Below, piece after piece: positions 1 to 64,000 of a DNA stretch of 64,000 nt. The stretch covers positions 3,392,001 to 3,456,000 of the forward strand of contig OZ242320.1 in NCBI GenBank assembly GCA_965208125.1. The letters are read 5' to 3'. This DNA is from Candidatus Latescibacterota bacterium (GTDB taxonomy: Bacteria; Latescibacterota; UBA2968). The translations under genes and the position numbers were made by a program. Position 1 is the first letter of the stretch; every line of letters begins with the position of its first letter. Below the pieces are notes generated by a model, which was not told where the DNA came from, did not search any database, and worked only from the letters and a program-made list of their open reading frames with translations.

Positions 1-165
1 CGTCAGGTTCAGGTGTTGCCTTCCGATGTCTTGTTGCGAGAAATTGCCGAACTCACGGGCGGCAGGGCCAATGCATGGGTATCAACCGAGGCGGGACGCG
101 CTCGACGCGCGGCGAGACGCCAATCCGATGAAATGGTCTTTGAGGGGGGTCTTGTAACGGCGTGA
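1..165 (+). CDS. 3' end of a gene running in from the left edge (RQVQVLPSDVLLREIAELTGG...), possibly the C-terminus of DNA polymerase III alpha
   Basis: Frame 1 is open from base 1 to TGA at 163-165 and is followed by a terminator hairpin. The resemblance to DnaE C-termini is from memory only. Confidence 0.45.
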   Translation, partial: RQVQVLPSDVLLREIAELTGGRANAWVSTEAGRARRAARRQSDEMVFEGGLVTA

Positions 166-185
166 TTGGAGACAAAAAAGAAAGA

Positions 186-219
186 AAAAGGCGAGAGGCC
201 ATCCGGCCTCTCGCCTTTT
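186..219. terminator. Bidirectional intrinsic terminator
   Basis: Perfect hairpin AAAAGGCGAGAGGCC-atcc-GGCCTCTCGCCTTTT between convergent genes. Confidence 0.85.
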
Positions 220-239
220 GCGTTTTACATCGTACATCT

Positions 240-1460
240 TTAATAATCCTCATATCTATTGGCGTAAATGTTGAGTAACAGACCAACGAGAATCATATTT
301 GTGATGAGGGTGGAGCCTCCGTAGCTCAAGAAAGGCAACGGGAGGCCCGTGACGGGCATGATGCCGATGGTCATGCCGATGTTGACAAAAATGTGGAAGA
401 GGAGAATGGTCGCCAGTCCGATAGCAGTCAAGCTGGAGAAGCGGTTTTTGGTCTGTATGGCAATGGACAAAGCACGCCATAAGATGAACATAAACAATGC
501 CAGAACAAAAAAGGCACCGATAAATCCAAATTCTTCGCATATAACAGAAAAAATAAAATCGGTGTGTTGTTCGGGTAAAAAGGCGAGTTTGGTTTGTGTG
601 CCTTCTAAAAATCCTTTGCCCTTGAGGCCACCAGACCCGATGGCGATTTTGGACTGAATGACCTGATAACCCGCGCCGAGTTTGTCCATATTGGGGTCGA
701 GAAAGGTGAGGATGCGGCGTTTTTGGTAGTCGTGGAGTTTGTTTTCCCACACATAAGGTGCGACGATAGCAACCGAGAGATTGACCAATAGCAAGATGCT
801 TGCGGTGAATAAGCGGGGGCGTTCATAAAAAAGGATCCCAATGAGCAGGAGTACCACCGCGACTAACATCCACGGGTGAAAGGCACATATCAAGGTGAGA
901 GCAGGGGAAACTAAAAAAAATAAATGTATGGGTCTGGCACCGGCCCAGAAAAGCATGGGCAGGATGAGAATGCTAAAAACCAGAGCGGTACCCAGATCGG
1001 GTTGCTTAAAAACGAGTAAGATGGGTACGAGAACGAACAACAAAGGTATAATAAAGGTACGTACGCGGGTCAGGTCGCGGTTGCGATAGGCCAAAAAGCG
1101 CGCGAGTACCAGGACGGTCGTTATCTTGGCAAATTCAGAAGGTTGTATTTGAATAGGACCAATGTTGAACCAGCGCCGGTCGCCCAATTCGAGCACGAGT
1201 ATCAAAAGTGTAACTGTCAGGCCATACAGGACATACGCAAAGGCATAAAAAAGTTTAAGGGGAATGACCATGGTGATGATCATGGCAATAAACCCGAATA
1301 AGGCCCAGAGAATTTGCTTTTCATAAATGTTGCCGGCCAGGCCCAGATCCCAATTGTAGCTGGCACTGTATATGGTGGTAATGCCCACACCAATGCCCAG
1401 GCATATCGCTGAGAGGAGGCCGATGTCGAGGTCGCGTCGAACAAATAGAGAAAGATTCAC
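240..1460 (-). CDS. rodA: Rod shape-determining protein RodA (SEDS peptidoglycan glycosyltransferase)
   Basis: Motifs IQPSEFAK, KQPDLGTA, GYQVIQSKIAIGSGG, PEQHTDFIF and GLPLPFLSYGGS; downstream of mrdA. Start moved to GTG at 1460 (AGAGG RBS); ORF track gives 1502. Confidence 0.95.
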   Translation of the reverse strand: MNLSLFVRRDLDIGLLSAICLGIGVGITTIYSASYNWDLGLAGNIYEKQILWALFGFIAMIITMVIPLKLFYAFAYVLYGLTVTLLILVLELGDRRWFNIGPIQIQPSEFAKITTVLVLARFLAYRNRDLTRVRTFIIPLLFVLVPILLVFKQPDLGTALVFSILILPMLFWAGARPIHLFFLVSPALTLICAFHPWMLVAVVLLLIGILFYERPRLFTASILLLVNLSVAIVAPYVWENKLHDYQKRRILTFLDPNMDKLGAGYQVIQSKIAIGSGGLKGKGFLEGTQTKLAFLPEQHTDFIFSVICEEFGFIGAFFVLALFMFILWRALSIAIQTKNRFSSLTAIGLATILLFHIFVNIGMTIGIMPVTGLPLPFLSYGGSTLITNMILVGLLLNIYANRYEDY

Positions 1461-1482
1461 AACTACCTCTAAAAATGAGAGG

Positions 1483-3357
1483 TTACTGGTTATTGACCGC
1501 AATCAATTCGTCAGTGGATTTTGGCACCGCGTGTTCGAAATAGGCTTCGAGCGTTTTTTGTGCAATAGGCGCGGCAACACTGCCCCCCGAACCACCGTTT
1601 TCAACAATTACGGCAATGGCAATGCGCGGGTTTTCTGCCGGTGCATAAGCGACAAACCAGGCGTGGTCTTCACCATGGGGATTTTGTGCGGTACCCGTTT
1701 TTCCCGCAACTACAATATCGGGTAAACTGGCGCGATGACCCGTGCCGCCAGGGCTGTTGACCACATCTACCATCATGCTTCGCACGGTTTTGAGAACCTC
1801 TTGTGAGAGGGGAATTGGCGCGGTTTCGCCCTGAGCGCCTTTGATCACATGCGGAGTGGGTAACTGACCGGTTGCCAGCGCGCTTGTATAGCGCGCCACC
1901 TGAAGGGGCGTTGCCAGAAGTTCCCCTTGTCCAATGGTCAAGTTGAGCATATTGCCGTCAGTCCAGAAGCCGTGCCTTTGTTTGTAATAGGCGTGGTTGG
2001 GCAGCAGACCGCGTGCTTCACCATCGCCTCCCGAAGCGATGTCGATGTTTGTCAATTCACCAAATTTGAACATAGCGGCATACCGATGCCAGTCGTCAAT
2101 ACCCACTTTGAGGCCGAGTTGATAAAAGAATACATCACACGATTTTACGAGTGCTTCTCGCATGTTGATAGGCCCACAGCCTTTTTTGTTGTGACATCCA
2201 AACCGGCGATCGCCGAAAGCCATGCTTCCCATGCATGGTTTCAAACGATATTCATCGGCTTTGATTATGCCCATGTCCAAAGCGGCAATCGATGTGATCA
2301 TTTTGAAGACCGAAGCGGGTGGATATTCGCCTTTAAGGCTGCGGTTGAGCAAGGGTTTGGATGGGTCTGTTTGCAAGTGCTGCCAGGCTTTGGGGTCCCG
2401 GATGGATTGTGGATGAAAACCGGGTTTGCTGACCATGGCTATAATTTCGCCAGACTGTGGATGCATGGCAATCAGGCTGCCGCGCATGCTATCTGCAAAG
2501 GCGTGTTCGGCGGCATGCTGTACGCGCCAGTCGAGCGTCAGCCACAGATCTTCGCCAGAAATGGGGGGGTCTGTTTTTTCGGGGAAAATGCCCACCTCGC
2601 GTCCCTTTGCATTTACTTCGATGTATCGGATACCTTTATGACCCCGCATCCGGTCTTCAAATATGCGCTCAATACCTCGTTTTCCAATCTGATCGTCGTA
2701 GCTATATCCCCGCGTTTTCATGTGGGTATATTGAGATGCGTTGATAAGCCCGACATAGCCCAAAATATGGGGGGCTAAGACCAGGGCGTTACTGGCGTTG
2801 TGCTGCGCGTGCGAAAACTCGGTGGATCTCGCCGAGGGTGTGTCAAAGATGGGATAGCCCCTGCGAGATTCGATTTGAATTTCTACGCCTGGAAAGTCAT
2901 AGCGGTTTTCTTCGATAATGGAAATGGCTTCAAAATCCACATCGAGTTTGAGTTTGACCGGGTCGTAAAAATACCGGTTATGCAATTGCAATTTTTTTCT
3001 TATTGTTTCACAGGGCAGATCCACAATTTGCCCGAGGCGTTCGAGGAGTCCATTGCATTTGTCTTCTTCAATATTTGCCAAAAAGCGAGGGGGAATGACC
3101 GAGATGTTATAAGCTGGTCTGTTATCGACCAAAATGATATCATTGCGGTCGCGGATCAGACCGCGACCGGCCTGGATGATGACGGGCTGCATGGTATTTT
3201 TTTCGGATTTAATGCGATACTGTTCCCATTCGGCAATCTGCAACATATAGAGGCGGACACCCAATATGCCAAAGAGGAACGCCATTACACCGAAAAGAAT
3301 GCGTGCGCGCTGTGCGCGAATGCCGTTATGTGTGAAGTCATTCTGCATGGGATTCAA
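1483..3357 (-). CDS. mrdA: Penicillin-binding protein 2
   Basis: N-terminal TM anchor; SxxK (ASVFK), SCD and KTGTAQ motifs; lies between mreD and rodA. Confidence 0.95.
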   Translation of the reverse strand: MNPMQNDFTHNGIRAQRARILFGVMAFLFGILGVRLYMLQIAEWEQYRIKSEKNTMQPVIIQAGRGLIRDRNDIILVDNRPAYNISVIPPRFLANIEEDKCNGLLERLGQIVDLPCETIRKKLQLHNRYFYDPVKLKLDVDFEAISIIEENRYDFPGVEIQIESRRGYPIFDTPSARSTEFSHAQHNASNALVLAPHILGYVGLINASQYTHMKTRGYSYDDQIGKRGIERIFEDRMRGHKGIRYIEVNAKGREVGIFPEKTDPPISGEDLWLTLDWRVQHAAEHAFADSMRGSLIAMHPQSGEIIAMVSKPGFHPQSIRDPKAWQHLQTDPSKPLLNRSLKGEYPPASVFKMITSIAALDMGIIKADEYRLKPCMGSMAFGDRRFGCHNKKGCGPINMREALVKSCDVFFYQLGLKVGIDDWHRYAAMFKFGELTNIDIASGGDGEARGLLPNHAYYKQRHGFWTDGNMLNLTIGQGELLATPLQVARYTSALATGQLPTPHVIKGAQGETAPIPLSQEVLKTVRSMMVDVVNSPGGTGHRASLPDIVVAGKTGTAQNPHGEDHAWFVAYAPAENPRIAIAVIVENGGSGGSVAAPIAQKTLEAYFEHAVPKSTDELIAVNNQ

Positions 3358-3817
3358 TATTGAGAAGTGAGAAATGGGTGAGGACAGACGACAATGCCGT
3401 ACCCAACACGGCTGTATAAAGGCCCGTACCCAATCCGATGCTCAGAATTTTGAGCGGTTGCAAAGTAACGAGAAAAAAAATGATATCGTGTAAAAGTGTT
3501 GCCAAAAACAAAATGGCAGCCTGTGCTCGTAGAGCTTCTGCGGCAATACTCACACGGCTATAACCTGCAAAAAAACCAATCAGACTGTTGCCGAGGGCAT
3601 TGGTGCCCAAACGCGTGCCGGGGTCGTATATGTCGATGAGCAATCCCGATAAAAAACCCAGTACAGTCGCTTCAATTTGCCCTCGGGTAAAGGCAATAAA
3701 AACCAGTATGATGATGACGATGTCCGGCGCAATGCCGTAAATGGCGAGGCTATTAATCCAGGATGCCTGGAGAAGCAGTGCCAAACAAATAAGCAAAATA
3801 TTGCGGGCGATAATCAT
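3338..3817 (-). CDS. mreD: Rod shape-determining protein MreD
   Basis: 159-aa hydrophobic protein with PDIVII and GFLSGLLIDI motifs, directly upstream of mrdA. Confidence 0.88.
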   Translation of the reverse strand: MIIARNILLICLALLLQASWINSLAIYGIAPDIVIIILVFIAFTRGQIEATVLGFLSGLLIDIYDPGTRLGTNALGNSLIGFFAGYSRVSIAAEALRAQAAILFLATLLHDIIFFLVTLQPLKILSIGLGTGLYTAVLGTALSSVLTHFSLLNIESHAE

Positions 3818-3825
3818 ATGGGAAG

Positions 3826-3880
3826 CGGTCAGTCAGCTATCAGTCCCTAAAACACAACACATCAGCGATCAGCAGTTAAC
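3826..3880. repeat. Degenerate short intergenic repeats (cggtcag / ctatcag / cgatcag)
   Basis: Several (c)NNTCAG units in the gap upstream of mreD. Confidence 0.4.
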
Positions 3881-3904
3881 TTCTCGCCATCCAAATAGGG
3901 CGAA

Positions 3905-5806
3905 TTAATCCGCAATTTCTCTAACGCGAATGCGGGTGCCGGGCCGCAGACGCGATGGACTTCGAATGTCATTCCAGGATTGTAGGGCTGCAACACTGGT
4001 ATCAAAGGCACGCGCGATGCTCCACAGGGTATCACCCGTGCGTACTGTATAAAAGATGGGAGATTCCGATGTTCCATCTTTGGGTACCCACAATGTGAGG
4101 CGATCGCCCGGGTGAATGGGACGATTGGTATTCAGATTGTTCCAGGCGCGCAGGTGTGAAACCGTGATGCCTTTTCGTTTGGCTATATCCCACAGAGTAT
4201 CACCTGTACGCACCGTGACATTGATCTGGCGATAGTGTTCAGGGTCGGGCTTGTGGGTAATATTTTTTATTTGTATTGCTGGGCGTGTCTGTGTTGCGGT
4301 AGCCAAGCGTTGGGCGTGGGGATACATTGGAATGCTGAGTTTCTGGCCGATTTGCAGGCGGCGAGGGTTGGTGATGCCATTGGCCGCTTGCAGGTCGGCT
4401 GACGACACCCCCACGCGGGATGCGATACCATATAAGGTGTCGCCGCGCTTGACCACATAGTCGATGAGTTGGATTTTTTTATGTGCTGGTATTTGCGCGT
4501 AATTGGCTCTGAATTTCGCGCCTGCGCCCTTTGGTACGCGCAAATTATAGGCGTTTCGCCGCATGGCAGGCGGTGTATATGGGCGGCGCAGTTCGGGATT
4601 AAGATAGCGCAGATAGGTGTAGGTAGTGCCCGCACATTCCGCAGCCAAACGCAGGTTCACAGGTTCTGTTAAAGCGACTTTGTCATAAGACATGGGAGGT
4701 TGATAGACAACATCTTTAAAGCCAAAAAAAGCGGGATCTTTGGCGATGATGACCATGGCCATGAACTTGGGTACATGATTGCGAGTTTCTCTGGGTAATG
4801 CGCCAATTTCCCAAAAGTCACGGGTTTTAGATCTTGCAATGGCGCGATCCATACGGCCCTGTCCACAGTTGTAGGCTGCGACAACCAGACGCCAATCTCC
4901 AAAGTAGGTGTATAGATGATTGAGATGTCGCGCAGCAGCATGTGTGGATTTTTCGGGGTTCATGCGATCGTCGATATAGGTGTTGCGCCGCAGGCCATAG
5001 AGCAAGCCAGTGCGGTACATAAATTGCCACATGCCCAGGGCGTATGCACGCGAGAGGGCGCGGGGATTAAATCCGCTTTCGATCATGGCTTTATACGCGA
5101 GGTCCAAAGGCAGGCCCTGTTCGCGGAAAACAGTCTGGATCATGGGCAAATAGGCGGTGGAGCGAGACAGACTTCTTTCAAAGAAGTCGCGCTTTTCCGT
5201 GAGGAAATATTGGATATAAGCCATGACTTCGGGTGTCAGGTCAATAGGTACATCAGCTTGCCCTGCCAGTACTCTTATTTTTAGTTCTCGATAGTGCGGA
5301 TGATGCAACAAGTCGGCAACCACAGATTCGGGAAGGGCATTGAGCAAGGTTGCCAGTGGTGCATGCGGTGGTATGGTTGCACGGGACATAATCGCGTAAT
5401 AGCGTTCGAGTGTGAAACGCATCAACGCGGTCCATTTTTTTGCTGTTTTCGGTTCAGAAACAAAACGATGGTGCAACATGTGCGCTGCCGTATCGAGCAA
5501 AGCTCTTACGCGAAGAGTGTGAGTTTCGACTGCGGCTTTTTGAAGCAGTTCATAGAGATGATCACCCGTGGGTTCAATATCTTCTATCAATACGGGCTTT
5601 GGTAGTATAATGGGTTCCACAACTTTTGGCACATTTACGGGTGCAGGTGCAGGTGCAGGTGCAGGTGCAGGCGCAGGTGCAAGAGGCGTGCGTGCAGTGG
5701 TTGCACAACCGCCAAAAATTAGAACTGCAATAAGACACAGGTTAGACCGCAGGGCAGTCTTCGCGTTATTGAGAAGATTTTGCCTGTACAATGAATGCTG
5801 TTTCAT
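3905..5806 (-). CDS. MltD-like lytic transglycosylase lipoprotein with three LysM domains
   Basis: Lipobox-like IFGGC; SLT motifs IESGF, GMWQFM and AAYNCG; three LysM repeats (VKRGDTL, VRTGDTL twice). Confidence 0.9.
   Translation of the reverse strand: MKQHSLYRQNLLNNAKTALRSNLCLIAVLIFGGCATTARTPLAPAPAPAPAPAPAPVNVPKVVEPIILPKPVLIEDIEPTGDHLYELLQKAAVETHTLRVRALLDTAAHMLHHRFVSEPKTAKKWTALMRFTLERYYAIMSRATIPPHAPLATLLNALPESVVADLLHHPHYRELKIRVLAGQADVPIDLTPEVMAYIQYFLTEKRDFFERSLSRSTAYLPMIQTVFREQGLPLDLAYKAMIESGFNPRALSRAYALGMWQFMYRTGLLYGLRRNTYIDDRMNPEKSTHAAARHLNHLYTYFGDWRLVVAAYNCGQGRMDRAIARSKTRDFWEIGALPRETRNHVPKFMAMVIIAKDPAFFGFKDVVYQPPMSYDKVALTEPVNLRLAAECAGTTYTYLRYLNPELRRPYTPPAMRRNAYNLRVPKGAGAKFRANYAQIPAHKKIQLIDYVVKRGDTLYGIASRVGVSSADLQAANGITNPRRLQIGQKLSIPMYPHAQRLATATQTRPAIQIKNITHKPDPEHYRQINVTVRTGDTLWDIAKRKGITVSHLRAWNNLNTNRPIHPGDRLTLWVPKDGTSESPIFYTVRTGDTLWSIARAFDTSVAALQSWNDIRSPSRLRPGTRIRVREIAD
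5640..5681. repeat. Hexanucleotide tandem repeat (GGTGCA)x7 encoding a Pro-Ala linker
   Basis: Seven copies, one variant (GGCGCA), read directly. Confidence 0.9.
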
Positions 5807-6497
5807 AGCCTTTCTTTGTTACCTCCTCGAGTAATATTTCTGCATCATTGCGCGTCTGAAAATTGCCGACGCGTACCTTGAAATAAGGGGGTTCAAAATC
5901 GATAAAAACATCGTCGCGCGTCAGTTGAACACGCGCTTGCCTTTGTACATTTTCCGCTGAGCTTTGCGTCGATGACGAAAAAATTTGAACTCTAAACCGC
6001 GATGTGGCATCGCTTTCAGATTGCACGTTGACAATTTGTGTGCGAACCACATAAGCATCGGGAAAGCCTAATGCTCTGATGGCATCGCGCAGTATTTTGG
6101 CCGATTCAGGCGTGCGGCTGTTGCCCGCTTGAATTTTGTAGAGTTGTATGTCTTCGTCGAGATGAATATATGTCAAGACCTGAGCCTCGCGCTGAATTTG
6201 TTCGCGCAAGGCTTCTGCCCGGTTGTGATCGCGAAGGGCTGCAACTTGAACGCGGAAGCCTTCAATTTGTGATACTTTCGCAGGGGGCATTGCTTCGGCG
6301 CGTTCAGGTGTTTGCAACACCAGATCGTCGTCCATGAGGGTCTGCGGGTCAAATTCTTCTCGCGCCGCCGATGAATCAACTGCTGATGAATCAGCCATCG
6401 GAGAATCAGCCGGAGGAGCGAGTTGGGTCTGTTGTGCGACACAGCCGATCAGGAACACGACAAATAAGACAAATAACAAGATATTTTTTCTTATCAT
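5766..6497 (-). CDS. SPOR-domain lipoprotein (two SPOR domains)
   Basis: Lipobox LIGC; GFRVQV and FRVQIFS...PYFKVRVGNF SPOR motifs. Confidence 0.85.
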   Translation of the reverse strand: MIRKNILLFVLFVVFLIGCVAQQTQLAPPADSPMADSSAVDSSAAREEFDPQTLMDDDLVLQTPERAEAMPPAKVSQIEGFRVQVAALRDHNRAEALREQIQREAQVLTYIHLDEDIQLYKIQAGNSRTPESAKILRDAIRALGFPDAYVVRTQIVNVQSESDATSRFRVQIFSSSTQSSAENVQRQARVQLTRDDVFIDFEPPYFKVRVGNFQTRNDAEILLEEVTKKGYETAFIVQAKSSQ

Positions 6498-6598
6498 TTT
6501 GCCTCCACGAGCAGTTATTCAGTTTATTTTTTAACCTTTACCCGTGCCATCTACCTCTACTCATTGTTCAGACATAATTCTACATGTTAGACCCTCAC

Positions 6599-6627
6599 AC
6601 TTTAAGAATACATGCAAAATTTGTCAA
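6599..6627 (-). promoter_or_regulatory. Sigma70-type promoter for the SPOR / lytic transglycosylase / mreD cluster
   Basis: TTGACA-17 nt-TAAAGT on the minus strand in an AT-rich gap. Confidence 0.55.
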
Positions 6628-6730
6628 CGACTTATATTGCGCAATTTATCGAAAATTGCTCTATTTTCCCCAATATCTTGTATATCTAAAAAAATAATAA
6701 AGTCGCTTAATTATGCAATAAACCAGAGCA

Positions 6731-7771
6731 TCACTCTCCAAACCACCGCTTAAATATTTCTGTGTAATTGTCTTTTGCTACGCCTTTTTCCGTTATGATC
6801 GCCGTGACGAGGTGGTTGGGGGTCACGTCAAAGGCGGGATTGTACACCTGGATGCCACTGGGCGCGGTTTTCCGGCCCATGCCGTGTGTGATTTCTTCTG
6901 TTTCGCGCTCTTCTATGGGAATTTGCGCGCCAGTATCGCGTTTCATGTCAATGGTAGATAAGGGTGCGGCTACGTAAAAAGGCACCTGATGCGCTTTGGC
7001 CAAAATGGCCAGTCCATAGGTACCGATTTTGTTGGCGACGTCTCCGTTTTTGGCAATGCGATCTGCTCCGACAACGATGCTGTCGATGTTTTTTTCGCGC
7101 AGCACTGCAGCGGCCATGCTATCGCATATTACGGTGACATCTACACCGCTTTCATTCAGTTCCCAGGCCGTGAGGCGCGATCCCTGTAAGAGTGGGCGGG
7201 TTTCGTCGGCATAGACCGCGACTTGTTTGCCCGCTTCAACCGCGGCGTAAACCACTGCGAGGGCCGTGCCGTAGTCGGCCGTAGCCAGGCCGCCTGCATT
7301 ACAGTGGGTCAATACAGTCGCTTGCGAAGATAGCAATTCGGCACCATTGCGGCCAATTTGGCGACATATTCGTTTGTCGTCTTCAAAAATTTCATGGGCT
7401 TTTTTGAGCAGGCGATCGCGTTTTTCAGCGGGTGAATGGCCGGCTGCTTTGGCGAGGACCTTTTTTTGGCGGTCGAGTGCCCAAAAGAGGTTGACGGCTG
7501 TGGGGCGCGTTTGCGCCAATTTTTGAATACTTTCTGCGACATACTGGTCAAAGTCGGCATTTCGTCGCGCTATGGCTTCTTGCGCTGCAATCACGACGCC
7601 ATAAGCAGCCGCTACGCCAATGGCTGGCGCACCGCGCACCCTCAAGCTGACAATGGCTTCTGCCACCGTGTTGACATCGCGGCAAGAGATGAATGTGTAC
7701 TCTTCGGGCAATAGGGTCTGGTCGATGAGGCGCAGGGCATCATTTTCCCAGGTGATGGTTGGAACGGGCAT
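6731..7771 (-). CDS. mtnA: S-methyl-5-thioribose-1-phosphate isomerase
   Basis: VRGAPAIG, RPTAVNL, THCNAGGLAT, ETRPLLQGSRLTAWEL and NKIGTY motifs. Confidence 0.95.
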   Translation of the reverse strand: MPVPTITWENDALRLIDQTLLPEEYTFISCRDVNTVAEAIVSLRVRGAPAIGVAAAYGVVIAAQEAIARRNADFDQYVAESIQKLAQTRPTAVNLFWALDRQKKVLAKAAGHSPAEKRDRLLKKAHEIFEDDKRICRQIGRNGAELLSSQATVLTHCNAGGLATADYGTALAVVYAAVEAGKQVAVYADETRPLLQGSRLTAWELNESGVDVTVICDSMAAAVLREKNIDSIVVGADRIAKNGDVANKIGTYGLAILAKAHQVPFYVAAPLSTIDMKRDTGAQIPIEERETEEITHGMGRKTAPSGIQVYNPAFDVTPNHLVTAIITEKGVAKDNYTEIFKRWFGE

Positions 7772-7786
7772 TGGCCATCTCTTGTG

Positions 7787-8173
7787 TCACTGGTCGTGGT
7801 GGATTAAGTTGTCCATCAATACGTCGTCTTCAATGCGTTCTATCGGCGCGTCGCGCCACAGGCGTTCCAGACCGTAAAATTGGCGCGATTCTTGTTGAAA
7901 AATATGTACGACAATGTCGAAAAAGTCGATCAGTACCCATTTTCGCACATCATACCCTTCGACCTGATAAGGGGGCTGCCCTTCTGATTTGAGACCCTCG
8001 ATTACCGCATCGGCTAAGGCGCGAACATGTACATCGGATGTTCCCGTACATATAATAAAATAATCGGCAAAGTCGGCTGTTTGACGCAGATCAATGGCAA
8101 TGAGGTCTTCGGCTTTGCGCGATAGCAACTGTTCAATACAGGTACTGCGAACGTTTTCGGTGGTATCTGACAA
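7787..8173 (-). CDS. rsfS: Ribosome silencing factor RsfS
   Basis: ADYFIICTG, WVLIDFFDIVVHIF and FYGLERLW motifs. Start moved to TTG at 8173 after GAGGAG; ORF track gives 8227. Confidence 0.92.
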   Translation of the reverse strand: MSDTTENVRSTCIEQLLSRKAEDLIAIDLRQTADFADYFIICTGTSDVHVRALADAVIEGLKSEGQPPYQVEGYDVRKWVLIDFFDIVVHIFQQESRQFYGLERLWRDAPIERIEDDVLMDNLIHHDQ

Positions 8174-8189
8174 AGTAGGCTCTTTCTCC

Positions 8190-8606
8190 TCATTTAAATA
8201 TTTCCAGTCCTCGATAATCGCGTCCAATGATGACGGTGACTTCCTCGATGCGAAAGGGGTCGGGTGTCTTTTGCTGAATCACATTGGGCGTACCGAGCAC
8301 ATTGGCGACTTGCTGAGCATATTCTATTTTGCCCAGGCGATCTATGACAATGGTTTCGGGAAAGTTGAAATTTTCAGCATTACCCAGGGTCATGACATCT
8401 ATACCATAATCGCGCAGTTTTTGCCCGACCTCGTTGGCTATGCCGCCTGTGCCACAGCCATTGAGAATTTCAACGCGAATATTCTGAGAGACCTGGGGAG
8501 CTTCGGGCACGACATCAGGTGCCCTTTGCGGTTCCCAAAAGGCTTTTGTAGCAAAGACCAGACCGGCGATGATCAGGGTGCCGAGAATCCATAACCAGCG
8601 TTTCAT
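8190..8606 (-). CDS. LytR C-terminal domain membrane-anchored protein
   Basis: N-terminal TM; VEILNGCG...GNA...VTVIIGRDY pattern; usual neighbour of rsfS. Confidence 0.85.
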   Translation of the reverse strand: MKRWLWILGTLIIAGLVFATKAFWEPQRAPDVVPEAPQVSQNIRVEILNGCGTGGIANEVGQKLRDYGIDVMTLGNAENFNFPETIVIDRLGKIEYAQQVANVLGTPNVIQQKTPDPFRIEEVTVIIGRDYRGLEIFK

Positions 8607-8624
8607 ATTGATAAATATAAGGAT

Positions 8625-8660
8625 AAAAAAAAAAGACGCCAGCCTTACGTGCTGGCGCCC
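8625..8660 (-). terminator. Intrinsic terminator
   Basis: Minus strand GGCGCCAGC-loop-GCTGGCGTC followed by 10 T. Confidence 0.8.
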
Positions 8661-8681
8661 CTATCTGTTCAGGTCAGTCCT

Positions 8682-9149
8682 TTAATAACGTCTGTACCTG
8701 TCGTTGTAATAGTAGGGATAGCCATAGCCATTGAAGGTGCTGAATCCAAATTCGATGCGAATATTGGGTTTGGGCTGATACAAAAGACTGACGTTGGGAA
8801 CGACGACTTGAACGCCGCCCGATGAAGTCGATCCGTAGCGCGTATTGCTCGACATTTGATTGACCAGGCCAACTTGCGCTCTGACGATGAGCGGTTTGGA
8901 TATCTGGTAGGTGATGTCGTTGAGATAATACTGGTTCAAGCCACCGCCGTATCCCGAACTGTAACTGATTCCAATGGTGTGGTTAAATTTGAGTTTTTTC
9001 AGGTCGAACAAACCGCTGGTGGTTTTTAACCCATTTACAAGGTTTTCACCTGCGAGCGGGATTTTGTTTTGCGGCTGAATGCCAATGTCTGCCCGTGCCT
9101 GTGTCGCAATCAAGGCTATAACAGCAAGTGTACAAATCCATTTGTGCAT
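8682..9149 (-). CDS. Hypothetical exported protein, beta-strand rich
   Basis: Signal peptide (ATQARA), GGGGG RBS, own promoter and terminator. Confidence 0.75.
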   Translation of the reverse strand: MHKWICTLAVIALIATQARADIGIQPQNKIPLAGENLVNGLKTTSGLFDLKKLKFNHTIGISYSSGYGGGLNQYYLNDITYQISKPLIVRAQVGLVNQMSSNTRYGSTSSGGVQVVVPNVSLLYQPKPNIRIEFGFSTFNGYGYPYYYNDRYRRY

Positions 9150-9175
9150 GTGTAGCCCCCTTTTCTCTATAATAC

Positions 9176-9204
9176 AGAATACGGAAACTGAGGTGCGATG
9201 TCAA
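9176..9204 (-). promoter_or_regulatory. Sigma70-type promoter
   Basis: TTGACA-17 nt-TATTCT on the minus strand upstream of 9149. Confidence 0.6.
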
Positions 9205-9279
9205 GTGTTCTGTTTTCTTAGACACCTGAGCATATCTGTGTGTTCCACAATAGAAATTGCGCTTGAAAGAGGACTATTT

Positions 9280-10401
9280 TTACGCGTTTTCCATCAATTT
9301 TGCAAACTCATCGAAAAGATAATCGGCATCGTGCGGGCCAGCGGAGGCTTCGGGGTGGTATTGGACGGAGAAGGCGGGCAATTCGCGGTGGCGCAAGCCC
9401 TCAAGGGTGTTGTCGTTGAGGTTGATGTGGGTGAGCACTACGACTTCCTGGTCGAGGGTGTTGAGATCGACGCAGAAACCGTGATTTTGTGCGGTGATTT
9501 CGACTTTGCCTGTGCCGGCGTGCTGCACGGGCTGGTTGGCACCCCGGTGACCAAATTTGAGTTTGTACGTTTTTCCACCCAGTGCCAGGCCGAGGAGCTG
9601 ATGGCCCAGACATATTCCAAAGGTGGGGCGTTCGCGGATCAATTTGCGGATGTTTTCGACCGCATACGTCACGGGTTCTGGATCGCCCGGGCCGTTGGAT
9701 AAAAAGATGCCGTCGGGATCGATTTCGAGGAGTTGCTCTGCAGGTGTGTCGGCGGGGAAAACAGTTACATCACAGCCGCGGTCAACGAGGTAGCGCAAGA
9801 TGTTGTGTTTGATGCCAAAGTCGTAAGCCGCCACGCGGTATTTGACGTTTTGTCGCAGGTGCCTGGATCGACCGGTTTTGAGATCGCAAAGGCCCTCGGT
9901 CCAGTGGTAGGGTTCTGTGCAGGTGACGTTTTGCACGAGGTCGCGGCCTATTAGGCCGGGGAAGGCGCGCGCTTTTTGAACGAGGCTGTCGGAATCGAGA
10001 TCGATGGTTGATAACACGCCTTTCATCGCGCCTTGCTGGCGAATGTGCCGCACGAGGGCGCGGGTGTCAATGCCCTCAATGCCGGGTATGTTGTGTTCTT
10101 TTAGAAAGTCGCCGAGGGCAATGGTCGATCGCCAATTGCTGGGATATGGACAGTATTCTTTGACCACAAAGCCAGAGACCTGGGGTTTTTGCGATTCGAA
10201 GTCGGATGGGTTGATGCCATAGTTGCCAATGAGTGGATAGGTCATGGTTACGATCTGGCTGTTATAAGACGGGTCTGTGAGGATTTCCTGATATCCCGTC
10301 ATGCTGGTGTTGAAGACAACTTCCCCTTCGCATTCGACTTCTGCGCCAAAGGATTTGCCTTTGAAAATGGTGCCGTCTTCCAATGCGAGAATCGCTTCCA
10401 T
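9280..10401 (-). CDS. carA: Carbamoyl-phosphate synthase small subunit
   Basis: [28 protein letters not shown] and QYHPEA motifs. Confidence 0.97.
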
Positions 10402-10414
10402 GAATGTTGTTCCC

Positions 10415-11686
10415 TTACTGTTTGTACGTTATCCGACCACCTAATATCGTCATTGTGGCCCGGCCTTGTAATGTCCATCCGTGAAAGGGCGTGTTGCGAG
10501 ATTTGGATTTGAACCGATTGGCATCTACAACCCATTCGAGATTGGGGTCGATGACTGTAATATCGGCAGGTTTGCCGAGGGAGAGGCTACCGCCTTCAAT
10601 GCCGAGGATGCGCGCGGGTTCTATGGTGAGTTTGGCTATTGTATCTGAGAGGAGAAGCAAGTTGGTGTGGACGAGTTTGGTGAAGATGACGCCGACAGCG
10701 GTTTCGAGGCCGAGTATGCCATTGGGTGCGCTGGTAAATGCACCCAATTTTTCTTTTGTCGTATGTGGCGCGTGGTCTGTGGCGAGTGCGTCAATGGTGT
10801 CGTCCTGTAAGCCCGCGATTACGGCTTCCCGGTCTTCACTGGAACGCAGTGGTGGACTCATTTTACCAGCCGTGCCGAGAATGCGTACGTCTTCATCGGT
10901 CAATGCGATGTGATGGGGCGAGGCTTCGCAGGTGACGGGCAGGCCCTCTGCTTTGGCGCTGCGCACGAGTTCGGCGGCGCGTTTGACGCTGAGGTGCAGG
11001 ATGTGGAGGCGCCCCCGGGTTTGGCGCACGAGTTCGATGTCGCGCGCGTTCATGGCGGCTTCGCCTTCTGCTGGCATACCCTTCAGGCCGAGTTCTCGGG
11101 AGACTGCGCCTTCGTGCATGTGTCCGCCGCGCGTGAGTTCAAAGACTTCGGAGTGGGGATAAACTGCAAAATCGCTGGCGGCGGCGCGCTCCAAAAGTTG
11201 GCGCATTAGAGTTTCGGATTCTATGGGGAGGCCGTCGTCGGAAAATCCAACAGCACCTGCTTTGAGCAGGGCATCGGTGTCGGTGAGTTTTTCGCCCTGC
11301 ATTTTTTCGGTTGCACAGGCGATGGGATACACGCGGGCATCTGCCGATTTTGCCTGTTGGGCGATGTATTGGACAATTTCCGGGCTGTCCATCGGCGGTT
11401 CTGTATTGGGCAAACAGGCCACAGATGTGAAGCCTCCGGCGGCAGCGGCTTCACATCCGGTTTTGATGGTTTCTTTTTCTGGAAAACCCGGATCGCGCAG
11501 GTGTACGTGCATATCGATGAGGCCGGGTGCGACGATCTGGCCTGAGACATCAATGGCTTTGGCACTTGCGGCGATATGCGGTTCAATACGCGCGATGTGA
11601 CCGCGCTGGATGAGCAGATCGGCTATCTCATCACGATTGTTAGCCGGGTCGAGGATGCGACCGTTTTTGAGCAGGAGATCGGACAT
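10415..11686 (-). CDS. pyrC: Dihydroorotase (type I)
   Basis: [22 protein letters not shown] and SKSRNTPF motifs; next to carA. Confidence 0.93.
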
Positions 11687-11710
11687 TAGAAAGGTTGTAG
11701 ATATCCTCTC

Positions 11711-13012
11711 TCAATCTGCGAAAACGGATTCGGGTACGCGGTCGCGGTAGGCTTCGATGGGCGGTAGATTGCCGTCGGCTTCGGTTTCGAGGGGGCGCAG
11801 TCCAGTGAGGATTTCGAGGTCGTCGCGGATGTCCGCCTGTGCCAGATAGGCTTCAGAGGCTTCGACTTCACCCAGGTCGAGCGTGTTGGGAATCCAGAGT
11901 ACGCGGGCGTCTTCCGGCGCGATAAGGCCAATGGATTCGAGGGCGATGTCGAGGACATCGGCGTCTGTGTCGCAGTGTAGTGGGACCGCCCCTGCTGAAA
12001 CGTGTTGTCCGGTGATGACGTTGGTATAGGTGGCGTGATAGTCGATTTTATCGACGAGGCGCCGGGTGGCAAATTCGGCCATGCCGATGCCGGTGGCGTT
12101 GCCGTGCGTGGCTTCGGTGAGGTCGCGCACAAAGATGCGCAAGACGCGCGGGGTTTCGTCGCCCATTGCGCGTCGGTCATTGCGTTTGCGTCCGATGACG
12201 TTGGTGTCCATGCCAGAGCCGGAGATGTTTTTGCCCATTTCGTCTATGATGAGGAGATCGACATCATCAAAGGGCAGTGAGGGACACCACTCTTTGGATT
12301 TTGCCTGAAGTACTTTTTCGCGTTCTTCAAAATCTGCCGCGGGAATGGCTTCGATGAGCGCGGTTTCGTCATAGCCGTTTTCAAGGGTGGCTACGCCAAA
12401 GGTGATGGGCATTTCCTCGCGTACGACTTTGCCGACTAAGCGCACGATTTTGTCAAAGGAATGGTGGATGATGGCGCGGTGATACACCGAGGCACCTTTG
12501 TGTTTGCCCAGGCCAATGAGCATCATTTTCATCAGTCCGCTTTCAATTTCACCGGCAAATCCCGTATGTGGTTTGACGCGGTTGACCACAATGACGTGAT
12601 CGGCTTCGGATGCGTGTTTGTCAAAGTAGATGGGCATGCCAAAATCCGATACGCCGATCTGGACGACGTCCATCGACGATTTGATCGGACAGCCCATTGT
12701 GCCTTCGGTGATGCCGTATCCAGCCAGGACCTGGGTCTGTCCCTCGGCTGTGCCGCCGCCGTGCGATCCCATTGCGGGTACGATGTAGGGAACAGCGCCA
12801 ATGGCTTTCATTTCTTCGACGATAGTCTTGATGATGGTGTCGATGTTGGCGACGCCGCGGCTGCCTGCGGTTATGGCGACGGTTTGACCGGGTTTGATCA
12901 CAGAACTGGGATTGATTCTGGCGATTTCATCGCGCACAGTACCGGCGATGTCATCGACGCGAGGGGCGTCGAAGTGCTGGCGAATGCGGAACATTTGTGG
13001 GTAAGTCGGCAT
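11711..13012 (-). CDS. Lactate-racemase N-terminal domain (LarA/DUF362-like) protein
   Basis: GSRGVANI, PAMGSHGGGTAEGQ, NRVKPHT and GKNISGSGMDTNVIGR motifs. Confidence 0.75.
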   Translation of the reverse strand: MPTYPQMFRIRQHFDAPRVDDIAGTVRDEIARINPSSVIKPGQTVAITAGSRGVANIDTIIKTIVEEMKAIGAVPYIVPAMGSHGGGTAEGQTQVLAGYGITEGTMGCPIKSSMDVVQIGVSDFGMPIYFDKHASEADHVIVVNRVKPHTGFAGEIESGLMKMMLIGLGKHKGASVYHRAIIHHSFDKIVRLVGKVVREEMPITFGVATLENGYDETALIEAIPAADFEEREKVLQAKSKEWCPSLPFDDVDLLIIDEMGKNISGSGMDTNVIGRKRNDRRAMGDETPRVLRIFVRDLTEATHGNATGIGMAEFATRRLVDKIDYHATYTNVITGQHVSAGAVPLHCDTDADVLDIALESIGLIAPEDARVLWIPNTLDLGEVEASEAYLAQADIRDDLEILTGLRPLETEADGNLPPIEAYRDRVPESVFAD

Positions 13013-13039
13013 GGTTTATCCTCCTGTTGTGATTTGCTA

Positions 13040-14200
13040 TCACATGGATTCTTCGTAAAGGGCGATTACGTCTTTTATCGTTGTTTTGCGCGGGTTGACC
13101 TGGATATTGCCGCTTTTCATCGCGTCTTCGGCCATGACATGGATGCCTTCGGCTTTTGCACCGGCTTCGCCCAATGTGGCGGGAATACCCACGTCGTCGG
13201 ATAGATTTTGCACGGCTTCAACCGCGAGAACAGATGCGTCAACAGCGCCCAATCCATCGACATCTTCGCCCATGGCGGCGGCGATGTCAGCGAATTTCTC
13301 CGGACAGGCGCAGCGATTGTAGTCCATGATGCGGGTGAGCAAGATCGAGTTGGCAATGCCGTGTGGTACGCCGTAGTGACCGCCAACCGGATGCGACATG
13401 GCATGTACGTTTCCCAAACGCGTTTGTGAGAATGCGAACCCGGCCATGGTGCTGCCGATGATCATGTTTTGCGTGGCCTCGTGGTTGTGGTCGCTGTACG
13501 CGGCTTGTCGCAAATTTTGCGAGATGAGGCGAATGGCGTGCAGGGCCATGCCTTCGGAGATGGGGTTGGACATTAGCGACACATAGGATTCAATGGCGTG
13601 TGTCAATGCATCCATTCCGGTTGCTGCGGCAATGGGCAGCGGCAATGCGACGGCCATATCGGCATCGAGAATACCCACATCGGGAATGACATGGGGACCT
13701 GCGACGGTGCCTTTGAAGAGGTTGTCGTCGGTAATGACGGCAAAGGGCGTGACTTCGCTGGCTGTGCCATAGGTGGTGGGGACGCACAGGAGAAAGGGGA
13801 TGGGACCGGGAACGGGTTTTTCGCCGATAAAATAATCGGTAATTTTCCCCCCGTGATTGACGAGTACGCCCGAGGTTTTTGCCACGTCCATCGAGGATCC
13901 CCCGCCAATGGCGAGCAGGAAGTCACAATTTTCCGACTGGTATTGCGCGGCACAATCCTCGACGTTGCGAATGGGGGGGTTGGGTTCAACGCCGTCGTAG
14001 ATGCTGTAGGAGATGTGTGCCTTGTCGAGTATTTCTGTAACGCGCGCGACAACGCCAGCCTGAACGAGGCCCCTGTCGGTGACGATTTGTGCCTTTTTCA
14101 CTTGCTGTTCGTTCAAAATTTGGGGGATGTCGCCAATAGTCCCTCGCCCCATGATGAGGCGCGAGGGACCGTAATAACTAAAGTGATCTTGAAACGCCAC
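13040..14200 (-). CDS. Iron-containing alcohol dehydrogenase
   Basis: GGGSSMD, PTTYGTASE, GMDALTHAIE and HAMSH...PHG motifs. GTG start after GGAGG. Confidence 0.92.
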   Translation of the reverse strand: MAFQDHFSYYGPSRLIMGRGTIGDIPQILNEQQVKKAQIVTDRGLVQAGVVARVTEILDKAHISYSIYDGVEPNPPIRNVEDCAAQYQSENCDFLLAIGGGSSMDVAKTSGVLVNHGGKITDYFIGEKPVPGPIPFLLCVPTTYGTASEVTPFAVITDDNLFKGTVAGPHVIPDVGILDADMAVALPLPIAAATGMDALTHAIESYVSLMSNPISEGMALHAIRLISQNLRQAAYSDHNHEATQNMIIGSTMAGFAFSQTRLGNVHAMSHPVGGHYGVPHGIANSILLTRIMDYNRCACPEKFADIAAAMGEDVDGLGAVDASVLAVEAVQNLSDDVGIPATLGEAGAKAEGIHVMAEDAMKSGNIQVNPRKTTIKDVIALYEESM

Positions 14201-14304
14201 GAGCAAACTCCTCCGCGATTTTTATTCTTCCGATAGTAGCTAAAAAAAGAAAATGGTTTTTGATGGTGTTGTCAATCAGATAAAAACACACCCGTGGCAT
14301 TGGT

Positions 14305-17232
14305 TTAGAACGACATGCCGACGCGGACATAGTAGCCGACGCCTTCTGGATCGGTGAATCGGTATGCCACGCCGAGGCGGTAGCGGATTGCCGAATAGAG
14401 GACGTAATAGTCGATGATAATCTCGGTGCCAGCCGAGAAGAGTGGGTGCGACTGCGATGTGTCGCGTCCCCAGGTGTTGGCGGCGTCGGCGAAAAATGTC
14501 CAGAAGATGCGGTTGTAGTGTATCGGCCACGCCCGCAGGCCGCGATTCTCTAATGCGAGGGGGGCGCGGTATTCCAGGGATGTGGACCAGGCGTGCGGTC
14601 CCGACCGCGTAGATGTATCGTATCCTCGTGCCGGGAAAGTGATCGGCTCAGCGCCTCCGAGGTCGAAGTAGCCGTTATCACTGCCCGGACCTCGAGATGC
14701 GCCAGCACTCGCGCGCAGTGCCAAGACGGGTGCCGCGAATCGGCGTCCTGGAAACCAGTGTGGCAATCGCACGTAGGTCCTGAAGGTGCCTCTGATATCA
14801 TCTACGGAGCGGTTGTTTGAGGCAGGAGAGAGGTCGTGGCGTCGCCTGACGCGGACGGAGAATGATGTGCCGGTCGCCGGTCCCATCTGAAAGGCGTGTG
14901 AGCGAGCATTGGTGGCGGAGAATCGCACCGATAGTTCGCCCAGAGTGCTGTGCGGATCGTCGAGGCGAAAGCGATCTGTTGTCTGTAAATCGGAGTCCAA
15001 TGTCTCCCGATGCTCTCGCACGAGTCCGCCGGAGACGATGAGTGAAACACCGCTCCGCGCCCTTGGCCGCACCAGCGTCATTGATGCTGAGGCACGGCGT
15101 TGCCGCTCGAGGATGAAGAATGTGTTGTCGGTCTCTTGTTGTATTCTGGTGCCGTCTTCGTCCCAGTCCTGCGATAGCGATAATCCGATCACGGGGTTCC
15201 CCAGTCCGTAGTAGCGGTAAGACAAATTGCCTGCTGCTCTTCCGGAAGAAGAGGATTTAGCTGGCAGGAAGATACGCGCGCCAACATTATATGAATGACG
15301 GCGCACGAGGTCGATCCCGGAAGTGCGAGCGCCTATGGATGTGCCGAGTACTTTAGTGCGGGGTATCGCAGTTTCTCCCTTGCGGTGCGTGGGTACTGCT
15401 ATGGAGTGATTCCATACGGGCATCCAGTAGTAGGGCCGCAGGGTCTCAAGAGGTGAGTAGGCACGCACCGATCCTTCTGTGCGTCCGCGCGATCTGTTGG
15501 CGACCTCGATGTACGTAGAGTCCGCGCGAGGCGCGGGTGGTGCAGCAGTGGGATTGAAGGGGATCCGTTCGATCTCCCAGCCATTGACGTGGTAACCGGA
15601 AAAGTAGAGCCAGCGGTCCGACGGATCGACGCTGGGATACGCAGCTCCCGTGCGGAGATTGGTCAGCATAACGGGGGGCGAAACTTGTCCGTTATCGATT
15701 TTTGCGGCGAGTACGTTTGGGATGCCGCTGCGGTCAGATGCCCAGACCAGCCACTGTCCGTTGGTACTCCAGGAGGGGGCGAAGTCGAGAGCGCGGTCAT
15801 GGGTCACTTCGCGGACGAGATTGCCGTGTGCGTCGAGGAGGACGATGTCGTGGTGCCCCTGAGTCCAGCGGGTCGCCGCAATCCATCGGCCATCGGGTGA
15901 GATTGCCGGGTGTGCCCAGTGGATATCCGGGTCGGGGGAGACCAGCACTTCGATGGCGCCGCTGCCGAGATTGACTCGCGCCAGTCCGCTGGTTCCCCCG
16001 CCTTCGGCGACTGCAACTGCCCAGCCTGCGGGGCTGACTGATGGGGCGGTTAAGCGCGCGCGCGTTGTGATACGTCGTACGGCACTGCCCGGGATCACGC
16101 GGTAGAGATCTCTAAATCTGCGGTGCGGACCAGCAAATTCATATTGCGCGAAGACGATGTCGCCATCGGGGGCGAATGCGAATGTGGTGCCGCTGATCAG
16201 GGTTATGGTCGATTCTCCGCCGCCATCTAATCTGGCCGATACCAGTTTTGGGTCTGACCGCCCGTCTGATCGGATGTAGTACAGTGCTGCGCCATCGGGC
16301 GATACTTTTGGGTGGTATGCATAGCGGGCACCGCGGGTTATCGCCTGGGGCTCGGTGATAGCGCCGAATCTGGCGAGACGGGTGTCCAGTCCCTCTGCTG
16401 CTGTTCGCTGTGTGTCTGCCCACGCTTTCCACTCATTCGTCAAGGTAGTGCCAAAGGCGCTGCGCCCGGCGGCATTGAGGCGGTAGGGTATCCACTGTTT
16501 CTCCACTGCTTCGACGAAGGCTATCATGCGATCGCGCCCGTATTTTTGTATCAGGTGTTCGAAAAAGAGCGATCCATAAGCATAAGCGCGGGTGCCACCC
16601 GGCCATTGGGGCGAGTTGCCACTCGTCTGACCGATGGATTCAAATCGCCCTTCGAGAGCTGCTGTTCGCAGGACCATTTTGTGAAATGTTCCCTGAACGC
16701 GTCCGGTGCCAGTCAGTGCAGATTCGTACCAGGTGGCGATGCCTTCGATGTTCCACAGCGGGGTGGTGATCGCTGGGAACACCGGCACGCGCCCGAACAG
16801 CTTGCGAAAGAAGCTATAACGACCCGGTCGGTCTATGTGGAAGATGTGCGTCAATTCATGTGCGATGAGGTTTTCCAGCCAGTCGTTGAAGTAGGCAAGT
16901 CCGAAAGAGTCGATAGGAGGGCGGGCGTAGATGACGATTCGGTTTGAGGGTAGCGGACTCGCGAAGCCATTCGAGACGTCGATGTGATCGGTTAATACAA
17001 GGTCGATTATTCCGCGCGGCGCGGCGATGAACTGTTCGGATAGCCGGGCATGCGCCCATTCTGCGCGTTCCGCTGCCCTGCGTCCCATGTCTTCGAGATG
17101 TGCGGGAAAAGTGACGCGAAAGTGTTCTGTATCGAGCGTGTGCCAAGATTCGTCCGGCGCAATGCGTTGTGCCGATACCGATGCCGTGCATAAGACGATG
17201 ATGGCGAGTACAATTTTTATTCTTGCACCCAT
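14305..17232 (-). CDS. Secreted or outer-membrane protein: HExxH metallopeptidase-like N-terminus, TolB/PD40 beta-propeller, BamA-like C-terminal barrel
   Basis: Signal peptide; AHELTHIFH...IEG; repeated (H/A)PxxSPDG motifs; C-terminal YYVRVGMSF beta-signal. Confidence 0.75.
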   Translation of the reverse strand: MGARIKIVLAIIVLCTASVSAQRIAPDESWHTLDTEHFRVTFPAHLEDMGRRAAERAEWAHARLSEQFIAAPRGIIDLVLTDHIDVSNGFASPLPSNRIVIYARPPIDSFGLAYFNDWLENLIAHELTHIFHIDRPGRYSFFRKLFGRVPVFPAITTPLWNIEGIATWYESALTGTGRVQGTFHKMVLRTAALEGRFESIGQTSGNSPQWPGGTRAYAYGSLFFEHLIQKYGRDRMIAFVEAVEKQWIPYRLNAAGRSAFGTTLTNEWKAWADTQRTAAEGLDTRLARFGAITEPQAITRGARYAYHPKVSPDGAALYYIRSDGRSDPKLVSARLDGGGESTITLISGTTFAFAPDGDIVFAQYEFAGPHRRFRDLYRVIPGSAVRRITTRARLTAPSVSPAGWAVAVAEGGGTSGLARVNLGSGAIEVLVSPDPDIHWAHPAISPDGRWIAATRWTQGHHDIVLLDAHGNLVREVTHDRALDFAPSWSTNGQWLVWASDRSGIPNVLAAKIDNGQVSPPVMLTNLRTGAAYPSVDPSDRWLYFSGYHVNGWEIERIPFNPTAAPPAPRADSTYIEVANRSRGRTEGSVRAYSPLETLRPYYWMPVWNHSIAVPTHRKGETAIPRTKVLGTSIGARTSGIDLVRRHSYNVGARIFLPAKSSSSGRAAGNLSYRYYGLGNPVIGLSLSQDWDEDGTRIQQETDNTFFILERQRRASASMTLVRPRARSGVSLIVSGGLVREHRETLDSDLQTTDRFRLDDPHSTLGELSVRFSATNARSHAFQMGPATGTSFSVRVRRRHDLSPASNNRSVDDIRGTFRTYVRLPHWFPGRRFAAPVLALRASAGASRGPGSDNGYFDLGGAEPITFPARGYDTSTRSGPHAWSTSLEYRAPLALENRGLRAWPIHYNRIFWTFFADAANTWGRDTSQSHPLFSAGTEIIIDYYVLYSAIRYRLGVAYRFTDPEGVGYYVRVGMSF

Positions 17233-17246
17233 CCTCAATCTCTTAA

Positions 17247-19235
17247 TTAAAAATTATGGAAACCGTGTCCAGATCCAGGGAACCAGATGAGGTCTATGAC
17301 CATTCCGACGCCAATGCCGGTGCAATAGCCTATTACTGTGCCGTAGAAAAAGGGTTTTGCGCGTTCGTAGAGGCGTGGACCGCCAAAATGGACGATGAGG
17401 AGTTTGGCTGCCCAGACCATGAGTATGCTCAGGGCGTAATAGCGTGGTCCCGTTGTGTATTGAAATGCGAGACCAAGGGGATGCAGTGGCCAGCGGGGAA
17501 ACCAGGTGCGCAGGCCCGCCAATAATGCGGCTATTCCCGCCCCCAGAAGCCAGATGCCGAGTTTTTGGGGGTCGAAAGATGTTTTTTCGGTTTCGCCCAA
17601 TGCGCGTCCAATTCCGCCAAAAATACCCAGTGGACCTTCCCAGAGGGTCCAGGAACGCAGGAAGAGCGCGGAGTCGCGATAACAATAGTAGATGATGGTG
17701 GCGGCACAGACAAAGAAGCCCATGGTGAATGCGAGAAAGACGACGCCATTCGTCCAGTGTTTGCCGCGTTCTGCGGGCACGTCGTCCATGGCTTTGAAGT
17801 GGTGGGGCAATACCTGCATGGTTTGTATGCGTCCGCCGCCGTAGAATACGCCGCTGTTGACCAGGTGCATTGCGGTCATTTCGCGGGTCGATAGGGTGGC
17901 TGTGCCGAGAATTGCGTTGACAAAGCCCGATCCTTTGATCCATACGGGGAAGAGGTATCCAAATCCGCTGGCAGCAATGAATTTGGAGGTCGCAAAATAC
18001 GCGATGAACATCATTAGTAGATGGACAATTGCGAGAGATAGCGACATGCCCAGGGATATGAAAAAGCTACAGAGGTATAACACGGAAATGAACAGGCCGA
18101 TAACGGCGAAGCGATAGGAGATGGGGCCATCGCCACGGTCGCCTTTTAAGGCGGTTTTTGCGACATGTATCAGATGTCGTCGTGCGATCCATACAGACCA
18201 GACGACGAGTACTGTCATTGCGCCGTGGCTTTCGAGGTTAACGATTTCTCCGCCTTTGGCAACTTGTCCTTCTAACCCGACTGTGAAACCGGTGCGGTTG
18301 ATGATGCCCATTTTGACCACGGCGAAGAGGCCAAAGAACCAGAAGCTGAACAGAAGATCCAGGCTACACAAATACCCGAGGCCAATGACCAGGGGTAAGA
18401 CGCGCAAATAGACAGGCGGAAAGCTCTGCGCAACGGTCATGGATTTGGTGTTGATGCTGTCAAAGAGCGTGATGCGGGGTACGTTGGGAAACCAGAAGTT
18501 GATGATGTTCCAACCAATGATGCCCGCAGTCCAGGCAAAGCCAGCCCAGAAGACGGGGTCGCGGAAAATTTTGGGCAATGCACGGCCTTCGCCAAAGCCT
18601 TCCATGAGGTCCATGGGGAAGTTGACGAGTGGATAGGTCAAGCGCTCGGCATCGGCCCATTGGCGGTGAAAAATGGCGATGACAAAAAATCCAGCGGCCA
18701 TGAAGGCCAGTACGCCAGAGAACCACCATAAGACGGATGGTATCCAGCCTGTCCAGGGGACAAATTCGCCCGTGTGCAGGCCGAAGTAGAAGCGGTCCAT
18801 GATCCAGGGGGTGGGTTCGGGAAATGCCCAGCGGGGCAGTTCATCTAAGAACAATTCTGCCCAGCGATTTTCCGGTGACGCAAAAAAATGGGGTGCGGGC
18901 AACGCGCCGACAAAATATCCCATCCAGCCGACGCCGGGCATCATGCCCACAATCCACATGGTGGCAAAGATGACCATCATTTCGTGACGCGAGAGCACAG
19001 ATTGAGGCGCTATCCGGGCGATGATCATGTTGACCACGACCCATAGGAGAAATCCCAGGATGAGGGCGACGGGAAAACTGGATTTGACCATCGATCCCGC
19101 GTGGAGTACGATTTCGAGGACATTTTGAGAATAGGCCATCAGGCCAGCGGTGAGCAGGCCGAGGAGGATGGATCGTCCGGTGATACGCGGCGATTCGGTT
19201 GGTTGAATTTGGGGATCGGGTTGCGAAATAGCCAT
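17247..19235 (-). CDS. DUF6785/DUF6784-type polytopic membrane protein (putative transporter)
   Basis: Many TM segments; RQWADAERLTYP, WPLHPLG and PFFYG motifs. Start set to ATG at 19235 (GGAG RBS). Confidence 0.8.
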   Translation of the reverse strand: MAISQPDPQIQPTESPRITGRSILLGLLTAGLMAYSQNVLEIVLHAGSMVKSSFPVALILGFLLWVVVNMIIARIAPQSVLSRHEMMVIFATMWIVGMMPGVGWMGYFVGALPAPHFFASPENRWAELFLDELPRWAFPEPTPWIMDRFYFGLHTGEFVPWTGWIPSVLWWFSGVLAFMAAGFFVIAIFHRQWADAERLTYPLVNFPMDLMEGFGEGRALPKIFRDPVFWAGFAWTAGIIGWNIINFWFPNVPRITLFDSINTKSMTVAQSFPPVYLRVLPLVIGLGYLCSLDLLFSFWFFGLFAVVKMGIINRTGFTVGLEGQVAKGGEIVNLESHGAMTVLVVWSVWIARRHLIHVAKTALKGDRGDGPISYRFAVIGLFISVLYLCSFFISLGMSLSLAIVHLLMMFIAYFATSKFIAASGFGYLFPVWIKGSGFVNAILGTATLSTREMTAMHLVNSGVFYGGGRIQTMQVLPHHFKAMDDVPAERGKHWTNGVVFLAFTMGFFVCAATIIYYCYRDSALFLRSWTLWEGPLGIFGGIGRALGETEKTSFDPQKLGIWLLGAGIAALLAGLRTWFPRWPLHPLGLAFQYTTGPRYYALSILMVWAAKLLIVHFGGPRLYERAKPFFYGTVIGYCTGIGVGMVIDLIWFPGSGHGFHNF

Positions 19236-19263
19236 TTTGTGCTCCGTATTTAGAATGCGCGTT

Positions 19264-19292
19264 AATATACGATGCCCGAATAGAGGTGTCAA
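19264..19292 (-). promoter_or_regulatory. Sigma70-type promoter
   Basis: TTGACA-17 nt-TATATT upstream of 19235. Confidence 0.65.
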
Positions 19293-19340
19293 ACGCATGG
19301 GGTAGTATTTGTCAATTTGTGCTATTGGGGTTATTATGAG

Positions 19341-19464
19341 GGAGTTGGGGGTTGGGGACTGGGGGCTGGTGAGTTGGGTTGTTGGGCGGGCTGGGTGCCG
19401 ACCGCTGACTGCTTGGGGGCTGGTTGGGTGGTCGTCTTACGTCTCACCTTTTACGTCTCACCTG
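19341..19464. repeat. Heptamer tandem repeats (GGRRYTG-like, then TTACGTC/TCACCTT)
   Basis: ggagttg ggggttg gggactg ggggctg at 19341-19368; ttacgtc tcacctt ttacgtc tcacctg at 19437-19464. Confidence 0.7.
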
Positions 19465-19470
19465 AATCTT

Positions 19471-19725
19471 ATGGCACGCAAAGATATTCGAACCATTTCG
19501 ATTTTTTGTGCGAAATGTAAAACACTGCTGTACAAATACCGCAAAGGTGGACGAGGCGGGTTGGTGAAGTGCATGGTGGAGCGGATTGCCGAAGACCATA
19601 CCCGGGGGGATATGAAGTGCCCAAAATGCAGACAGGTGTTTGCGAGGTTCAGGATGTATGGCGGGCAGGCCGCGCATAAGATTATACAGGGAAAGGTTTT
19701 TACGAGGGGTATGGCGAGGCGGTAG
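19471..19725 (+). CDS. Small basic zinc-ribbon protein (84 aa)
   Basis: CAKC...CPKC with LYKYRKGGRGGLVKC. ATG at 19471; the longer ORF-track start runs through repeat DNA. Confidence 0.7.
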   Translation: MARKDIRTISIFCAKCKTLLYKYRKGGRGGLVKCMVERIAEDHTRGDMKCPKCRQVFARFRMYGGQAAHKIIQGKVFTRGMARR

Positions 19726-19752
19726 AATGAAAATATAAGGAGCGAAAACACG

Positions 19753-20949
19753 ATGGCTAAATTTGTCGCGAATTACGATGAAGACAAAGTGCCCGATTAC
19801 ACATTGCCCGATCCGTTGATTTTTGAAGATGGGACAAAGGTGGAAAACGCGGCTATGTGGGAAAGACGGAGGGCAGAGGTTTTGTCTTTGTTTGAGACAC
19901 AGGTGTATGGCAAGATGCCGGGGGCAGCGGCGGGCATGCATTTTGAGACGCGGTTTGTGAATGGGGATGCTTTGGAGGGGATTTGCAAGGAAGTTCGGGT
20001 TTTCTTTGTAAAGGATGCAGAAGAGCCGCGAATGGATACTTTAATTTTTTTGCCAAAAGATGCTGATGGACCCGTGCCTTTGTTTGTGGGATTGAATTTT
20101 GGAGGGAACCATACCGTTCATCCCGTTCCCGCGATTACATTGTCCGAGCAGTGGATGCGTTCGAAGACGGAGGGGGTTTTGGATCATCGGGCGACGGAAG
20201 CAGCGCGCGGTAAGGCTGCAAGCAGGTGGCCTGTGGGGAGGATTTTGGCAAGGGGGTACGGTCTGGCTACGATTTATTGCGGCGATCTGGATCCGGATTA
20301 TGACGATGGGTTTCAAAATGGTGTGCATCCGCTTTTTGATAGGCAAGACACCGGGGATGACTGGGGGGCTATTGGTGCGTGGGCATGGGGATTGAGCAGG
20401 GCGATGGATTATTTTGAAAGCGATGAGGCGATTGATCACGCACGGGTTGCTGTGATGGGGCATTCGCGATTGGGTAAGACAGCGTTGTGGGCCGGTGCGC
20501 AAGACGAGCGGTTTGGTCTTGTGATTTCAAATAATTCGGGTTGTGGAGGCGCAGCGCTTTCCCGCCGTCGATATGGCGAAACTGTGGGGCGGATTAATAC
20601 CAGTTTTCCCCACTGGTTTTGCGATAATTTTAAGCGGTATAATGAGCGCGAAGACGATTTGCCCGTTGATCAGCATTTGCTCATTGCTCTGATGGCGCCT
20701 CGCCCGGTTTATGTTGCCAGTGCAGAAGAAGACCGCTGGGCGGATCCCAAGGGGGAGTTTTTGGGCGCGAGACACGCCGATGCGGTTTATCGTTTGTTGG
20801 GAACAGATGGTCTGGATGTTGAAGATATGCCGCGTGTTCACGAGCCGATTATGAGTCGCATTGGGTATCATATTCGCGCAGGTGGGCACGCAGTGACGGA
20901 TTACGATTGGGATCGGTATATGGATTTTGCCGATAAACACTGGCAGTGA
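19753..20949 (+). CDS. CE15 glucuronoyl esterase-like alpha/beta hydrolase
   Basis: [23 protein letters not shown] and [11 protein letters not shown] motifs. Confidence 0.88.
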
Positions 20950-20983
20950 AGTTCGACGCGTGGTTGAACAGAAAGGTATAGTT

Positions 20984-22036
20984 ATGGCAACTCAAGTAGA
21001 ACGATCTTACGCGCTTAAGGTGGTGCAGGGATTTTATTCGACGTATTCGGGTATTCAGATTGCGGCGCAGACGTCGGATAATGCGAGCGATGAAGATTTG
21101 CAGTTTATGCAGCAACTCGGCGTGGAATGGATGATGGTGGGCGTTGACGACCAGGAGAATCAGAATGCCGATTATTACAAGGCTCTGAAAGACAGGTTTG
21201 CAAAATACGGTTTGCAGATTTATCGCATTGCCAATCGCAGTGTACACAATATGCCCGAAGTGACCCTGAATTTGCCGGGGCGAGATGAGAAGGTCGAGGA
21301 ATTTATTACTTTTATTCGCAATCTGGGCGAGGCGGGTATTCCATACAATACGTATGCACACATGGGTAATGGGATTTGGAGTTCGGGGCGCACAACTCGG
21401 CGTGGGGGCATGGATGCGAGGACGCTCGATATCGAGAATGCCACAGGGCATTGGGACGGTCAAATTTATGAGGGCAAATTGACACATGGACGGGTATATA
21501 GTGAGGATGAGCTTTGGGAGAATTACGAATATATGATTCGCAAGGTCGCGCCTGTTGCCGAAGAATCGGGTGTTTATATCGGTATTCATCCCGATGATCC
21601 CCCCGTGTATTCTCTGGGTGGGATTCCGCGCTGTATGTTTGGCAATTTTAAGGGGTACAAGCAGGCGATGGATATTGCGGATAGTCCAAATATCGGGGTT
21701 TGTTTGTGCGTGGGGTGCTGGCTCGAAGGGGGTAAAGAAGGCATGGGCGTGGATGTGATTGAGGCTATTCACTATTTTGCCAGCCGCAAGAAGTTGTTTA
21801 AGGTGCATTTTCGCAATGTTTCAAACCCGATGCCAGAGCCGTGGGCAGAGACTTTGATGGACGATGGGTACCAGGATATGCATGCGGTGATGAAAGCACT
21901 GCGGGAGGTGGAATTTGACGGGGCGATTATTCCCGATCATATCCCGCAGATTCTGGGAGGTAATCGCGCGGGGGTGGCGTATTCGATTGCCTATATGCGC
22001 GCGCTGGTTCAGGCGGTGAACAACGAAGCGGGTTGA
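20984..22036 (+). CDS. uxuA: Mannonate dehydratase family protein
   Basis: HPDDPP, VHFRNV and IPDHIP motifs. ATG at 20984 after GAAAGG. Confidence 0.8.
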   Translation: MATQVERSYALKVVQGFYSTYSGIQIAAQTSDNASDEDLQFMQQLGVEWMMVGVDDQENQNADYYKALKDRFAKYGLQIYRIANRSVHNMPEVTLNLPGRDEKVEEFITFIRNLGEAGIPYNTYAHMGNGIWSSGRTTRRGGMDARTLDIENATGHWDGQIYEGKLTHGRVYSEDELWENYEYMIRKVAPVAEESGVYIGIHPDDPPVYSLGGIPRCMFGNFKGYKQAMDIADSPNIGVCLCVGCWLEGGKEGMGVDVIEAIHYFASRKKLFKVHFRNVSNPMPEPWAETLMDDGYQDMHAVMKALREVEFDGAIIPDHIPQILGGNRAGVAYSIAYMRALVQAVNNEAG

Positions 22037-22047
22037 GGCGATAGGTA

Positions 22048-23508
22048 TTACGGTCCTTGTTTTCCTGTCGCGATGATTGTACCGGCGGGCAATAAGGTAT
22101 CAAGTCGGTTTGGCAGATCGTCGCCTATGCTGTGCAGCCATGTCATGAGTTGGTCGTGCAGGTCGTTTTCTGCGGTTGATATGTGGGGTTGCCCACTCAG
22201 GTTTTTCATTTCGTGTGGATCGGTTTGAAGGTCGTAAAATTCGTCGATGTCTTGCGGATTCCACACGTATTTGTAACGCTCGTTGCGAATGGCGCGCACT
22301 TCAAAGCTGTAACCGTTGTAGCGATAGTAGGTGCCATGTGCGATTTGAGGCCAGTCTGGGGGACGGCTTTGCGTACCGACAAGAGGGAGAAGGTTGCGCC
22401 CCTGGCGCGGTTGGTCAGGGGATGGTTTGGCACGGATGAGAGAGAAGAGGGTTTCGCCGATGTCGAGCAATGAGACATAAGCATCCTGGGTTGCAGGCGG
22501 TGTGTTGGGCGCGCGAATGATGAGCGGGATGCGCCAGACTTCTTCGTAAAAATAAGCCCCTTTGTCAAACCGGTTGTGCGCGCCTTCCATGTCGCCGTGG
22601 TCAGATGTGAAGACAACGGTTGTTGTATCGGCGAGTTTGAGCCGATCTATGGCGTCGAGTATGCGCCCGATGGCTTCATCGACCATTGTGATGTGTGCAT
22701 GGGAATAGGCGATAACGGTTTTCCATTCTTCTTCGTCGAGGGGGGATGTGTCCATGCAACCCCACCAGGGTGTCGAATGGAACCAGGGGCGTCCTTCGCA
22801 GTTGTCGCTCAGGTTTGCAGGCAGTTCGACGTGAGTGCGGAGTTCTTCGGCGAGTTTGACGTATTCTTTGGGCAGGTGATGCGGAAAGTGTGGTGGTGCA
22901 GAAGATACGGTGAGAAAGAAGGGTTTGTTGTGATGGCTCCGCGCCCATGTTTCGAGAAATTTTACGCCTTTGTTCACTATGGGAAAGGGTTGGATATTTT
23001 TTTTGGGTTGCGGTGAGTCTCCCCAAAATGGCGCGCGTCCTTTGATGAGGTTTTTGGTTTGGTTGGCGTAGTTGGCAACTGTTTTTGCGTAGGTGTGATC
23101 ATTTGTTTGTAGGTGGTATGGCTTTGAGTGTATTTCGATATTGGGATCAAAGCCGTGTGCGCCGCGTTTTTCCGGGTTGATATGCCCGAGGTGCCACTTG
23201 CCGTAGTAACCGACGTGATAGTCGAGGCGTACGGCTTCGTCGATCCAGGTTTTTTGATGGAGTGGCATGGATTCCTGGAGGGAATAGCCGACGGATTGGT
23301 TGTCGTAAACGCCATTTTGGTGCGGCCAGCGAGCCGTGAGTAGTGTGCCCCGGGCGGGTGTGCAGAGGGGACAAGATGTGAAAGCATTTGTGAATACCGT
23401 GCCTTCGGATGATAGGCGATCAATATTCGGCGTGGGTATGTCGGCACCGAGAAAGCCAAATGCCCATGCAGGCCATTGGTCGGTGAGGATGAATACTGTG
23501 TTTTGCAT
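22048..23508 (-). CDS. Formylglycine-dependent sulfatase
   Basis: CTPAR motif; GKWHLG, TSDHG and YDLQTDPHE motifs. Confidence 0.92.
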   Translation of the reverse strand: MQNTVFILTDQWPAWAFGFLGADIPTPNIDRLSSEGTVFTNAFTSCPLCTPARGTLLTARWPHQNGVYDNQSVGYSLQESMPLHQKTWIDEAVRLDYHVGYYGKWHLGHINPEKRGAHGFDPNIEIHSKPYHLQTNDHTYAKTVANYANQTKNLIKGRAPFWGDSPQPKKNIQPFPIVNKGVKFLETWARSHHNKPFFLTVSSAPPHFPHHLPKEYVKLAEELRTHVELPANLSDNCEGRPWFHSTPWWGCMDTSPLDEEEWKTVIAYSHAHITMVDEAIGRILDAIDRLKLADTTTVVFTSDHGDMEGAHNRFDKGAYFYEEVWRIPLIIRAPNTPPATQDAYVSLLDIGETLFSLIRAKPSPDQPRQGRNLLPLVGTQSRPPDWPQIAHGTYYRYNGYSFEVRAIRNERYKYVWNPQDIDEFYDLQTDPHEMKNLSGQPHISTAENDLHDQLMTWLHSIGDDLPNRLDTLLPAGTIIATGKQGP

Positions 23509-23523
23509 GATCAGAAGCCTTTC

Positions 23524-23551
23524 TTCTGCGTTTATCTGCGTTCATCTGCGG
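23524..23551. repeat. Short 10-bp-period repeat (ATCTGCGTTY)
   Basis: ttctgcgttt atctgcgttc atctgcgg read directly. Confidence 0.6.
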
Positions 23552-23732
23552 ATAGTTCTTTTCGATAATAAACCGATCTTTGCGGTATTTCGCAATCTCA
23601 GATTTGCCCTTGATAGATGCACATATAGTCACTATATTATATCACCTTTTATTCTCCTCCCCTGAGCTGTTTTTCCTTCCCCGCATGTCTTTTCTGTTAT
23701 CTTCACCTTCCAAACAAGGGTAGGAATATATT

Positions 23733-25613
23733 ATGGCAACGGCAATAAAATCGCGCACTTCCAATGCTACACAACTCGATTTGCTCTCGCAACCGAGGAC
23801 CAATGGGAAAACCAATGGCAAGAAAAATGGTGCCCATAATTACGACGAGAGTAAGATCAAAACCCTTTCATCGCTCGAGCATATTCGGTTGCGCACGGGT
23901 ATGTACATTGGGCGGCTCGGCTCGGGTACCGATCCCGACGACGGTATATACGTTTTGCTCAAGGAGGTTGTGGATAATGCCGTCGATGAATTTATTTCGG
24001 GTTTTGGCACAAAAATCGATGTGACTATTGACGCCAATCACGTCAGTGTGCGCGACTATGGGCGCGGCGTTCCGCTGGGCAAAATTGTCGAATGCGTTTC
24101 TGTGATCAATACCGGTGCCAAATACAACGACGATGTTTTCCAATTTAGCGTGGGCCTCAATGGCGTGGGTAGCAAAGCGGTCAACGCGCTTTCTACTGAT
24201 TTTCGCGTGGTGGCCTATCGCGATGGCAGGTACGCCGAAGCCCGCTTTACGCGCGGGAAACTCATTGGCGAAAAAAAGGGGAGGACTCGGGAACCAGATG
24301 GCTCCCTTTTTGAGTTCACGCCCGATCCTGAGATTTTTGAGGAATACGATTACAATTTCGAATACGTTGAGCGCCGCATGTGGAACTACGCCTGCCTCAA
24401 TAGCGGTCTCACGCTCGTTTTTAACAAACAGAAATTCGTCTCCAGGCGCGGCTTGCTCGATTTTCTCAGCCGCGAGGTCGATGATTCGGCGCTTTATGAA
24501 CCCGCGTATTACAAGGGGCAATATCTCGAATTTGCATTTACCCATACGTCCAATTATGGGGAAAATTATTTTTCTTTTGTCAATGGGCAATACACTATTG
24601 ACGGTGGTACGCATCAAAGTGCTTTTCGGGAGGGTATTTTAAAAGGCGTCAATGAGTTTTACAAGAAGAATTACAGTGGCGTGGATGTGCGGGAATCTAT
24701 CAATGGCGCTGTTGCAGTCAAGCTCAAAGAACCCGTTTTTGAGTCGCAAACAAAAAACAAACTCGGCAATACCGAAGTGCGCTCGTGGATTGTTTCTGAA
24801 ACGCGCAGTGCAGTGGTCGATTTTTTGCACAAGAATACCACGGCGGCACAAAAGCTTCAGGAAAAGATCAACCACAATGAGCGCCTGCGGAGAGAACTCA
24901 ACGATGTTAAGAAAAAGGCAAAGGAAGTCGCCCGCAAAGTCTCCATCAAAATCCCGCATTTCAAGGATTGCAAATATCATAAAGGCGATAAAAAACGCGG
25001 CAATGAATCTACTATTTTTATTACCGAAGGTCCATCTGCTGCCGGGTCTATGGTTGCCGCGCGGGATGTGGAGACTCAGGCTATTTTTGGTCTGAAGGGC
25101 GTGCCTCTCAATGTATTTGGAAAAACAAAAGCCGCAATTTACAAGAATGAAGAACTCTACAATCTCATGACGGCTTTGGGTATTGAAGACAGCGTTGAGA
25201 ATCTCCGTTTTAACAATGTGGTTATTGCCACTGATGCCGATTACGATGGTTTCCATATCCGCAACCTGCTGATGACTTTTTTCCTCAATTACTTCGAAGA
25301 ACTCGTTACTTCTGGTCATGTCTATATTCTGGAGACGCCAATTTTTCGCGTGCGGAATAGCCGTGAGACGCGCTATTGTTATAGCGAAAAAGAACGCAAT
25401 CAGGCCGTTGCAGATTTGCGAAATCCCGAGGTTACGCGCTTCAAGGGGTTGGGGGAGATCTCTCCCGGTGAATTTGGACAATTCATCGGAGAGGACATGC
25501 GTCTGATCAAAGTCGGCGTGCGCGCGCTCGCCGAGGTTCCGACTACCCTCGAATTTTACATGGGAAAGAATACACCTGACCGCAGAGATTATATTGTGGA
25601 GCATTTGATTTAG
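23733..25613 (+). CDS. parE: DNA topoisomerase IV subunit B
   Basis: GHKL motifs EVVDNAVDE, DYGRG and GLNGVG; TOPRIM motifs TEGPSA, ATDADYDG and RFKGLGE; short non-gyrase type. Confidence 0.92.
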   Translation: MATAIKSRTSNATQLDLLSQPRTNGKTNGKKNGAHNYDESKIKTLSSLEHIRLRTGMYIGRLGSGTDPDDGIYVLLKEVVDNAVDEFISGFGTKIDVTIDANHVSVRDYGRGVPLGKIVECVSVINTGAKYNDDVFQFSVGLNGVGSKAVNALSTDFRVVAYRDGRYAEARFTRGKLIGEKKGRTREPDGSLFEFTPDPEIFEEYDYNFEYVERRMWNYACLNSGLTLVFNKQKFVSRRGLLDFLSREVDDSALYEPAYYKGQYLEFAFTHTSNYGENYFSFVNGQYTIDGGTHQSAFREGILKGVNEFYKKNYSGVDVRESINGAVAVKLKEPVFESQTKNKLGNTEVRSWIVSETRSAVVDFLHKNTTAAQKLQEKINHNERLRRELNDVKKKAKEVARKVSIKIPHFKDCKYHKGDKKRGNESTIFITEGPSAAGSMVAARDVETQAIFGLKGVPLNVFGKTKAAIYKNEELYNLMTALGIEDSVENLRFNNVVIATDADYDGFHIRNLLMTFFLNYFEELVTSGHVYILETPIFRVRNSRETRYCYSEKERNQAVADLRNPEVTRFKGLGEISPGEFGQFIGEDMRLIKVGVRALAEVPTTLEFYMGKNTPDRRDYIVEHLI

Positions 25614-25623
25614 AGGATTAAAA

Positions 25624-27525
25624 ATGGCTTATATCGACAAGTTATTTGACCAGTATTTTTTAGAACACGCTTCTTATGTCGTGAAGGACCGGGCGATTCC
25701 GGACATTGACGATGGTCTCAAGCCCGTACAGCGCCGCATTTTACACGCGCTCAAAGAGCAGGACGATGGAAAATTTCACAAGGTAGCCAATGTCGTGGGA
25801 CAGACGATGAAATACCACCCCCACGGCGATCAGTCGATTTACGGCGCGCTGGTTCATCTGGCGAACAAAGATATGTTTATCGACAAACAGGGCAATTTCG
25901 GCAATATTTATACCGGCGACGAAGCCTCGGCTGCGCGTTATATCGAATGCCGATTGACCCCGCTCGCCAAAGATGTGTTGTTCAATCCGGAAATTACCGA
26001 ATACATCGAATCCTACGATGGTCGCAATAGCGAACCCGTTGTTTTTCCGGCGAAAATTCCCGTGCTCCTCGCGCAGGGTACCGAGGGTATTGCGCCGGGC
26101 ATGACCACGCGGGTATTGTCCCACAATTTGATCGAATTGTTGCAGGCACAAATTGCCTATCTCCAGGGGGAGGATTTTCAGGTCTTTCCCGATTTTGCGA
26201 CGGGTGGTTTTGTCGATGTGACCGAGTACGCCGATGGCAATGGCAAAGTGCTCGTGCGTGCCAAACTCGATACCAAAAATTCCAAACGGATTGTCGTGCG
26301 CGAATTGCCTTTTGGATCTACGTCTGACTCTCTCATCGCTTCGATTGAAGGTGCAGCCCGAAAAAACAAGCTCAAAATCGCGGGTATTAGCGATTATACG
26401 GGTGAAGAAGTCGAGATTGAAATTCGCCTTGCCCGAGGTGTGCATACCAAAGATACGGTGGATGCGCTTTACGCTTTTACCGACTGCGAGCAATCTATCA
26501 GTGTCAGTGCTCTCGTTATCAAGGATAATCGTCCCCATATCGCCACGGTGAGCGATATTCTCAAACACAATGCCGACCGATTGGTCGATATTCTCACGGC
26601 AGAGCTTAAAATTGAGCAGAGCCAGGTGCGGGACAGGTTGCACGCCAGAACCCTCGAACAGGTTTTTATTGAGAATCGCATTTACAAGGCAATTGAGGAA
26701 GTCGCCGATTCCAATGCGATGCACGAGGCGATACGCACGGGGCTTGAGCCTTTTTTCAGTTCAATTAGACGCCAAGTTACGGCAGAAGATCTCGATACGC
26801 TTTTACAAATTCCCATTCGGCGCATTTCGCTTTACGACATCACGAAAGCGAAAAAGGAAATGCGTGGGATGCGTGCGCGGCTCAGAGAGATCAAGACCAA
26901 TCTTGAGAATATCACGGGCTTTACTATTGATTTTCTGGAATATCTGATTGATCAATACAAGGACAAGTACCCCCGTCGCACCGAGGTCACTTCTTTTGAT
27001 CAGGTAGATGCACGCGAAGTGGCACAGCGCAATCTCAAGTTGCGCTATGATAAGAAGACGGGCTATCTCGGTTATGATGTCAATGGCAGCACGCTTATGG
27101 ATGTGTCGCAATACGACCGCGTGCTCGTGATTCGAAAAAATGGCACTTATTCTCTGCACGAAGCCCCCGACCGTCTCTTTGTGGATAAAGGTATGCTATT
27201 TTGCGATTTTGTCGATTCCGAACGGGTGTACACGGTTATTTACCGGGATAAGAAGACCAATTATCCCTGTATCAAACGCTGTAAGCTGGACACATTTATT
27301 CTGAATAGAGGATATGAACTCGTGCCACCGGGATGCCGATTGCTCAAGCTCACAACCGATCGCGATGTCGAGGTTCACGTATCGTATAAACCCAAACCCC
27401 GCCTGCGTATCCTCAATGAAGAATTTGCGATCGAAGACTATGCGGTTCGCGGCAAGACCGCCAAAGGCATGCGCCTATCAGCGCGCGAGGTCAAAAGCGC
27501 CAAATTTGTAAAGCCTAAAGTTTAA
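25624..27525 (+). CDS. parC: DNA topoisomerase IV subunit A
   Basis: DGLKPVQRR, YHPHGD and SAARYIE (catalytic Tyr) motifs; short C-terminal domain without a GyrA box. Confidence 0.92.
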   Translation: MAYIDKLFDQYFLEHASYVVKDRAIPDIDDGLKPVQRRILHALKEQDDGKFHKVANVVGQTMKYHPHGDQSIYGALVHLANKDMFIDKQGNFGNIYTGDEASAARYIECRLTPLAKDVLFNPEITEYIESYDGRNSEPVVFPAKIPVLLAQGTEGIAPGMTTRVLSHNLIELLQAQIAYLQGEDFQVFPDFATGGFVDVTEYADGNGKVLVRAKLDTKNSKRIVVRELPFGSTSDSLIASIEGAARKNKLKIAGISDYTGEEVEIEIRLARGVHTKDTVDALYAFTDCEQSISVSALVIKDNRPHIATVSDILKHNADRLVDILTAELKIEQSQVRDRLHARTLEQVFIENRIYKAIEEVADSNAMHEAIRTGLEPFFSSIRRQVTAEDLDTLLQIPIRRISLYDITKAKKEMRGMRARLREIKTNLENITGFTIDFLEYLIDQYKDKYPRRTEVTSFDQVDAREVAQRNLKLRYDKKTGYLGYDVNGSTLMDVSQYDRVLVIRKNGTYSLHEAPDRLFVDKGMLFCDFVDSERVYTVIYRDKKTNYPCIKRCKLDTFILNRGYELVPPGCRLLKLTTDRDVEVHVSYKPKPRLRILNEEFAIEDYAVRGKTAKGMRLSAREVKSAKFVKPKV

Positions 27526-27596
27526 AATAAAAAAACGACCCCAGAAGAGTCGTAAAGAAAAAAGATGTCTATGGCATTGTAAGACGGAGAAATTTC

Positions 27597-29060
27597 ATGG
27601 AAGTTGCTGAATTAACACTTGAAAGTGCGCCAACTCTGGAAGATGAGTGCAGAAACGAAAGCCACACACTGCACAGAGACCTGTTAGAAAAGAAATACGA
27701 GAGCCTGATTACCCACAATCCGAAATTAACAAGAACCCTTGTCAGCTTTCAGGCGAATAAAAACACGCCGTATTATCGATGGTTTAAGTACAAAGAAGGC
27801 TTCTCGGCGCAGATGGTTCAGTATCTTCTGAACACATTGACGGAGAAGCGGGGCGCATTGTTGGATCCGTTCTCAGGAACAGGAGCGGCTTTATTTGCCT
27901 CGCAGGAATTTGGATGGGAAGCTACGGGTATTGAGCTTCTTCCTGTAGGATGTGCGATTACCGAAGCCAGACAAGCAGCCGAGCAAGTAGATATTGTACA
28001 GTTAAAAAAAGAAATTGAGGCCTTGGATAGCATTGATTTTTCGACGATCAAATCCGATAGCCCGATCCAACATATTGCGATTACGGAAGGTGCGTTTTCT
28101 CGGCAGACGGAAGACCAATTGAATGGTTATTTAACTTATTGTGAAAATCAGATAGAAGATTCTCATATTAAGACACTATTGCGCTTTGCCGCTTTTTGTA
28201 TTCTGGAAAGGATCAGCTATACCAGGAAGGACGGTCAATATCTCCGCTGGGATTATCGCGCTGGCAGGACGAGAGTGAAGTCGAAATTTAACAAGGGTAA
28301 AGTCTATACTTTCAATGAAGCACTTCAGCAACAGCTCAATTTAATGGTTGATGATCTTCTCCATGAGGACATGGATCTTTTTAAAAAGGGAAATGTGCAA
28401 AAAAAAGAACAGAACATCCGGCTGATTCAAGGATCCTGCCTTGAAGAACTGTGTAAATTCAGTAAGGAGAATTTTAACTTTATTTTGACGTCTCCGCCTT
28501 ATTGTAACCGCTATGATTATACGCGTACTTACGCGCTTGAACTGGTATTTCTCAATAAGAACGAAGAGGAAGTCAAGCACCTGCGACAACAAATGCTATC
28601 CTGTACTGTCGAAAACAAAGAGAAAATTGAATCGTTGAAGACGCAATATGCGGACATGAAAAGAGAAGACTTTTTGCAGAAGGCTATTTTTGCTTTTGAG
28701 AACCATAATGCACTGCAAGAAGTCCTCTATTGGCTGAACGTATATAACAGGGAAGGCCAGTTGAATAATTCGAATATTCCGCGAATGATCGCAAATTACT
28801 TCCTCGAAATGGCTCTGGTCATATTTGAAATGAGTAGAGTGCTGAAGCCGGGTGGAAAGGTCGCGATGGTGAACGACAATGTCAGATATGCGGGAGAAGA
28901 GATTCCCGTTGATTTAATTCTTTCTGACTTTGCTGAAGCAGCGGGCTTATCCACAAGGAACATCTGGGTTCTGGGAACTGGCAAGGGGAATAGTAGCCAA
29001 CAGATGGGCAAGTACGGTCGCGCAGAATTGCGGAAATGCGTGTATGTTTGGGGTAATTAG
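27597..29060 (+). CDS. N4-cytosine DNA methyltransferase, M.AvaI/M.BsoBI-like
   Basis: VSFQANK...RWFKYKEGFS, DPFSGTG, TSPPYCNRYDYTRTYALEL and GKGNSSQQMG...LRKCVYVW motifs. Confidence 0.88.
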   Translation: MEVAELTLESAPTLEDECRNESHTLHRDLLEKKYESLITHNPKLTRTLVSFQANKNTPYYRWFKYKEGFSAQMVQYLLNTLTEKRGALLDPFSGTGAALFASQEFGWEATGIELLPVGCAITEARQAAEQVDIVQLKKEIEALDSIDFSTIKSDSPIQHIAITEGAFSRQTEDQLNGYLTYCENQIEDSHIKTLLRFAAFCILERISYTRKDGQYLRWDYRAGRTRVKSKFNKGKVYTFNEALQQQLNLMVDDLLHEDMDLFKKGNVQKKEQNIRLIQGSCLEELCKFSKENFNFILTSPPYCNRYDYTRTYALELVFLNKNEEEVKHLRQQMLSCTVENKEKIESLKTQYADMKREDFLQKAIFAFENHNALQEVLYWLNVYNREGQLNNSNIPRMIANYFLEMALVIFEMSRVLKPGGKVAMVNDNVRYAGEEIPVDLILSDFAEAAGLSTRNIWVLGTGKGNSSQQMGKYGRAELRKCVYVWGN

Positions 29061-29147
29061 CAGTTGAGTAAGATGAGTTACGTAATCTAATGGGAAAGCA
29101 AGAAATAAAAACAAGCATCCGTTACGCCAAAATTAAGGAAAATTTTG

Positions 29148-30050
29148 ATGCGGGTCTTTGATATTTTTTCGAAACGACAGAAGCGACAGCGGGGCGAAAT
29201 TCCCGACGTGTATCAGTACGAGACCATTCCTCAAGAATTGCGGGTTCAAGTTGTCCATATCTTGCGGGATGCCCTCGGAGAAGGTAGCGAAGCTGATCCG
29301 TACAAGTTCATCCATGAGACCTTATGCCGTGAATATGGCAAGTTCACACTTGGTGAATCCTATGATTCTGACCAAGAGGCAGTCCTCAACTTCTTTCTTC
29401 GGACAAAAGAAATAGAAAAAGCAATTGATGTTATTGAACTTACATTTCAATATATAGATCGTTACGTCCGTGAAAATGCACATTACTTCTATGAACAAAA
29501 GCTTACACCTGACCAGGCGATTGATGAGCTAAATCATCGGTTCCATGAACACGGAGTAGGATATCAGTATGAATCTGGTTTTATCGTTAGGGTTGATTCT
29601 CATTTGATCCACGCTGAAGTAGTGCGGCCTGCATTGACTATGCTTTCCAATCCGATGTACAAAGGCGCGAATACAGAATTTCTGAGCGCACACGAACACT
29701 ATCGAAAGAGAAGATACAAAGAATGCTTAAATGAATGTCTCAAGTCATTTGAGAGTTGCATCAAGGCGATTTGCGAAAAAAGGAGATGGCCTTACAATGA
29801 CAGCGATGGTGCCAGTCGCTTGGTTAGTATCGTGTTCGAGTGCGAATTGATCCCAACGTTTATGCAATCACACTTCTCAGCACTGAGGAACACATTAGAG
29901 GCGGGCGTTCCCACTGTTCGCAATCGCCTGTCGGGTCACGGGCAGGGAAGAGCAGAAGTACCCGTTCCAGAATCCATCGCCGGATACGCACTTCACTTGA
30001 CCGCATCAAACATCCTTTTATTGGCGCGAGCCGATGAGGAGATGAAATAA
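29148..30050 (+). CDS. AbiJ-NTD4 plus HEPN (STM4504/CBY_0614-like) abortive-infection-type protein
   Basis: N-terminal IFSKRQK...DVYQYETIP..LRVQ; C-terminal RNRLSGH (Rx5H) HEPN-like motif. ATG at 29148 after AAGGAA. Confidence 0.8.
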   Translation: MRVFDIFSKRQKRQRGEIPDVYQYETIPQELRVQVVHILRDALGEGSEADPYKFIHETLCREYGKFTLGESYDSDQEAVLNFFLRTKEIEKAIDVIELTFQYIDRYVRENAHYFYEQKLTPDQAIDELNHRFHEHGVGYQYESGFIVRVDSHLIHAEVVRPALTMLSNPMYKGANTEFLSAHEHYRKRRYKECLNECLKSFESCIKAICEKRRWPYNDSDGASRLVSIVFECELIPTFMQSHFSALRNTLEAGVPTVRNRLSGHGQGRAEVPVPESIAGYALHLTASNILLLARADEEMK

Positions 30051-30059
30051 GGATTATAT

Positions 30060-31166
30060 ATGCCCGAAAAGAAAAAACAGCATTATGTCCCTGTCTTCTA
30101 TCTAAAGCGTTTTTCATCGGATGGGAGAAGTATCGGGCTGTGGAATATCCAAGCTAAAAAAAAGGTACTTTCAGCGAGCTTAAAAAGCCAATGTTGTGAA
30201 AATTTTTTCTACGAACAGGGCGAAAATATAGAGAATTCGCTCAGCAATCTTGAAAGTCCTGCATCAAAAATCCTTAGATGTATTGATCGGGACAGCTCTC
30301 TGCCTCCCGCCTGGCATCAAGACTATGAAATTTTAAGGCGGTACATTTTTACGCAGCTTTTTAGAACTAAGTATATGACAGACGAAATAAATAGTATGTT
30401 AGATCAATTCAAGGGCACGGTTACACAAAATAATCCTCATCCATTACACATAAATGGACATACAAAAGAAGAATTTGAGGAGATCGTAGAAGAATTTAAG
30501 GAGAATACCCCGGAATTTTCTATAGTTGTTGCTTACTCTGATAGGGTGAAAAAGACAACTTCAGATTTAGAGAGTAAATTGTTAATTAACAAGACTAAAG
30601 TAGAATTTTTAACGTCTGATCATCCTGTTATTTTATACAACCAATTACTGAATTTTATGTCATCTTTTGGGATACCTGGTTCTCGTGCGGGATTGCCTGC
30701 AAAAGGACTTCAAGTTTTCTTTCCTATTAGCCCAACGAAGTTATTGTTGTTTTATGACCCTACCTCATATCAGGTTGGTCATAGTCAAGGGAGAAACGTA
30801 ACAATACGTCATAAGCAGGAGGTTTTAGATATAAATGTTCTTCAGATGTGCTCTGCCCATGAAAACATTTATTTTAAAAATGAAACTTTTGACATCAACA
30901 CTTTATACAATCGAGCCAAGCCATATATGAGAAGAATGCAAAATGCTTTTAATAAGCAAAACTTTAATGTCCAAAAAGAAAAGGAACGTGGGCTTATCCC
31001 CATGCATGGCTCAAGACCAGATATAAACACCGATTTGAAATCGTCCTTTATTCGTATAATGCAGGACGCCAAGCTTTACCGAACGAATCTCAAAAAGAAA
31101 ATAGAGGCTGGTCACAGTATTCCGGCTATTCTCCTACGAGAATCTTTGGGTAATTTAAGCATATAA
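30060..31166 (+). CDS. DUF4238 domain protein
   Basis: KKQHYVPVFYLKRFS N-terminus; FLTSDHPV and FPISP motifs. Confidence 0.85.
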   Translation: MPEKKKQHYVPVFYLKRFSSDGRSIGLWNIQAKKKVLSASLKSQCCENFFYEQGENIENSLSNLESPASKILRCIDRDSSLPPAWHQDYEILRRYIFTQLFRTKYMTDEINSMLDQFKGTVTQNNPHPLHINGHTKEEFEEIVEEFKENTPEFSIVVAYSDRVKKTTSDLESKLLINKTKVEFLTSDHPVILYNQLLNFMSSFGIPGSRAGLPAKGLQVFFPISPTKLLLFYDPTSYQVGHSQGRNVTIRHKQEVLDINVLQMCSAHENIYFKNETFDINTLYNRAKPYMRRMQNAFNKQNFNVQKEKERGLIPMHGSRPDINTDLKSSFIRIMQDAKLYRTNLKKKIEAGHSIPAILLRESLGNLSI

Positions 31167-31215
31167 TTTCCGGATATATTGGATTCCCAACAATCCTATA
31201 TAAGGAGTTTATCGA

Positions 31216-32628
31216 ATGAAAACAGAATTTTATCCCATTTCCTTATCAGCGATATCCATGAAGGTTGCACAAAAAAATGGCAGACGAAGAAAATCTCAAA
31301 AGGAAGGTCAACCTTTTTTATTTGAACATCAATTCGTGGATAACACAAAAAAGATTAAGAATGAGTTTGGAGAGGAGATTATTCGAGTGGATGGCGATAT
31401 CCCTGTGAATTTACCCGTCAATGATGGGGATAGATTTCTGTTTATCAGTTACGACCAGAGTATCCTAACACATGGGTTGCACAAGTATCCAGCCAAATTC
31501 TTTCCAGAATTGCCTCGCTGGTTGATTCAACGATATTCTAAAAAGAAAGACCTCATACTTGATCCCTTTTCTGGGAGTGGGACCACAAATGTTGAAGCTC
31601 TGCGATTGGGCCGGAACTCTGTTGGGATTGATGTAGATCCCTTTTCCCGCTTCCTTTCAAAAGTCAAAGTAACGCCTTTAGATGCGGCAGAACTCAAATC
31701 GTCTCAAGAATCTCTTTTACAGGCAGCCTTGAATTACCAACCCTCACTGGTTGCAGAATCGGATATACCCGACTTCCCATATAGGGATAACTGGTTCAAT
31801 CGAGAGATTACCCTCGAACTGGCCTATTTAAAAAAGTGTATTGATTCCCTTGATACAAGTCAGGATATCAAAGACTTCTTCAAAGTTTGTTTTTCCTCGA
31901 TCATCCGCTCGGTGTCCAATGCCGACGATAATTGCACGCGAACTGTGATTCGTAAAACATTGGGCAAAAAGGTATGTCCTGCCGATGCACTGAAAAAATT
32001 TGCAGAATCTGTACTGGTCAATGTGCCTAAGATGGTAGAATTTTCTCAAAATGATCTCAACGGTATAACGACGCACTTCCCAGAAGACATGGACGCGAGA
32101 AATATAAAGTACGATGCAGAGGCTTTTGATTTGGCTTTGACGTCTCCTCCATATGCCAATGCAGTAGATTATCCGAGAACCCACCAGTTGGAAATTTATT
32201 GGTTGGGATTTGCTGAAGGCACATTGACGCCGTTGAAGAAAAAAAACGTGGGCACGGAAAGTGTTTCATCTCGTGATTACCAGGTACAACATCAGATTGG
32301 TGTAAAGGATGCGGATACCGTCATTTCTAAAATTTTTGAAGTAGATCCAAGGAGAGCCTATATTGCGTTCAAATACTTAGAAGACATGAAAAAGAATCTG
32401 GCTGAAGTGTACAAGGTTTTGTGTAAGGGGGGGAGATACATCATCGTTGTGGGTAATAATCGGATGCGCGGTCAGCTATTCGAAAGTTGGAAGTATCTCA
32501 TGACACTCGCTGAAGACATCGGGTTTGATGTTGAAAATTACTTTGGATCAGAGATCATAAAGCACTTTATCAAAGTTCCTAGAGGCGAACGCATCAATAC
32601 CGACTGGATTTTGGTGCTAAAAAAGTAA
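31216..32628 (+). CDS. Second amino-DNA methyltransferase (likely m4C)
   Basis: [18 protein letters not shown] and [11 protein letters not shown] motifs; TAAGGAG RBS. Confidence 0.9.
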
Positions 32629-32646
32629 GAACAGAGAGGGAAAAAT

Positions 32647-33165
32647 ATGGCAACGCGTGAAGATAAAGGGCGACAAGCGTCAATAGATGGCTTTGCCCAT
32701 GAGCATATTGTTGTTGGAATTCTAATGAAAAAATATCGGAACGTTTCATTGGTTGATTTACCTCTGTCACCTTACGATGTAATCATTGTATTACCAAGCG
32801 AAGAACTTGGACGCGAAGAGATTATTCGCGCTCAAATAAAAACAGCAACTCAATCTATTAGCTTTACCGGTGGTAGTAGAGGCGGTGTGGATAGAGAATA
32901 TAAATCTGGCGTTAAAGAATACCGACAATCAACAAAAACTTCAGATGTTGTCATTGGTATTCACCCGACAGACGATAACTCATTTGAACTCTATTTCGTT
33001 CCCACTGTTCTAATTGAACGTTTGGATCAAAACAGTATTTCCATTAACAAAATTCAAGGTCTGAAGGAAAACTATGATGTTTTAGAAAATTGTAAGAACA
33101 AGGATCTGATCATCGAGAAGTGCCAAGAATATGGAATTCTTGAGCGTTCACTATGGGATTCTTAA
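32647..33165 (+). CDS. Small PD-(D/E)xK-fold endonuclease, paralog A
   Basis: GFAHE...PYD...AQIK catalytic pattern; 18 bp after the methyltransferase; aligns with 33321..33812. Confidence 0.75.
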   Translation: MATREDKGRQASIDGFAHEHIVVGILMKKYRNVSLVDLPLSPYDVIIVLPSEELGREEIIRAQIKTATQSISFTGGSRGGVDREYKSGVKEYRQSTKTSDVVIGIHPTDDNSFELYFVPTVLIERLDQNSISINKIQGLKENYDVLENCKNKDLIIEKCQEYGILERSLWDS

Positions 33166-33320
33166 GCGTTCACATTTATTGAGATCTCCTACACTATTCA
33201 CTAAAGCAGGGTAACTCTATAAAAAATAGACTGTTACTTTGCTTCTGAAATTATCAACCATTTTATCCATATTTCCCGTAAGGAACGGATAAATGACGAT
33301 TATGTTCTGGAGCTTCGAAA

Positions 33321-33812
33321 ATGAGCGATACAAACGACAGAGCTGAAATAGGCAAACGGTCGTCAATAAAGGGATTTGCTAATGAAAGTCGGTTGTTAGC
33401 AGCACTACTTGACCGCGGTTATAACGCTTCTCGCGTTGACCTGCCACATTCTACTTATGATATTGTAGTAGAAATCGCAACTCGTGATGTAATTCGGATT
33501 CAGGTAAAAACAGTATCTCCGTTAAAGTCAATACCCTTTACAAGTGGAGGACGCGGTGGCGTAGATAGAACGTACAGATCGGACGTGAAAACCTATGTTC
33601 ACAACACCGAAACATGCGATATTATTGTCGGGGTAGAAAGTCTTGCATCTAACGGAGATCAGGAAATCAATTTTTATTTTGTACCGACCTTATTTATTGA
33701 AAAACTTGGCCAAAGAAGCATAACGATTAGAAAAATCTCACAAGCGAAAAATAATTGGGAGATTTTAGACCGATGTAGGGAAATGAGATTTGTGTATGAG
33801 ATGTTTGACTGA
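33321..33812 (+). CDS. Small PD-(D/E)xK-fold endonuclease, paralog B
   Basis: GFANE...TYD...IQVK; shares RGGVDRxY and YFVPT with paralog A. Confidence 0.75.
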   Translation: MSDTNDRAEIGKRSSIKGFANESRLLAALLDRGYNASRVDLPHSTYDIVVEIATRDVIRIQVKTVSPLKSIPFTSGGRGGVDRTYRSDVKTYVHNTETCDIIVGVESLASNGDQEINFYFVPTLFIEKLGQRSITIRKISQAKNNWEILDRCREMRFVYEMFD

Positions 33813-33842
33813 CTTTTTATGTTTGTCAAGTATATAATCCCC

Positions 33843-33936
33843 TAATTTTTTTGAAGTTCTCTTTGGATTTTGAGGTCAGCGGCCATTTTGCTTAACTGTG
33901 CATCATCATCTGTTTTATCAGAGATATTTTCTCGTA
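33843..33936 (-). pseudogene. Degenerate fragment of the 87-aa gene at 38637..38900 (direct repeat copy 1)
   Basis: Hand alignment to 38711..38803 gives 8 mismatches and 1 indel over 94 nt. The minus strand reads RENISDKTDDDAQLSKMAADLKIQRELQKN*. Confidence 0.85.
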
Positions 33937-33987
33937 CTTCAGCAACGGACAGGATTGGACATTACTGTAAATTAGGAAATCTGAGAT

Positions 33988-35535
33988 ATGGATATATTCT
34001 GGAATTCTGGAGAAAGAGAGAAAATCCAGGGATTGGACTTCCTGAATGTCCGAAGCATTGACCAGGCGATGGAAAAAAAGTGGGTTGCTGGCATCACGAC
34101 GATTGCACCCCGAGCTCGATATCTTTCCTTGCTCCCTTGGGCATTATCATTATACTATGAAAGAGAATTAGAAAAAGCCCAAACGAGTGTTCAGTACGAC
34201 TATCAGCATTTGAGTCATTTTTTGAGCCGCTTGGAAGTCATCATCCTTGCGGCTTCTTTTCTTACAAAACCTGGTGAAAGTATTCCCAAAACCACGAATA
34301 TCTTAGGTCGAGACATACACGAAAACTTACTCTTGCAGCTACAAGATTCGGGGTATGTAGAATTGGAACCGAATGGCGGTGGGGCGATTGCTCAGACATA
34401 TGTCATGCCCTGTCAGGGGTTTGATATCCTGGAGAGCGGTGCCCCTATCAAAGTGCTTGAGCGAGGACAAAAGCTATATGATGTAAAGCAGCGATTGCTT
34501 GAAGGATGTCCTTTTATTGACAATCTCTTCACCGGAGGGAAAGTCACAGCCAAAGATATTCTCACCTGGCGAGATCATTTTTCTATCACGGGATTGCTAT
34601 CGGATGCTGGGAACAAAGAAAAGAATTTGCTTATATCGTTTTTTTTAACACCTCAGAATCCGCAAAATAAGCCTCATTACCAACGGTTCCGCGGCACATT
34701 AAAATGGATCCTGATGCGGGCTAGAGAGAATCCTTCATCTCCTGGGGATCTGATTGCTGAGGAATACAGTCAGTGTCTTGGAAATGGCTCAAATGCGAAT
34801 TTAGAAGCTGCTCGGGTTGCCTGGATGAATTACGAACTGCGTCGCCGAGGGCATTGGGGGCTTGAACTACTTCTCTCAGCTTTCAGTGACACACTCGCAA
34901 GGCTTGTCACTGCCAATCTGGATGAGGTTATCAGTGAGTGGATAGAAGAAGATGAAATTCCGGAAGGTCTGCGTAGTGCCATAGCAATCCATAATACACC
35001 TTGGGAATTGTCTTGGAATGAATTTCTTGCATCAATTCCTGAAAATCTGTTGCTACATAAAACGCCATCAACCGGTGATTCCAGGAGATTTTCCTCACAT
35101 ATACAAGCCTTTTTAGGATTCTTGCTGGTTGTGTCTTGCTGGCGCCATTCACAACCTTGGCGTGAGAATGAATTGCTTCAGACTTTCGAGAAACGACCTC
35201 TGGATTTCGCATTTGAAATTCTGGATCAGGCTGAAGGGAAGTCTATTGTTGAGGTTCTGTCTCAGCTTGTAGGTGATTGCGCCGTTGCACCTCATCTGCA
35301 ATCGACATGGCGTAAGATGGGCAATGGGCAGAAATGCTCACTCAGATTTTTTTGGGACGGAGAAGCCTTTAGATCAACGGGAACCATCACCAAGCCTGGA
35401 TTTAGCGGCGAAAGATTAGGCAGTGTAATGCGTATGCTGGCAGACTTAGGTCTGCTTACTTCCCCACAGACAGGGAGGTATACCACTACAGAAGCAGGCC
35501 ATGCCGTGCTTGCTGAATTGGAAAAGATAGGATGA
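33988..35535 (+). CDS. Uncharacterised 515-aa protein with DUF6361-like N-terminal motif and probable C-terminal winged helix
   Basis: GLDFLNVRSIDQ...AGITTIAPRARY motif; C-terminal RL....MLADLGLL....Y.TT.AG. Stop overlaps the next start (ATGA). Confidence 0.7.
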   Translation: MDIFWNSGEREKIQGLDFLNVRSIDQAMEKKWVAGITTIAPRARYLSLLPWALSLYYERELEKAQTSVQYDYQHLSHFLSRLEVIILAASFLTKPGESIPKTTNILGRDIHENLLLQLQDSGYVELEPNGGGAIAQTYVMPCQGFDILESGAPIKVLERGQKLYDVKQRLLEGCPFIDNLFTGGKVTAKDILTWRDHFSITGLLSDAGNKEKNLLISFFLTPQNPQNKPHYQRFRGTLKWILMRARENPSSPGDLIAEEYSQCLGNGSNANLEAARVAWMNYELRRRGHWGLELLLSAFSDTLARLVTANLDEVISEWIEEDEIPEGLRSAIAIHNTPWELSWNEFLASIPENLLLHKTPSTGDSRRFSSHIQAFLGFLLVVSCWRHSQPWRENELLQTFEKRPLDFAFEILDQAEGKSIVEVLSQLVGDCAVAPHLQSTWRKMGNGQKCSLRFFWDGEAFRSTGTITKPGFSGERLGSVMRMLADLGLLTSPQTGRYTTTEAGHAVLAELEKIG

Positions 35536-38300
35536 GAACGGATTTAATTGGCAAAATGCAACACTTGGGAGATTTGGAGAATGCGATTGTGCTCACTCAC
35601 AACATTGATTGCATCTTCTTGGAGTCTATCCTTCTGCCAACTTTGAGGCAGGCTGGTAACCCCCTGCTTACCGTATTTGCTGAGAGCACCTGTGCGATCG
35701 ATACGTTTCAACGTCAGAGTCTCTATCTTTCCGAACTGGGACGCAGGTATCGTCTGGTCTCTGTCAACCTTCCTCATCCCTTTCGATTTCATCCCAAAGC
35801 TGTGTTACTTGCCGCACGAGAAAGTGCCCACCTGTTTATTGGAAGCGGAAACATAGGTTTTGGGGGATGGCGAGAGAATGGAGAGATTTGGGTAGAATAT
35901 GTGCTGGATGAAAAAAATCAACAAGCAGCACCCGCTTTTGCCTTCTTTCAGGATTACCTGAAACAGATATTGAGGATTGCCCCCTTTACAGAGACCATAG
36001 AGCATGAAATTGTAGATGCCTTTTCGCGGGAGCGAAAACAGTGGGTCTCTTATTTGGCAGAAAGAGGTGGGCTGATTGGTCGAGCAGGAAGTGGCCCGAG
36101 TCTGATAGACTGTTTGGACGACGTAATTTCGAGTGAACCGGTTGATTGTCTCTGGATCTGTGCTCCTTATTATGATATTCGGGCAGAAGCCCTGAACGCT
36201 TTAAAAGAAAAGTTCGCGGCAAAGGAGACTCGGGTGCTCTTGCAGGAGAAAGAAACCAATTTTACTACCGAAGCTGCGGAAGCACAGACAAAGGATGTTC
36301 GGCTTAAATCCGTGAACTACAATGGAAATGATGGTAAACCCAGATTCTTGCATGCCAAATTCTATGGTCTTGAAAGAAAAAGGCGAGTTACTGTTATTCT
36401 TGGAAGTGCCAACTGTTCGAATGCGGCCTGGATGATTCCCGGCAATCGGGGAAACGCGGAACTGGTGGCGATTAAGGAGATGAGCAAGAAAGAGTTCGAG
36501 CAACATATTCTGCAGGAACTCCATATAGCAGACGAACCACCAGAGCTTCAGTCTCACCAAGAGCGGGATGCTGTGTCTGAACCGGAATCGTATGCGTTGC
36601 GAGCCTTGGCTGCGAGTTTTGACAGATTTGAAGGTATCAATGTGCGGTTTCAGAAAGATGTAAATATTGAAATTTCTAGATGTTTGATCGACAACCAACC
36701 CGTTGAATTCAAGATCGAGAACGAAAGTGAACTCACAGCGAATCCTCTTCCTCAGACCATACATAATGGTAAGGGCAACCGGGTTTTGCAGTTGGAAGGA
36801 GAGGGCTCACTAGGGAAGATCTGCTCGAATCCCATCTGGATAGACCACGAATTTGAATTGCGCACGACCTCTAAAGAACGCACACTGGTTGAGACCATAC
36901 AACAGAATGTAAAGCAGGATGCTTGGGGACTGCCAGCTTTCAATGAAATTTTAAGATTGCTACAAGATCACCTGGACTATTTAACAACACATAAGACATC
37001 GGGTGGTGGACAGAACGGGCGTAGCGGTTCTGAGAGAGTCATTCGATTCACACGCGAGGATGTATTTGCCGATGATTTCGGACTCCTCCCGGAAACGTCA
37101 ACAGTTTCTGATATTGCTATTCCGAATCAAGTAGACGGATTGAAGGGTTTGCTGCTCAGATATTTTGGTTTCGAGTGGATTCAAGACGAGGATCCATCGG
37201 AAGAGGAAACGATGGATGATGAAGAAGCTGAAGATGACTCAATCAGTCCAGACGAACTGGAATCACGAAAGCTGGAGCGATCCCTTGTTGGACCATCTCC
37301 AAAAGACTCTCATCCTGATAATGACCCGGTGAAGCAAGAGAAAAACCGTCAAATAACTCTCCAGTTTTTTGAGTCGATCATCAATACCATTTCTGATGAG
37401 AGTTATTTACTGCAAAGATCGCCGGATCTGATTGCTAAAGATTTAGCGATCATCGCTATACTGATGACTTCTGCAATAAATGAAGAAGCACCGAGTTTGG
37501 GAATAAACTGGCTCACTGAAGATGAATACTTCGAATTCACTCGCCGGGTTTGGAATGTATTTTTTTTCAAATTTATACAGTCTGAAACGGATTCTTCAAG
37601 ACAATACCACGGTTATCTTGACAGACGTTATCAGGAATCCGAAGATCCACACGCTTTCATCCAGTCTTTTGCATCTACCGATTTTGCCGCTGCCATTGCT
37701 GTGTGGGTGTTGGCGAATTTGAAAGACAAGCCTTCTCCGCGAGAAGCACAATTAGCTCTGATACAAATTTCTACAGTTGCTCGTTTTCCCTGGCTGTGGG
37801 GCGCAGATACTTTTTCTGATCTAGCTCCTTTAATTAAACGTCTTTTAGTCCATACCAAAGTTCTGCCATTAGAAAAACAGGAAGATTTCGGACGCTATCT
37901 CACAAAATGGCGTGAATTTATCCAAGTTGGAAATGCAATCGGTGTTTTTCAAGAAAAATTCGAGGATTTTGAACCCGAAAATGTAAAGGACATACTTGAG
38001 CGGAGTGAAATACAGAGGGGAGAGCTTCTTTGGCAGGGAGGATCAGGTCTTTGTGTCGCCCAGAAAGATTGCCTAAGGTTACCTAAAAAAAAGATTGATG
38101 TTTTGAGTTTACGGAGTCATGGTAGCAGTCCGAAGAAGACTTTCTATGCTGACTACCTAATTCCAGTCGGAGCGCTTTTGGATACGCCTCAAGGTAGGAA
38201 AACGAAGCCATTGCCCGAGGCTGTTCCTAAGATTCTGAATCGTTTTGTAAGAAAATTCATGCAACCTTTATCTCTATTGACTGAAAGAGATATTGTATAG
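35532..38300 (+). CDS. 922-aa phospholipase D-superfamily (nuclease-like) protein with long C-terminal extension
   Basis: Two half-sites, FHPK...IGSGN...NGE and LHAK...GSAN...NAE, followed by an acidic tract and a helical region. Confidence 0.8.
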   Translation: MRTDLIGKMQHLGDLENAIVLTHNIDCIFLESILLPTLRQAGNPLLTVFAESTCAIDTFQRQSLYLSELGRRYRLVSVNLPHPFRFHPKAVLLAARESAHLFIGSGNIGFGGWRENGEIWVEYVLDEKNQQAAPAFAFFQDYLKQILRIAPFTETIEHEIVDAFSRERKQWVSYLAERGGLIGRAGSGPSLIDCLDDVISSEPVDCLWICAPYYDIRAEALNALKEKFAAKETRVLLQEKETNFTTEAAEAQTKDVRLKSVNYNGNDGKPRFLHAKFYGLERKRRVTVILGSANCSNAAWMIPGNRGNAELVAIKEMSKKEFEQHILQELHIADEPPELQSHQERDAVSEPESYALRALAASFDRFEGINVRFQKDVNIEISRCLIDNQPVEFKIENESELTANPLPQTIHNGKGNRVLQLEGEGSLGKICSNPIWIDHEFELRTTSKERTLVETIQQNVKQDAWGLPAFNEILRLLQDHLDYLTTHKTSGGGQNGRSGSERVIRFTREDVFADDFGLLPETSTVSDIAIPNQVDGLKGLLLRYFGFEWIQDEDPSEEETMDDEEAEDDSISPDELESRKLERSLVGPSPKDSHPDNDPVKQEKNRQITLQFFESIINTISDESYLLQRSPDLIAKDLAIIAILMTSAINEEAPSLGINWLTEDEYFEFTRRVWNVFFFKFIQSETDSSRQYHGYLDRRYQESEDPHAFIQSFASTDFAAAIAVWVLANLKDKPSPREAQLALIQISTVARFPWLWGADTFSDLAPLIKRLLVHTKVLPLEKQEDFGRYLTKWREFIQVGNAIGVFQEKFEDFEPENVKDILERSEIQRGELLWQGGSGLCVAQKDCLRLPKKKIDVLSLRSHGSSPKKTFYADYLIPVGALLDTPQGRKTKPLPEAVPKILNRFVRKFMQPLSLLTERDIV

Positions 38301-38621
38301 GTAATCTATGGTGGCTGTTGGACTTGCCATGATGTGTCTTCTCAGAAATTTTTTCGTTTCTTCGGAACCAATAGCATTTCTGGCTTTCTCTGTCAGCCCC
38401 AATGCCCCGATGAGGATTTCTATAATCTCTTGATCTCTTTCCGCTGCCTGGAGCAAATTCTCTAAATCCGGTCCGATGTGTGCGAGCTTTTTCTGGGCTT
38501 CAATTATTCTGCTGACAAATGGTGATGCTGATGTGAACTGCCTCCTGGATTGTTGGCGAAATCCTTCGGCAGTTTCCGCTGGGGTGGTTGTGATTTCGGA
38601 TGGATGATAAATGGGCTGCAT
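38274..38621 (-). pseudogene. Truncated AvaI/BsoBI-family type II restriction endonuclease (N-terminal part only)
   Basis: TTT.AE...GF......SPFV and LIGALGLTEKA...IDYL match my recollection of the BsoBI/AvaI N-terminus. Similarity ends where the convergent PLD gene ends. Confidence 0.6.
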
Positions 38622-38636
38622 CTGATGTTCCTTGCA

Positions 38637-38900
38637 TTATAGAGGCGAGAGATTTTTCTTTATATCGAACGGCGTCTTACATTCTCGTTCTGTGGTTGAG
38701 AACTCATTTTTAATTTTTTGAAGTTCCCTTTGTATTTCGGGATCAGCGGCCATTTCGCTTAACTGTGCATCACCATCTGTTTTTTCAGAGATATTTTCTC
38801 GTATGCGGTGGCTTACACGCTCAATAAGGAGCAATTGTTCATCCAGGGACAACCGACTGATATTTTCTTCTAATTCAGAAAGAAGGGATGGTGCAGACAT
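38637..38900 (-). CDS. Small helical hypothetical protein, antitoxin-like
   Basis: AAGGAG RBS; LSLDEQLLLIE...MAADPEIQREL pattern. The antitoxin role is inference. Confidence 0.65.
   Translation of the reverse strand: MSAPSLLSELEENISRLSLDEQLLLIERVSHRIRENISEKTDGDAQLSEMAADPEIQRELQKIKNEFSTTERECKTPFDIKKNLSPL
38711..38803. repeat. Direct repeat copy 2 (partner of 33843..33936)
   Basis: About 90% identity by hand alignment. Confidence 0.85.
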
Positions 38901-38913
38901 GGTTGTTCTCCTT

Positions 38914-38947
38914 AAATCATCCCGCTCAAAATGGGCGCGGATGATTT
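38914..38947. promoter_or_regulatory. Inverted repeat next to the RBS of the 87-aa gene (operator or terminator)
   Basis: AAATCATCCCGC-tcaaaatgg-GCGCGGATGATTT. Confidence 0.5.
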
Positions 38948-39061
38948 TTCTTTTACAACATCAAATTGTCTATTAACTTCCTGACCTACACGGCGACATG
39001 AAGTATAGAAAGAATTTAAAAAAAAACAAGGCCAGATGTCCTTTCAAACTGGAGAACCTCG

Positions 39062-40393
39062 ATGGGTAGTACTGCTTCTGTTGATTTGCGCGATGTTCGC
39101 AAGCAGGATTTAAATCACGTATGGCATCCTTTGATGCAATATGAGGGTAAGAGTGAAGATGATTTGCTCGTTATTGTGTCGGCGGATGGGTGTGAGATCA
39201 CGGATTCGGATGGGAAAACGTATCTTGATGCGTATGGCGGGATATGGAATGTCAATGTGGGGTATGGTCGGGATGAGATTGTCGAAGCTGTGTATGAACA
39301 GATGAAAACACTTCCGTTTTATCCCATGACGCAGATCAATGTGCCCGCGGCGCAGCTCGCTGCTCGTTTGGCCGAATTGTCACCGGGCGATCTCAACCAT
39401 TTCTTTTTTGTGAATAGTGGTTCAGAGGCTAATGAAACCGCTATTAAAGTTGCGCGACAATACGGCCGGGCGACGCATCCGGGCGAAAGTCGCTTTAAAA
39501 TTATCTGTCGGTATAAGGGCTATCACGGCTTTACGATGGGATCCATGTCTGCGACCGGGCAGGTGAGGCGACGCGCGCCGTTTGAGCCCCTGGCGCCGGG
39601 ATTTATCCACGTTGAATTGCCCACTGCCGATGCCCACGGAGCGGATGAGATCGCGCGGGTTATCGAACGCGAGGGTCCCGATACGGTCGCTGCTGTTCTT
39701 GCAGAACCCGTGGTTGGCGGGGGTGGTGTGCATGTCCCGCCAGACGATTATTTTCCGGCTCTGCGCGATGTGTGTGACCACTATGGGTGTTTGCTGATGT
39801 TTGATGAGGTGATCACTGGATTCGGGCGTACTGGAAAATTGTTTGCCGCTGAACACTGGGGGGTTGTGCCCGATGTGATGACGATTGCCAAGGGCGTGTC
39901 GAGCGGGTACCTGCCGCTGGGGGCATGTGCTGTTACCGAAAAGGTCTGGTCGGCATTTTTGGGAGGGGCGGATGAGGGAAAAGAATTTGCTCAGGTTTCC
40001 ACGTATGGCGGGCATCCGGCTTGTTGTGCTGCGGCGCTGGCGAATATCGAAATTCTGACCAGGGAACGGCTGTGGGAAAATTCGGAAACTGTGGGTGCGT
40101 ACTTGTTGGCGCGGCTCAAAGATATGTCATCGCCTTTGATCAAAGAAGTTAGAGGTCTGGGGCTTATGCTCGCAGTTGAGCTTCAAAATGAAGATGGGAC
40201 GGAATTGGATAGCGAGAGGACAAACAAGTTTGGTGGCGCGCTTCGAGATGCGGGTGTGATTACCGGGAAGATGAGTCATGTTATGGTCGGGTCTGAGCCT
40301 GTATTTACACTGGCACCACCCCTGATTCTTACGGAGGAGCAAGCCGACCGAATAGCAGGTGCGCTTGTGACTGCGCTTCGGGCTATAAGTTGA
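39062..40393 (+). CDS. Class III PLP-dependent aminotransferase
   Basis: SGSEANETAIK, YHG, FDEVITGFGRTG and AKGVSSGY (PLP Lys) motifs. Confidence 0.93.
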   Translation: MGSTASVDLRDVRKQDLNHVWHPLMQYEGKSEDDLLVIVSADGCEITDSDGKTYLDAYGGIWNVNVGYGRDEIVEAVYEQMKTLPFYPMTQINVPAAQLAARLAELSPGDLNHFFFVNSGSEANETAIKVARQYGRATHPGESRFKIICRYKGYHGFTMGSMSATGQVRRRAPFEPLAPGFIHVELPTADAHGADEIARVIEREGPDTVAAVLAEPVVGGGGVHVPPDDYFPALRDVCDHYGCLLMFDEVITGFGRTGKLFAAEHWGVVPDVMTIAKGVSSGYLPLGACAVTEKVWSAFLGGADEGKEFAQVSTYGGHPACCAAALANIEILTRERLWENSETVGAYLLARLKDMSSPLIKEVRGLGLMLAVELQNEDGTELDSERTNKFGGALRDAGVITGKMSHVMVGSEPVFTLAPPLILTEEQADRIAGALVTALRAIS

Positions 40394-40452
40394 GTTGATA
40401 AATTCGCAGGCTGTTTAGATTTTTCGCCCCTGCGATCACCACCGGAGTGCGC

Positions 40453-41994
40453 ATGCACCTGAGTTGGATTGACTATGCCATAGTTCTCGTATATGTCGGC
40501 GGCACCATCGTCGCTGGCACGTTGGCGCGAGGAGCCATCAAGGGCATCTCCGACTTCCTCGTCGCTGGCCGCGGTCTCAAAATCCACATGGCCGTCGCCA
40601 CTATGGTCTCAACCGGTCTCGGGCTGGTTACGGTCATGTACATGGCCGAAGAGGGCTTTAAATACGGCTTTGTGCCCTTCGTCTTTGGCCTCATGGCCCT
40701 GATCACCACCCTGATCATCGGCCGCACGGGCTTCATCGTCAGCCGCTTGCGCCATTTGCAGGTGATGACCGTGCCCGAATTCTACGAACTCAAGTACACG
40801 CGCGGCGTACGCCTGCTCGGCGGCATCATCCTCACCCTCGCCGGTACCCTCAACATGGGGCTGTTTCCCATCCTCGGCAGCAAGTTCGTCGTCGGCTTCA
40901 CCGGCCTCGACAAGGAATACGTCAACTACGTCATGATCGGCATGTTGCTCATCGTCGTCTTCTACACGCTGATGGGCGGCATGGTCTCGGTGGTGCTGAC
41001 GGACTTCGCTCAGTTCGTGCTGCTGGCGCTGGGGTTTTTCTTCGGCACGTATGTCATTCTCAATCATCCGCAACTCGGCTGGGACAACCTCGTCCAAGCC
41101 GTGCAAATCTACAAAGGCGATATCGGCTTTGACCCCATAGCCAATCCCGGCTATGGCATCTCAATGATCTTATTTCTTTTCTGCGTCGGCCTGGTCGGCG
41201 TGGTCTGGCAACCCGAAATGATGCGGCCGCTGAGTGCCGAAAGCCCCAAGGTGGCCCGCCGCGTATTCTGGATTTCCTCTGCCACAGTCATGGGGCGGGC
41301 GATGGTGCCGATGTTTTGGGGCATCGCGGCACTGGCCTATTTTGGTAACCCCGAACTCGACCCCCACTACGCCATGCCCGAAATGCTCGGCAAAATTCTG
41401 CCTCTGGGCATCGCTGGCCTGCTCATGGCCGGGATGTTCGCGGCCTTCATGTCCACCCACGACAGCTATCTGCTGGCCTGGAGTGGCGTCATCGTCCGCG
41501 ATGTGGTCTCGCCGATCAAGGCCATGCTCGCAAAATCGAGCGGCGAGCGCGAAGCAGACGGAACCTGGGGCGGGCTGTCGAGCGAGCGCGAGATCTACTG
41601 GACCCGGGCTATCGTCGTCATCCTCGCTACCTTCTTGGCCATTTTCGGCGCGCTCTACCAGCTTCCCGAGACGGCCTTCCGCTTTATGTACGTCACAGGC
41701 AGTATCTACTTCTCCGGCTGCGTCGGCACCGTAGCTCTGGGTCTGTACTGGAAAAAGGCCAATACTCCAGGTGCGTACTGTGCCCTGATCCTGGGTGCGC
41801 TGGTGCCACTCAACTTCCTGATTATGACCGAAAACCAGCATGTGGTGCCCGAGTTTTTGTTGCCACTGGTCGAAAACTCCAACCTCGTCGGGATTACCAG
41901 CCTGGCCCTGGGCGGCCTCGCCATGCTGGTCGTTGCCTCGCTCACGCAGCGCTCGCACCCGCCGCGACCTTTAGATTTTAGCAACATGGAGTAG
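40453..41994 (+). CDS. Sodium:solute symporter (SSS) family transporter
   Basis: FLVAGR, YTLMGGMVSVVLTD and AAFMSTHDS motifs; many TM segments. ATG at 40453 after GGAG. Confidence 0.9.
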   Translation: MHLSWIDYAIVLVYVGGTIVAGTLARGAIKGISDFLVAGRGLKIHMAVATMVSTGLGLVTVMYMAEEGFKYGFVPFVFGLMALITTLIIGRTGFIVSRLRHLQVMTVPEFYELKYTRGVRLLGGIILTLAGTLNMGLFPILGSKFVVGFTGLDKEYVNYVMIGMLLIVVFYTLMGGMVSVVLTDFAQFVLLALGFFFGTYVILNHPQLGWDNLVQAVQIYKGDIGFDPIANPGYGISMILFLFCVGLVGVVWQPEMMRPLSAESPKVARRVFWISSATVMGRAMVPMFWGIAALAYFGNPELDPHYAMPEMLGKILPLGIAGLLMAGMFAAFMSTHDSYLLAWSGVIVRDVVSPIKAMLAKSSGEREADGTWGGLSSEREIYWTRAIVVILATFLAIFGALYQLPETAFRFMYVTGSIYFSGCVGTVALGLYWKKANTPGAYCALILGALVPLNFLIMTENQHVVPEFLLPLVENSNLVGITSLALGGLAMLVVASLTQRSHPPRPLDFSNME

Positions 41995-41998
41995 TGCA

Positions 41999-42178
41999 AT
42001 GGACGTCGAAACATGGAAAATCTTCTGGCAATTCGTCTTTATCGTCGCTAGCGTCCTCTTTTACGGCATTGTCATCGCCGTCGCCTGCAAGGGCTTTGGC
42101 GATGTGGTCCAGATGATCCGCAACATGGCTGCCGGTCGCGGGGCCAGCGAATCCGCCTCAGACTCCCAGCACGAGTGA
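41999..42178 (+). CDS. 59-aa single-TM membrane protein (absent from the ORF track)
   Basis: MDVETWKIFWQFVFIVASVLFYGIVIAVACKGFGDVVQMIRNMAAGRGASESASDSQHE; GGAG RBS; starts 4 bp after the SSS stop; same C-ending codon style. Confidence 0.75.
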   Translation: MDVETWKIFWQFVFIVASVLFYGIVIAVACKGFGDVVQMIRNMAAGRGASESASDSQHE

Positions 42179-42225
42179 CGCAGCGCATGTACTGGCGTTG
42201 CGCCAATTCAATCAAGGAAACCGCG

Positions 42226-42693
42226 ATGATCAATGCGACCTTATGCTATGTCAAAAATGGCAATAAAACGCTGATGCTGCACCGAGTGAAAAAGGAAAAT
42301 GACATACACGAGGGCAAATGGAATGGCCTGGGTGGCAAGATGGAAGCGGGCGAGACGCCAGAGGAATGCGTGATTCGGGAGGTGCGCGAAGAGAGTGGTC
42401 TGCGGATTCAAAACCCCGCTTTAAGAGGTGTGCTCACTTTTCCAAAATTTGATGGGATTAATGACTGGTTGGCGTTTGTGTTTACTGCGGAGATGTTCAC
42501 GGGTGAGTTGATTGATTCGAGTGAAGGTATCCTGAAATGGATTGACGACTCAGAGCTGCTTGATCTCAACCTTTGGGAAGGCGATAAAATTTTTTTGAAA
42601 TGGCTAAACCGAGATGCGTTTTTTTCGGGTAAATTTACGTATGAAAACAAGCGGTTGATCGATCACGATGTTGTGTTTCACACATTTATTTAA
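42226..42693 (+). CDS. NUDIX hydrolase, 8-oxo-dGTP diphosphatase-like (MutT/MutX)
   Basis: Nudix box GGKMEAGETPEECVIREVREESG. ATG at 42226 after AAGGA. Confidence 0.9.
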   Translation: MINATLCYVKNGNKTLMLHRVKKENDIHEGKWNGLGGKMEAGETPEECVIREVREESGLRIQNPALRGVLTFPKFDGINDWLAFVFTAEMFTGELIDSSEGILKWIDDSELLDLNLWEGDKIFLKWLNRDAFFSGKFTYENKRLIDHDVVFHTFI

Positions 42694-43543
42694 CTTTTTC
42701 TAAAACCCGCCGCAGATAAGCCGCGTCTTCTTTTGCCCAGGCTTCCAAATTTGGAGGCGATGTTTGCGCGTAACCAACTTGACGGATGATGGTTTCGTCA
42801 AATTTGTATTCGGTGTGGACGGATAAGGGTCCGTCAAATCCCATTTCGTGCAATAGCCCCAGGCAGCGATGCCAATCTACGCATCCTTCTCCTGCTTTTG
42901 TGAAGCAGGGACGATAGCGCGGTGTTTGACCTTCCGGTTGCTGTAGATAATACGCATCTTTAATTCCCACGACTGAGATATAATCCCGAACCATCGCCAA
43001 TCCCATTGCCCAGTCTTCTCCATCCAGTGCGAGATGTCCGAAATCGGGGTACGCGCCCACGTATTGCGGGTCAAAGCCTTTGATGAGGTGCATCAATCCC
43101 GCGCAGTTGCTTCCCAGACAAGGCCCGCTGTGAATCTGATAGCAGGTCTGTACGCCGTATTTTTCACTCAGGCGTACAATTTTTTTCAGATCTCTCCGCG
43201 CTGTATCTACGACCTGCCAGTAATCATCACCGGGCTGATATTTCCAGAATCCGATTTTGAGACGGGGAATTTCGGCTTCAGCGCAGGCGGTATAGTAATT
43301 TTCTATTTCTGGTGATTCTGGATCTATTAGTGTCACGGGCGCGGTTATCATAGGGCAGACCAGGTCCTGACCGCGCCAGATTTCGGCTGCTTTGGGCAAT
43401 GCCTCTATTATATTGTCTGCGTGAATGGGATGGCCCGGACGCACGCACAGGTCAATGCCGTCGTAGCCCAGTTCAATCGCTTTTTCGCCGAGTTCGGGCA
43501 CGGAATACTGCGCGAAAAATTTGGAGTTGATAATGAGGTCCAT
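42686..43543 (-). CDS. Sugar-phosphate isomerase/epimerase (xylose-isomerase-like TIM barrel)
   Basis: GYDGIDLCVRPG, DFGH, IKD and SVHTEY motifs. Confidence 0.82.
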   Translation of the reverse strand: MDLIINSKFFAQYSVPELGEKAIELGYDGIDLCVRPGHPIHADNIIEALPKAAEIWRGQDLVCPMITAPVTLIDPESPEIENYYTACAEAEIPRLKIGFWKYQPGDDYWQVVDTARRDLKKIVRLSEKYGVQTCYQIHSGPCLGSNCAGLMHLIKGFDPQYVGAYPDFGHLALDGEDWAMGLAMVRDYISVVGIKDAYYLQQPEGQTPRYRPCFTKAGEGCVDWHRCLGLLHEMGFDGPLSVHTEYKFDETIIRQVGYAQTSPPNLEAWAKEDAAYLRRVLEKVK

Positions 43544-43745
43544 TTGAATGATTCCTTATTTTTAAATGGGAAAATCGTACGTTTCATCTCCCAATCCGTA
43601 GGGCTTGAGGGAGATTTTGAGGATTCTCCTTGAAGGCCAGAGGGGCGCGATGGTCGGATCTCAGAACCAGTTTGATTTCTGACCACTGACCCATTATACT
43701 GCTTAAGCGGTCTATTAGGTAGTTAAAACGACAAGGGAAAATGAA

Positions 43746-44561
43746 ATGAATACGTTGAGCAAAGAAGATGTTGAGGCTTTCAGGGAGCAGGGATATCACG
43801 TTGCGCGAGGCGTGTTTGATGGGGATGAGATTGCGCGTTTGCGTGAGGGGTATGATTATATTTTTGAACTGGCAGCGCGGACAGATCTTCCCGATGCCAT
43901 TCTTCAGGGCAAAGACCGCGAGGTGCATATCCATTTGCAGACACCCGGGCCGATGGTTGGTCCAGGGGCTGTTCAGTATCTGCGAAAAGTCCAGTGGCCT
44001 TCTCTCATTCACCCCGCGTTTGAGAAGATTCGGAATAGTGCGAAGTTTCCCGCTCTGTTAGAGCCGTTGATAGGTACGTCGTTGAAGCAGTATATTAATC
44101 AGATTAATTTCAAGATGCCAGGGGGAGATATTCACTTTCCATGGCATCAGGATATCCGTCCCACACCGGCGTTTCGCGATCAGGTGAATAATTATGTGCA
44201 GACCATTATTGTGGTGGATGAGGCGACTGTTGCCAATGGTTGTTTGCACATTGTTCCCGGCAGTCACAGGTTGGGAAATTTGAAGGTGACGCGGTATGCA
44301 AAGGGCGAAGTTGAAGATCAGGTGGATGTGTCATCGGCTGTGCCTTGTGAGGCAATGCCAGGTGATGTGGTGATGTTTACGTCTTATACGGTTCACGGCT
44401 CGGCTCCGAATACGACGGATAAGCCGCGGCGTTCGTATATCAATGGTTTTGTCCGTGCTTCGGCGTGTGATGTGGGAAAGTGGGCATTTCTGGAAGGGAA
44501 ACCCGTTCCGATTACGAGTGATCGCGATTATCACGAGATTCGCTATGGGGCTGCCGGTTAA
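43746..44561 (+). CDS. Phytanoyl-CoA dioxygenase (PhyH) family Fe/2OG oxygenase
   Basis: PWHQD, NGCLHIVPGSH and VHGSAPN.T...RR motifs. Confidence 0.9.
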   Translation: MNTLSKEDVEAFREQGYHVARGVFDGDEIARLREGYDYIFELAARTDLPDAILQGKDREVHIHLQTPGPMVGPGAVQYLRKVQWPSLIHPAFEKIRNSAKFPALLEPLIGTSLKQYINQINFKMPGGDIHFPWHQDIRPTPAFRDQVNNYVQTIIVVDEATVANGCLHIVPGSHRLGNLKVTRYAKGEVEDQVDVSSAVPCEAMPGDVVMFTSYTVHGSAPNTTDKPRRSYINGFVRASACDVGKWAFLEGKPVPITSDRDYHEIRYGAAG

Positions 44562-44578
44562 ATAAAGAGAGGTTCACA

Positions 44579-45895
44579 ATGCGTACAGCAAAAGCCGGTT
44601 GGGCGCAGTTTGATTCAACGCCGCCACTGGGGCTGCCAATGGGCGGTCGAGGCCCGCGGTTTTCACCCGGGGCTGAGGTGCTCGATCCTCTGGTCGCGCA
44701 GGCGGTTGTTATTGAGGATCAAAAGGGCTATCGCACGGTCTGGATTTCGATTGATATGATTGGGATGACATGGCATGTGACGAGTCGTTTGCGCTGTGAG
44801 TTAGCTTCAATAACGGGTATTCCTTTTGAAGCGATTATTGTCAATTTTTCGCATACGCACAGCGGTCCCATGTCCGGGTTTGAGGGATATGCGACGACTG
44901 TATCTAAGCCAGCAGAACTCGAGGCTTATGAAACTGATTTGCTGTCTCGTACGGTGAAAATGGTGGTCGAAGCCATCGAGAATATGCGAGAAGTCTCTGT
45001 TTGCGTGTATCGCGGTACGTCTGAGATTGGGATTAACAGGCGCAGGCGGGGTGCCGATGGCAGTATGGGGATGAGGCCGAATCCAGATGGATATATGAAT
45101 CGGGATCTCTGGGTACTCGATCTCGCCGCAGAAGACGGTCGTTGTGTGCTGTTTAATTATGGATGCCATCCGGTGATGGTTTACGGTTTTGCATGGGATG
45201 GCATTTCTGCTGATTTTCCCGGAGTGTGTCGCAATCGATTGGTCGAATCTCTCGGTCCGAATACCCACGCGCAGTTTATTCAGGGGCTTGCCGGCAATAT
45301 TCGTCCGCGCCGCCTCGCGGGGGCAGACGCATTTCGCAAATCCACGCCAGAAGATGTTGTGGCGACGGGTACTCAACTCGCCGATGATGTTCTCTCGGCT
45401 ATGGATGCGGGCGGTGAATGGTTGGAATTGAATCTCAATTGCGTTTCGGGATTCGCGCTGGCGCCGCGCGATTGTGATGCGATTCCGCCTCTTGCTCATT
45501 GGAAAACACTTGCCAAAAGCGAGGCAGAACTGGAGCGCAATCTGGGTGCGTACTGGGTCGAGCGTTTGGGGTCTGGCATACCGCCTGCGCGATTTTTTCC
45601 CTGGGCGGTTGGTCTTATTCGCCTGACTGGGGATCACACCATCGCGTGGCTTGGCAACGAGGTTGTTGCGGAGTGGCTTCCTTTGCTGAGGACTTATCTC
45701 AATGATCCGAATCTCATTGCCTGGGGTTATTGTCAGGATGGGCGCAATTACATGCCGACAGACGCGCTTATCCCCGAGGGTGGGTACGAAGTTGATAGCG
45801 CGAATGCGTACACCAAAGCGGGTCCCGGTCCGTTTCAGGTTGGTATTAACGAGGTGACCGAGAAGACATTTCTCGAACTGGCCGTAAGGCTGTGA
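44579..45895 (+). CDS. Neutral/alkaline ceramidase-like hydrolase
   Basis: SHTHSGP, INRR, NYGCHP, ISADFPG and EGGYE motifs. Confidence 0.8.
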   Translation: MRTAKAGWAQFDSTPPLGLPMGGRGPRFSPGAEVLDPLVAQAVVIEDQKGYRTVWISIDMIGMTWHVTSRLRCELASITGIPFEAIIVNFSHTHSGPMSGFEGYATTVSKPAELEAYETDLLSRTVKMVVEAIENMREVSVCVYRGTSEIGINRRRRGADGSMGMRPNPDGYMNRDLWVLDLAAEDGRCVLFNYGCHPVMVYGFAWDGISADFPGVCRNRLVESLGPNTHAQFIQGLAGNIRPRRLAGADAFRKSTPEDVVATGTQLADDVLSAMDAGGEWLELNLNCVSGFALAPRDCDAIPPLAHWKTLAKSEAELERNLGAYWVERLGSGIPPARFFPWAVGLIRLTGDHTIAWLGNEVVAEWLPLLRTYLNDPNLIAWGYCQDGRNYMPTDALIPEGGYEVDSANAYTKAGPGPFQVGINEVTEKTFLELAVRL

Positions 45896-45898
45896 CGG

Positions 45899-46990
45899 TT
45901 AGTTTTGATTAGATCGTCTGCCTCGTCCGCGTCGCCGCTGTTCACGCCACCGTTCGTATGCCTCTTCGTCAAACTTGATAACGGGGACCTCACCTTCCCA
46001 TACATCGGCAATGATGGGCATGATGCGCGATGTTGCCAATTGGAAATCCCGTCCAAAAGGTCTCGGGTTTGGAAACCATTTCCACAGGAGAGCACCTGTG
46101 ATTCGCGGTTCGTTTTCAATGGCTTCGAGCGCGACGCGCCAGCACATTTCTTGTAAGGGGCGCGCGCCATCGTCATCCACGCGATATGTCCACGGTTCTG
46201 ACGCTGCTTTATAAGATTGGTTGTATCCCAATTCGGTAAATACGATGTTGCGATCTATCTTTTCAGCATAAGCTCGCAATTCTTTTACCAGACGATCCCA
46301 TCCACGGCGCAGGTCGGCCTCTGTGGGATTTTGATTTTTTGTTATCGGAAAATAGCCCTGAATACCGACCGCATCCAGAGCATCCCAGAATGGCACGCGC
46401 GTGTAATCCGACCAATTCGCCGCATAGGTGATCCGTCCTTTATATACTTTGCGCACATCTGCAATCAGGGCACGCCATTCGGCTTCGTGATGCAGGGTTT
46501 TGTCCAGTTCTGTTCCTATGACAAATGCATCGGCGTCTTTGCAGGCTTCTGCCACGGCCAGAATCCAGGCGCGATAATCCGCCCAGAAGCGCGCCCATTC
46601 TTCCTCAGAGCGAAACGCAATTTCGCCCCGCCACTCAAATCCCGACCGCCAGTATGCCAGATGGGGCTTGATGCAAATTTTCAATCCCCGTTTGTGGGCT
46701 TCTACTATTGGTCGCGTCCAGTGTGCGGGAGCCAATTCATCGGCGCCTTCAAATCGCCTTACTCTGACCGATCCATCCTGCGAAATGCCCGCATAGGGAT
46801 GGGTCGCCACCCAGTTTGCCCCCAGAATTTCAATATCCCGCAGCGTTGAAACCATTTCGTCACTCGCCCAATCTCGCCCACCTCCGTGCGTTGAAATCGT
46901 GATTCCCCGCATTGATGTATCATCGTCAAATGCATGGGGTTCAAACGCGGTTAATAAGCTGAATAATAGGATGGTGCAATAACGAGGCAT
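45899..46990 (-). CDS. GH113-like secreted glycoside hydrolase (TIM barrel)
   Basis: Signal peptide; IKPHL, IGTEL, ITYAANW and FTELGY motifs. Confidence 0.8.
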   Translation of the reverse strand: MPRYCTILLFSLLTAFEPHAFDDDTSMRGITISTHGGGRDWASDEMVSTLRDIEILGANWVATHPYAGISQDGSVRVRRFEGADELAPAHWTRPIVEAHKRGLKICIKPHLAYWRSGFEWRGEIAFRSEEEWARFWADYRAWILAVAEACKDADAFVIGTELDKTLHHEAEWRALIADVRKVYKGRITYAANWSDYTRVPFWDALDAVGIQGYFPITKNQNPTEADLRRGWDRLVKELRAYAEKIDRNIVFTELGYNQSYKAASEPWTYRVDDDGARPLQEMCWRVALEAIENEPRITGALLWKWFPNPRPFGRDFQLATSRIMPIIADVWEGEVPVIKFDEEAYERWREQRRRGRGRRSNQN

Positions 46991-47009
46991 GATGGCCTTT
47001 CATTTATGC

Positions 47010-47035
47010 AAAAAAGGCGCAGTGCGAACTGCGCC
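47010..47035 (-). terminator. Intrinsic terminator after gltD
   Basis: GGCGCAGT-tcgc-ACTGCGCC-TTTTTT on the minus strand. Confidence 0.8.
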
Positions 47036-47052
47036 CTCCTGCGGTCTGATTT

Positions 47053-47095
47053 GTTTTTATCCTGCTCATCCTTAAATCCTGCCCATCCTGATCCG
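47053..47095. repeat. ATCCT(G)-based short repeat
   Basis: atcctgctc atccttaa atcctgccc atcctg atcc read directly. Confidence 0.55.
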
Positions 47096-47098
47096 ATT

Positions 47099-48592
47099 TT
47101 ACGGCAGGTCGGTCGATCCCATAAGGTAGCGGTCTGCTTCGCGGGCAGCGCCGCGACCTTCTGCGAAGGCAAAGACAACGAGGCTCATGCCGCGACGCAC
47201 ATCGCCTGCGACAAAGAGGCCGGGAATTTTAGTGGTGAATTCGCCTTCGACAGCTTTGGCGTTGGATCGTTCGTCTCGTTCGAGTTCGAGTTCGTCCATA
47301 ATGGTATCTTCGGGGCCGAGCCAGCCCATGGATAGGAAGACGAGGTCGGCAGGCCATTCTTTTTCTGTGCCGGGCACTTCGCGGAAGGGCGCGCCGTTTT
47401 CTGCGGGTATCCATTCCACTTGCATGGTTTTTAATGCTTTGAGTGTGCCGTTTTCATCGCCGATAAATTCCGTGGTGCTGATGAGATATTCGCGTGGGTC
47501 TCTGCCAAAAATGGCGGCGGCTTCCTCTTGACCATAGTCCGTTTTGAAAATGAGTGGCATTTGCGGCCAAGGGTTGCTGTCAGTGCGCGTTTTGGGCGGT
47601 TCGGGAATAATGTCGAACTGGTACAGACTTTTGCAGCCGTGGCGCATTGCCGTGCCCACGCAGTCCGTACCCGTGTCCCCTCCGCCGAGCACGATAACGT
47701 GTTTGTCTTTGGCGTTTATATAATTGCCGTCTTCATGGTTGGAGTCGAGCAGGCTTTTGGTGTTTTTGTGCAAATACTCAATGGCCTGATGCACGCCTTT
47801 AAGTTCGCGGCCTTTGATCGGCAGGTCGCGGGGCTTGAGTGCGCCAATGCAGAGCACGACCGCGTCGTATTCATTGAGGAGATCTTTTGCCAGCAGGTCT
47901 TTGCCAATTTCTGTATTGGTGATAAACTCGATGCCCGATTCGATCATAAGGTCAATGCGGCGTTGCACAACTTCTTTTTTGTCGAGTTTCATGTTGGGAA
48001 TGCCGTACATGAGCAATCCGCCAATGCGGTCAGACCGCTCGTACACGGTGACTTTGTGCCCGGCTTTGTTGAGTTGTGCGGCGCAAGAGAGCCCTGCGGG
48101 ACCTGAACCCACGACAGCCACGCGCTTGCCCGTGCGCTTTTCGGGTATATCGGGTGTGACCCAGCCTTCTTCCCAGCCTTTGTCAATGATGGAGACTTCG
48201 ATGTTTTTGATGGTGACGGCAGGTTCTGTCATGCCCAGTACGCAGGAACCCTCGCAGGGAGCGGGACAGACGCGACCTGTAAATTCGGGAAAGTTGTTGG
48301 TCTTGTGTAATCGCTCGAGGGCTTCTTGCCATAGGCCGCGATACACGAGGTCATTCCACTCGGGGATGAGGTTGTTGATGGGACATCCAGAAGGAAAGGG
48401 TGTGGATTCGGGCAGGCGCACGCCGGTATGGCAAAAGGGTATGCCACAGTCCATACACCGCGCACCCTGTTCACGAAGTTTTTCATCGGGGTGATGATGG
48501 TGAAATTCTTTCCAGTCTGCGATGCGCTGTGCGGGGTCTCTATCGGCCGGAAGTTCTCGCTGAAATTCCATGAATCCGGTCGGTTTTCCCAT
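47099..48592 (-). CDS. gltD: Glutamate synthase small subunit
   Basis: [32 protein letters not shown] and GGGDTG motifs. Confidence 0.96.
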
Positions 48593-48606
48593 AAATACTC
48601 CTTTTT

Positions 48607-51600
48607 TCAGGCTTCAACTTCTACGCCGCGGCGGAATGCTTCAAGCCATGCATCTTCGCCTTTCAAACCCTCTTGTTGCGCGGTTTCATAAGCAGAGAGA
48701 ATGCGCTTGTAGGGTTTGGGGAAGACTTTGACAAATTTGGGCAACATGTCATCCCAATGGACGAGGATGTGTTGCGCCACGCTGCTCTCGGTGTAGTCGG
48801 CGTGTTTGGTGATCATGCTTTTGAGTTCTTCAATGTCTTCGTCGTTTTGGACGGGTTCGAGATCGACGAGTTCGGGATTGCAGCGTATGTGGAAATCGCC
48901 GTCTTCGTCGAGGACATAAGCTATGCCACCGGACATGCCGGCTGCAAAGTTGCGCCCGGTTTTGCCCAAAATGACGGCCATCCCACCTGTCATATACTCA
49001 CAACCGTGATCGCCAACGCCTTCGACGACTGCGCTAACGCCAGAGTTGCGCACGCAGAAGCGTTCGCCCGCTTGACCGCGGATAAAGGCTTGCCCATTGG
49101 TTGCACCGTAGAAGGATACGTTGCCGATGATGATGTTGTCTTCGGCTTGAAAGGTGGATCCCTTGCGCGGATAGACAATCAGTTTGCTGCCGCACAGGCC
49201 CTTGCCAAAGTAGTCATTGGCGTCGCCTTCGAGGCGGAAGGTGATGCCCGGCGGGGTAAAGGCTGCAAAAGATTGTCCGGCCGATCCCTCAAAGGTGATG
49301 TCAACGGTGTCTTCGGGCAGGCCATCGGGTCCGAATCTGCGCGTGATTTCGCTACCGAGGATGGTGCCGACCACGCGGTTGGTATTTTTGATGTCGAATT
49401 TCGCGCGCACTTTGCTGCCATCCTTGAGGGCGGGTTCGCAAAGTTCGAGCAGGATCTGGTTGTCCATCGCGTTTTCGAGGCCGTGATCCTGCTCAATCTG
49501 GCAATAACGGCCAATGTTGGGATCGGCGTCTGGTTTTTCGAGAATGGGGGAAAGATCCAGATATTTCGCTTTCCAGTGATCGGTTTTTGCCTGGTGGAGC
49601 AGGTCGGTGCGACCGATGAGTTCATCGATGGTGCGCACGCCGAGTTGCGCCATTATTTCGCGCATGTCCTGTGCGATAAAACGCAAGAAATTGACGACCT
49701 GGTCGGGATCACCCATGAACTTTTTGCGCAGTTCGGGATGCTGCGTGGCCACACCCACAGGGCAGGTGTCGAGGTGGCAAACGCGCATCATAATGCAGCC
49801 CATGGCGACGAGTGCTGTGGTGGCAAATCCAAATTCTTCGGCACCGAGCAGGGCTGCAATAATCACATCGCGTCCGGTTTTGAGTTGTCCGTCGGTCTCG
49901 ACTATGATGCGCGATCTCAGATTGTTGAGTACCAGGGTCTGGTGGGTTTCGGCAACGCCGAATTCCCAGGGCAAACCGGCGTGTTTGATGCTGGTTTGCG
50001 GCGATGCGCCGGTACCGCCGTCGAGGCCTGAGATGAGTACCACATCGCCGTGGCCTTTGGATACGCCCGCTGCGACGATGCCGACATTGATTTCTGCGAC
50101 GAGTTTGACGTTAATTCTGGCATGATGGTTGGCGTTTTTGAGATCGTGAATGAGTTGCGCCAGATCTTCGATGGAATAAATATCGTGATGCGGCGGCGGT
50201 GAAATGAGTTCTACACCCGGTGTGGAGTGCCGAACTGAGGCAATCCACGGATACACTTTATTACCGGGCAATTCGCCGCCTTCACCAGGCTTGGCACCTT
50301 GCGCCATTTTGATCTGCAATTCTTTGGCATTGACCAGATAATTGCTGGTGACGCCAAAGCGTCCAGAAGCCACTTGTTTGATGGCACTGTTTTTAGAATC
50401 GCCATTGGGTTCGAGGGTATAACGCGCCGGGTCTTCGCCGCCTTCGCCAGTGTTGCTTTTGCCACCGAGACGATTCATCGCGATGGCGAGTGCTTCATGC
50501 GCCTCTTTAGATATCGATCCATAGGACATGGCGCCAGACTTAAATCGCCTGGTGATTGCTTCGACGGGTTCAACTTCGTCGATGGGAATGGGTTCGTTGG
50601 CATAGTTGAAGTCCAGGATACCGCGCAGAGTTGCCAGATTTTTGGCCTGTTGATCGATGAGAGTGGCGTATTCTTTGTACACTGCGTAATCGTTGGTGCG
50701 CGTGGCGTGCTGGAGTTTGTGAATTGTAAGGGGATTAAAGAGGTGATATTCCCCGCCTTGTCGCCACTGAAAATGTCCGCCGACGTCGAGGGTGCTGCCG
50801 TTGACTGAAATTTGGGGATACGCATCGCGATGCCGCATCAGGGCTTCTCGGGCAATGACATTGAGGCCAATGCCGTCTATGCGGGAATCTGTCCAGGTAA
50901 AGTATTGGTCAATGACGTTTTTTGAAATGCCAACTGCTTCAAAAATTTGAGCACCCCGATAGGACTTGATGGTGGAGATGCCCATTTTGGCCATGACTTT
51001 GACTACGCCTTTGGTCGCGGATTTGACATATCCTTTGACCGCATCGCGGTAGGCAATATCGGTCAATTGTTTTTCAGCGATCATGTCGGCGAGGCTTTCA
51101 TAAGCCATATAGGGATTGATCGCCTGAGCGCCATAGCCGATGAGCAAGCAGAAGTGATGCACTTCGCGGGGTTCACCCGTTTCGAGGGCAATCCCGACTT
51201 TGGTGCGCGTACCTTCTCGGATGAGGTGGTGGTGGAGACCGCTCATGGCCAGGAGCGCGGGAATGGGGGCACGATCTTTGTCAACACCGCGGTCTGAAAG
51301 AATCAGAATGGTATAACCGCCTTCAATGGCTTTGTCGGCTTCTGCACACAATTTATGCATGGCTTTTTCGAGGCCGGCTTCACCATCGGCCACATTGAAG
51401 AGCATAGGAATGGTGGTGGCTTTGAGGCCTGGGCGGTCAACGCCGCGCAATTGCTCGAGTTCTTCATTGGTCAAGACGGGCGTATCGAGATGGATTTGTC
51501 TGCAACTTTCGGGTTCGGGAATTAGCAGATTGCGCTCGGGACCAATGGTGGCGTCAGCCGAGGTGATAACCTCTTCTTTGAGGGGATCGAGAGGTGGATT

Positions 51601-53181
51601 GGTCACCTGGGCAAAGAGCTGTTTGAAGTAGTTGTAGAGCAGGTGTGGTTTGTTGGACAATACCGCCAATGGCGCGTCATTGCCCATTGATCCGACGGGA
51701 TCGCGCCCGATTTTGGACATGGGACCAACAAAAATTTTGAGGTCTTCAAATGTGTATCCAAAAGCCTGTTGCCGCGTGAGTATTTCGGCGTGATTTGTGG
51801 GAGGTGCAATGGGCGCGACTGCGGGCAGGTTTTTGAGCGAAATGAGATGGTCGTCGAGCCATTGCTGGTAGGGATGCTCGGAGACCATTGACTGTTTGAC
51901 TTCGTCGTCGGAAATGATGCGGCCCTTTTTTGTATCGACGAGGAGGATGCGACCGGGTTGCAATCGGCCTTTGTAAGCGATGCGCTCGGGTTCTAAGTCG
52001 CAGACACCTGCCTCGGAACTAAGGATGAGCATATCGTCTTTGGTGACGTAATAACGCGAAGGGCGCAAGCCATTGCGGTCGAGGCAGGCACCCACGATTT
52101 CGCCATCGGTAAAGCCAATAGAAGCCGGGCCATCCCAGGGTTCCATGAGACAGGAATGGTATTCGTAGAAGGCGCGCCTTTCGGGGGTCATACTCTCGTG
52201 GTTTTCCCAGGGTTCGGGAATCATCATGACGGCTGCATGCGCCATTGAGCGGCCAGATAGAGACAGAAATTCAAAGCAGTTGTCAAAGATCGCGGAATCC
52301 GAGCCGTCTTCGTAGAGGATGGGAAATATTTTTTGTACGTCATCACCCCAGAGCGCTGAAGCCAGCATGGCCTGTCGGGTTTTCATCCAGTTTTGATTCC
52401 CGCGCAGGGTATTGATTTCGCCGTTGTGGATGAGGTAGCGATAGGGATGCGACCGTTCCCAGGAGGGAAAGGTGTTGGTGGAAAACCGGGAATGCACGAG
52501 GACAATCGCGGCTTCCATGCGGTGATCTTGCAGGTCGGGATAAAATTCGGGCACCTGCATGGGCGTGAGCATGCCTTTGTACACAATGGTGCGCGACGAC
52601 AAGCTGGGGATATAAAAATTTTCGTCGTGCCCGGCATAGCGGATCGTATTGGTGGCGCGCTTGCGAATGACGTAGAGTTTGCGTTCAAATGCCCTGGAGT
52701 CGGGCAAGTCGGCACTGCGACCAATGAAAATTTGCCACACAACGGGTTCACAGGATCTGGAAGTGAGGCCCAGATAGAAATTGTCGGTGGGCACTTTGCG
52801 CCAGCCCAGAATTTCTTGCCCTTCTTCGCGGACAATATCCTCGATAATTTGACGCGTTTTTTGGCGGATGGACCGATCCTCATGATCGGTCATGAAAATC
52901 ATGCCAACTCCGTATTGACCGGGATCTGGTATATCAATACCAACACCCTTGCAGGCGTGTTCAAAGAATCGATGAGGAATTTGCATCAAAATGCCAGCGC
53001 CGTCGCCCGTGTTGTCTTCGGCACCGCGCGCGCCCCGGTGGTCGAGACAGACCAGGGACTCGAGGGCCATTTTGACGATCTGGTTGGATTTTTCGCCTTT
53101 GATATTCACGACAAATCCAATGCCACAGGCGTCGCGTTCGTATTTGGGATTGTAGAGTCCGTGCTTGCGAGGATATGCCAT
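48607..53181 (-). CDS. gltB: Glutamate synthase large subunit
   Basis: DACGIG N-terminal Cys; [27 protein letters not shown] and [10 protein letters not shown] motifs. Confidence 0.98.
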
Positions 53182-53210
53182 AAAAAATGTTCCTTAATCA
53201 CATGGCGCGA

Positions 53211-53243
53211 AAATGCCAGAACCGCGATCCGGCCCTGGCATTT
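53211..53243 (-). terminator. Possible hairpin/terminator between ferredoxin and gltB
   Basis: AAATGCCAG...CTGGCATTT stem with a short T run. Confidence 0.4.
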
Positions 53244-53267
53244 GAAAACCGGTTATTTTGTTAGACG

Positions 53268-53531
53268 CTATTCAAAGGCGACTGCATTGATTTCGATGTA
53301 TTCCAACCATTCGTCGGGGGTATCTTCTTCGGCGAAGATCGCTTCAACCGGGCATTCGGGTTCACAGGCTCCGCAGTCGATGCATTCTTCGGGGTGAATA
53401 TAGAGCATATTGAGGCGTTCATCTTCCGGCAAATCGGTTGCATCGGGTTCGTAGATGCAGTCCACCGGACAAACTTCCACACAGGCCTTGTCCATAACAT
53501 CAATGCATGGCTCTGCGATAATATAGGCCAT
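53268..53531 (-). CDS. 7Fe-type ferredoxin ([3Fe-4S][4Fe-4S], FdxA-like)
   Basis: [26 protein letters not shown]...[17 protein letters not shown]. Confidence 0.93.
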
Positions 53532-53667
53532 TTTATTTTTCCTTTCCTTTGCTATTGTTCCGACTCATCCGGCGTTGACTTTGCCAAATATACTTATTTG
53601 GTTAGCTTTGTCAAGTATTGTAAGTTAAAATTATGATTGCAGGTACACAAAAGAAGACATTTTACTT

Positions 53668-54231
53668 TTAAGATAGATTCTCGAGGAGTTTTGCAACGGA
53701 CCAATCGCCCTCTGCGCGAATGTCCAGGGTGAATCGTTGCTTGGCATCTTTCCTGCGTTCGGCAGCCACCTCTGAACCGTTGTAAAGCTGGTGCAAAAAC
53801 GCCTGGAGATCGTCATTTATGGCGTTGTGCGTGTTTTTGGTGTTGGGGGCATTGAGGCGGTCGTTGAGGATGAGCCTGAGTTCATTCCCTCGGAAGGCGA
53901 CCGCTTCTTCTGTTTCAAGGCGCTGGCAGATTGTGCAGGCCGCGCGAACCGCTGAGGATAATTGCTGCGCAAAATTACCTCCGTTGGGTTGCTTGCGGTT
54001 ATAGAGCAGGCCGCGTTTTGCGTCCGTGTCATCAATGCTGATGTCGTATTCGTGACCGATTAGCAGGGTTACAGGACCATTGGGTACGTGACTGTAATCG
54101 GCTGCATCGAGCAGCACATCGGATCCATTGTGTGCTGAAATCCAGTTGTTGAAGGTTTTGAACCAGGTCTCAGGCGCGATATTGTGCCCCTGATCGAGAT
54201 AAAATTTGACACTGATTTTATGGGTTGGCAT
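53668..54231 (-). CDS. Conserved hypothetical protein
   Basis: Starts 9 bp after the reductase stop with a GAAAGG RBS; DAADYSHVPNGP...GLLYNRK...NDRL motifs look conserved. Confidence 0.75.
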   Translation of the reverse strand: MPTHKISVKFYLDQGHNIAPETWFKTFNNWISAHNGSDVLLDAADYSHVPNGPVTLLIGHEYDISIDDTDAKRGLLYNRKQPNGGNFAQQLSSAVRAACTICQRLETEEAVAFRGNELRLILNDRLNAPNTKNTHNAINDDLQAFLHQLYNGSEVAAERRKDAKQRFTLDIRAEGDWSVAKLLENLS

Positions 54232-54240
54232 AATTACCTT

Positions 54241-56469
54241 TCACACCACATTCATTTGACCATAACAGGCATAGGCTTCTTCGATGAAGAGTTGTGCTTC
54301 TTCGACGACCTGGTGGGCAATGTCGCGGGTGTATTCGGCGACTTTCTCTTCGTGAACGCGGAAGAGATAATTGGCAAATTTTGCGCCAGCAAACTGATTG
54401 TAGAACAATTCGGTATCGCAAAAGCGCGTGCGAAATTCTTCGACGATGACATCGGCCTCTTCTGGTACGTCGAGAAACTGCGTTTTGACCAGTGCTTTGG
54501 CGGCGTGCAACATGGCGCTAAAAGCCGTTTTGTACGCGGCTTCGTAGTCGCCTTCCTCCAGGTAAATCTGCGATTCAAAGGATTCGGTTTCGCAGCCGGA
54601 TAGTTCAAATTGCACCAGTGAAACCACTTCGCCAGCGCATTCGCCTTTGCCCATATCGCCGATGGTAAATTCGCGTGTATCGCCCCAGTCCGTATAGTAG
54701 GAGGGGTCTATTTCGTGCATGGGAACCTGCGTGAGGCCCTGAAGCAGGTCTTTGACGTCTTTTTTTCCGATACGCTGAATATAGGCCTGGAAGCTTTCGT
54801 CTTTTTCGCGGTTTTCAACATAATTGCCGGTGATGCGTTCGATGACGGCCGGAATATTTTTGGAGGGAATAGCGCCCATGGCCAGGCCGTAAGAGGCCGC
54901 ATTTTCGGTCCATTGTCCGCCGAGTACGACCTGGAAGTGCGGTACGGTATAGCCATTGATTTTTCGGCTGTTGCCGTAAAACCCGAGATCGGCTACGTGG
55001 TGTTGCCCGCAGGAGTTAAAACACCCGCTGATTTTGATGCGGAAGTTTTTGATGGCGTCGTCGAGTTGGAGATTCTGTTGTGCCAATTGCGTGCGCAATT
55101 CCGCAGCGAGACCGCGCGATGAAGAAATGCCCAATTTGCAGGTGTCGGTGCCCGGGCAGGCGGTAACATCAACGATGGTGCCAGCCCCGGATTCGGCTAA
55201 TTCCAGTTCACAGAGGTCATTGTAGAGCGAAACGACATCGGATTCGCTGACCCACCGCAGGATGATGTTTTGCTCGACGGTGGCGCGAATGGTGTCTTTG
55301 ACGTATTTGCGCGCAATATCGGCCAGATTTCGCATCTGGTCGGATGTGATGTCCCCGAGAGGCAGACATATTGTTGCGACCACATAACCTTTTTGTCGTT
55401 GTTTGTAGATGTTGGTCTCTGCCCAGGCGTCAAATTCTTTGGGACGCGCAACTCCATTGAGGGGAGCCGCGATTTTGAGGGGTTCTTCACCGTAGCTATC
55501 CAGGTCGTCGAGATAGGCTGTCCATGCGGGGTCTTCGGGCATGATTTTGCGTTCTTCTTCGACCAGGCGAATAAATTCTTCGATGCCGAGCTTGGCGACG
55601 AGGAATTTGATGCGCGCACGGGCGCGATTTGTTTTTTCGCCCAGGCGGGCAAAAACGCGGCATATTGCCTGCGCTGTGGGCAGGAGTTCTTCGGGAGGCA
55701 GAAATTCCGAGTAGAGTTTGGCCTGGTGGGGCACGGCTCCTAAGCCGCCGCCGACGTAAGTTTCGAACCCTCGTTTGCCATCTTTGATGCGCGCGATCAT
55801 GCCCATGTCGTGCATGCTGGTCAAACCGCATGCTTCCTGTGCGCATCCGGAAAAGGCGATTTTAAATTTGCGACCAAAGTCCTGGCAGTCGGGGTGTCCG
55901 AGGAGGAAGTTGGCAAGGGCGTGAGAATACGGCGTGACATCGAATGTTTCGGTGTGACACACGCCCGAAAGCGGACAGGCGGTGACATTGCGGATGGAGT
56001 TTCCGCAGGCTTCTCGGGTGGTAATGCCCACGGCGGCGAGGCGGCGCATGAGGTCGGGTGTGTCTTCGATGTGTACGTAGTGGATTTGAATATCCTGGCG
56101 CGTGGTGATGTGCAAAATGCCGTCAGAATATTCTTCGGCTATGTCGGCCAACACATCCATTTGATCGGTGGTAAGACCGCCATAAGGGATTTTGATGCGC
56201 TGCATGCCCGGCGCATCCCAGACTGTGTCTGGACCTTTGAGCAGATCGCCGCTGGGATAGTTGAGTGGTTTGGTTACCAGGCCGTCAAAGCGTTGCCCAT
56301 TGTCGTAGCGCTGGCCGTAAACACCGCGGCGAAGACGGGTTTCTGCAAAGACGCGGTCGTCAATTTGTCCCTGTTTTTTTTGTTCGATCTGCGCTTCAAA
56401 TGTATCGATTTCAGCACCTATATCTTCCGGGATCAAATCGCGCAATTCTTCTTTCCAGTTTGTGGCCAT
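54241..56469 (-). CDS. Ferredoxin-dependent sulfite/nitrite reductase (siroheme) with C-terminal helical extension
   Basis: HITTRQDIQ, GRKFKIAFSGC and CPGTDTCKLG...SGCFNSCG cluster ligands. Confidence 0.9.
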   Translation of the reverse strand: MATNWKEELRDLIPEDIGAEIDTFEAQIEQKKQGQIDDRVFAETRLRRGVYGQRYDNGQRFDGLVTKPLNYPSGDLLKGPDTVWDAPGMQRIKIPYGGLTTDQMDVLADIAEEYSDGILHITTRQDIQIHYVHIEDTPDLMRRLAAVGITTREACGNSIRNVTACPLSGVCHTETFDVTPYSHALANFLLGHPDCQDFGRKFKIAFSGCAQEACGLTSMHDMGMIARIKDGKRGFETYVGGGLGAVPHQAKLYSEFLPPEELLPTAQAICRVFARLGEKTNRARARIKFLVAKLGIEEFIRLVEEERKIMPEDPAWTAYLDDLDSYGEEPLKIAAPLNGVARPKEFDAWAETNIYKQRQKGYVVATICLPLGDITSDQMRNLADIARKYVKDTIRATVEQNIILRWVSESDVVSLYNDLCELELAESGAGTIVDVTACPGTDTCKLGISSSRGLAAELRTQLAQQNLQLDDAIKNFRIKISGCFNSCGQHHVADLGFYGNSRKINGYTVPHFQVVLGGQWTENAASYGLAMGAIPSKNIPAVIERITGNYVENREKDESFQAYIQRIGKKDVKDLLQGLTQVPMHEIDPSYYTDWGDTREFTIGDMGKGECAGEVVSLVQFELSGCETESFESQIYLEEGDYEAAYKTAFSAMLHAAKALVKTQFLDVPEEADVIVEEFRTRFCDTELFYNQFAGAKFANYLFRVHEEKVAEYTRDIAHQVVEEAQLFIEEAYACYGQMNVV

Positions 56470-56553
56470 GATATATCACCTGTAGTTAGGAGATTTTTGG
56501 TTGAGCATGATCAAAAATGAATTTGAAACTTAGTGTATTATGGGGATTTGTCA

Positions 56554-56653
56554 AGGGTAAAAGGTAAGAGGTGAGGCGTAAGAGGTAAGTGGGCTACCGC
56601 ACACAGGCAGATGCCTTTTCGCACTTCACACTTTATACTTCCCTCTTCCCCTT
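56554..56653. repeat. Two arms of heptamer repeats (purine-rich then pyrimidine-rich)
   Basis: agggtaa aaggtaa gaggtga ggcgtaa gaggtaa ... ttcgcac ttcacac tttatac ttccctc ttcccct. Confidence 0.7.
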
Positions 56654-57695
56654 ATCCCCCGATTTGATACATTTCGATTTTGCGAGTTGCAGGGGTGTGT
56701 TCAGAGCGGATTTCGGAGTAGCGGTCCGTGCGGTGGCGCCATATCCGGGTGATCTGGTCGCGGAGGTCGGCGTTGGACGCGCCTCGTCGCAGGACATTGC
56801 GCAGGTCTGTTCCCTCTGAGGCGAAGAGGCAGGTGTAGAGTTTGCCGTCGGTGGATAAGCGGGCGCGCGTACAGTCGCCGCAAAAGGGCTGTGTGACAGA
56901 GGCAATGATGCCTATTTCACCGCCGCCGTCGAGATAGCGATAGCGTTTTGCGACTTCGCCTGTGTAGTTTGGGTCAAGAGGCTTGAGAGGTAAGACTGTG
57001 TGAATGCGATCGATAATTTCTGCGGCGGGCACGACCTGATCCATGTTCCAGTTGTTGCGATTGCCAACGTCCATAAACTCGATGAATCGCAGGATGTGTC
57101 CCGTGTTGTGGAAGTGTTGGGCGAGGTCGATAACGAGGTGATCGTTGATGCCTTTTTGTACGACTGCGTTAATTTTTATGGCTTGAAAGCCCGCCTTTTC
57201 AGCAGCGCGGATGCCTCCGAGTACGCGCTCGGTGCCATGGGTGCGACCACTCATGAGATTAAAGGTCTGGTCGTCAATCGCGTCGAGGCTCACGGTGAGG
57301 CGGTGCAGACCGGCGTTTTTGAGGCTCTGAGCTTTGGTGTCGAGGAGATAGCCATTGGTGGTGAGGGTGAGGTCTTGTACGCCGTTGATTTGCGAGAGTT
57401 TGGCGATGAGGGTTTCGAGGTCTCGGCGCAGGAGGGGTTCACCGCCGGTGACCCGGATCTTGGTGACACCGAGATCGACAAAAATTCTGGCGAGGCGGGT
57501 GATTTCTTCAAAGGTGAGGATTTCTGCTTTGGGAAGAAATTCGTATTTTTCGCCAAAAATCTCGGCGGGCATGCAGTAGGGGCAGCGGAAATTGCATTTG
57601 TCGGTGACCGAGATACGCAGGTCGCGGATGGGGCGTTGCAATGTGTCGAGGAGATCGGACATTGGAATATTATTTAGAATTTCAAGATTGTCCAT
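56652..57695 (-). CDS. moaA: GTP 3',8-cyclase MoaA
   Basis: LRISVTDKCNFRCPYC, PFCGDCTRARL and C-terminal IGG. The start may be the Met at 57665. Confidence 0.96.
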   Translation of the reverse strand: MDNLEILNNIPMSDLLDTLQRPIRDLRISVTDKCNFRCPYCMPAEIFGEKYEFLPKAEILTFEEITRLARIFVDLGVTKIRVTGGEPLLRRDLETLIAKLSQINGVQDLTLTTNGYLLDTKAQSLKNAGLHRLTVSLDAIDDQTFNLMSGRTHGTERVLGGIRAAEKAGFQAIKINAVVQKGINDHLVIDLAQHFHNTGHILRFIEFMDVGNRNNWNMDQVVPAAEIIDRIHTVLPLKPLDPNYTGEVAKRYRYLDGGGEIGIIASVTQPFCGDCTRARLSTDGKLYTCLFASEGTDLRNVLRRGASNADLRDQITRIWRHRTDRYSEIRSEHTPATRKIEMYQIGG

Positions 57696-58690
57696 ACGGG
57701 CACGTGATCCGAAGCAAAGTCGCCGCGTGTGGTATAGACGATTTCGCCGTCAGAGAAGCGGATGCGTGAGCGGGTTCCTTTCACGGCTTCGGCGTGGGTG
57801 AAAATACCCGATGATTGGACGTGATCCTTCAGGTTTTGGGACACGAGGATTTGGTCAAAAAGAATTGCTTTGACTTTGACGTCCCGGGCAAAATTGTGTG
57901 GTTTGTCCCGCCATTTGTTGTTTTCTGCGCGCGCACCTGAGACCATGGGCTCAAAGATATCGCTTTCGATTTTTTCATAGATATCGTGGTATCCATAAGA
58001 ACAATAGTCCCGATCTAACAGGCTCTCGGATGTGTTGTAGAGAAATGCATCGGGCACCTGGTCAATTCCGGGAAACGCGTCGGGATTGCCGGATTCGAGA
58101 ATGTTGAGCGATCGATCGTCGGGGTTGTCGTTGAAGTCGCCGAGTAATACAATGTGATCGTATTTCACGCGGCTGGTGAGATAGCGCATGGTCATGGTCG
58201 CGCTGGCTTCTCGGCGCGCATTGGTTTTTGCACGACCTCCTGATCGCGATTTGGCGTGGTGAACCAGAACAATCAAGCGGCGGCCATATCCTTCGACATA
58301 AGCCTGGAGGAGATCGCGTTTGCGTGGAAATGCCTGGTCGTGTACTTTTTCTGGAAAGACCATTTTGAGGTCGGTAATTTCAAATGGCTCGCGCACAGCT
58401 ATGGCGAGTTCCTGGAGTTCTTCGGGATCATCGAGCATGCCAATGGTATAGTTGTCGGGCAAAATGCGCTCGAGCGCGGATTTTGATTGGATTTCCTGAA
58501 AGCCGATGATGTCCGCATTGAGTTCGCGTACAACGGTTTGTAGGCGTTCCTGGCGCGCATTGGAAATGCCATCGTCGAGCCAATAGATGTTGTAAGTCGC
58601 AATCTTGATCTCGGCGGGCTGTGGACCACACGCAAAAAATAGAAGCAGAATCAGGGAGGCGAGATATGTCATCCGTACATGTTTTTGCAT
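57674..58690 (-). CDS. Exported endonuclease/exonuclease/phosphatase (EEP) family lipoprotein
   Basis: Lipobox FFAC; TYN, FQEI, GDFND and SDH.PV motifs. Confidence 0.87.
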   Translation of the reverse strand: MQKHVRMTYLASLILLLFFACGPQPAEIKIATYNIYWLDDGISNARQERLQTVVRELNADIIGFQEIQSKSALERILPDNYTIGMLDDPEELQELAIAVREPFEITDLKMVFPEKVHDQAFPRKRDLLQAYVEGYGRRLIVLVHHAKSRSGGRAKTNARREASATMTMRYLTSRVKYDHIVLLGDFNDNPDDRSLNILESGNPDAFPGIDQVPDAFLYNTSESLLDRDYCSYGYHDIYEKIESDIFEPMVSGARAENNKWRDKPHNFARDVKVKAILFDQILVSQNLKDHVQSSGIFTHAEAVKGTRSRIRFSDGEIVYTTRGDFASDHVPVWTILKF

Positions 58691-58748
58691 GCAAATCTCC
58701 AGATAGGGTCAGGATAGAGCTATCTGCCCAATAATATACACGATTGCG

Positions 58749-58787
58749 AAAAAAATAAAAGGGCGACGGTATAAACCGCCGCCCTTT
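58749..58787 (-). terminator. Intrinsic terminator after smc
   Basis: GGGCGGCGGT-ttat-ACCGTCGCCC followed by a T-rich run on the minus strand. Confidence 0.8.
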
Positions 58788-58807
58788 GTGTTATCCGGGG
58801 TCGGGTA

Positions 58808-61800
58808 TCAATCGTCATCTGCGGGTTGTGCTACGGCTTCGGTGAACGAGTCAACACTATCGACCTGGTTTTCGCTATCGCTGGATATTTTGACGGAAAC
58901 GAGCCTGGAGACGCCGGGTTCTTCCATGGTCACGCCGTGCAGGGTTTCGCCAGATTCCATTGTCCCTTTGTTGTGGGTGACAACGATGAACTGTGATTGT
59001 TTGGAGAATTTTTGGATGACTTTTACGAAGCGCGCGATATTGGCATCATCGAGGGGCGCATCGACCTCGTCGAGGACGCAAAAGGGACTGGGTTTGACCA
59101 GGTAAATTGCAAAGAGAAGGGCAATGGCCGTCAGCGCGCGCTCTCCGCCCGAAAGCAGGTTAATGCTCTGAAGGCGCTTGCCCCATGGACGCGCTGTGAT
59201 GATGATGGGCGCCTCGAGGGGATCTTCGTCGGGAGGCATGGTCAGATCGGCTTCGCCACCTTCAAAAAATTCCTGGAATGTGGTCTGGAAATTTTCGCGA
59301 ATGCGGCCAAAGGTGTCGAGAAAGCGCTGGCGCGCCGTGCGGTCAATGCGCGTGATGGTGCGCTTGACGATTTCTTCGGCTTCCAGAAGGTCGTCGCGCT
59401 GGTGCGTGAGAAATTCGAGGCGTTCTTTTTGGACTTCGTACTCTTCGAGTGCCGCCAGGTTGACAGACCCCATGCGCCGCATACGCTCTTGCAATTCGTG
59501 GGTCTTTTTTTCTGCCATATCCGCGTTAAATTCGGGATCCTGAAAACGCCCTTGTTCGACGATATCGACTTCGTAATCGCGCTTGAGGCGTTGGATAATT
59601 CCCTCGCCGCGCTCTTTGATATGCGCCATGGCGACTTGAATTTCGCTCAAACGCTCGCGGTGTTGTGTTGTGCGGCGGTTCTTTTCGCGCAACTTTTCTT
59701 CAATGGTGCGCGCAGCCATCACGATTTCGTGTTGTCTGTGCGCTTGTGCATCGCGTTTGTGTTCAATGCGGGATTGTTGCTTGTGCAGGGCTTCCAGTTC
59801 GCCCGACGCTGTTCCGATGCTCTCTTCGCGTCCTTGTTTGCGTTTTTGGCTTTCATCGGCCTCGGCGGACAAGCGCTCGGTTTCGCGGGCAATAGCTTCT
59901 CGCTCTCGGCCCTGGCGTACGGCCTCGTGTGCGAGACTTTCGATGCGTTCTTTCAAAGAGGCGATTTCCACGCGTACAGCGGCGACGCCATCTTGAAGTA
60001 CGCGCCGCTGGTGTTCTTTTTCCCGCAAGTCTTCATCGGCACGGCGAACCACGTCTTCGAGGGTCTCTCGCTTGGCGTCGAGCTTTGTTTGCGCTTTCTC
60101 GGCCTGGGAAATCAAATGCATCAATTCGCTTTCTCGCTTGGCAAGTTGTGCAGCCTCCTGGTCGAGTTCTGTTACAGCTCGAGCCTGGCGTTTGGCTTCT
60201 GTTTCGGCGTTTTGCCGGTCTCTTTGAAGGCCCGCACGGCGGTTGTGCAAATCGGCCAATGTGTTATCGCAGGCTTCGATTTGCGCGAGGTGTTTGTCGA
60301 GTGTTTTGAGCGTGCGTGTCAGTTGTGTTTCGCACTTTGAGAGTGCGGTTTGGGCGGATTCTATGGCTGACTGGAGGTCGTCAATTTGTTGCTGGCGACC
60401 AATGAGCCCCGATTCTGAGGTTGCATCTGCACCGCCATATACCGTGCCATCGGCGGAAAAAACTTCGCCGCTGAGTGTCACAATTTCAATGCCTTTAGCA
60501 TGCATGGCACCACTGTGAACAATCGCGGTTTGTGCATCGCTTACAATCAGAGTATGGCGCAACAGCGCAGATACGGCACCGTGTATATCGCGCTGTGGAT
60601 TTAACAGATCGCTTGCCAGCCCGACAATCCCCTCTCCATTGGGTACATCGCAAGGTGTACCATTGGTAGAGATGATGCGTTCGAGGGGCAAAAATGCAGC
60701 AGCACCGTGCTCTCCTTGTCTGAGAAAATCAATAGCCCAACGCGCGTCGTCGGTATTGCTGACGATCAAACATTCCAGTGCACGCCCCAGCGCAGCTTCA
60801 ATGGCGGTGATGTATTCTGGCTCGACATCGATCATATCGGCGACGACACCCTGTATGTGATTGGAAAAAGGCGAATCGACAGCCAGGGCACGCACGCCTT
60901 TGGAATAACCTTCAAAGCCCTCTCTCAGTTTTTGGAGAAGGGTGATCCGCGCCTGATCGGCTTCGATATTTGCGCGCAAGCGGTTACGCGATTCGATTTG
61001 TTCGTCTCGCTGGGCAATACAGCGATCTCGACCGTCGATCTGTTGTTGTCGTTCTTCTGTGCGTTGGGCAATTTGACTTTCAACTGCGGCGATTTGTTCT
61101 GCGGACTGATAGGCAGTTTCGTCAGCCTCCAGGCGGCGTGCAGCCACGCGCTCAATATCCTGAGTCAATCGCGCTTTGCGCTGTACAATGCCTTCGCGCT
61201 CGGCCTGCATGCGCTCGAGGGCTTTGCCCTGATCGCTATTTTGGCGCAATAGATCCATCAACTGAGATTTTTGGGCATCAACTTGTGTGCGTTGTGTGTC
61301 CAGATCCCGGATTTCTGATTCGAGTTTGGCGGTTTCCTCTTCGAGTTTCGCTTCTGAGGATTTGAGCCTTTTACCGGCTTCACGCCCGTCTTGTTCGGCA
61401 GCTTTTTGGCCTTTTTGGGCGTTGTCAAGACGCACCTTGAGCGATTTTTGCTGATACTCGGCGCGTTCTAAAAATGCGTGAATGTTGCGTAACTCTTCGC
61501 GTGCAACGAGTATCTCGCTGTCTTTGCTGTGTACGCGCTCAATGTGTTGCGATAGCTCGATATTGGCCTCGGCCAGTGCGCGATCCTGATCGGTTAGTTC
61601 GGCGCGCATTTCTTCGAGTTGGGCCTCGAGAGTGGTCATGTCGGTTTCTGAAATTTCGATGTCTTCTTTGAGGAAGACCATTTCCTCGCGCAGCGGTCCA
61701 GATTGGTCGGCAAGGTCGAAGTATTGGAATCGCGCCAGTTTGATTTCGAGGTCGCGCAATTCATCTGATAGTGTTTTATAGAGCCTTGCTTTGCGCTCTT

Positions 61801-62422
61801 GTCGCTGTAGCGATGCGACCTGGCGCTGGATTTCTCCGAGCCAATCTTCCATTCTCTGCAGGTCTTGTTGTACGGCGATGAGCCTGTTCCACGCAGATCG
61901 CCGGCGAATTTTATACCGCGTTACACCAGCGGCTTCTTCAAAGCACCGGCGGCGTTCTTCGGCGTTGTCGCTGATGATCTCATCCACCATGCCCTGTTCA
62001 ATAACATAGGAAGACTGCGTGCCCAGGCCGGTGTCCATCAGCAAGTTTTGAATGTCTTTCAGGCGGCACGGAATTTTATTGAGCAGGTAGTCGCTTTCGC
62101 CGGATCGGAACAAACGACGGGTAATTGTGACTTCGGAAAATTCGGTGGGCAAAACTTTTTGTGAATTATCGAGTGTGAGCGATACTTCGGCCATACCGAG
62201 GGGTTTGCGCGAGCGCGTACCGGAAAAAATCACATCTCCCATACTGCCGCTGCGCAAAGATCGGGGGCGCTGTTCGCCCAGTGCCCAGCGCAGGGCATCG
62301 ACTACATTGGACTTGCCACAACCATTTGGTCCCACGACACATGTGAAGCCTTTTTGGAGGGGCATATCGAGCTTTTGTGCAAAGGACTTAAAACCCAGTG
62401 CTTGCAAACGAGTCAGGTGCAA
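58808..62422 (-). CDS. smc: Chromosome segregation protein SMC
   Basis: GFKSF, GPNGCGKSN, coiled coils with a hinge, LSGGE and LDEVDAPLD motifs. TTG start after AGGAGG. Confidence 0.97.
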   Translation of the reverse strand: MHLTRLQALGFKSFAQKLDMPLQKGFTCVVGPNGCGKSNVVDALRWALGEQRPRSLRSGSMGDVIFSGTRSRKPLGMAEVSLTLDNSQKVLPTEFSEVTITRRLFRSGESDYLLNKIPCRLKDIQNLLMDTGLGTQSSYVIEQGMVDEIISDNAEERRRCFEEAAGVTRYKIRRRSAWNRLIAVQQDLQRMEDWLGEIQRQVASLQRQERKARLYKTLSDELRDLEIKLARFQYFDLADQSGPLREEMVFLKEDIEISETDMTTLEAQLEEMRAELTDQDRALAEANIELSQHIERVHSKDSEILVAREELRNIHAFLERAEYQQKSLKVRLDNAQKGQKAAEQDGREAGKRLKSSEAKLEEETAKLESEIRDLDTQRTQVDAQKSQLMDLLRQNSDQGKALERMQAEREGIVQRKARLTQDIERVAARRLEADETAYQSAEQIAAVESQIAQRTEERQQQIDGRDRCIAQRDEQIESRNRLRANIEADQARITLLQKLREGFEGYSKGVRALAVDSPFSNHIQGVVADMIDVEPEYITAIEAALGRALECLIVSNTDDARWAIDFLRQGEHGAAAFLPLERIISTNGTPCDVPNGEGIVGLASDLLNPQRDIHGAVSALLRHTLIVSDAQTAIVHSGAMHAKGIEIVTLSGEVFSADGTVYGGADATSESGLIGRQQQIDDLQSAIESAQTALSKCETQLTRTLKTLDKHLAQIEACDNTLADLHNRRAGLQRDRQNAETEAKRQARAVTELDQEAAQLAKRESELMHLISQAEKAQTKLDAKRETLEDVVRRADEDLREKEHQRRVLQDGVAAVRVEIASLKERIESLAHEAVRQGREREAIARETERLSAEADESQKRKQGREESIGTASGELEALHKQQSRIEHKRDAQAHRQHEIVMAARTIEEKLREKNRRTTQHRERLSEIQVAMAHIKERGEGIIQRLKRDYEVDIVEQGRFQDPEFNADMAEKKTHELQERMRRMGSVNLAALEEYEVQKERLEFLTHQRDDLLEAEEIVKRTITRIDRTARQRFLDTFGRIRENFQTTFQEFFEGGEADLTMPPDEDPLEAPIIITARPWGKRLQSINLLSGGERALTAIALLFAIYLVKPSPFCVLDEVDAPLDDANIARFVKVIQKFSKQSQFIVVTHNKGTMESGETLHGVTMEEPGVSRLVSVKISSDSENQVDSVDSFTEAVAQPADDD

Positions 62423-62582
62423 TGAAAACCTCCTACTCGAATTCTTCTAAGATCATAAAACGCGAAAAAATAGGGGTATATGGCAATAAAAGTCAGGACA
62501 CTTGTGTGTCAAAACTCAATGGGGAAAATAGAGGACGCACTTTTGGACTGCGTTTAAACACAGCAGCCCGGGGAGATTCGGG

Positions 62583-62651
62583 GAACTACATTTTGTGGAG
62601 GGGAAGGTTGTTATACGTCGCTATAATACTATATCTTGTGGCAGTCGTCAA
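62583..62651 (-). promoter_or_regulatory. smc sigma70 promoter with two NrdR-like boxes
   Basis: TTGACG(62651-62646)-17 nt-TATTAT(62628-62623); boxes gaaCTACATTTTGtgg at 62583-62598 and ataCTATATCTTGtgg at 62626-62641. Confidence 0.65.
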
Positions 62652-62712
62652 GGGTAAAAAACGGGGTGATGCCTCTGTGCTCGTCCATTGAAGTGGTGGG
62701 GTTCTTTGGCGA

Positions 62713-62741
62713 TTGACATTATATCAGGGGCGTTCTAATTT
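62713..62741 (+). promoter_or_regulatory. Sigma70-type promoter for the enolase-superfamily gene
   Basis: TTGACA-17 nt-TAATTT. Confidence 0.55.
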
Positions 62742-62791
62742 AGGCAGGGCGTTTCGCAACTATGCAGCACTTTCTCAGAATGGGAGTTTTT

Positions 62792-63919
62792 ATGCTGAAT
62801 TTACACGGTGAAAAAATTGTTCGGATTGAAAAAGTGGTTATGAAATTTAAGCGTCCCCGCCTGATCGGGCGCAATGCGCGGATTGGTGTTCACGGGGATA
62901 TGGTGACGGATCCCGTGGTTCGCATTCATACAAGTAGCAGTGCTATTGGCGTTGGATGGTCGCGGTTAGGGCGGGAAGAAGCCGAGTCATTGGTGGGTAA
63001 AAGCATTGGGGATGTGTTTCAATTGCCGGGGGGATCAAACGACGCTGGAGCGGCGATTGACTTGCCTCTGTGGGATCTGGTAGCCAAATTATCGGATCAG
63101 CCGTTGTACAAACTTTTAGGTGCTCGGGGGGCTCGGGCAGTCGAGTTGTACGATGGTTCGGTTTATATCGACGACCTGGATGCCTCGGACGAGGAGGCGG
63201 TGGAGATATTTCGAGACGAAGTCAAGACGGGACACGATTACGGGTATAAAAATTTCAAAATTAAAATTGGTCGTGGCGCGCGCTGGATGCCCGTTACAGA
63301 AGGTACGGATCGGGATGTGCTGGTTATTCACATTGTTCGGGAAGCCGCTGGCGCAGATGCGAAGATACTCGTTGATGCAAATAATGGCACGACGCTCAAT
63401 ATTGCAAAAGACATTCTCGAGCGTTGTGAAGATGTGGGGATTTACTGGTTTGAAGAACCGTTTCCCGAAGATGGGGCTTTTAACGAAGATTTTAAGCAGT
63501 TCATCGTCGAAAAAGGATATGATACACTCGTCGCTGATGGGGAATCGGGGCCTCCGCCACCCAGTTATTTTGATATGGTCAAAAGGGGATGGATCGATGT
63601 GGTGCAACACGATTTTCGCGCCAAGGGTCTTACGTGGTGGCGTGAGACTGCGGCGATGATCGAGCCCTGGGGTGGCCAGTGTGCTCCTCATTGCTGGGGC
63701 AGTTTGATTGAGCGCTATGCCCACGCGCATTTTGCCGCTTCAGTTCCCCATTTTGCGCTTCAAGAAGCCGCTCCCGCAGATATGCCGGGCATTGTGCTGG
63801 ATGGCTGGACGATGCAGGATGGGTGTTTGATGGTGCCAGATACGCCGGGTACGGGTTTTGATCTCGAGGCAGATGTGATTGAAGAGGGGGTGAAGCGGGA
63901 AGATGGGTTCAGGGTGTAA
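62792..63919 (+). CDS. Mandelate racemase / muconate lactonizing enzyme family protein
   Basis: KIKIGRG, VDAN, WFEEP, DGE and PGTG motifs. ATG at 62792 after GGGAG. Confidence 0.88.
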   Translation: MLNLHGEKIVRIEKVVMKFKRPRLIGRNARIGVHGDMVTDPVVRIHTSSSAIGVGWSRLGREEAESLVGKSIGDVFQLPGGSNDAGAAIDLPLWDLVAKLSDQPLYKLLGARGARAVELYDGSVYIDDLDASDEEAVEIFRDEVKTGHDYGYKNFKIKIGRGARWMPVTEGTDRDVLVIHIVREAAGADAKILVDANNGTTLNIAKDILERCEDVGIYWFEEPFPEDGAFNEDFKQFIVEKGYDTLVADGESGPPPPSYFDMVKRGWIDVVQHDFRAKGLTWWRETAAMIEPWGGQCAPHCWGSLIERYAHAHFAASVPHFALQEAAPADMPGIVLDGWTMQDGCLMVPDTPGTGFDLEADVIEEGVKREDGFRV

Positions 63920-63932
63920 TGGAGATAATAAT

Positions 63933-64000
63933 ATGGATATGACATTTCCTGGAGCAGAATGGGAGACGAGACCGCCCGGTGACCTGGGCTTTGACGCGGA
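63933..64000 (+). CDS. 5' end of the next gene (MDMTFPGAEWETRPPGDLGFDA...), possibly a serine hydrolase / beta-lactamase-like protein
   Basis: GGAG RBS; frame open to the window edge. The family guess rests on the N-terminal pattern only. Confidence 0.5.
   Translation, partial: MDMTFPGAEWETRPPGDLGFDA

Follow-up and report, generated by a model that had tools for sequence, protein, structure and literature searches.

A horizontally moving two-gene cassette encoding a putative NTPase-free defense module with distant kinship to ZacA and ZacB of Azaca

The Azaca system is composed of three proteins, namely, the DUF6361 protein ZacA, the PLD nuclease ZacB, and the SF2 helicase ZacC. According to a preprint (10.1101/2025.07.10.664194), ZacABC confers protection against T4 and cleaves its DNA, in vitro DNA cleavage requires the Walker A motif of the helicase, and mutants of conserved ZacA residues are unchanged in both complex formation and cleavage. 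We analyzed a 64,000-nucleotide stretch of DNA (referred to here as the window) carrying two adjacent genes, A and B, which are related to portions of ZacA and ZacB.

The anatomy of the pair is established. Both genes lie on the plus strand and correspond to two co-directional ORFs at positions 33988 to 35535 (515 aa) and 35532 to 38300 (922 aa). Positions 35529 to 35538 read AGGATGAGAA, which places the ATGA stop/start overlap at 35532 to 35535, exactly where the first-pass annotation of this DNA had put it. Gene A (model pLDDT, 88.7; pTM, 0.88) would encode a partner or sensor subunit, and gene B (pLDDT, 79.5; pTM, 0.72) would encode a double-HxK PLD effector extended by a long C-terminal region. 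Together with a 51-nt leader and an 18-nt trailer, they form a cassette (33937 to 38318, plus strand) that recurs in other genomic contexts. A search of 5.8 billion proteins recovered 68 homologs of A and 513 homologs of B, and a profile search with A matched 1126 cluster representatives (E ≤ 0.001); gene A had no above-threshold match in Pfam, NCBIfam, or the PDB sequences.

Gene A begins with a tail (residues 1 to 10; 33988 to 34017, plus strand) that is disordered in the monomer model (pLDDT, 31) and in which M1, F4, W5, and N6 show complete or almost complete conservation. It is followed by a ZacA-like (DUF6361-like) module (residues 17 to 110; 34036 to 34317, plus strand) that includes GITTIAPRARYLSLLPW and aligns with residues 30 to 107 of ZacA (hhalign probability, 94%; E, 1.4e-7; PADLOC ZacA model E, 0.022), with homology to the N-terminal module of ZacA being established; the whole-profile hhalign probability is 63%. 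The GLDxLxxR...GITTIxxRARY motif recognized in the first reading is present as GLDFLNVR...GITTIAPRARY (motif residues 35 to 45; 34090 to 34122), and T37, R42, R44, Y45, P50, and W51 are invariant among 22 homologs. The earlier description of the whole protein as DUF6361-like holds for this N-terminal module of approximately 95 residues but not for the remainder of A. Membership of the A family in Pfam DUF6361 was rejected, as 0 of 22 members reached the cutoff and 2 matched at an E value of about 0.08. Farther along, a conserved block (residues 429 to 464; 35272 to 35379, plus strand) contains invariant H436, K443, C450, S451, R453, and G458 and, judging from conservation and the complex model described below, forms a second predicted contact surface for B. 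The C-terminal winged helix previously thought probable (approximately residues 466 to 515; 35383 to 35532, plus strand) is backed by structural matches to PadR-type winged-helix proteins (Z up to 9.7; 5zhc_A, 84 aligned residues, rmsd 3.9); weak matches to HTH_45 and Mrr_N were obtained for 6 and 5 of the 22 family members, respectively.

In gene B, PLDc_2 was detected in all 27 family members examined. Two PLD half-sites had been noticed near 35790 and 36351, and both are borne out: half-site 1 (35790 to 35885, plus strand) consists of H87, K89, G104-S-G-N107, N116, and E118, with FHPK beginning at residue 86 (nt 35787; H87 at nt 35790), and half-site 2 (36351 to 36461, plus strand) consists of H274, K276, G291-S-A-N294, N308, and E310, with LHAK beginning at residue 273 (H274 at nt 36351). 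The catalytic conservation is unambiguous, with twelve catalytic-type residues all invariant across 27 homologs of 31 to 92% identity. At the Asp position of the canonical HKD motif, taken as four residues past each Lys, B has Ala94 and Glu281; the canonical Asp is therefore missing from both half-sites, in agreement with the earlier reading. Residues 1 to 342 (35532 to 36557, plus strand) adopt a two-lobed single-chain PLD fold whose closest solved relative is Tdp1 (Z, 21.4; 1q32_A, 324 aligned residues, rmsd 4.1; 1mu7_A, 325 aligned residues), and Foldseek matched this region to 5nwa_A (E, 4.7e-7). Other matches (Z, 15 to 19) were bacterial PLD, phosphatidylserine synthase, and polyphosphate kinase. 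Both this PLD/Tdp1 fold and the homology to the ZacB PLD core (B residues 15 to 314; hhalign probability, 97.3%; E, 2.7e-11) are established.

The remainder of B comprises three further regions. The model and fold search place a beta-sandwich (Ig/FN3-like) domain at residues 353 to 442 (36588 to 36857, plus strand), a weak assignment because Z is at most 7.8. A low-confidence linker follows (residues 485 to 594; 36984 to 37313, plus strand), with a pLDDT below 50 at residues 485 to 506, 516 to 529, and 548 to 594. It contains the acidic tract DEDPSEEETMDDEEAEDD (residues 552 to 569; 37185 to 37238), and the aligned linker has a net acidic composition in all 27 homologs, the linker sequence itself not being conserved. 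The first-pass annotation was thus right about the acidic tract but placed it at the C terminus, whereas at these positions it belongs to a mid-protein linker; the tract may, as proposed in that annotation, regulate activity or mimic DNA. The model of residues 599 to 922 (37326 to 38297, plus strand) shows a helical domain and, after it, a small beta domain, with invariant W674, W754, W793, and W834. This family-specific region had no Pfam match, no usable Atlas match, and no fold assignment from searches that barely covered it, and a search of B for a conserved Walker A motif found none.

Modeling of the A-B complex, which had been suggested earlier, was performed with residues 1 to 445 of B and gave a score of 0.79 (0.81, 0.79, and 0.79 in three runs), versus 0.00 for the best of three controls; the runs had at least 88% of contacts in common, and the partner pLDDT was 83 or higher. 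Among solved complexes, 58 of 80 attained the pass mark, compared with 2 of 110 mismatched pairs; these counts are only approximate because our own alignments were used. The contacts with the lowest expected error link residues 3 to 6 of A with residues 117 to 122, 275, 288 to 290, and 325 to 329 of B, and the model positions the A tail between both PLD lobes, touching A275 rather than H274 or K276. Such docking may block or complete the active site of B. Conserved columns are enriched in the predicted interfaces of both B (19/49 versus 59/396; p, 1.4e-4) and A (11/32 versus 75/483; p, 0.009). The model thus supports binding of A to the PLD half of B.

A scan of 185,579 species genomes yielded 56 loci of the A-B family from many bacterial phyla (as taken from record titles), and in 52 of them B is immediately preceded by an A-like sequence. 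Two of the other four have no upstream sequence (L024 and L043), and in the remaining two (L017 and L042) B is truncated or degraded. Both ORFs were called in 45 loci, of which 23 show a 4-nt and 7 a 1-nt overlap of the A stop with the B start. The strict adjacency of A and B without a conserved third gene is established, other gene clusters being common to at most 4 of the 56 loci. No ZacC helicase stands beside the pair (a ZacC profile matched only three weak helicases among the 950 ORFs of the 56 loci), ZacC was not found in the window's own genome, and neither A nor B resembles ZacC. The absence of a helicase is therefore a stable property of the family rather than a sign of decay; the first-pass annotation had described a helicase-free pair and proposed to check its conservation, and both the description and the check came out in its favor. 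HMMs were built for ZacA and ZacB from six sequences each; in the same 950 ORFs, they matched only A homologs (17) and B homologs (44). The suggested kinship with Azaca is accordingly upheld for the ZacA N-terminal module and the ZacB PLD core, but the pair falls far below the Azaca family models: PADLOC gives gene A 12 bits, compared with 281 bits for true ZacA, and the A-B family as a whole 12 to 17 and 44 to 65 bits, compared with 281 and 374 bits for true ZacA and ZacB. Assignment to the named Azaca system was rejected on these scores, which are far under the PADLOC/Pfam thresholds, and on the lack of ZacC. One Mesorhizobium scaffold bears a canonical ZacABC system plus an A-B pair.

The cassette is mobile, with borders at 33937 and 38318, and lies in a variable hotspot. 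Positions 33936 to 38181 are 95.2% identical to positions 8408 to 12647 of another locus (L001; 22.6 kb) in a sister genome, which has no further match to the window beyond the A-B stretch; the window changes to the shared sequence past 33936, and contigs from other runs diverge from it at 33936 and 38318. A 90-nt direct repeat (33847 to 33936, plus strand) abuts the left border of the cassette and is 91% identical to a second copy (38714 to 38803, plus strand) inside a small minus-strand ORF (38637 to 38900) that is conserved at the same hotspot in the sister genome (G406). Both core flanks are syntenic in that genome (92 to 94% identity), the hotspot carries different cargo, and the 95%-identical cassette is located approximately 6 Mb away. 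The distribution is patchy: the counts are 5 of 168 genomes for the phylum (own genome included) and 3 of 20 for other members of the genus, and two of the latter three hold 3' remnants only. RNA-library contigs overlap parts of A and B, possibly through DNA carry-over. The surrounding island (27.6 to 39.0 kb) has a lower GC content and encodes two methyltransferases, an AbiJ-like protein, a DUF4238 protein, and a weakly PD-(D/E)XK-like protein (PDDEXK_5, below Pfam's cutoff), consistent with the defense island recognized in the first reading. Elsewhere, the neighbors of the pair (two genes per side in the 45 of 56 loci with intact A-B, L001 and degraded loci being set aside) include ResIII, N6_Mtase, Type ISP, Eco57I, Mrr, McrBC, HsdR, BrxL, AbiEii-type AAA_21, and DUF4238, as well as resolvase, RepB, and transposase; this is an inventory without a matched background, and many neighbors are housekeeping or unannotated genes.

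We consider it probable that A and B constitute a horizontally moving cassette encoding a heteromeric, NTPase-free defense module, a distant relative of the ZacA-ZacB core. It is most likely an unnamed two-gene system that works without ATP. For this module we infer a defense function, a DNA substrate, a sensor role for A, and a regulatory role for the linker. B would be the effector, a Tdp1-like PLD phosphodiesterase in which two HxK/N/E half-sites on a single chain form one active site; it would most likely cut invading DNA. A would be its partner, clamping the PLD core through the invariant tail (residues 1 to 10) and the conserved block (residues 429 to 464), and its ZacA-like module (residues 17 to 110) and winged helix would stay free, plausibly for target or trigger recognition. 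The family-specific C-terminal half of B, with its conserved acidic disordered linker, probably stands in for the regulatory or targeting role of ZacC. Since cleavage by Azaca in vitro needs the helicase Walker A motif, the helicase-free pair may work quite differently.

The tight coupling of A and B by their start/stop overlap, and the predicted clamping of the catalytic half of B by the A tail and conserved block, would also suit an addiction (toxin-antitoxin-like) module composed of a toxic PLD nuclease (B) and its cognate inhibitor (A). Such a module would serve island or plasmid stabilization or competitor exclusion instead of direct phage sensing, and could abort infection secondarily. 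The mobility of the cassette, the resolvase, RepB, and transposase genes among its neighbors, the decayed 3' remnants in congeneric genomes, and a related three-gene variant beside an AbiEii toxin gene on a mobilizable plasmid are consistent with this possibility. However, a 515-aa protein with a ZacA-like module and a winged helix outside the predicted interface exceeds what an antitoxin needs, the A-B family was not found on plasmids (A as query) or phages, and the nearest characterized relative is a direct DNA-cleaving defense system; we regard an addiction module as unlikely. The best structural match of B, Tdp1 (Z, 21.4), is a repair enzyme and not a nuclease, which counts against the defense reading and, together with weak Tyr-DNA_phospho matches in 5 of 27 members and H-K-N-type half-sites lacking the HKD Asp as in Tdp1, would fit housekeeping DNA repair or processing. 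B would then remove blocking adducts (3' or 5'), A would serve as its DNA-binding adaptor, and neither would have an immune role. Repair genes are usually core genes with stable synteny, whereas the pair is patchily distributed (5 of 168 genomes of the phylum; 56 loci in 185,579 species genomes), occupies different loci in sister genomes, lies among restriction-modification and Abi genes in a variable, low-GC hotspot, and is homologous to a validated defense system, which makes a repair function improbable.

Two further explanations fare worse. The PLD superfamily includes lipases and synthases, and the matches to bacterial PLD, phosphatidylserine synthase, and polyphosphate kinase (Z, 15 to 19) would accommodate a membrane-directed effector acting on phospholipids or another non-nucleic-acid phosphodiester. 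Yet the best-matching folds belong to DNA enzymes (Tdp1 and, in a structure with ssDNA, PLD4), the sequence relatives are ZacB-type and NgoFVII-type nuclease profiles, the partner carries a winged helix, and an informal look at the secondary-structure read-out of B found no conspicuous conserved hydrophobic or transmembrane segment; we judge a lipid-directed role very improbable. That the pair is a decayed, nonfunctional Azaca operon that has lost its helicase would explain the homology of the A N-terminal module and the B PLD core to ZacA and ZacB, and the reported need of Azaca cleavage for ZacC would leave such a remnant inactive. It is barely credible, as across many phyla (27 to 94% identity) the two-gene architecture is conserved, the frames are intact, and the catalytic residues are invariant; further arguments against it are the lack of ZacC in the 56 loci and the own genome, the PADLOC scores, the differences of A and B from ZacA and ZacB in size and in all sequence outside the shared modules, and the coexistence of both systems in one genome.

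The putative defense module can be set beside several known systems. Tdp1, whose half-sites are of the H-K-N type without the HKD Asp, is a single-chain pseudo-dimer like B, but its identity to B is 13 to 14% (Pfam Tyr-DNA_phospho, 16.7 bits versus a cutoff of 22 bits), and it is a eukaryotic repair enzyme with neither an A-type partner nor a 580-aa extension. BfiI, NgoAVII/NgoFVII, SauUSI, END nucleases, DISARM DrmC, and Nuc/NucT likewise direct HxK phosphodiesterase chemistry against foreign DNA, and B weakly matches DrmC, with RE_NgoFVII matched in 4 of 27 family members. These PLD-family nucleases each cover one lobe of B (133 to 145 residues; Z, 9 to 12); they have one HxK per chain, form dimers, and carry fused B3-like, helicase, or glycosylase-like sensor domains (PMC12191111, in part, and general background), whereas the B chain contains both half-sites and its partner is a separate protein. 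The PADLOC candidate PDC-M27 (B, a PLD protein; C, a ZacC-like helicase), absent from the literature searched, gives a weak partial match to B (PDC-M27B; E, 2.6e-6; residues 86 to 235) at the level of the PLD motif only, and gene A matches none of its models; true ZacC, in its C-terminal helicase part, is likewise recognized by the PDC-M27C models.

Plasmid records gave PLD-core matches only (10 records). A related, unnamed three-gene system on Sphingopyxis and other plasmids (L086; 504, 789, and 191 aa, all annotated "hypothetical protein") has an A-like protein that aligns over nearly its full length (hhalign probability, 65%; E, 5.9e-5; columns 9 to 514), a B-like protein with the PLD core and beta-sandwich (99.6%; E, 9e-24; columns 13 to 442), and 4-nt gene overlaps; it adjoins an AbiEii toxin gene. 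It differs in being borne on a mobilizable plasmid, in its shorter B-like protein, and in its third overlapping 191-aa gene, which is unrelated to the B C terminus. Azaca differs from the A-B pair in having ZacC, which is lacking from the A-B loci and the own genome, and in depending on ATP, a dependence that, as far as can be read from sequence, is impossible for A-B. A is longer than ZacA (515 versus about 400 aa), with a different middle, a winged-helix C terminus, and a C-terminal half that cannot be aligned with that of ZacA (probability, 0.2); B is longer than ZacB (922 versus 615 to 711 aa), which lacks the Ig-like domain, the acidic linker, and the C-terminal region of approximately 320 aa. 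The two systems nevertheless share their gene order (a small partner followed by a PLD protein), the ZacA N-terminal module with its G-T/S-T-I-x-x-R-x-R-Y...PW motif, and the double-HxK PLD core of ZacB, including N-x-E past the second site, and their profile matches are reciprocal and specific.

Genes A (positions 33988 to 35535; 515 amino acids [aa]) and B (35532 to 38300; 922 aa) were called as co-directional open reading frames (ORFs) on the plus strand, and because positions 35529 to 35538 read AGGATGAGAA, the TGA of A and the ATG of B have ATGA in common at 35532 to 35535, in agreement with the first-pass annotation. That annotation had described the pair as a helicase-less relative of Azaca, an antiphage system comprising ZacA (DUF6361), ZacB (PLD), and ZacC (an SF2 helicase), the name of which reportedly comes from the journal version of the Millman study, the word Azaca being absent from the preprint version. 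The two PLD half-sites attributed to B were located at FHPK (H87 and K89), GSGN (residues 104 to 107), and N116/E118 and, after these, at LHAK (H274 and K276), GSAN (291 to 294), and N308/E310; likewise, the GLDxLxxR...GITTIxxRARY motif was found within residues 15 to 51 of A, which hold GLDFLNVR...GITTIAPRARYLSLLPW. The acidic tract of B is indeed present (residues 552 to 569, DEDPSEEETMDDEEAEDD), at mid-protein rather than at the C terminus, where it had been placed. Neither protein matched any NCBIfam model, and Pfam returned no family beyond PLDc_2. Counts of promoters and terminators were not above the shuffled expectation (10 versus 9.6 and 7 versus 5.4, respectively); no promoter is claimed.

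A protein database search identified 513 homologs of B (E ≤ 0.001), of which the best 120 are all 852 to 939 aa long with PF13091 as their sole Pfam domain; the source names given for the 513 homologs are always "hypothetical protein" or "HKD family nuclease." The same search yielded 68 homologs of A, none with a Pfam domain, and the A profile collected 1,126 cluster representatives (E ≤ 0.001) among 1.84 billion proteins. No fused form, i.e., no B homolog longer than 1,614 aa, was found, which by the search tool's own note is weak evidence, and there was no match to B in a phage collection or to A in a plasmid collection. The invariant residues of 27 B sequences (31 to 92% identity) include H87, K89, G104 to N107, N116, and E118 in the first half-site and H274, K276, G291 to N294, N308, and E310 in the second. 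PLDc_2 was detected in all 27 B-family members, and B has the two HxK half-sites and the two-lobed alpha/beta fold of the PLD/HKD superfamily. Across 22 A sequences, M1, W5, D17, T37, R42, R44, Y45, P50, and W51 are invariant, as are H436, K443, C450, S451, R453, and G458 in a C-terminal block. The A/B family is a previously unannotated addition to the candidate defense genes.

Scanning one genome per species led to the identification of 56 A-B loci, which by record titles derive from Latescibacterota, Acidobacteriota, Gemmatimonadota, Myxococcota, Thermodesulfobacteriota, Planctomycetia, Chloroflexi, Bacillota, KSB1, alpha-, beta-, and gammaproteobacteria, and Sulfurimonas or Arcobacteraceae. 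An A-like sequence lies immediately 5' of B at 52 of the 56 loci; at two of the exceptions (L024 and L043) the upstream sequence is absent, and at the other two (L017 and L042) B is truncated or degraded and A is missing. Decay is also visible at L007, L050, L051, L054, and L055. Of the 45 loci at which both ORFs were called, 23 have a 4-nt overlap between the A stop and the B start, 7 a 1-nt overlap, and 4 an overlap of 8 or 11 nt; at 9 loci the two are separated by 2 to 14 nt, and 2 loci are aberrant. Clustering of the ORFs within 10 kb revealed, besides A and B, no family present at more than 4 of the 56 loci. B occurs in 5 of 168 genomes of the phylum, counting the window's own genome (which has a single copy), and in 3 of 20 other genomes of the genus, 2 of which have just a 3' remnant. 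These two fragments (G493:C1:5318275-5318706 and G480:C1:3392295-3392681) keep only the last 130 to 150 codons of B, at 83% identity (with one internal stop) and 93% identity, respectively, and are remnants of lost cassettes.

The relation to Azaca was assessed with six true DUF6361 loci gathered from 401 Pseudomonadota genomes (6/401 positive), all of which encode ZacA (388 to 439 aa), ZacB (615 to 711 aa), and ZacC (1,023 to 1,129 aa) in a row. One true ZacABC set scored 281, 374, and 834 bits on the PADLOC models, compared with 12 to 17 bits (ZacA) and 44 to 65 bits (ZacB) for the A/B family; in the window, A matched ZacA over residues 35 to 66 (E = 0.022; 12.3 bits), and B gave a partial ZacB match over residues 217 to 362 (E = 1.5e-18; 65 bits), with weaker matches to PDC-M27B and DrmC. 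In profile comparisons (hhalign), B 15 to 314 aligned with ZacB across both HxK sites (97.3%; E = 2.7e-11), so that B has the ZacB-type double-HxK PLD core. The whole A and ZacA profiles aligned at 63%, and comparison of the N-terminal 130 residues aligned A 17 to 110 with ZacA 30 to 107 at 94% (E = 1.4e-7). No match was obtained when the C-terminal half of A was compared with that of ZacA (hhalign sub-alignments; probability, 0.2), and a C-terminal "SGxRL...DL" likeness seen by eye was dropped at this probability; neither A nor B matched ZacC (hhalign probability, 0.1). For DUF6361 itself (PF19888; PADLOC PDLC03828), 0 of 22 A-family members passed the 25-bit cutoff and 2 matched at an E value of about 0.08, and whole-genome PF19888 searches of five pair-carrying genomes retrieved nothing but a true ZacA, distinct from A, in a single genome. 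These profile results indicate that A is not a DUF6361 member, with homology confined to its N-terminal module; the earlier label "DUF6361-like" is thus appropriate for the module (A 17 to 110) and not for family membership.

Hidden Markov models built from the six ZacA and six ZacB sequences retrieved, among the 950 ORFs of all loci, only A homologs (17) and only B homologs (44), respectively, and a ZacC model gave three weak generic helicase matches in three loci; ZacC was found at none of the 56. The window's own genome likewise has no ZacC, just a 40-residue motif match about 800 kb away, and the B alignment contains no conserved Walker A motif. The proposed helicase-less Azaca relative is supported by the homology of the N-terminal part of A and the PLD core of B to ZacA and ZacB, and the pair is conserved without a helicase. 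A Mesorhizobium loti scaffold of 337,993 bp, on which both L045 and L068 lie, carries both a canonical ZacABC set and an A-B pair, roughly 180 kb apart.

No system in PADLOC-DB v2.0.0 had full-length matches for both A and B, i.e., the pair does not fully match a system named there. For PDC-M27, B gave only a partial PDC-M27B match (24 bits; residues 86 to 235) and A gave none, so that the pair does not match the component models of this system. Literature searches on Azaca/DUF6361, ZacA/ZacB/PDC-M27, Tdp1 and defense, and PLD/HKD nucleases found no description of the A-B pair, which supplementary tables may list. Plasmids contained just PLD-core matches, in 10 records, all annotated as "hypothetical protein." The best of these, an unnamed relative on the mobilizable plasmid pDB-1 of Sphingopyxis sp. 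DBS4 (L086, 4448 to 8900), consists of three genes (504, 789, and 191 aa) joined by successive 4-nt overlaps, with an adjoining AbiEii/AbiGii toxin gene. The 504-aa protein aligned with A over nearly its full length (hhalign, 65%) and the 789-aa protein with the PLD core and beta-sandwich of B (99.6%); the idea that the 191-aa protein is a split-off C terminus of B was rejected (hhalign probability, 0.2). Similar PLD-core matches occur on nine other plasmids, including one from the haloarchaeon Halorussus. Seen together with the A-B family, Azaca, PDC-M27, and the Sphingopyxis type suggest that the ZacA N-terminal module and the double PLD form one conserved core with exchangeable accessories.

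The pair lies in a region (27.6 to 39.0 kb) with a GC content of 0.39 to 0.46, below that of its flanks. This island includes a type II methyltransferase gene (27597 to 29060), an AbiJ-like gene (29145 to 30050; AbiJ_NTD4 plus DUF7014; PDC-S32), a DUF4238 gene (30060 to 31166), a second methyltransferase gene (31216 to 32628), and genes for proteins of 172 aa (32647 to 33165) and 163 aa (33321 to 33812; weak PDDEXK_5 match), after which A and B come last. The 172- and 163-aa ORFs could form a restriction-modification system with the methyltransferase. A variable hotspot (27526 to 39061) is bordered by a conserved gyrA-like gene on one side and an aminotransferase gene on the other. At 23733 to 27525, a 626-aa gyrB-like gene precedes a gyrA/parC-like gene of just 633 aa, in which the Pfam match stops at residue 429 and no C-terminal domain was detected; two related genomes keep this gene pair (DNA identity, 92% and 69%). 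The interval separating a sulfatase gene from the gyrB-like gene contains, at about 23517 to 23557, an element of 30 to 45 nt that recurs about 40 times (84 to 100% identity) across the sister genome G406 and resembles a dispersed intergenic repeat of the REP type.

Both flanks of the hotspot (window 19753 to 27525 and from 39062) are syntenic and 92 to 94% identical in G406, where they enclose about 3.6 kb that has only the methyltransferase gene at 27597 to 29060 in common with the window; G406 carries its A-B pair about 6 Mb away. Window positions 33936 to 38181 are 95.2% identical to positions 8408 to 12647 of that locus (L001), the rest of which (22.6 kb in all) has no window match. Because the L001 copy departs from the window after 38181, the 3' end of B is a recombination-prone border. 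A 90-nt direct repeat (33847 to 33936 and 38714 to 38803; 91% identical), the left copy of which ends exactly where the L001-like sequence starts, encloses A, B, and a 115-aa minus-strand ORF (38274 to 38621); its downstream copy lies within a small ORF (38637 to 38900) conserved in the hotspot of the sister genome. The repeat looks like the footprint of a cargo insertion at the hotspot, and there is no recombinase near the repeats. The positions at which contigs from other public runs depart from the window are 33936 and, 18 nt past the B stop, 38318; from these departures and the sharp left border it follows that the mobile unit is A plus B alone. Contigs from four metatranscriptomic runs (two studies; sponge and marine metagenome labels) cover parts of A and B within 33936 to 38661 at 90 to 99% likeness and have a left flank like that of L001. 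They would fit transcription of a strain variant but may also stem from DNA carry-over, and the stretch without coverage at 33000 to 33827 is unsuitable as a control; no expression is claimed. At 45 of the 56 loci, a survey took in two genes to either side of the intact pair (84 plus 82 proteins), leaving out L001 as a near duplicate of the window and the degraded loci. These 166 neighbors include ResIII (5), Helicase_C (6), N6_Mtase (4), Type ISP (2), Eco57I (2), AAA_21 (2), Mrr_cat_2, McrBC, HSDR_N, BrxL, and DUF4238 proteins, as well as resolvase, RepB, DUF932, transposase, and housekeeping enzymes, a descriptive census with no matched background.

The predicted structure of B (pLDDT, 79.5; pTM, 0.72) begins with a two-lobed PLD core (residues 1 to 342), which in fold searches best matches the yeast and human Tdp1 enzymes (Z = 21.4; rmsd, 4.1 to 4.5; 324 and 325 aligned residues; Foldseek E = 4.7e-7), ahead of bacterial PLD, vaccinia F13, PssA, PLD4, and PPK (PLD-superfamily Z scores, 15 to 21). 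B thus has a Tdp1-like three-dimensional architecture, and its score on the Tyr-DNA_phospho Pfam model (16.7 bits) is under the cutoff of 22, so that membership by sequence does not follow; weak matches to this model occur in 5 of 27 B-family members (best E = 7.5e-4). Such a predicted fold does not imply the Tdp1 substrate. The core is followed by a beta-sandwich (353 to 442; fold match Z at most 7.8), a presumably disordered low-confidence stretch (485 to 594; mostly with a pLDDT below 50), and a modeled helical domain plus small beta domain (599 to 922) with no fold assigned; residues 445 to 922 had no usable match in the ESM Atlas. The linker aligned to residues 545 to 598 is variable in sequence and net acidic in all 27 homologs. 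The model of A (pLDDT, 88.7; pTM, 0.88) is confident except for residues 1 to 15. Foldseek searches of A against the PDB returned nothing at E ≤ 0.001, PDB sequence searches with the A and B profiles gave nothing meaningful, and the nearest named ESM Atlas cluster to A was DUF6361 (0.81; a lead only). A Foldseek-independent fold search matched the C terminus of A to PadR- and MarR-type winged helices (Z up to 9.7), which supports the winged helix predicted there from sequence; weak HTH_45 and Mrr_N matches occur in 6 and 5 of 22 family members, respectively. A likeness of A to the FokI/N.BspD6I recognition domain (Z = 8.1; about 200 residues; rmsd > 5) was rejected as too weak for a helical protein.

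The first-pass annotation had also called for a model of the complex, and a prediction with full-length A and B 1 to 445 from our own alignments scored 0.79 (runs of 0.81, 0.79, and 0.79), whereas none of three controls scored above 0.00. The runs had at least 88% of contacts in common, with partner pLDDT values of at least 83. Among solved complexes, 58 of 80 had attained the pass mark, as had 2 of the 110 mismatched pairs, counts that are only roughly valid for our own alignments. By this model, A probably binds B. Residues 1 to 10 of A, disordered in the monomer, are predicted to contact B 117 to 122, 263 to 275, 288 to 290, and 315 to 329, between the two lobes and beside the catalytic residues, and A 429 to 464 is predicted against B 23 to 36 and 54 to 65. 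The predicted interface is richer in conserved columns on both B (19/49 versus 59/396; P = 1.4e-4) and A (11/32 versus 75/483; P = 0.009), an enrichment not fully independent of the model, which used the same alignments. The ZacA-like module and winged helix of A lie outside this interface, and the model supplies residues for mutation (A 1 to 10, including W5; A 429 to 464; and B 106 to 124).

We favor, with moderate confidence, a constitutive A-B complex whose B cuts invading DNA as the most likely mechanism; beyond complex formation, all of its steps are ones that we infer. B would act as a single-chain PLD phosphodiesterase through a phosphohistidine intermediate, which is the established chemistry of the PLD superfamily; the catalytic set is intact. 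A would grip the catalytic half of B with its tail and conserved block, leaving its ZacA-like module and winged helix free to recognize the target or trigger, and the acidic linker and C-terminal domains of B would give the control that ZacC gives in Azaca. An addiction or toxin-antitoxin-like role for this mobile pair is unlikely, if the least so among the alternatives. We are more doubtful that B is a repair enzyme, as its Tdp1-like core might suggest, and a lipid-directed effector appears improbable. Loss of the helicase from an Azaca locus is the least credible explanation, since the profile and locus evidence points not to a decayed Azaca but to a separate, stable helicase-less lineage with two Azaca modules.

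A further reading, offered only as speculation, is that B is no general nuclease but a Tdp1-like phosphodiesterase that attacks invaders at covalent bonds between protein and DNA or at DNA ends that are adducted or modified. Candidate targets would then be phage terminal proteins, relaxase-DNA, and topoisomerase-DNA intermediates, with A as the recognizing adaptor; more broadly, the ZacA N-terminal module and double PLD would be an ancient minimal immune core that independently gained helicases (Azaca and PDC-M27), a small third protein (Sphingopyxis), or a fused C-terminal extension (the A-B family). If true, immunity would require neither ATP nor a helicase and would consist in severing the bond between protein and DNA. 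To return to DNA cleavage by a constitutive complex, a preprint on Azaca (10.1101/2025.07.10.664194) reports protection against T-even phages and ATP-dependent cleavage of their DNA, states that T4 DNA is cut only when ZacA, ZacB, and ZacC are all present and the Walker A motif of ZacC is intact, and describes no effect in vitro of mutating conserved ZacA residues. Because Azaca cleavage needs the ZacC Walker A motif and the ZacA mutations left it unaffected, a helicase-free relative may work differently.

As to novelty, we rate the A-B pair as a putative PLD-based defense module related to Azaca. To our knowledge, no role is known for the ZacA subunit, and Azaca is among the less understood PLD-based defense systems; the A-B family makes two questions testable, namely, the role of the ZacA-like module and how a PLD nuclease is kept in check and then released. 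A modular pattern emerges around one core, to which the different variants add a helicase, a fused extension, or a small third gene. The Azaca nuclease needs a helicase, whereas the A-B family, stable across many phyla without an NTPase, has retained just two parts, the ZacA-like module and the PLD core, and thus represents a natural minimal version of Azaca.
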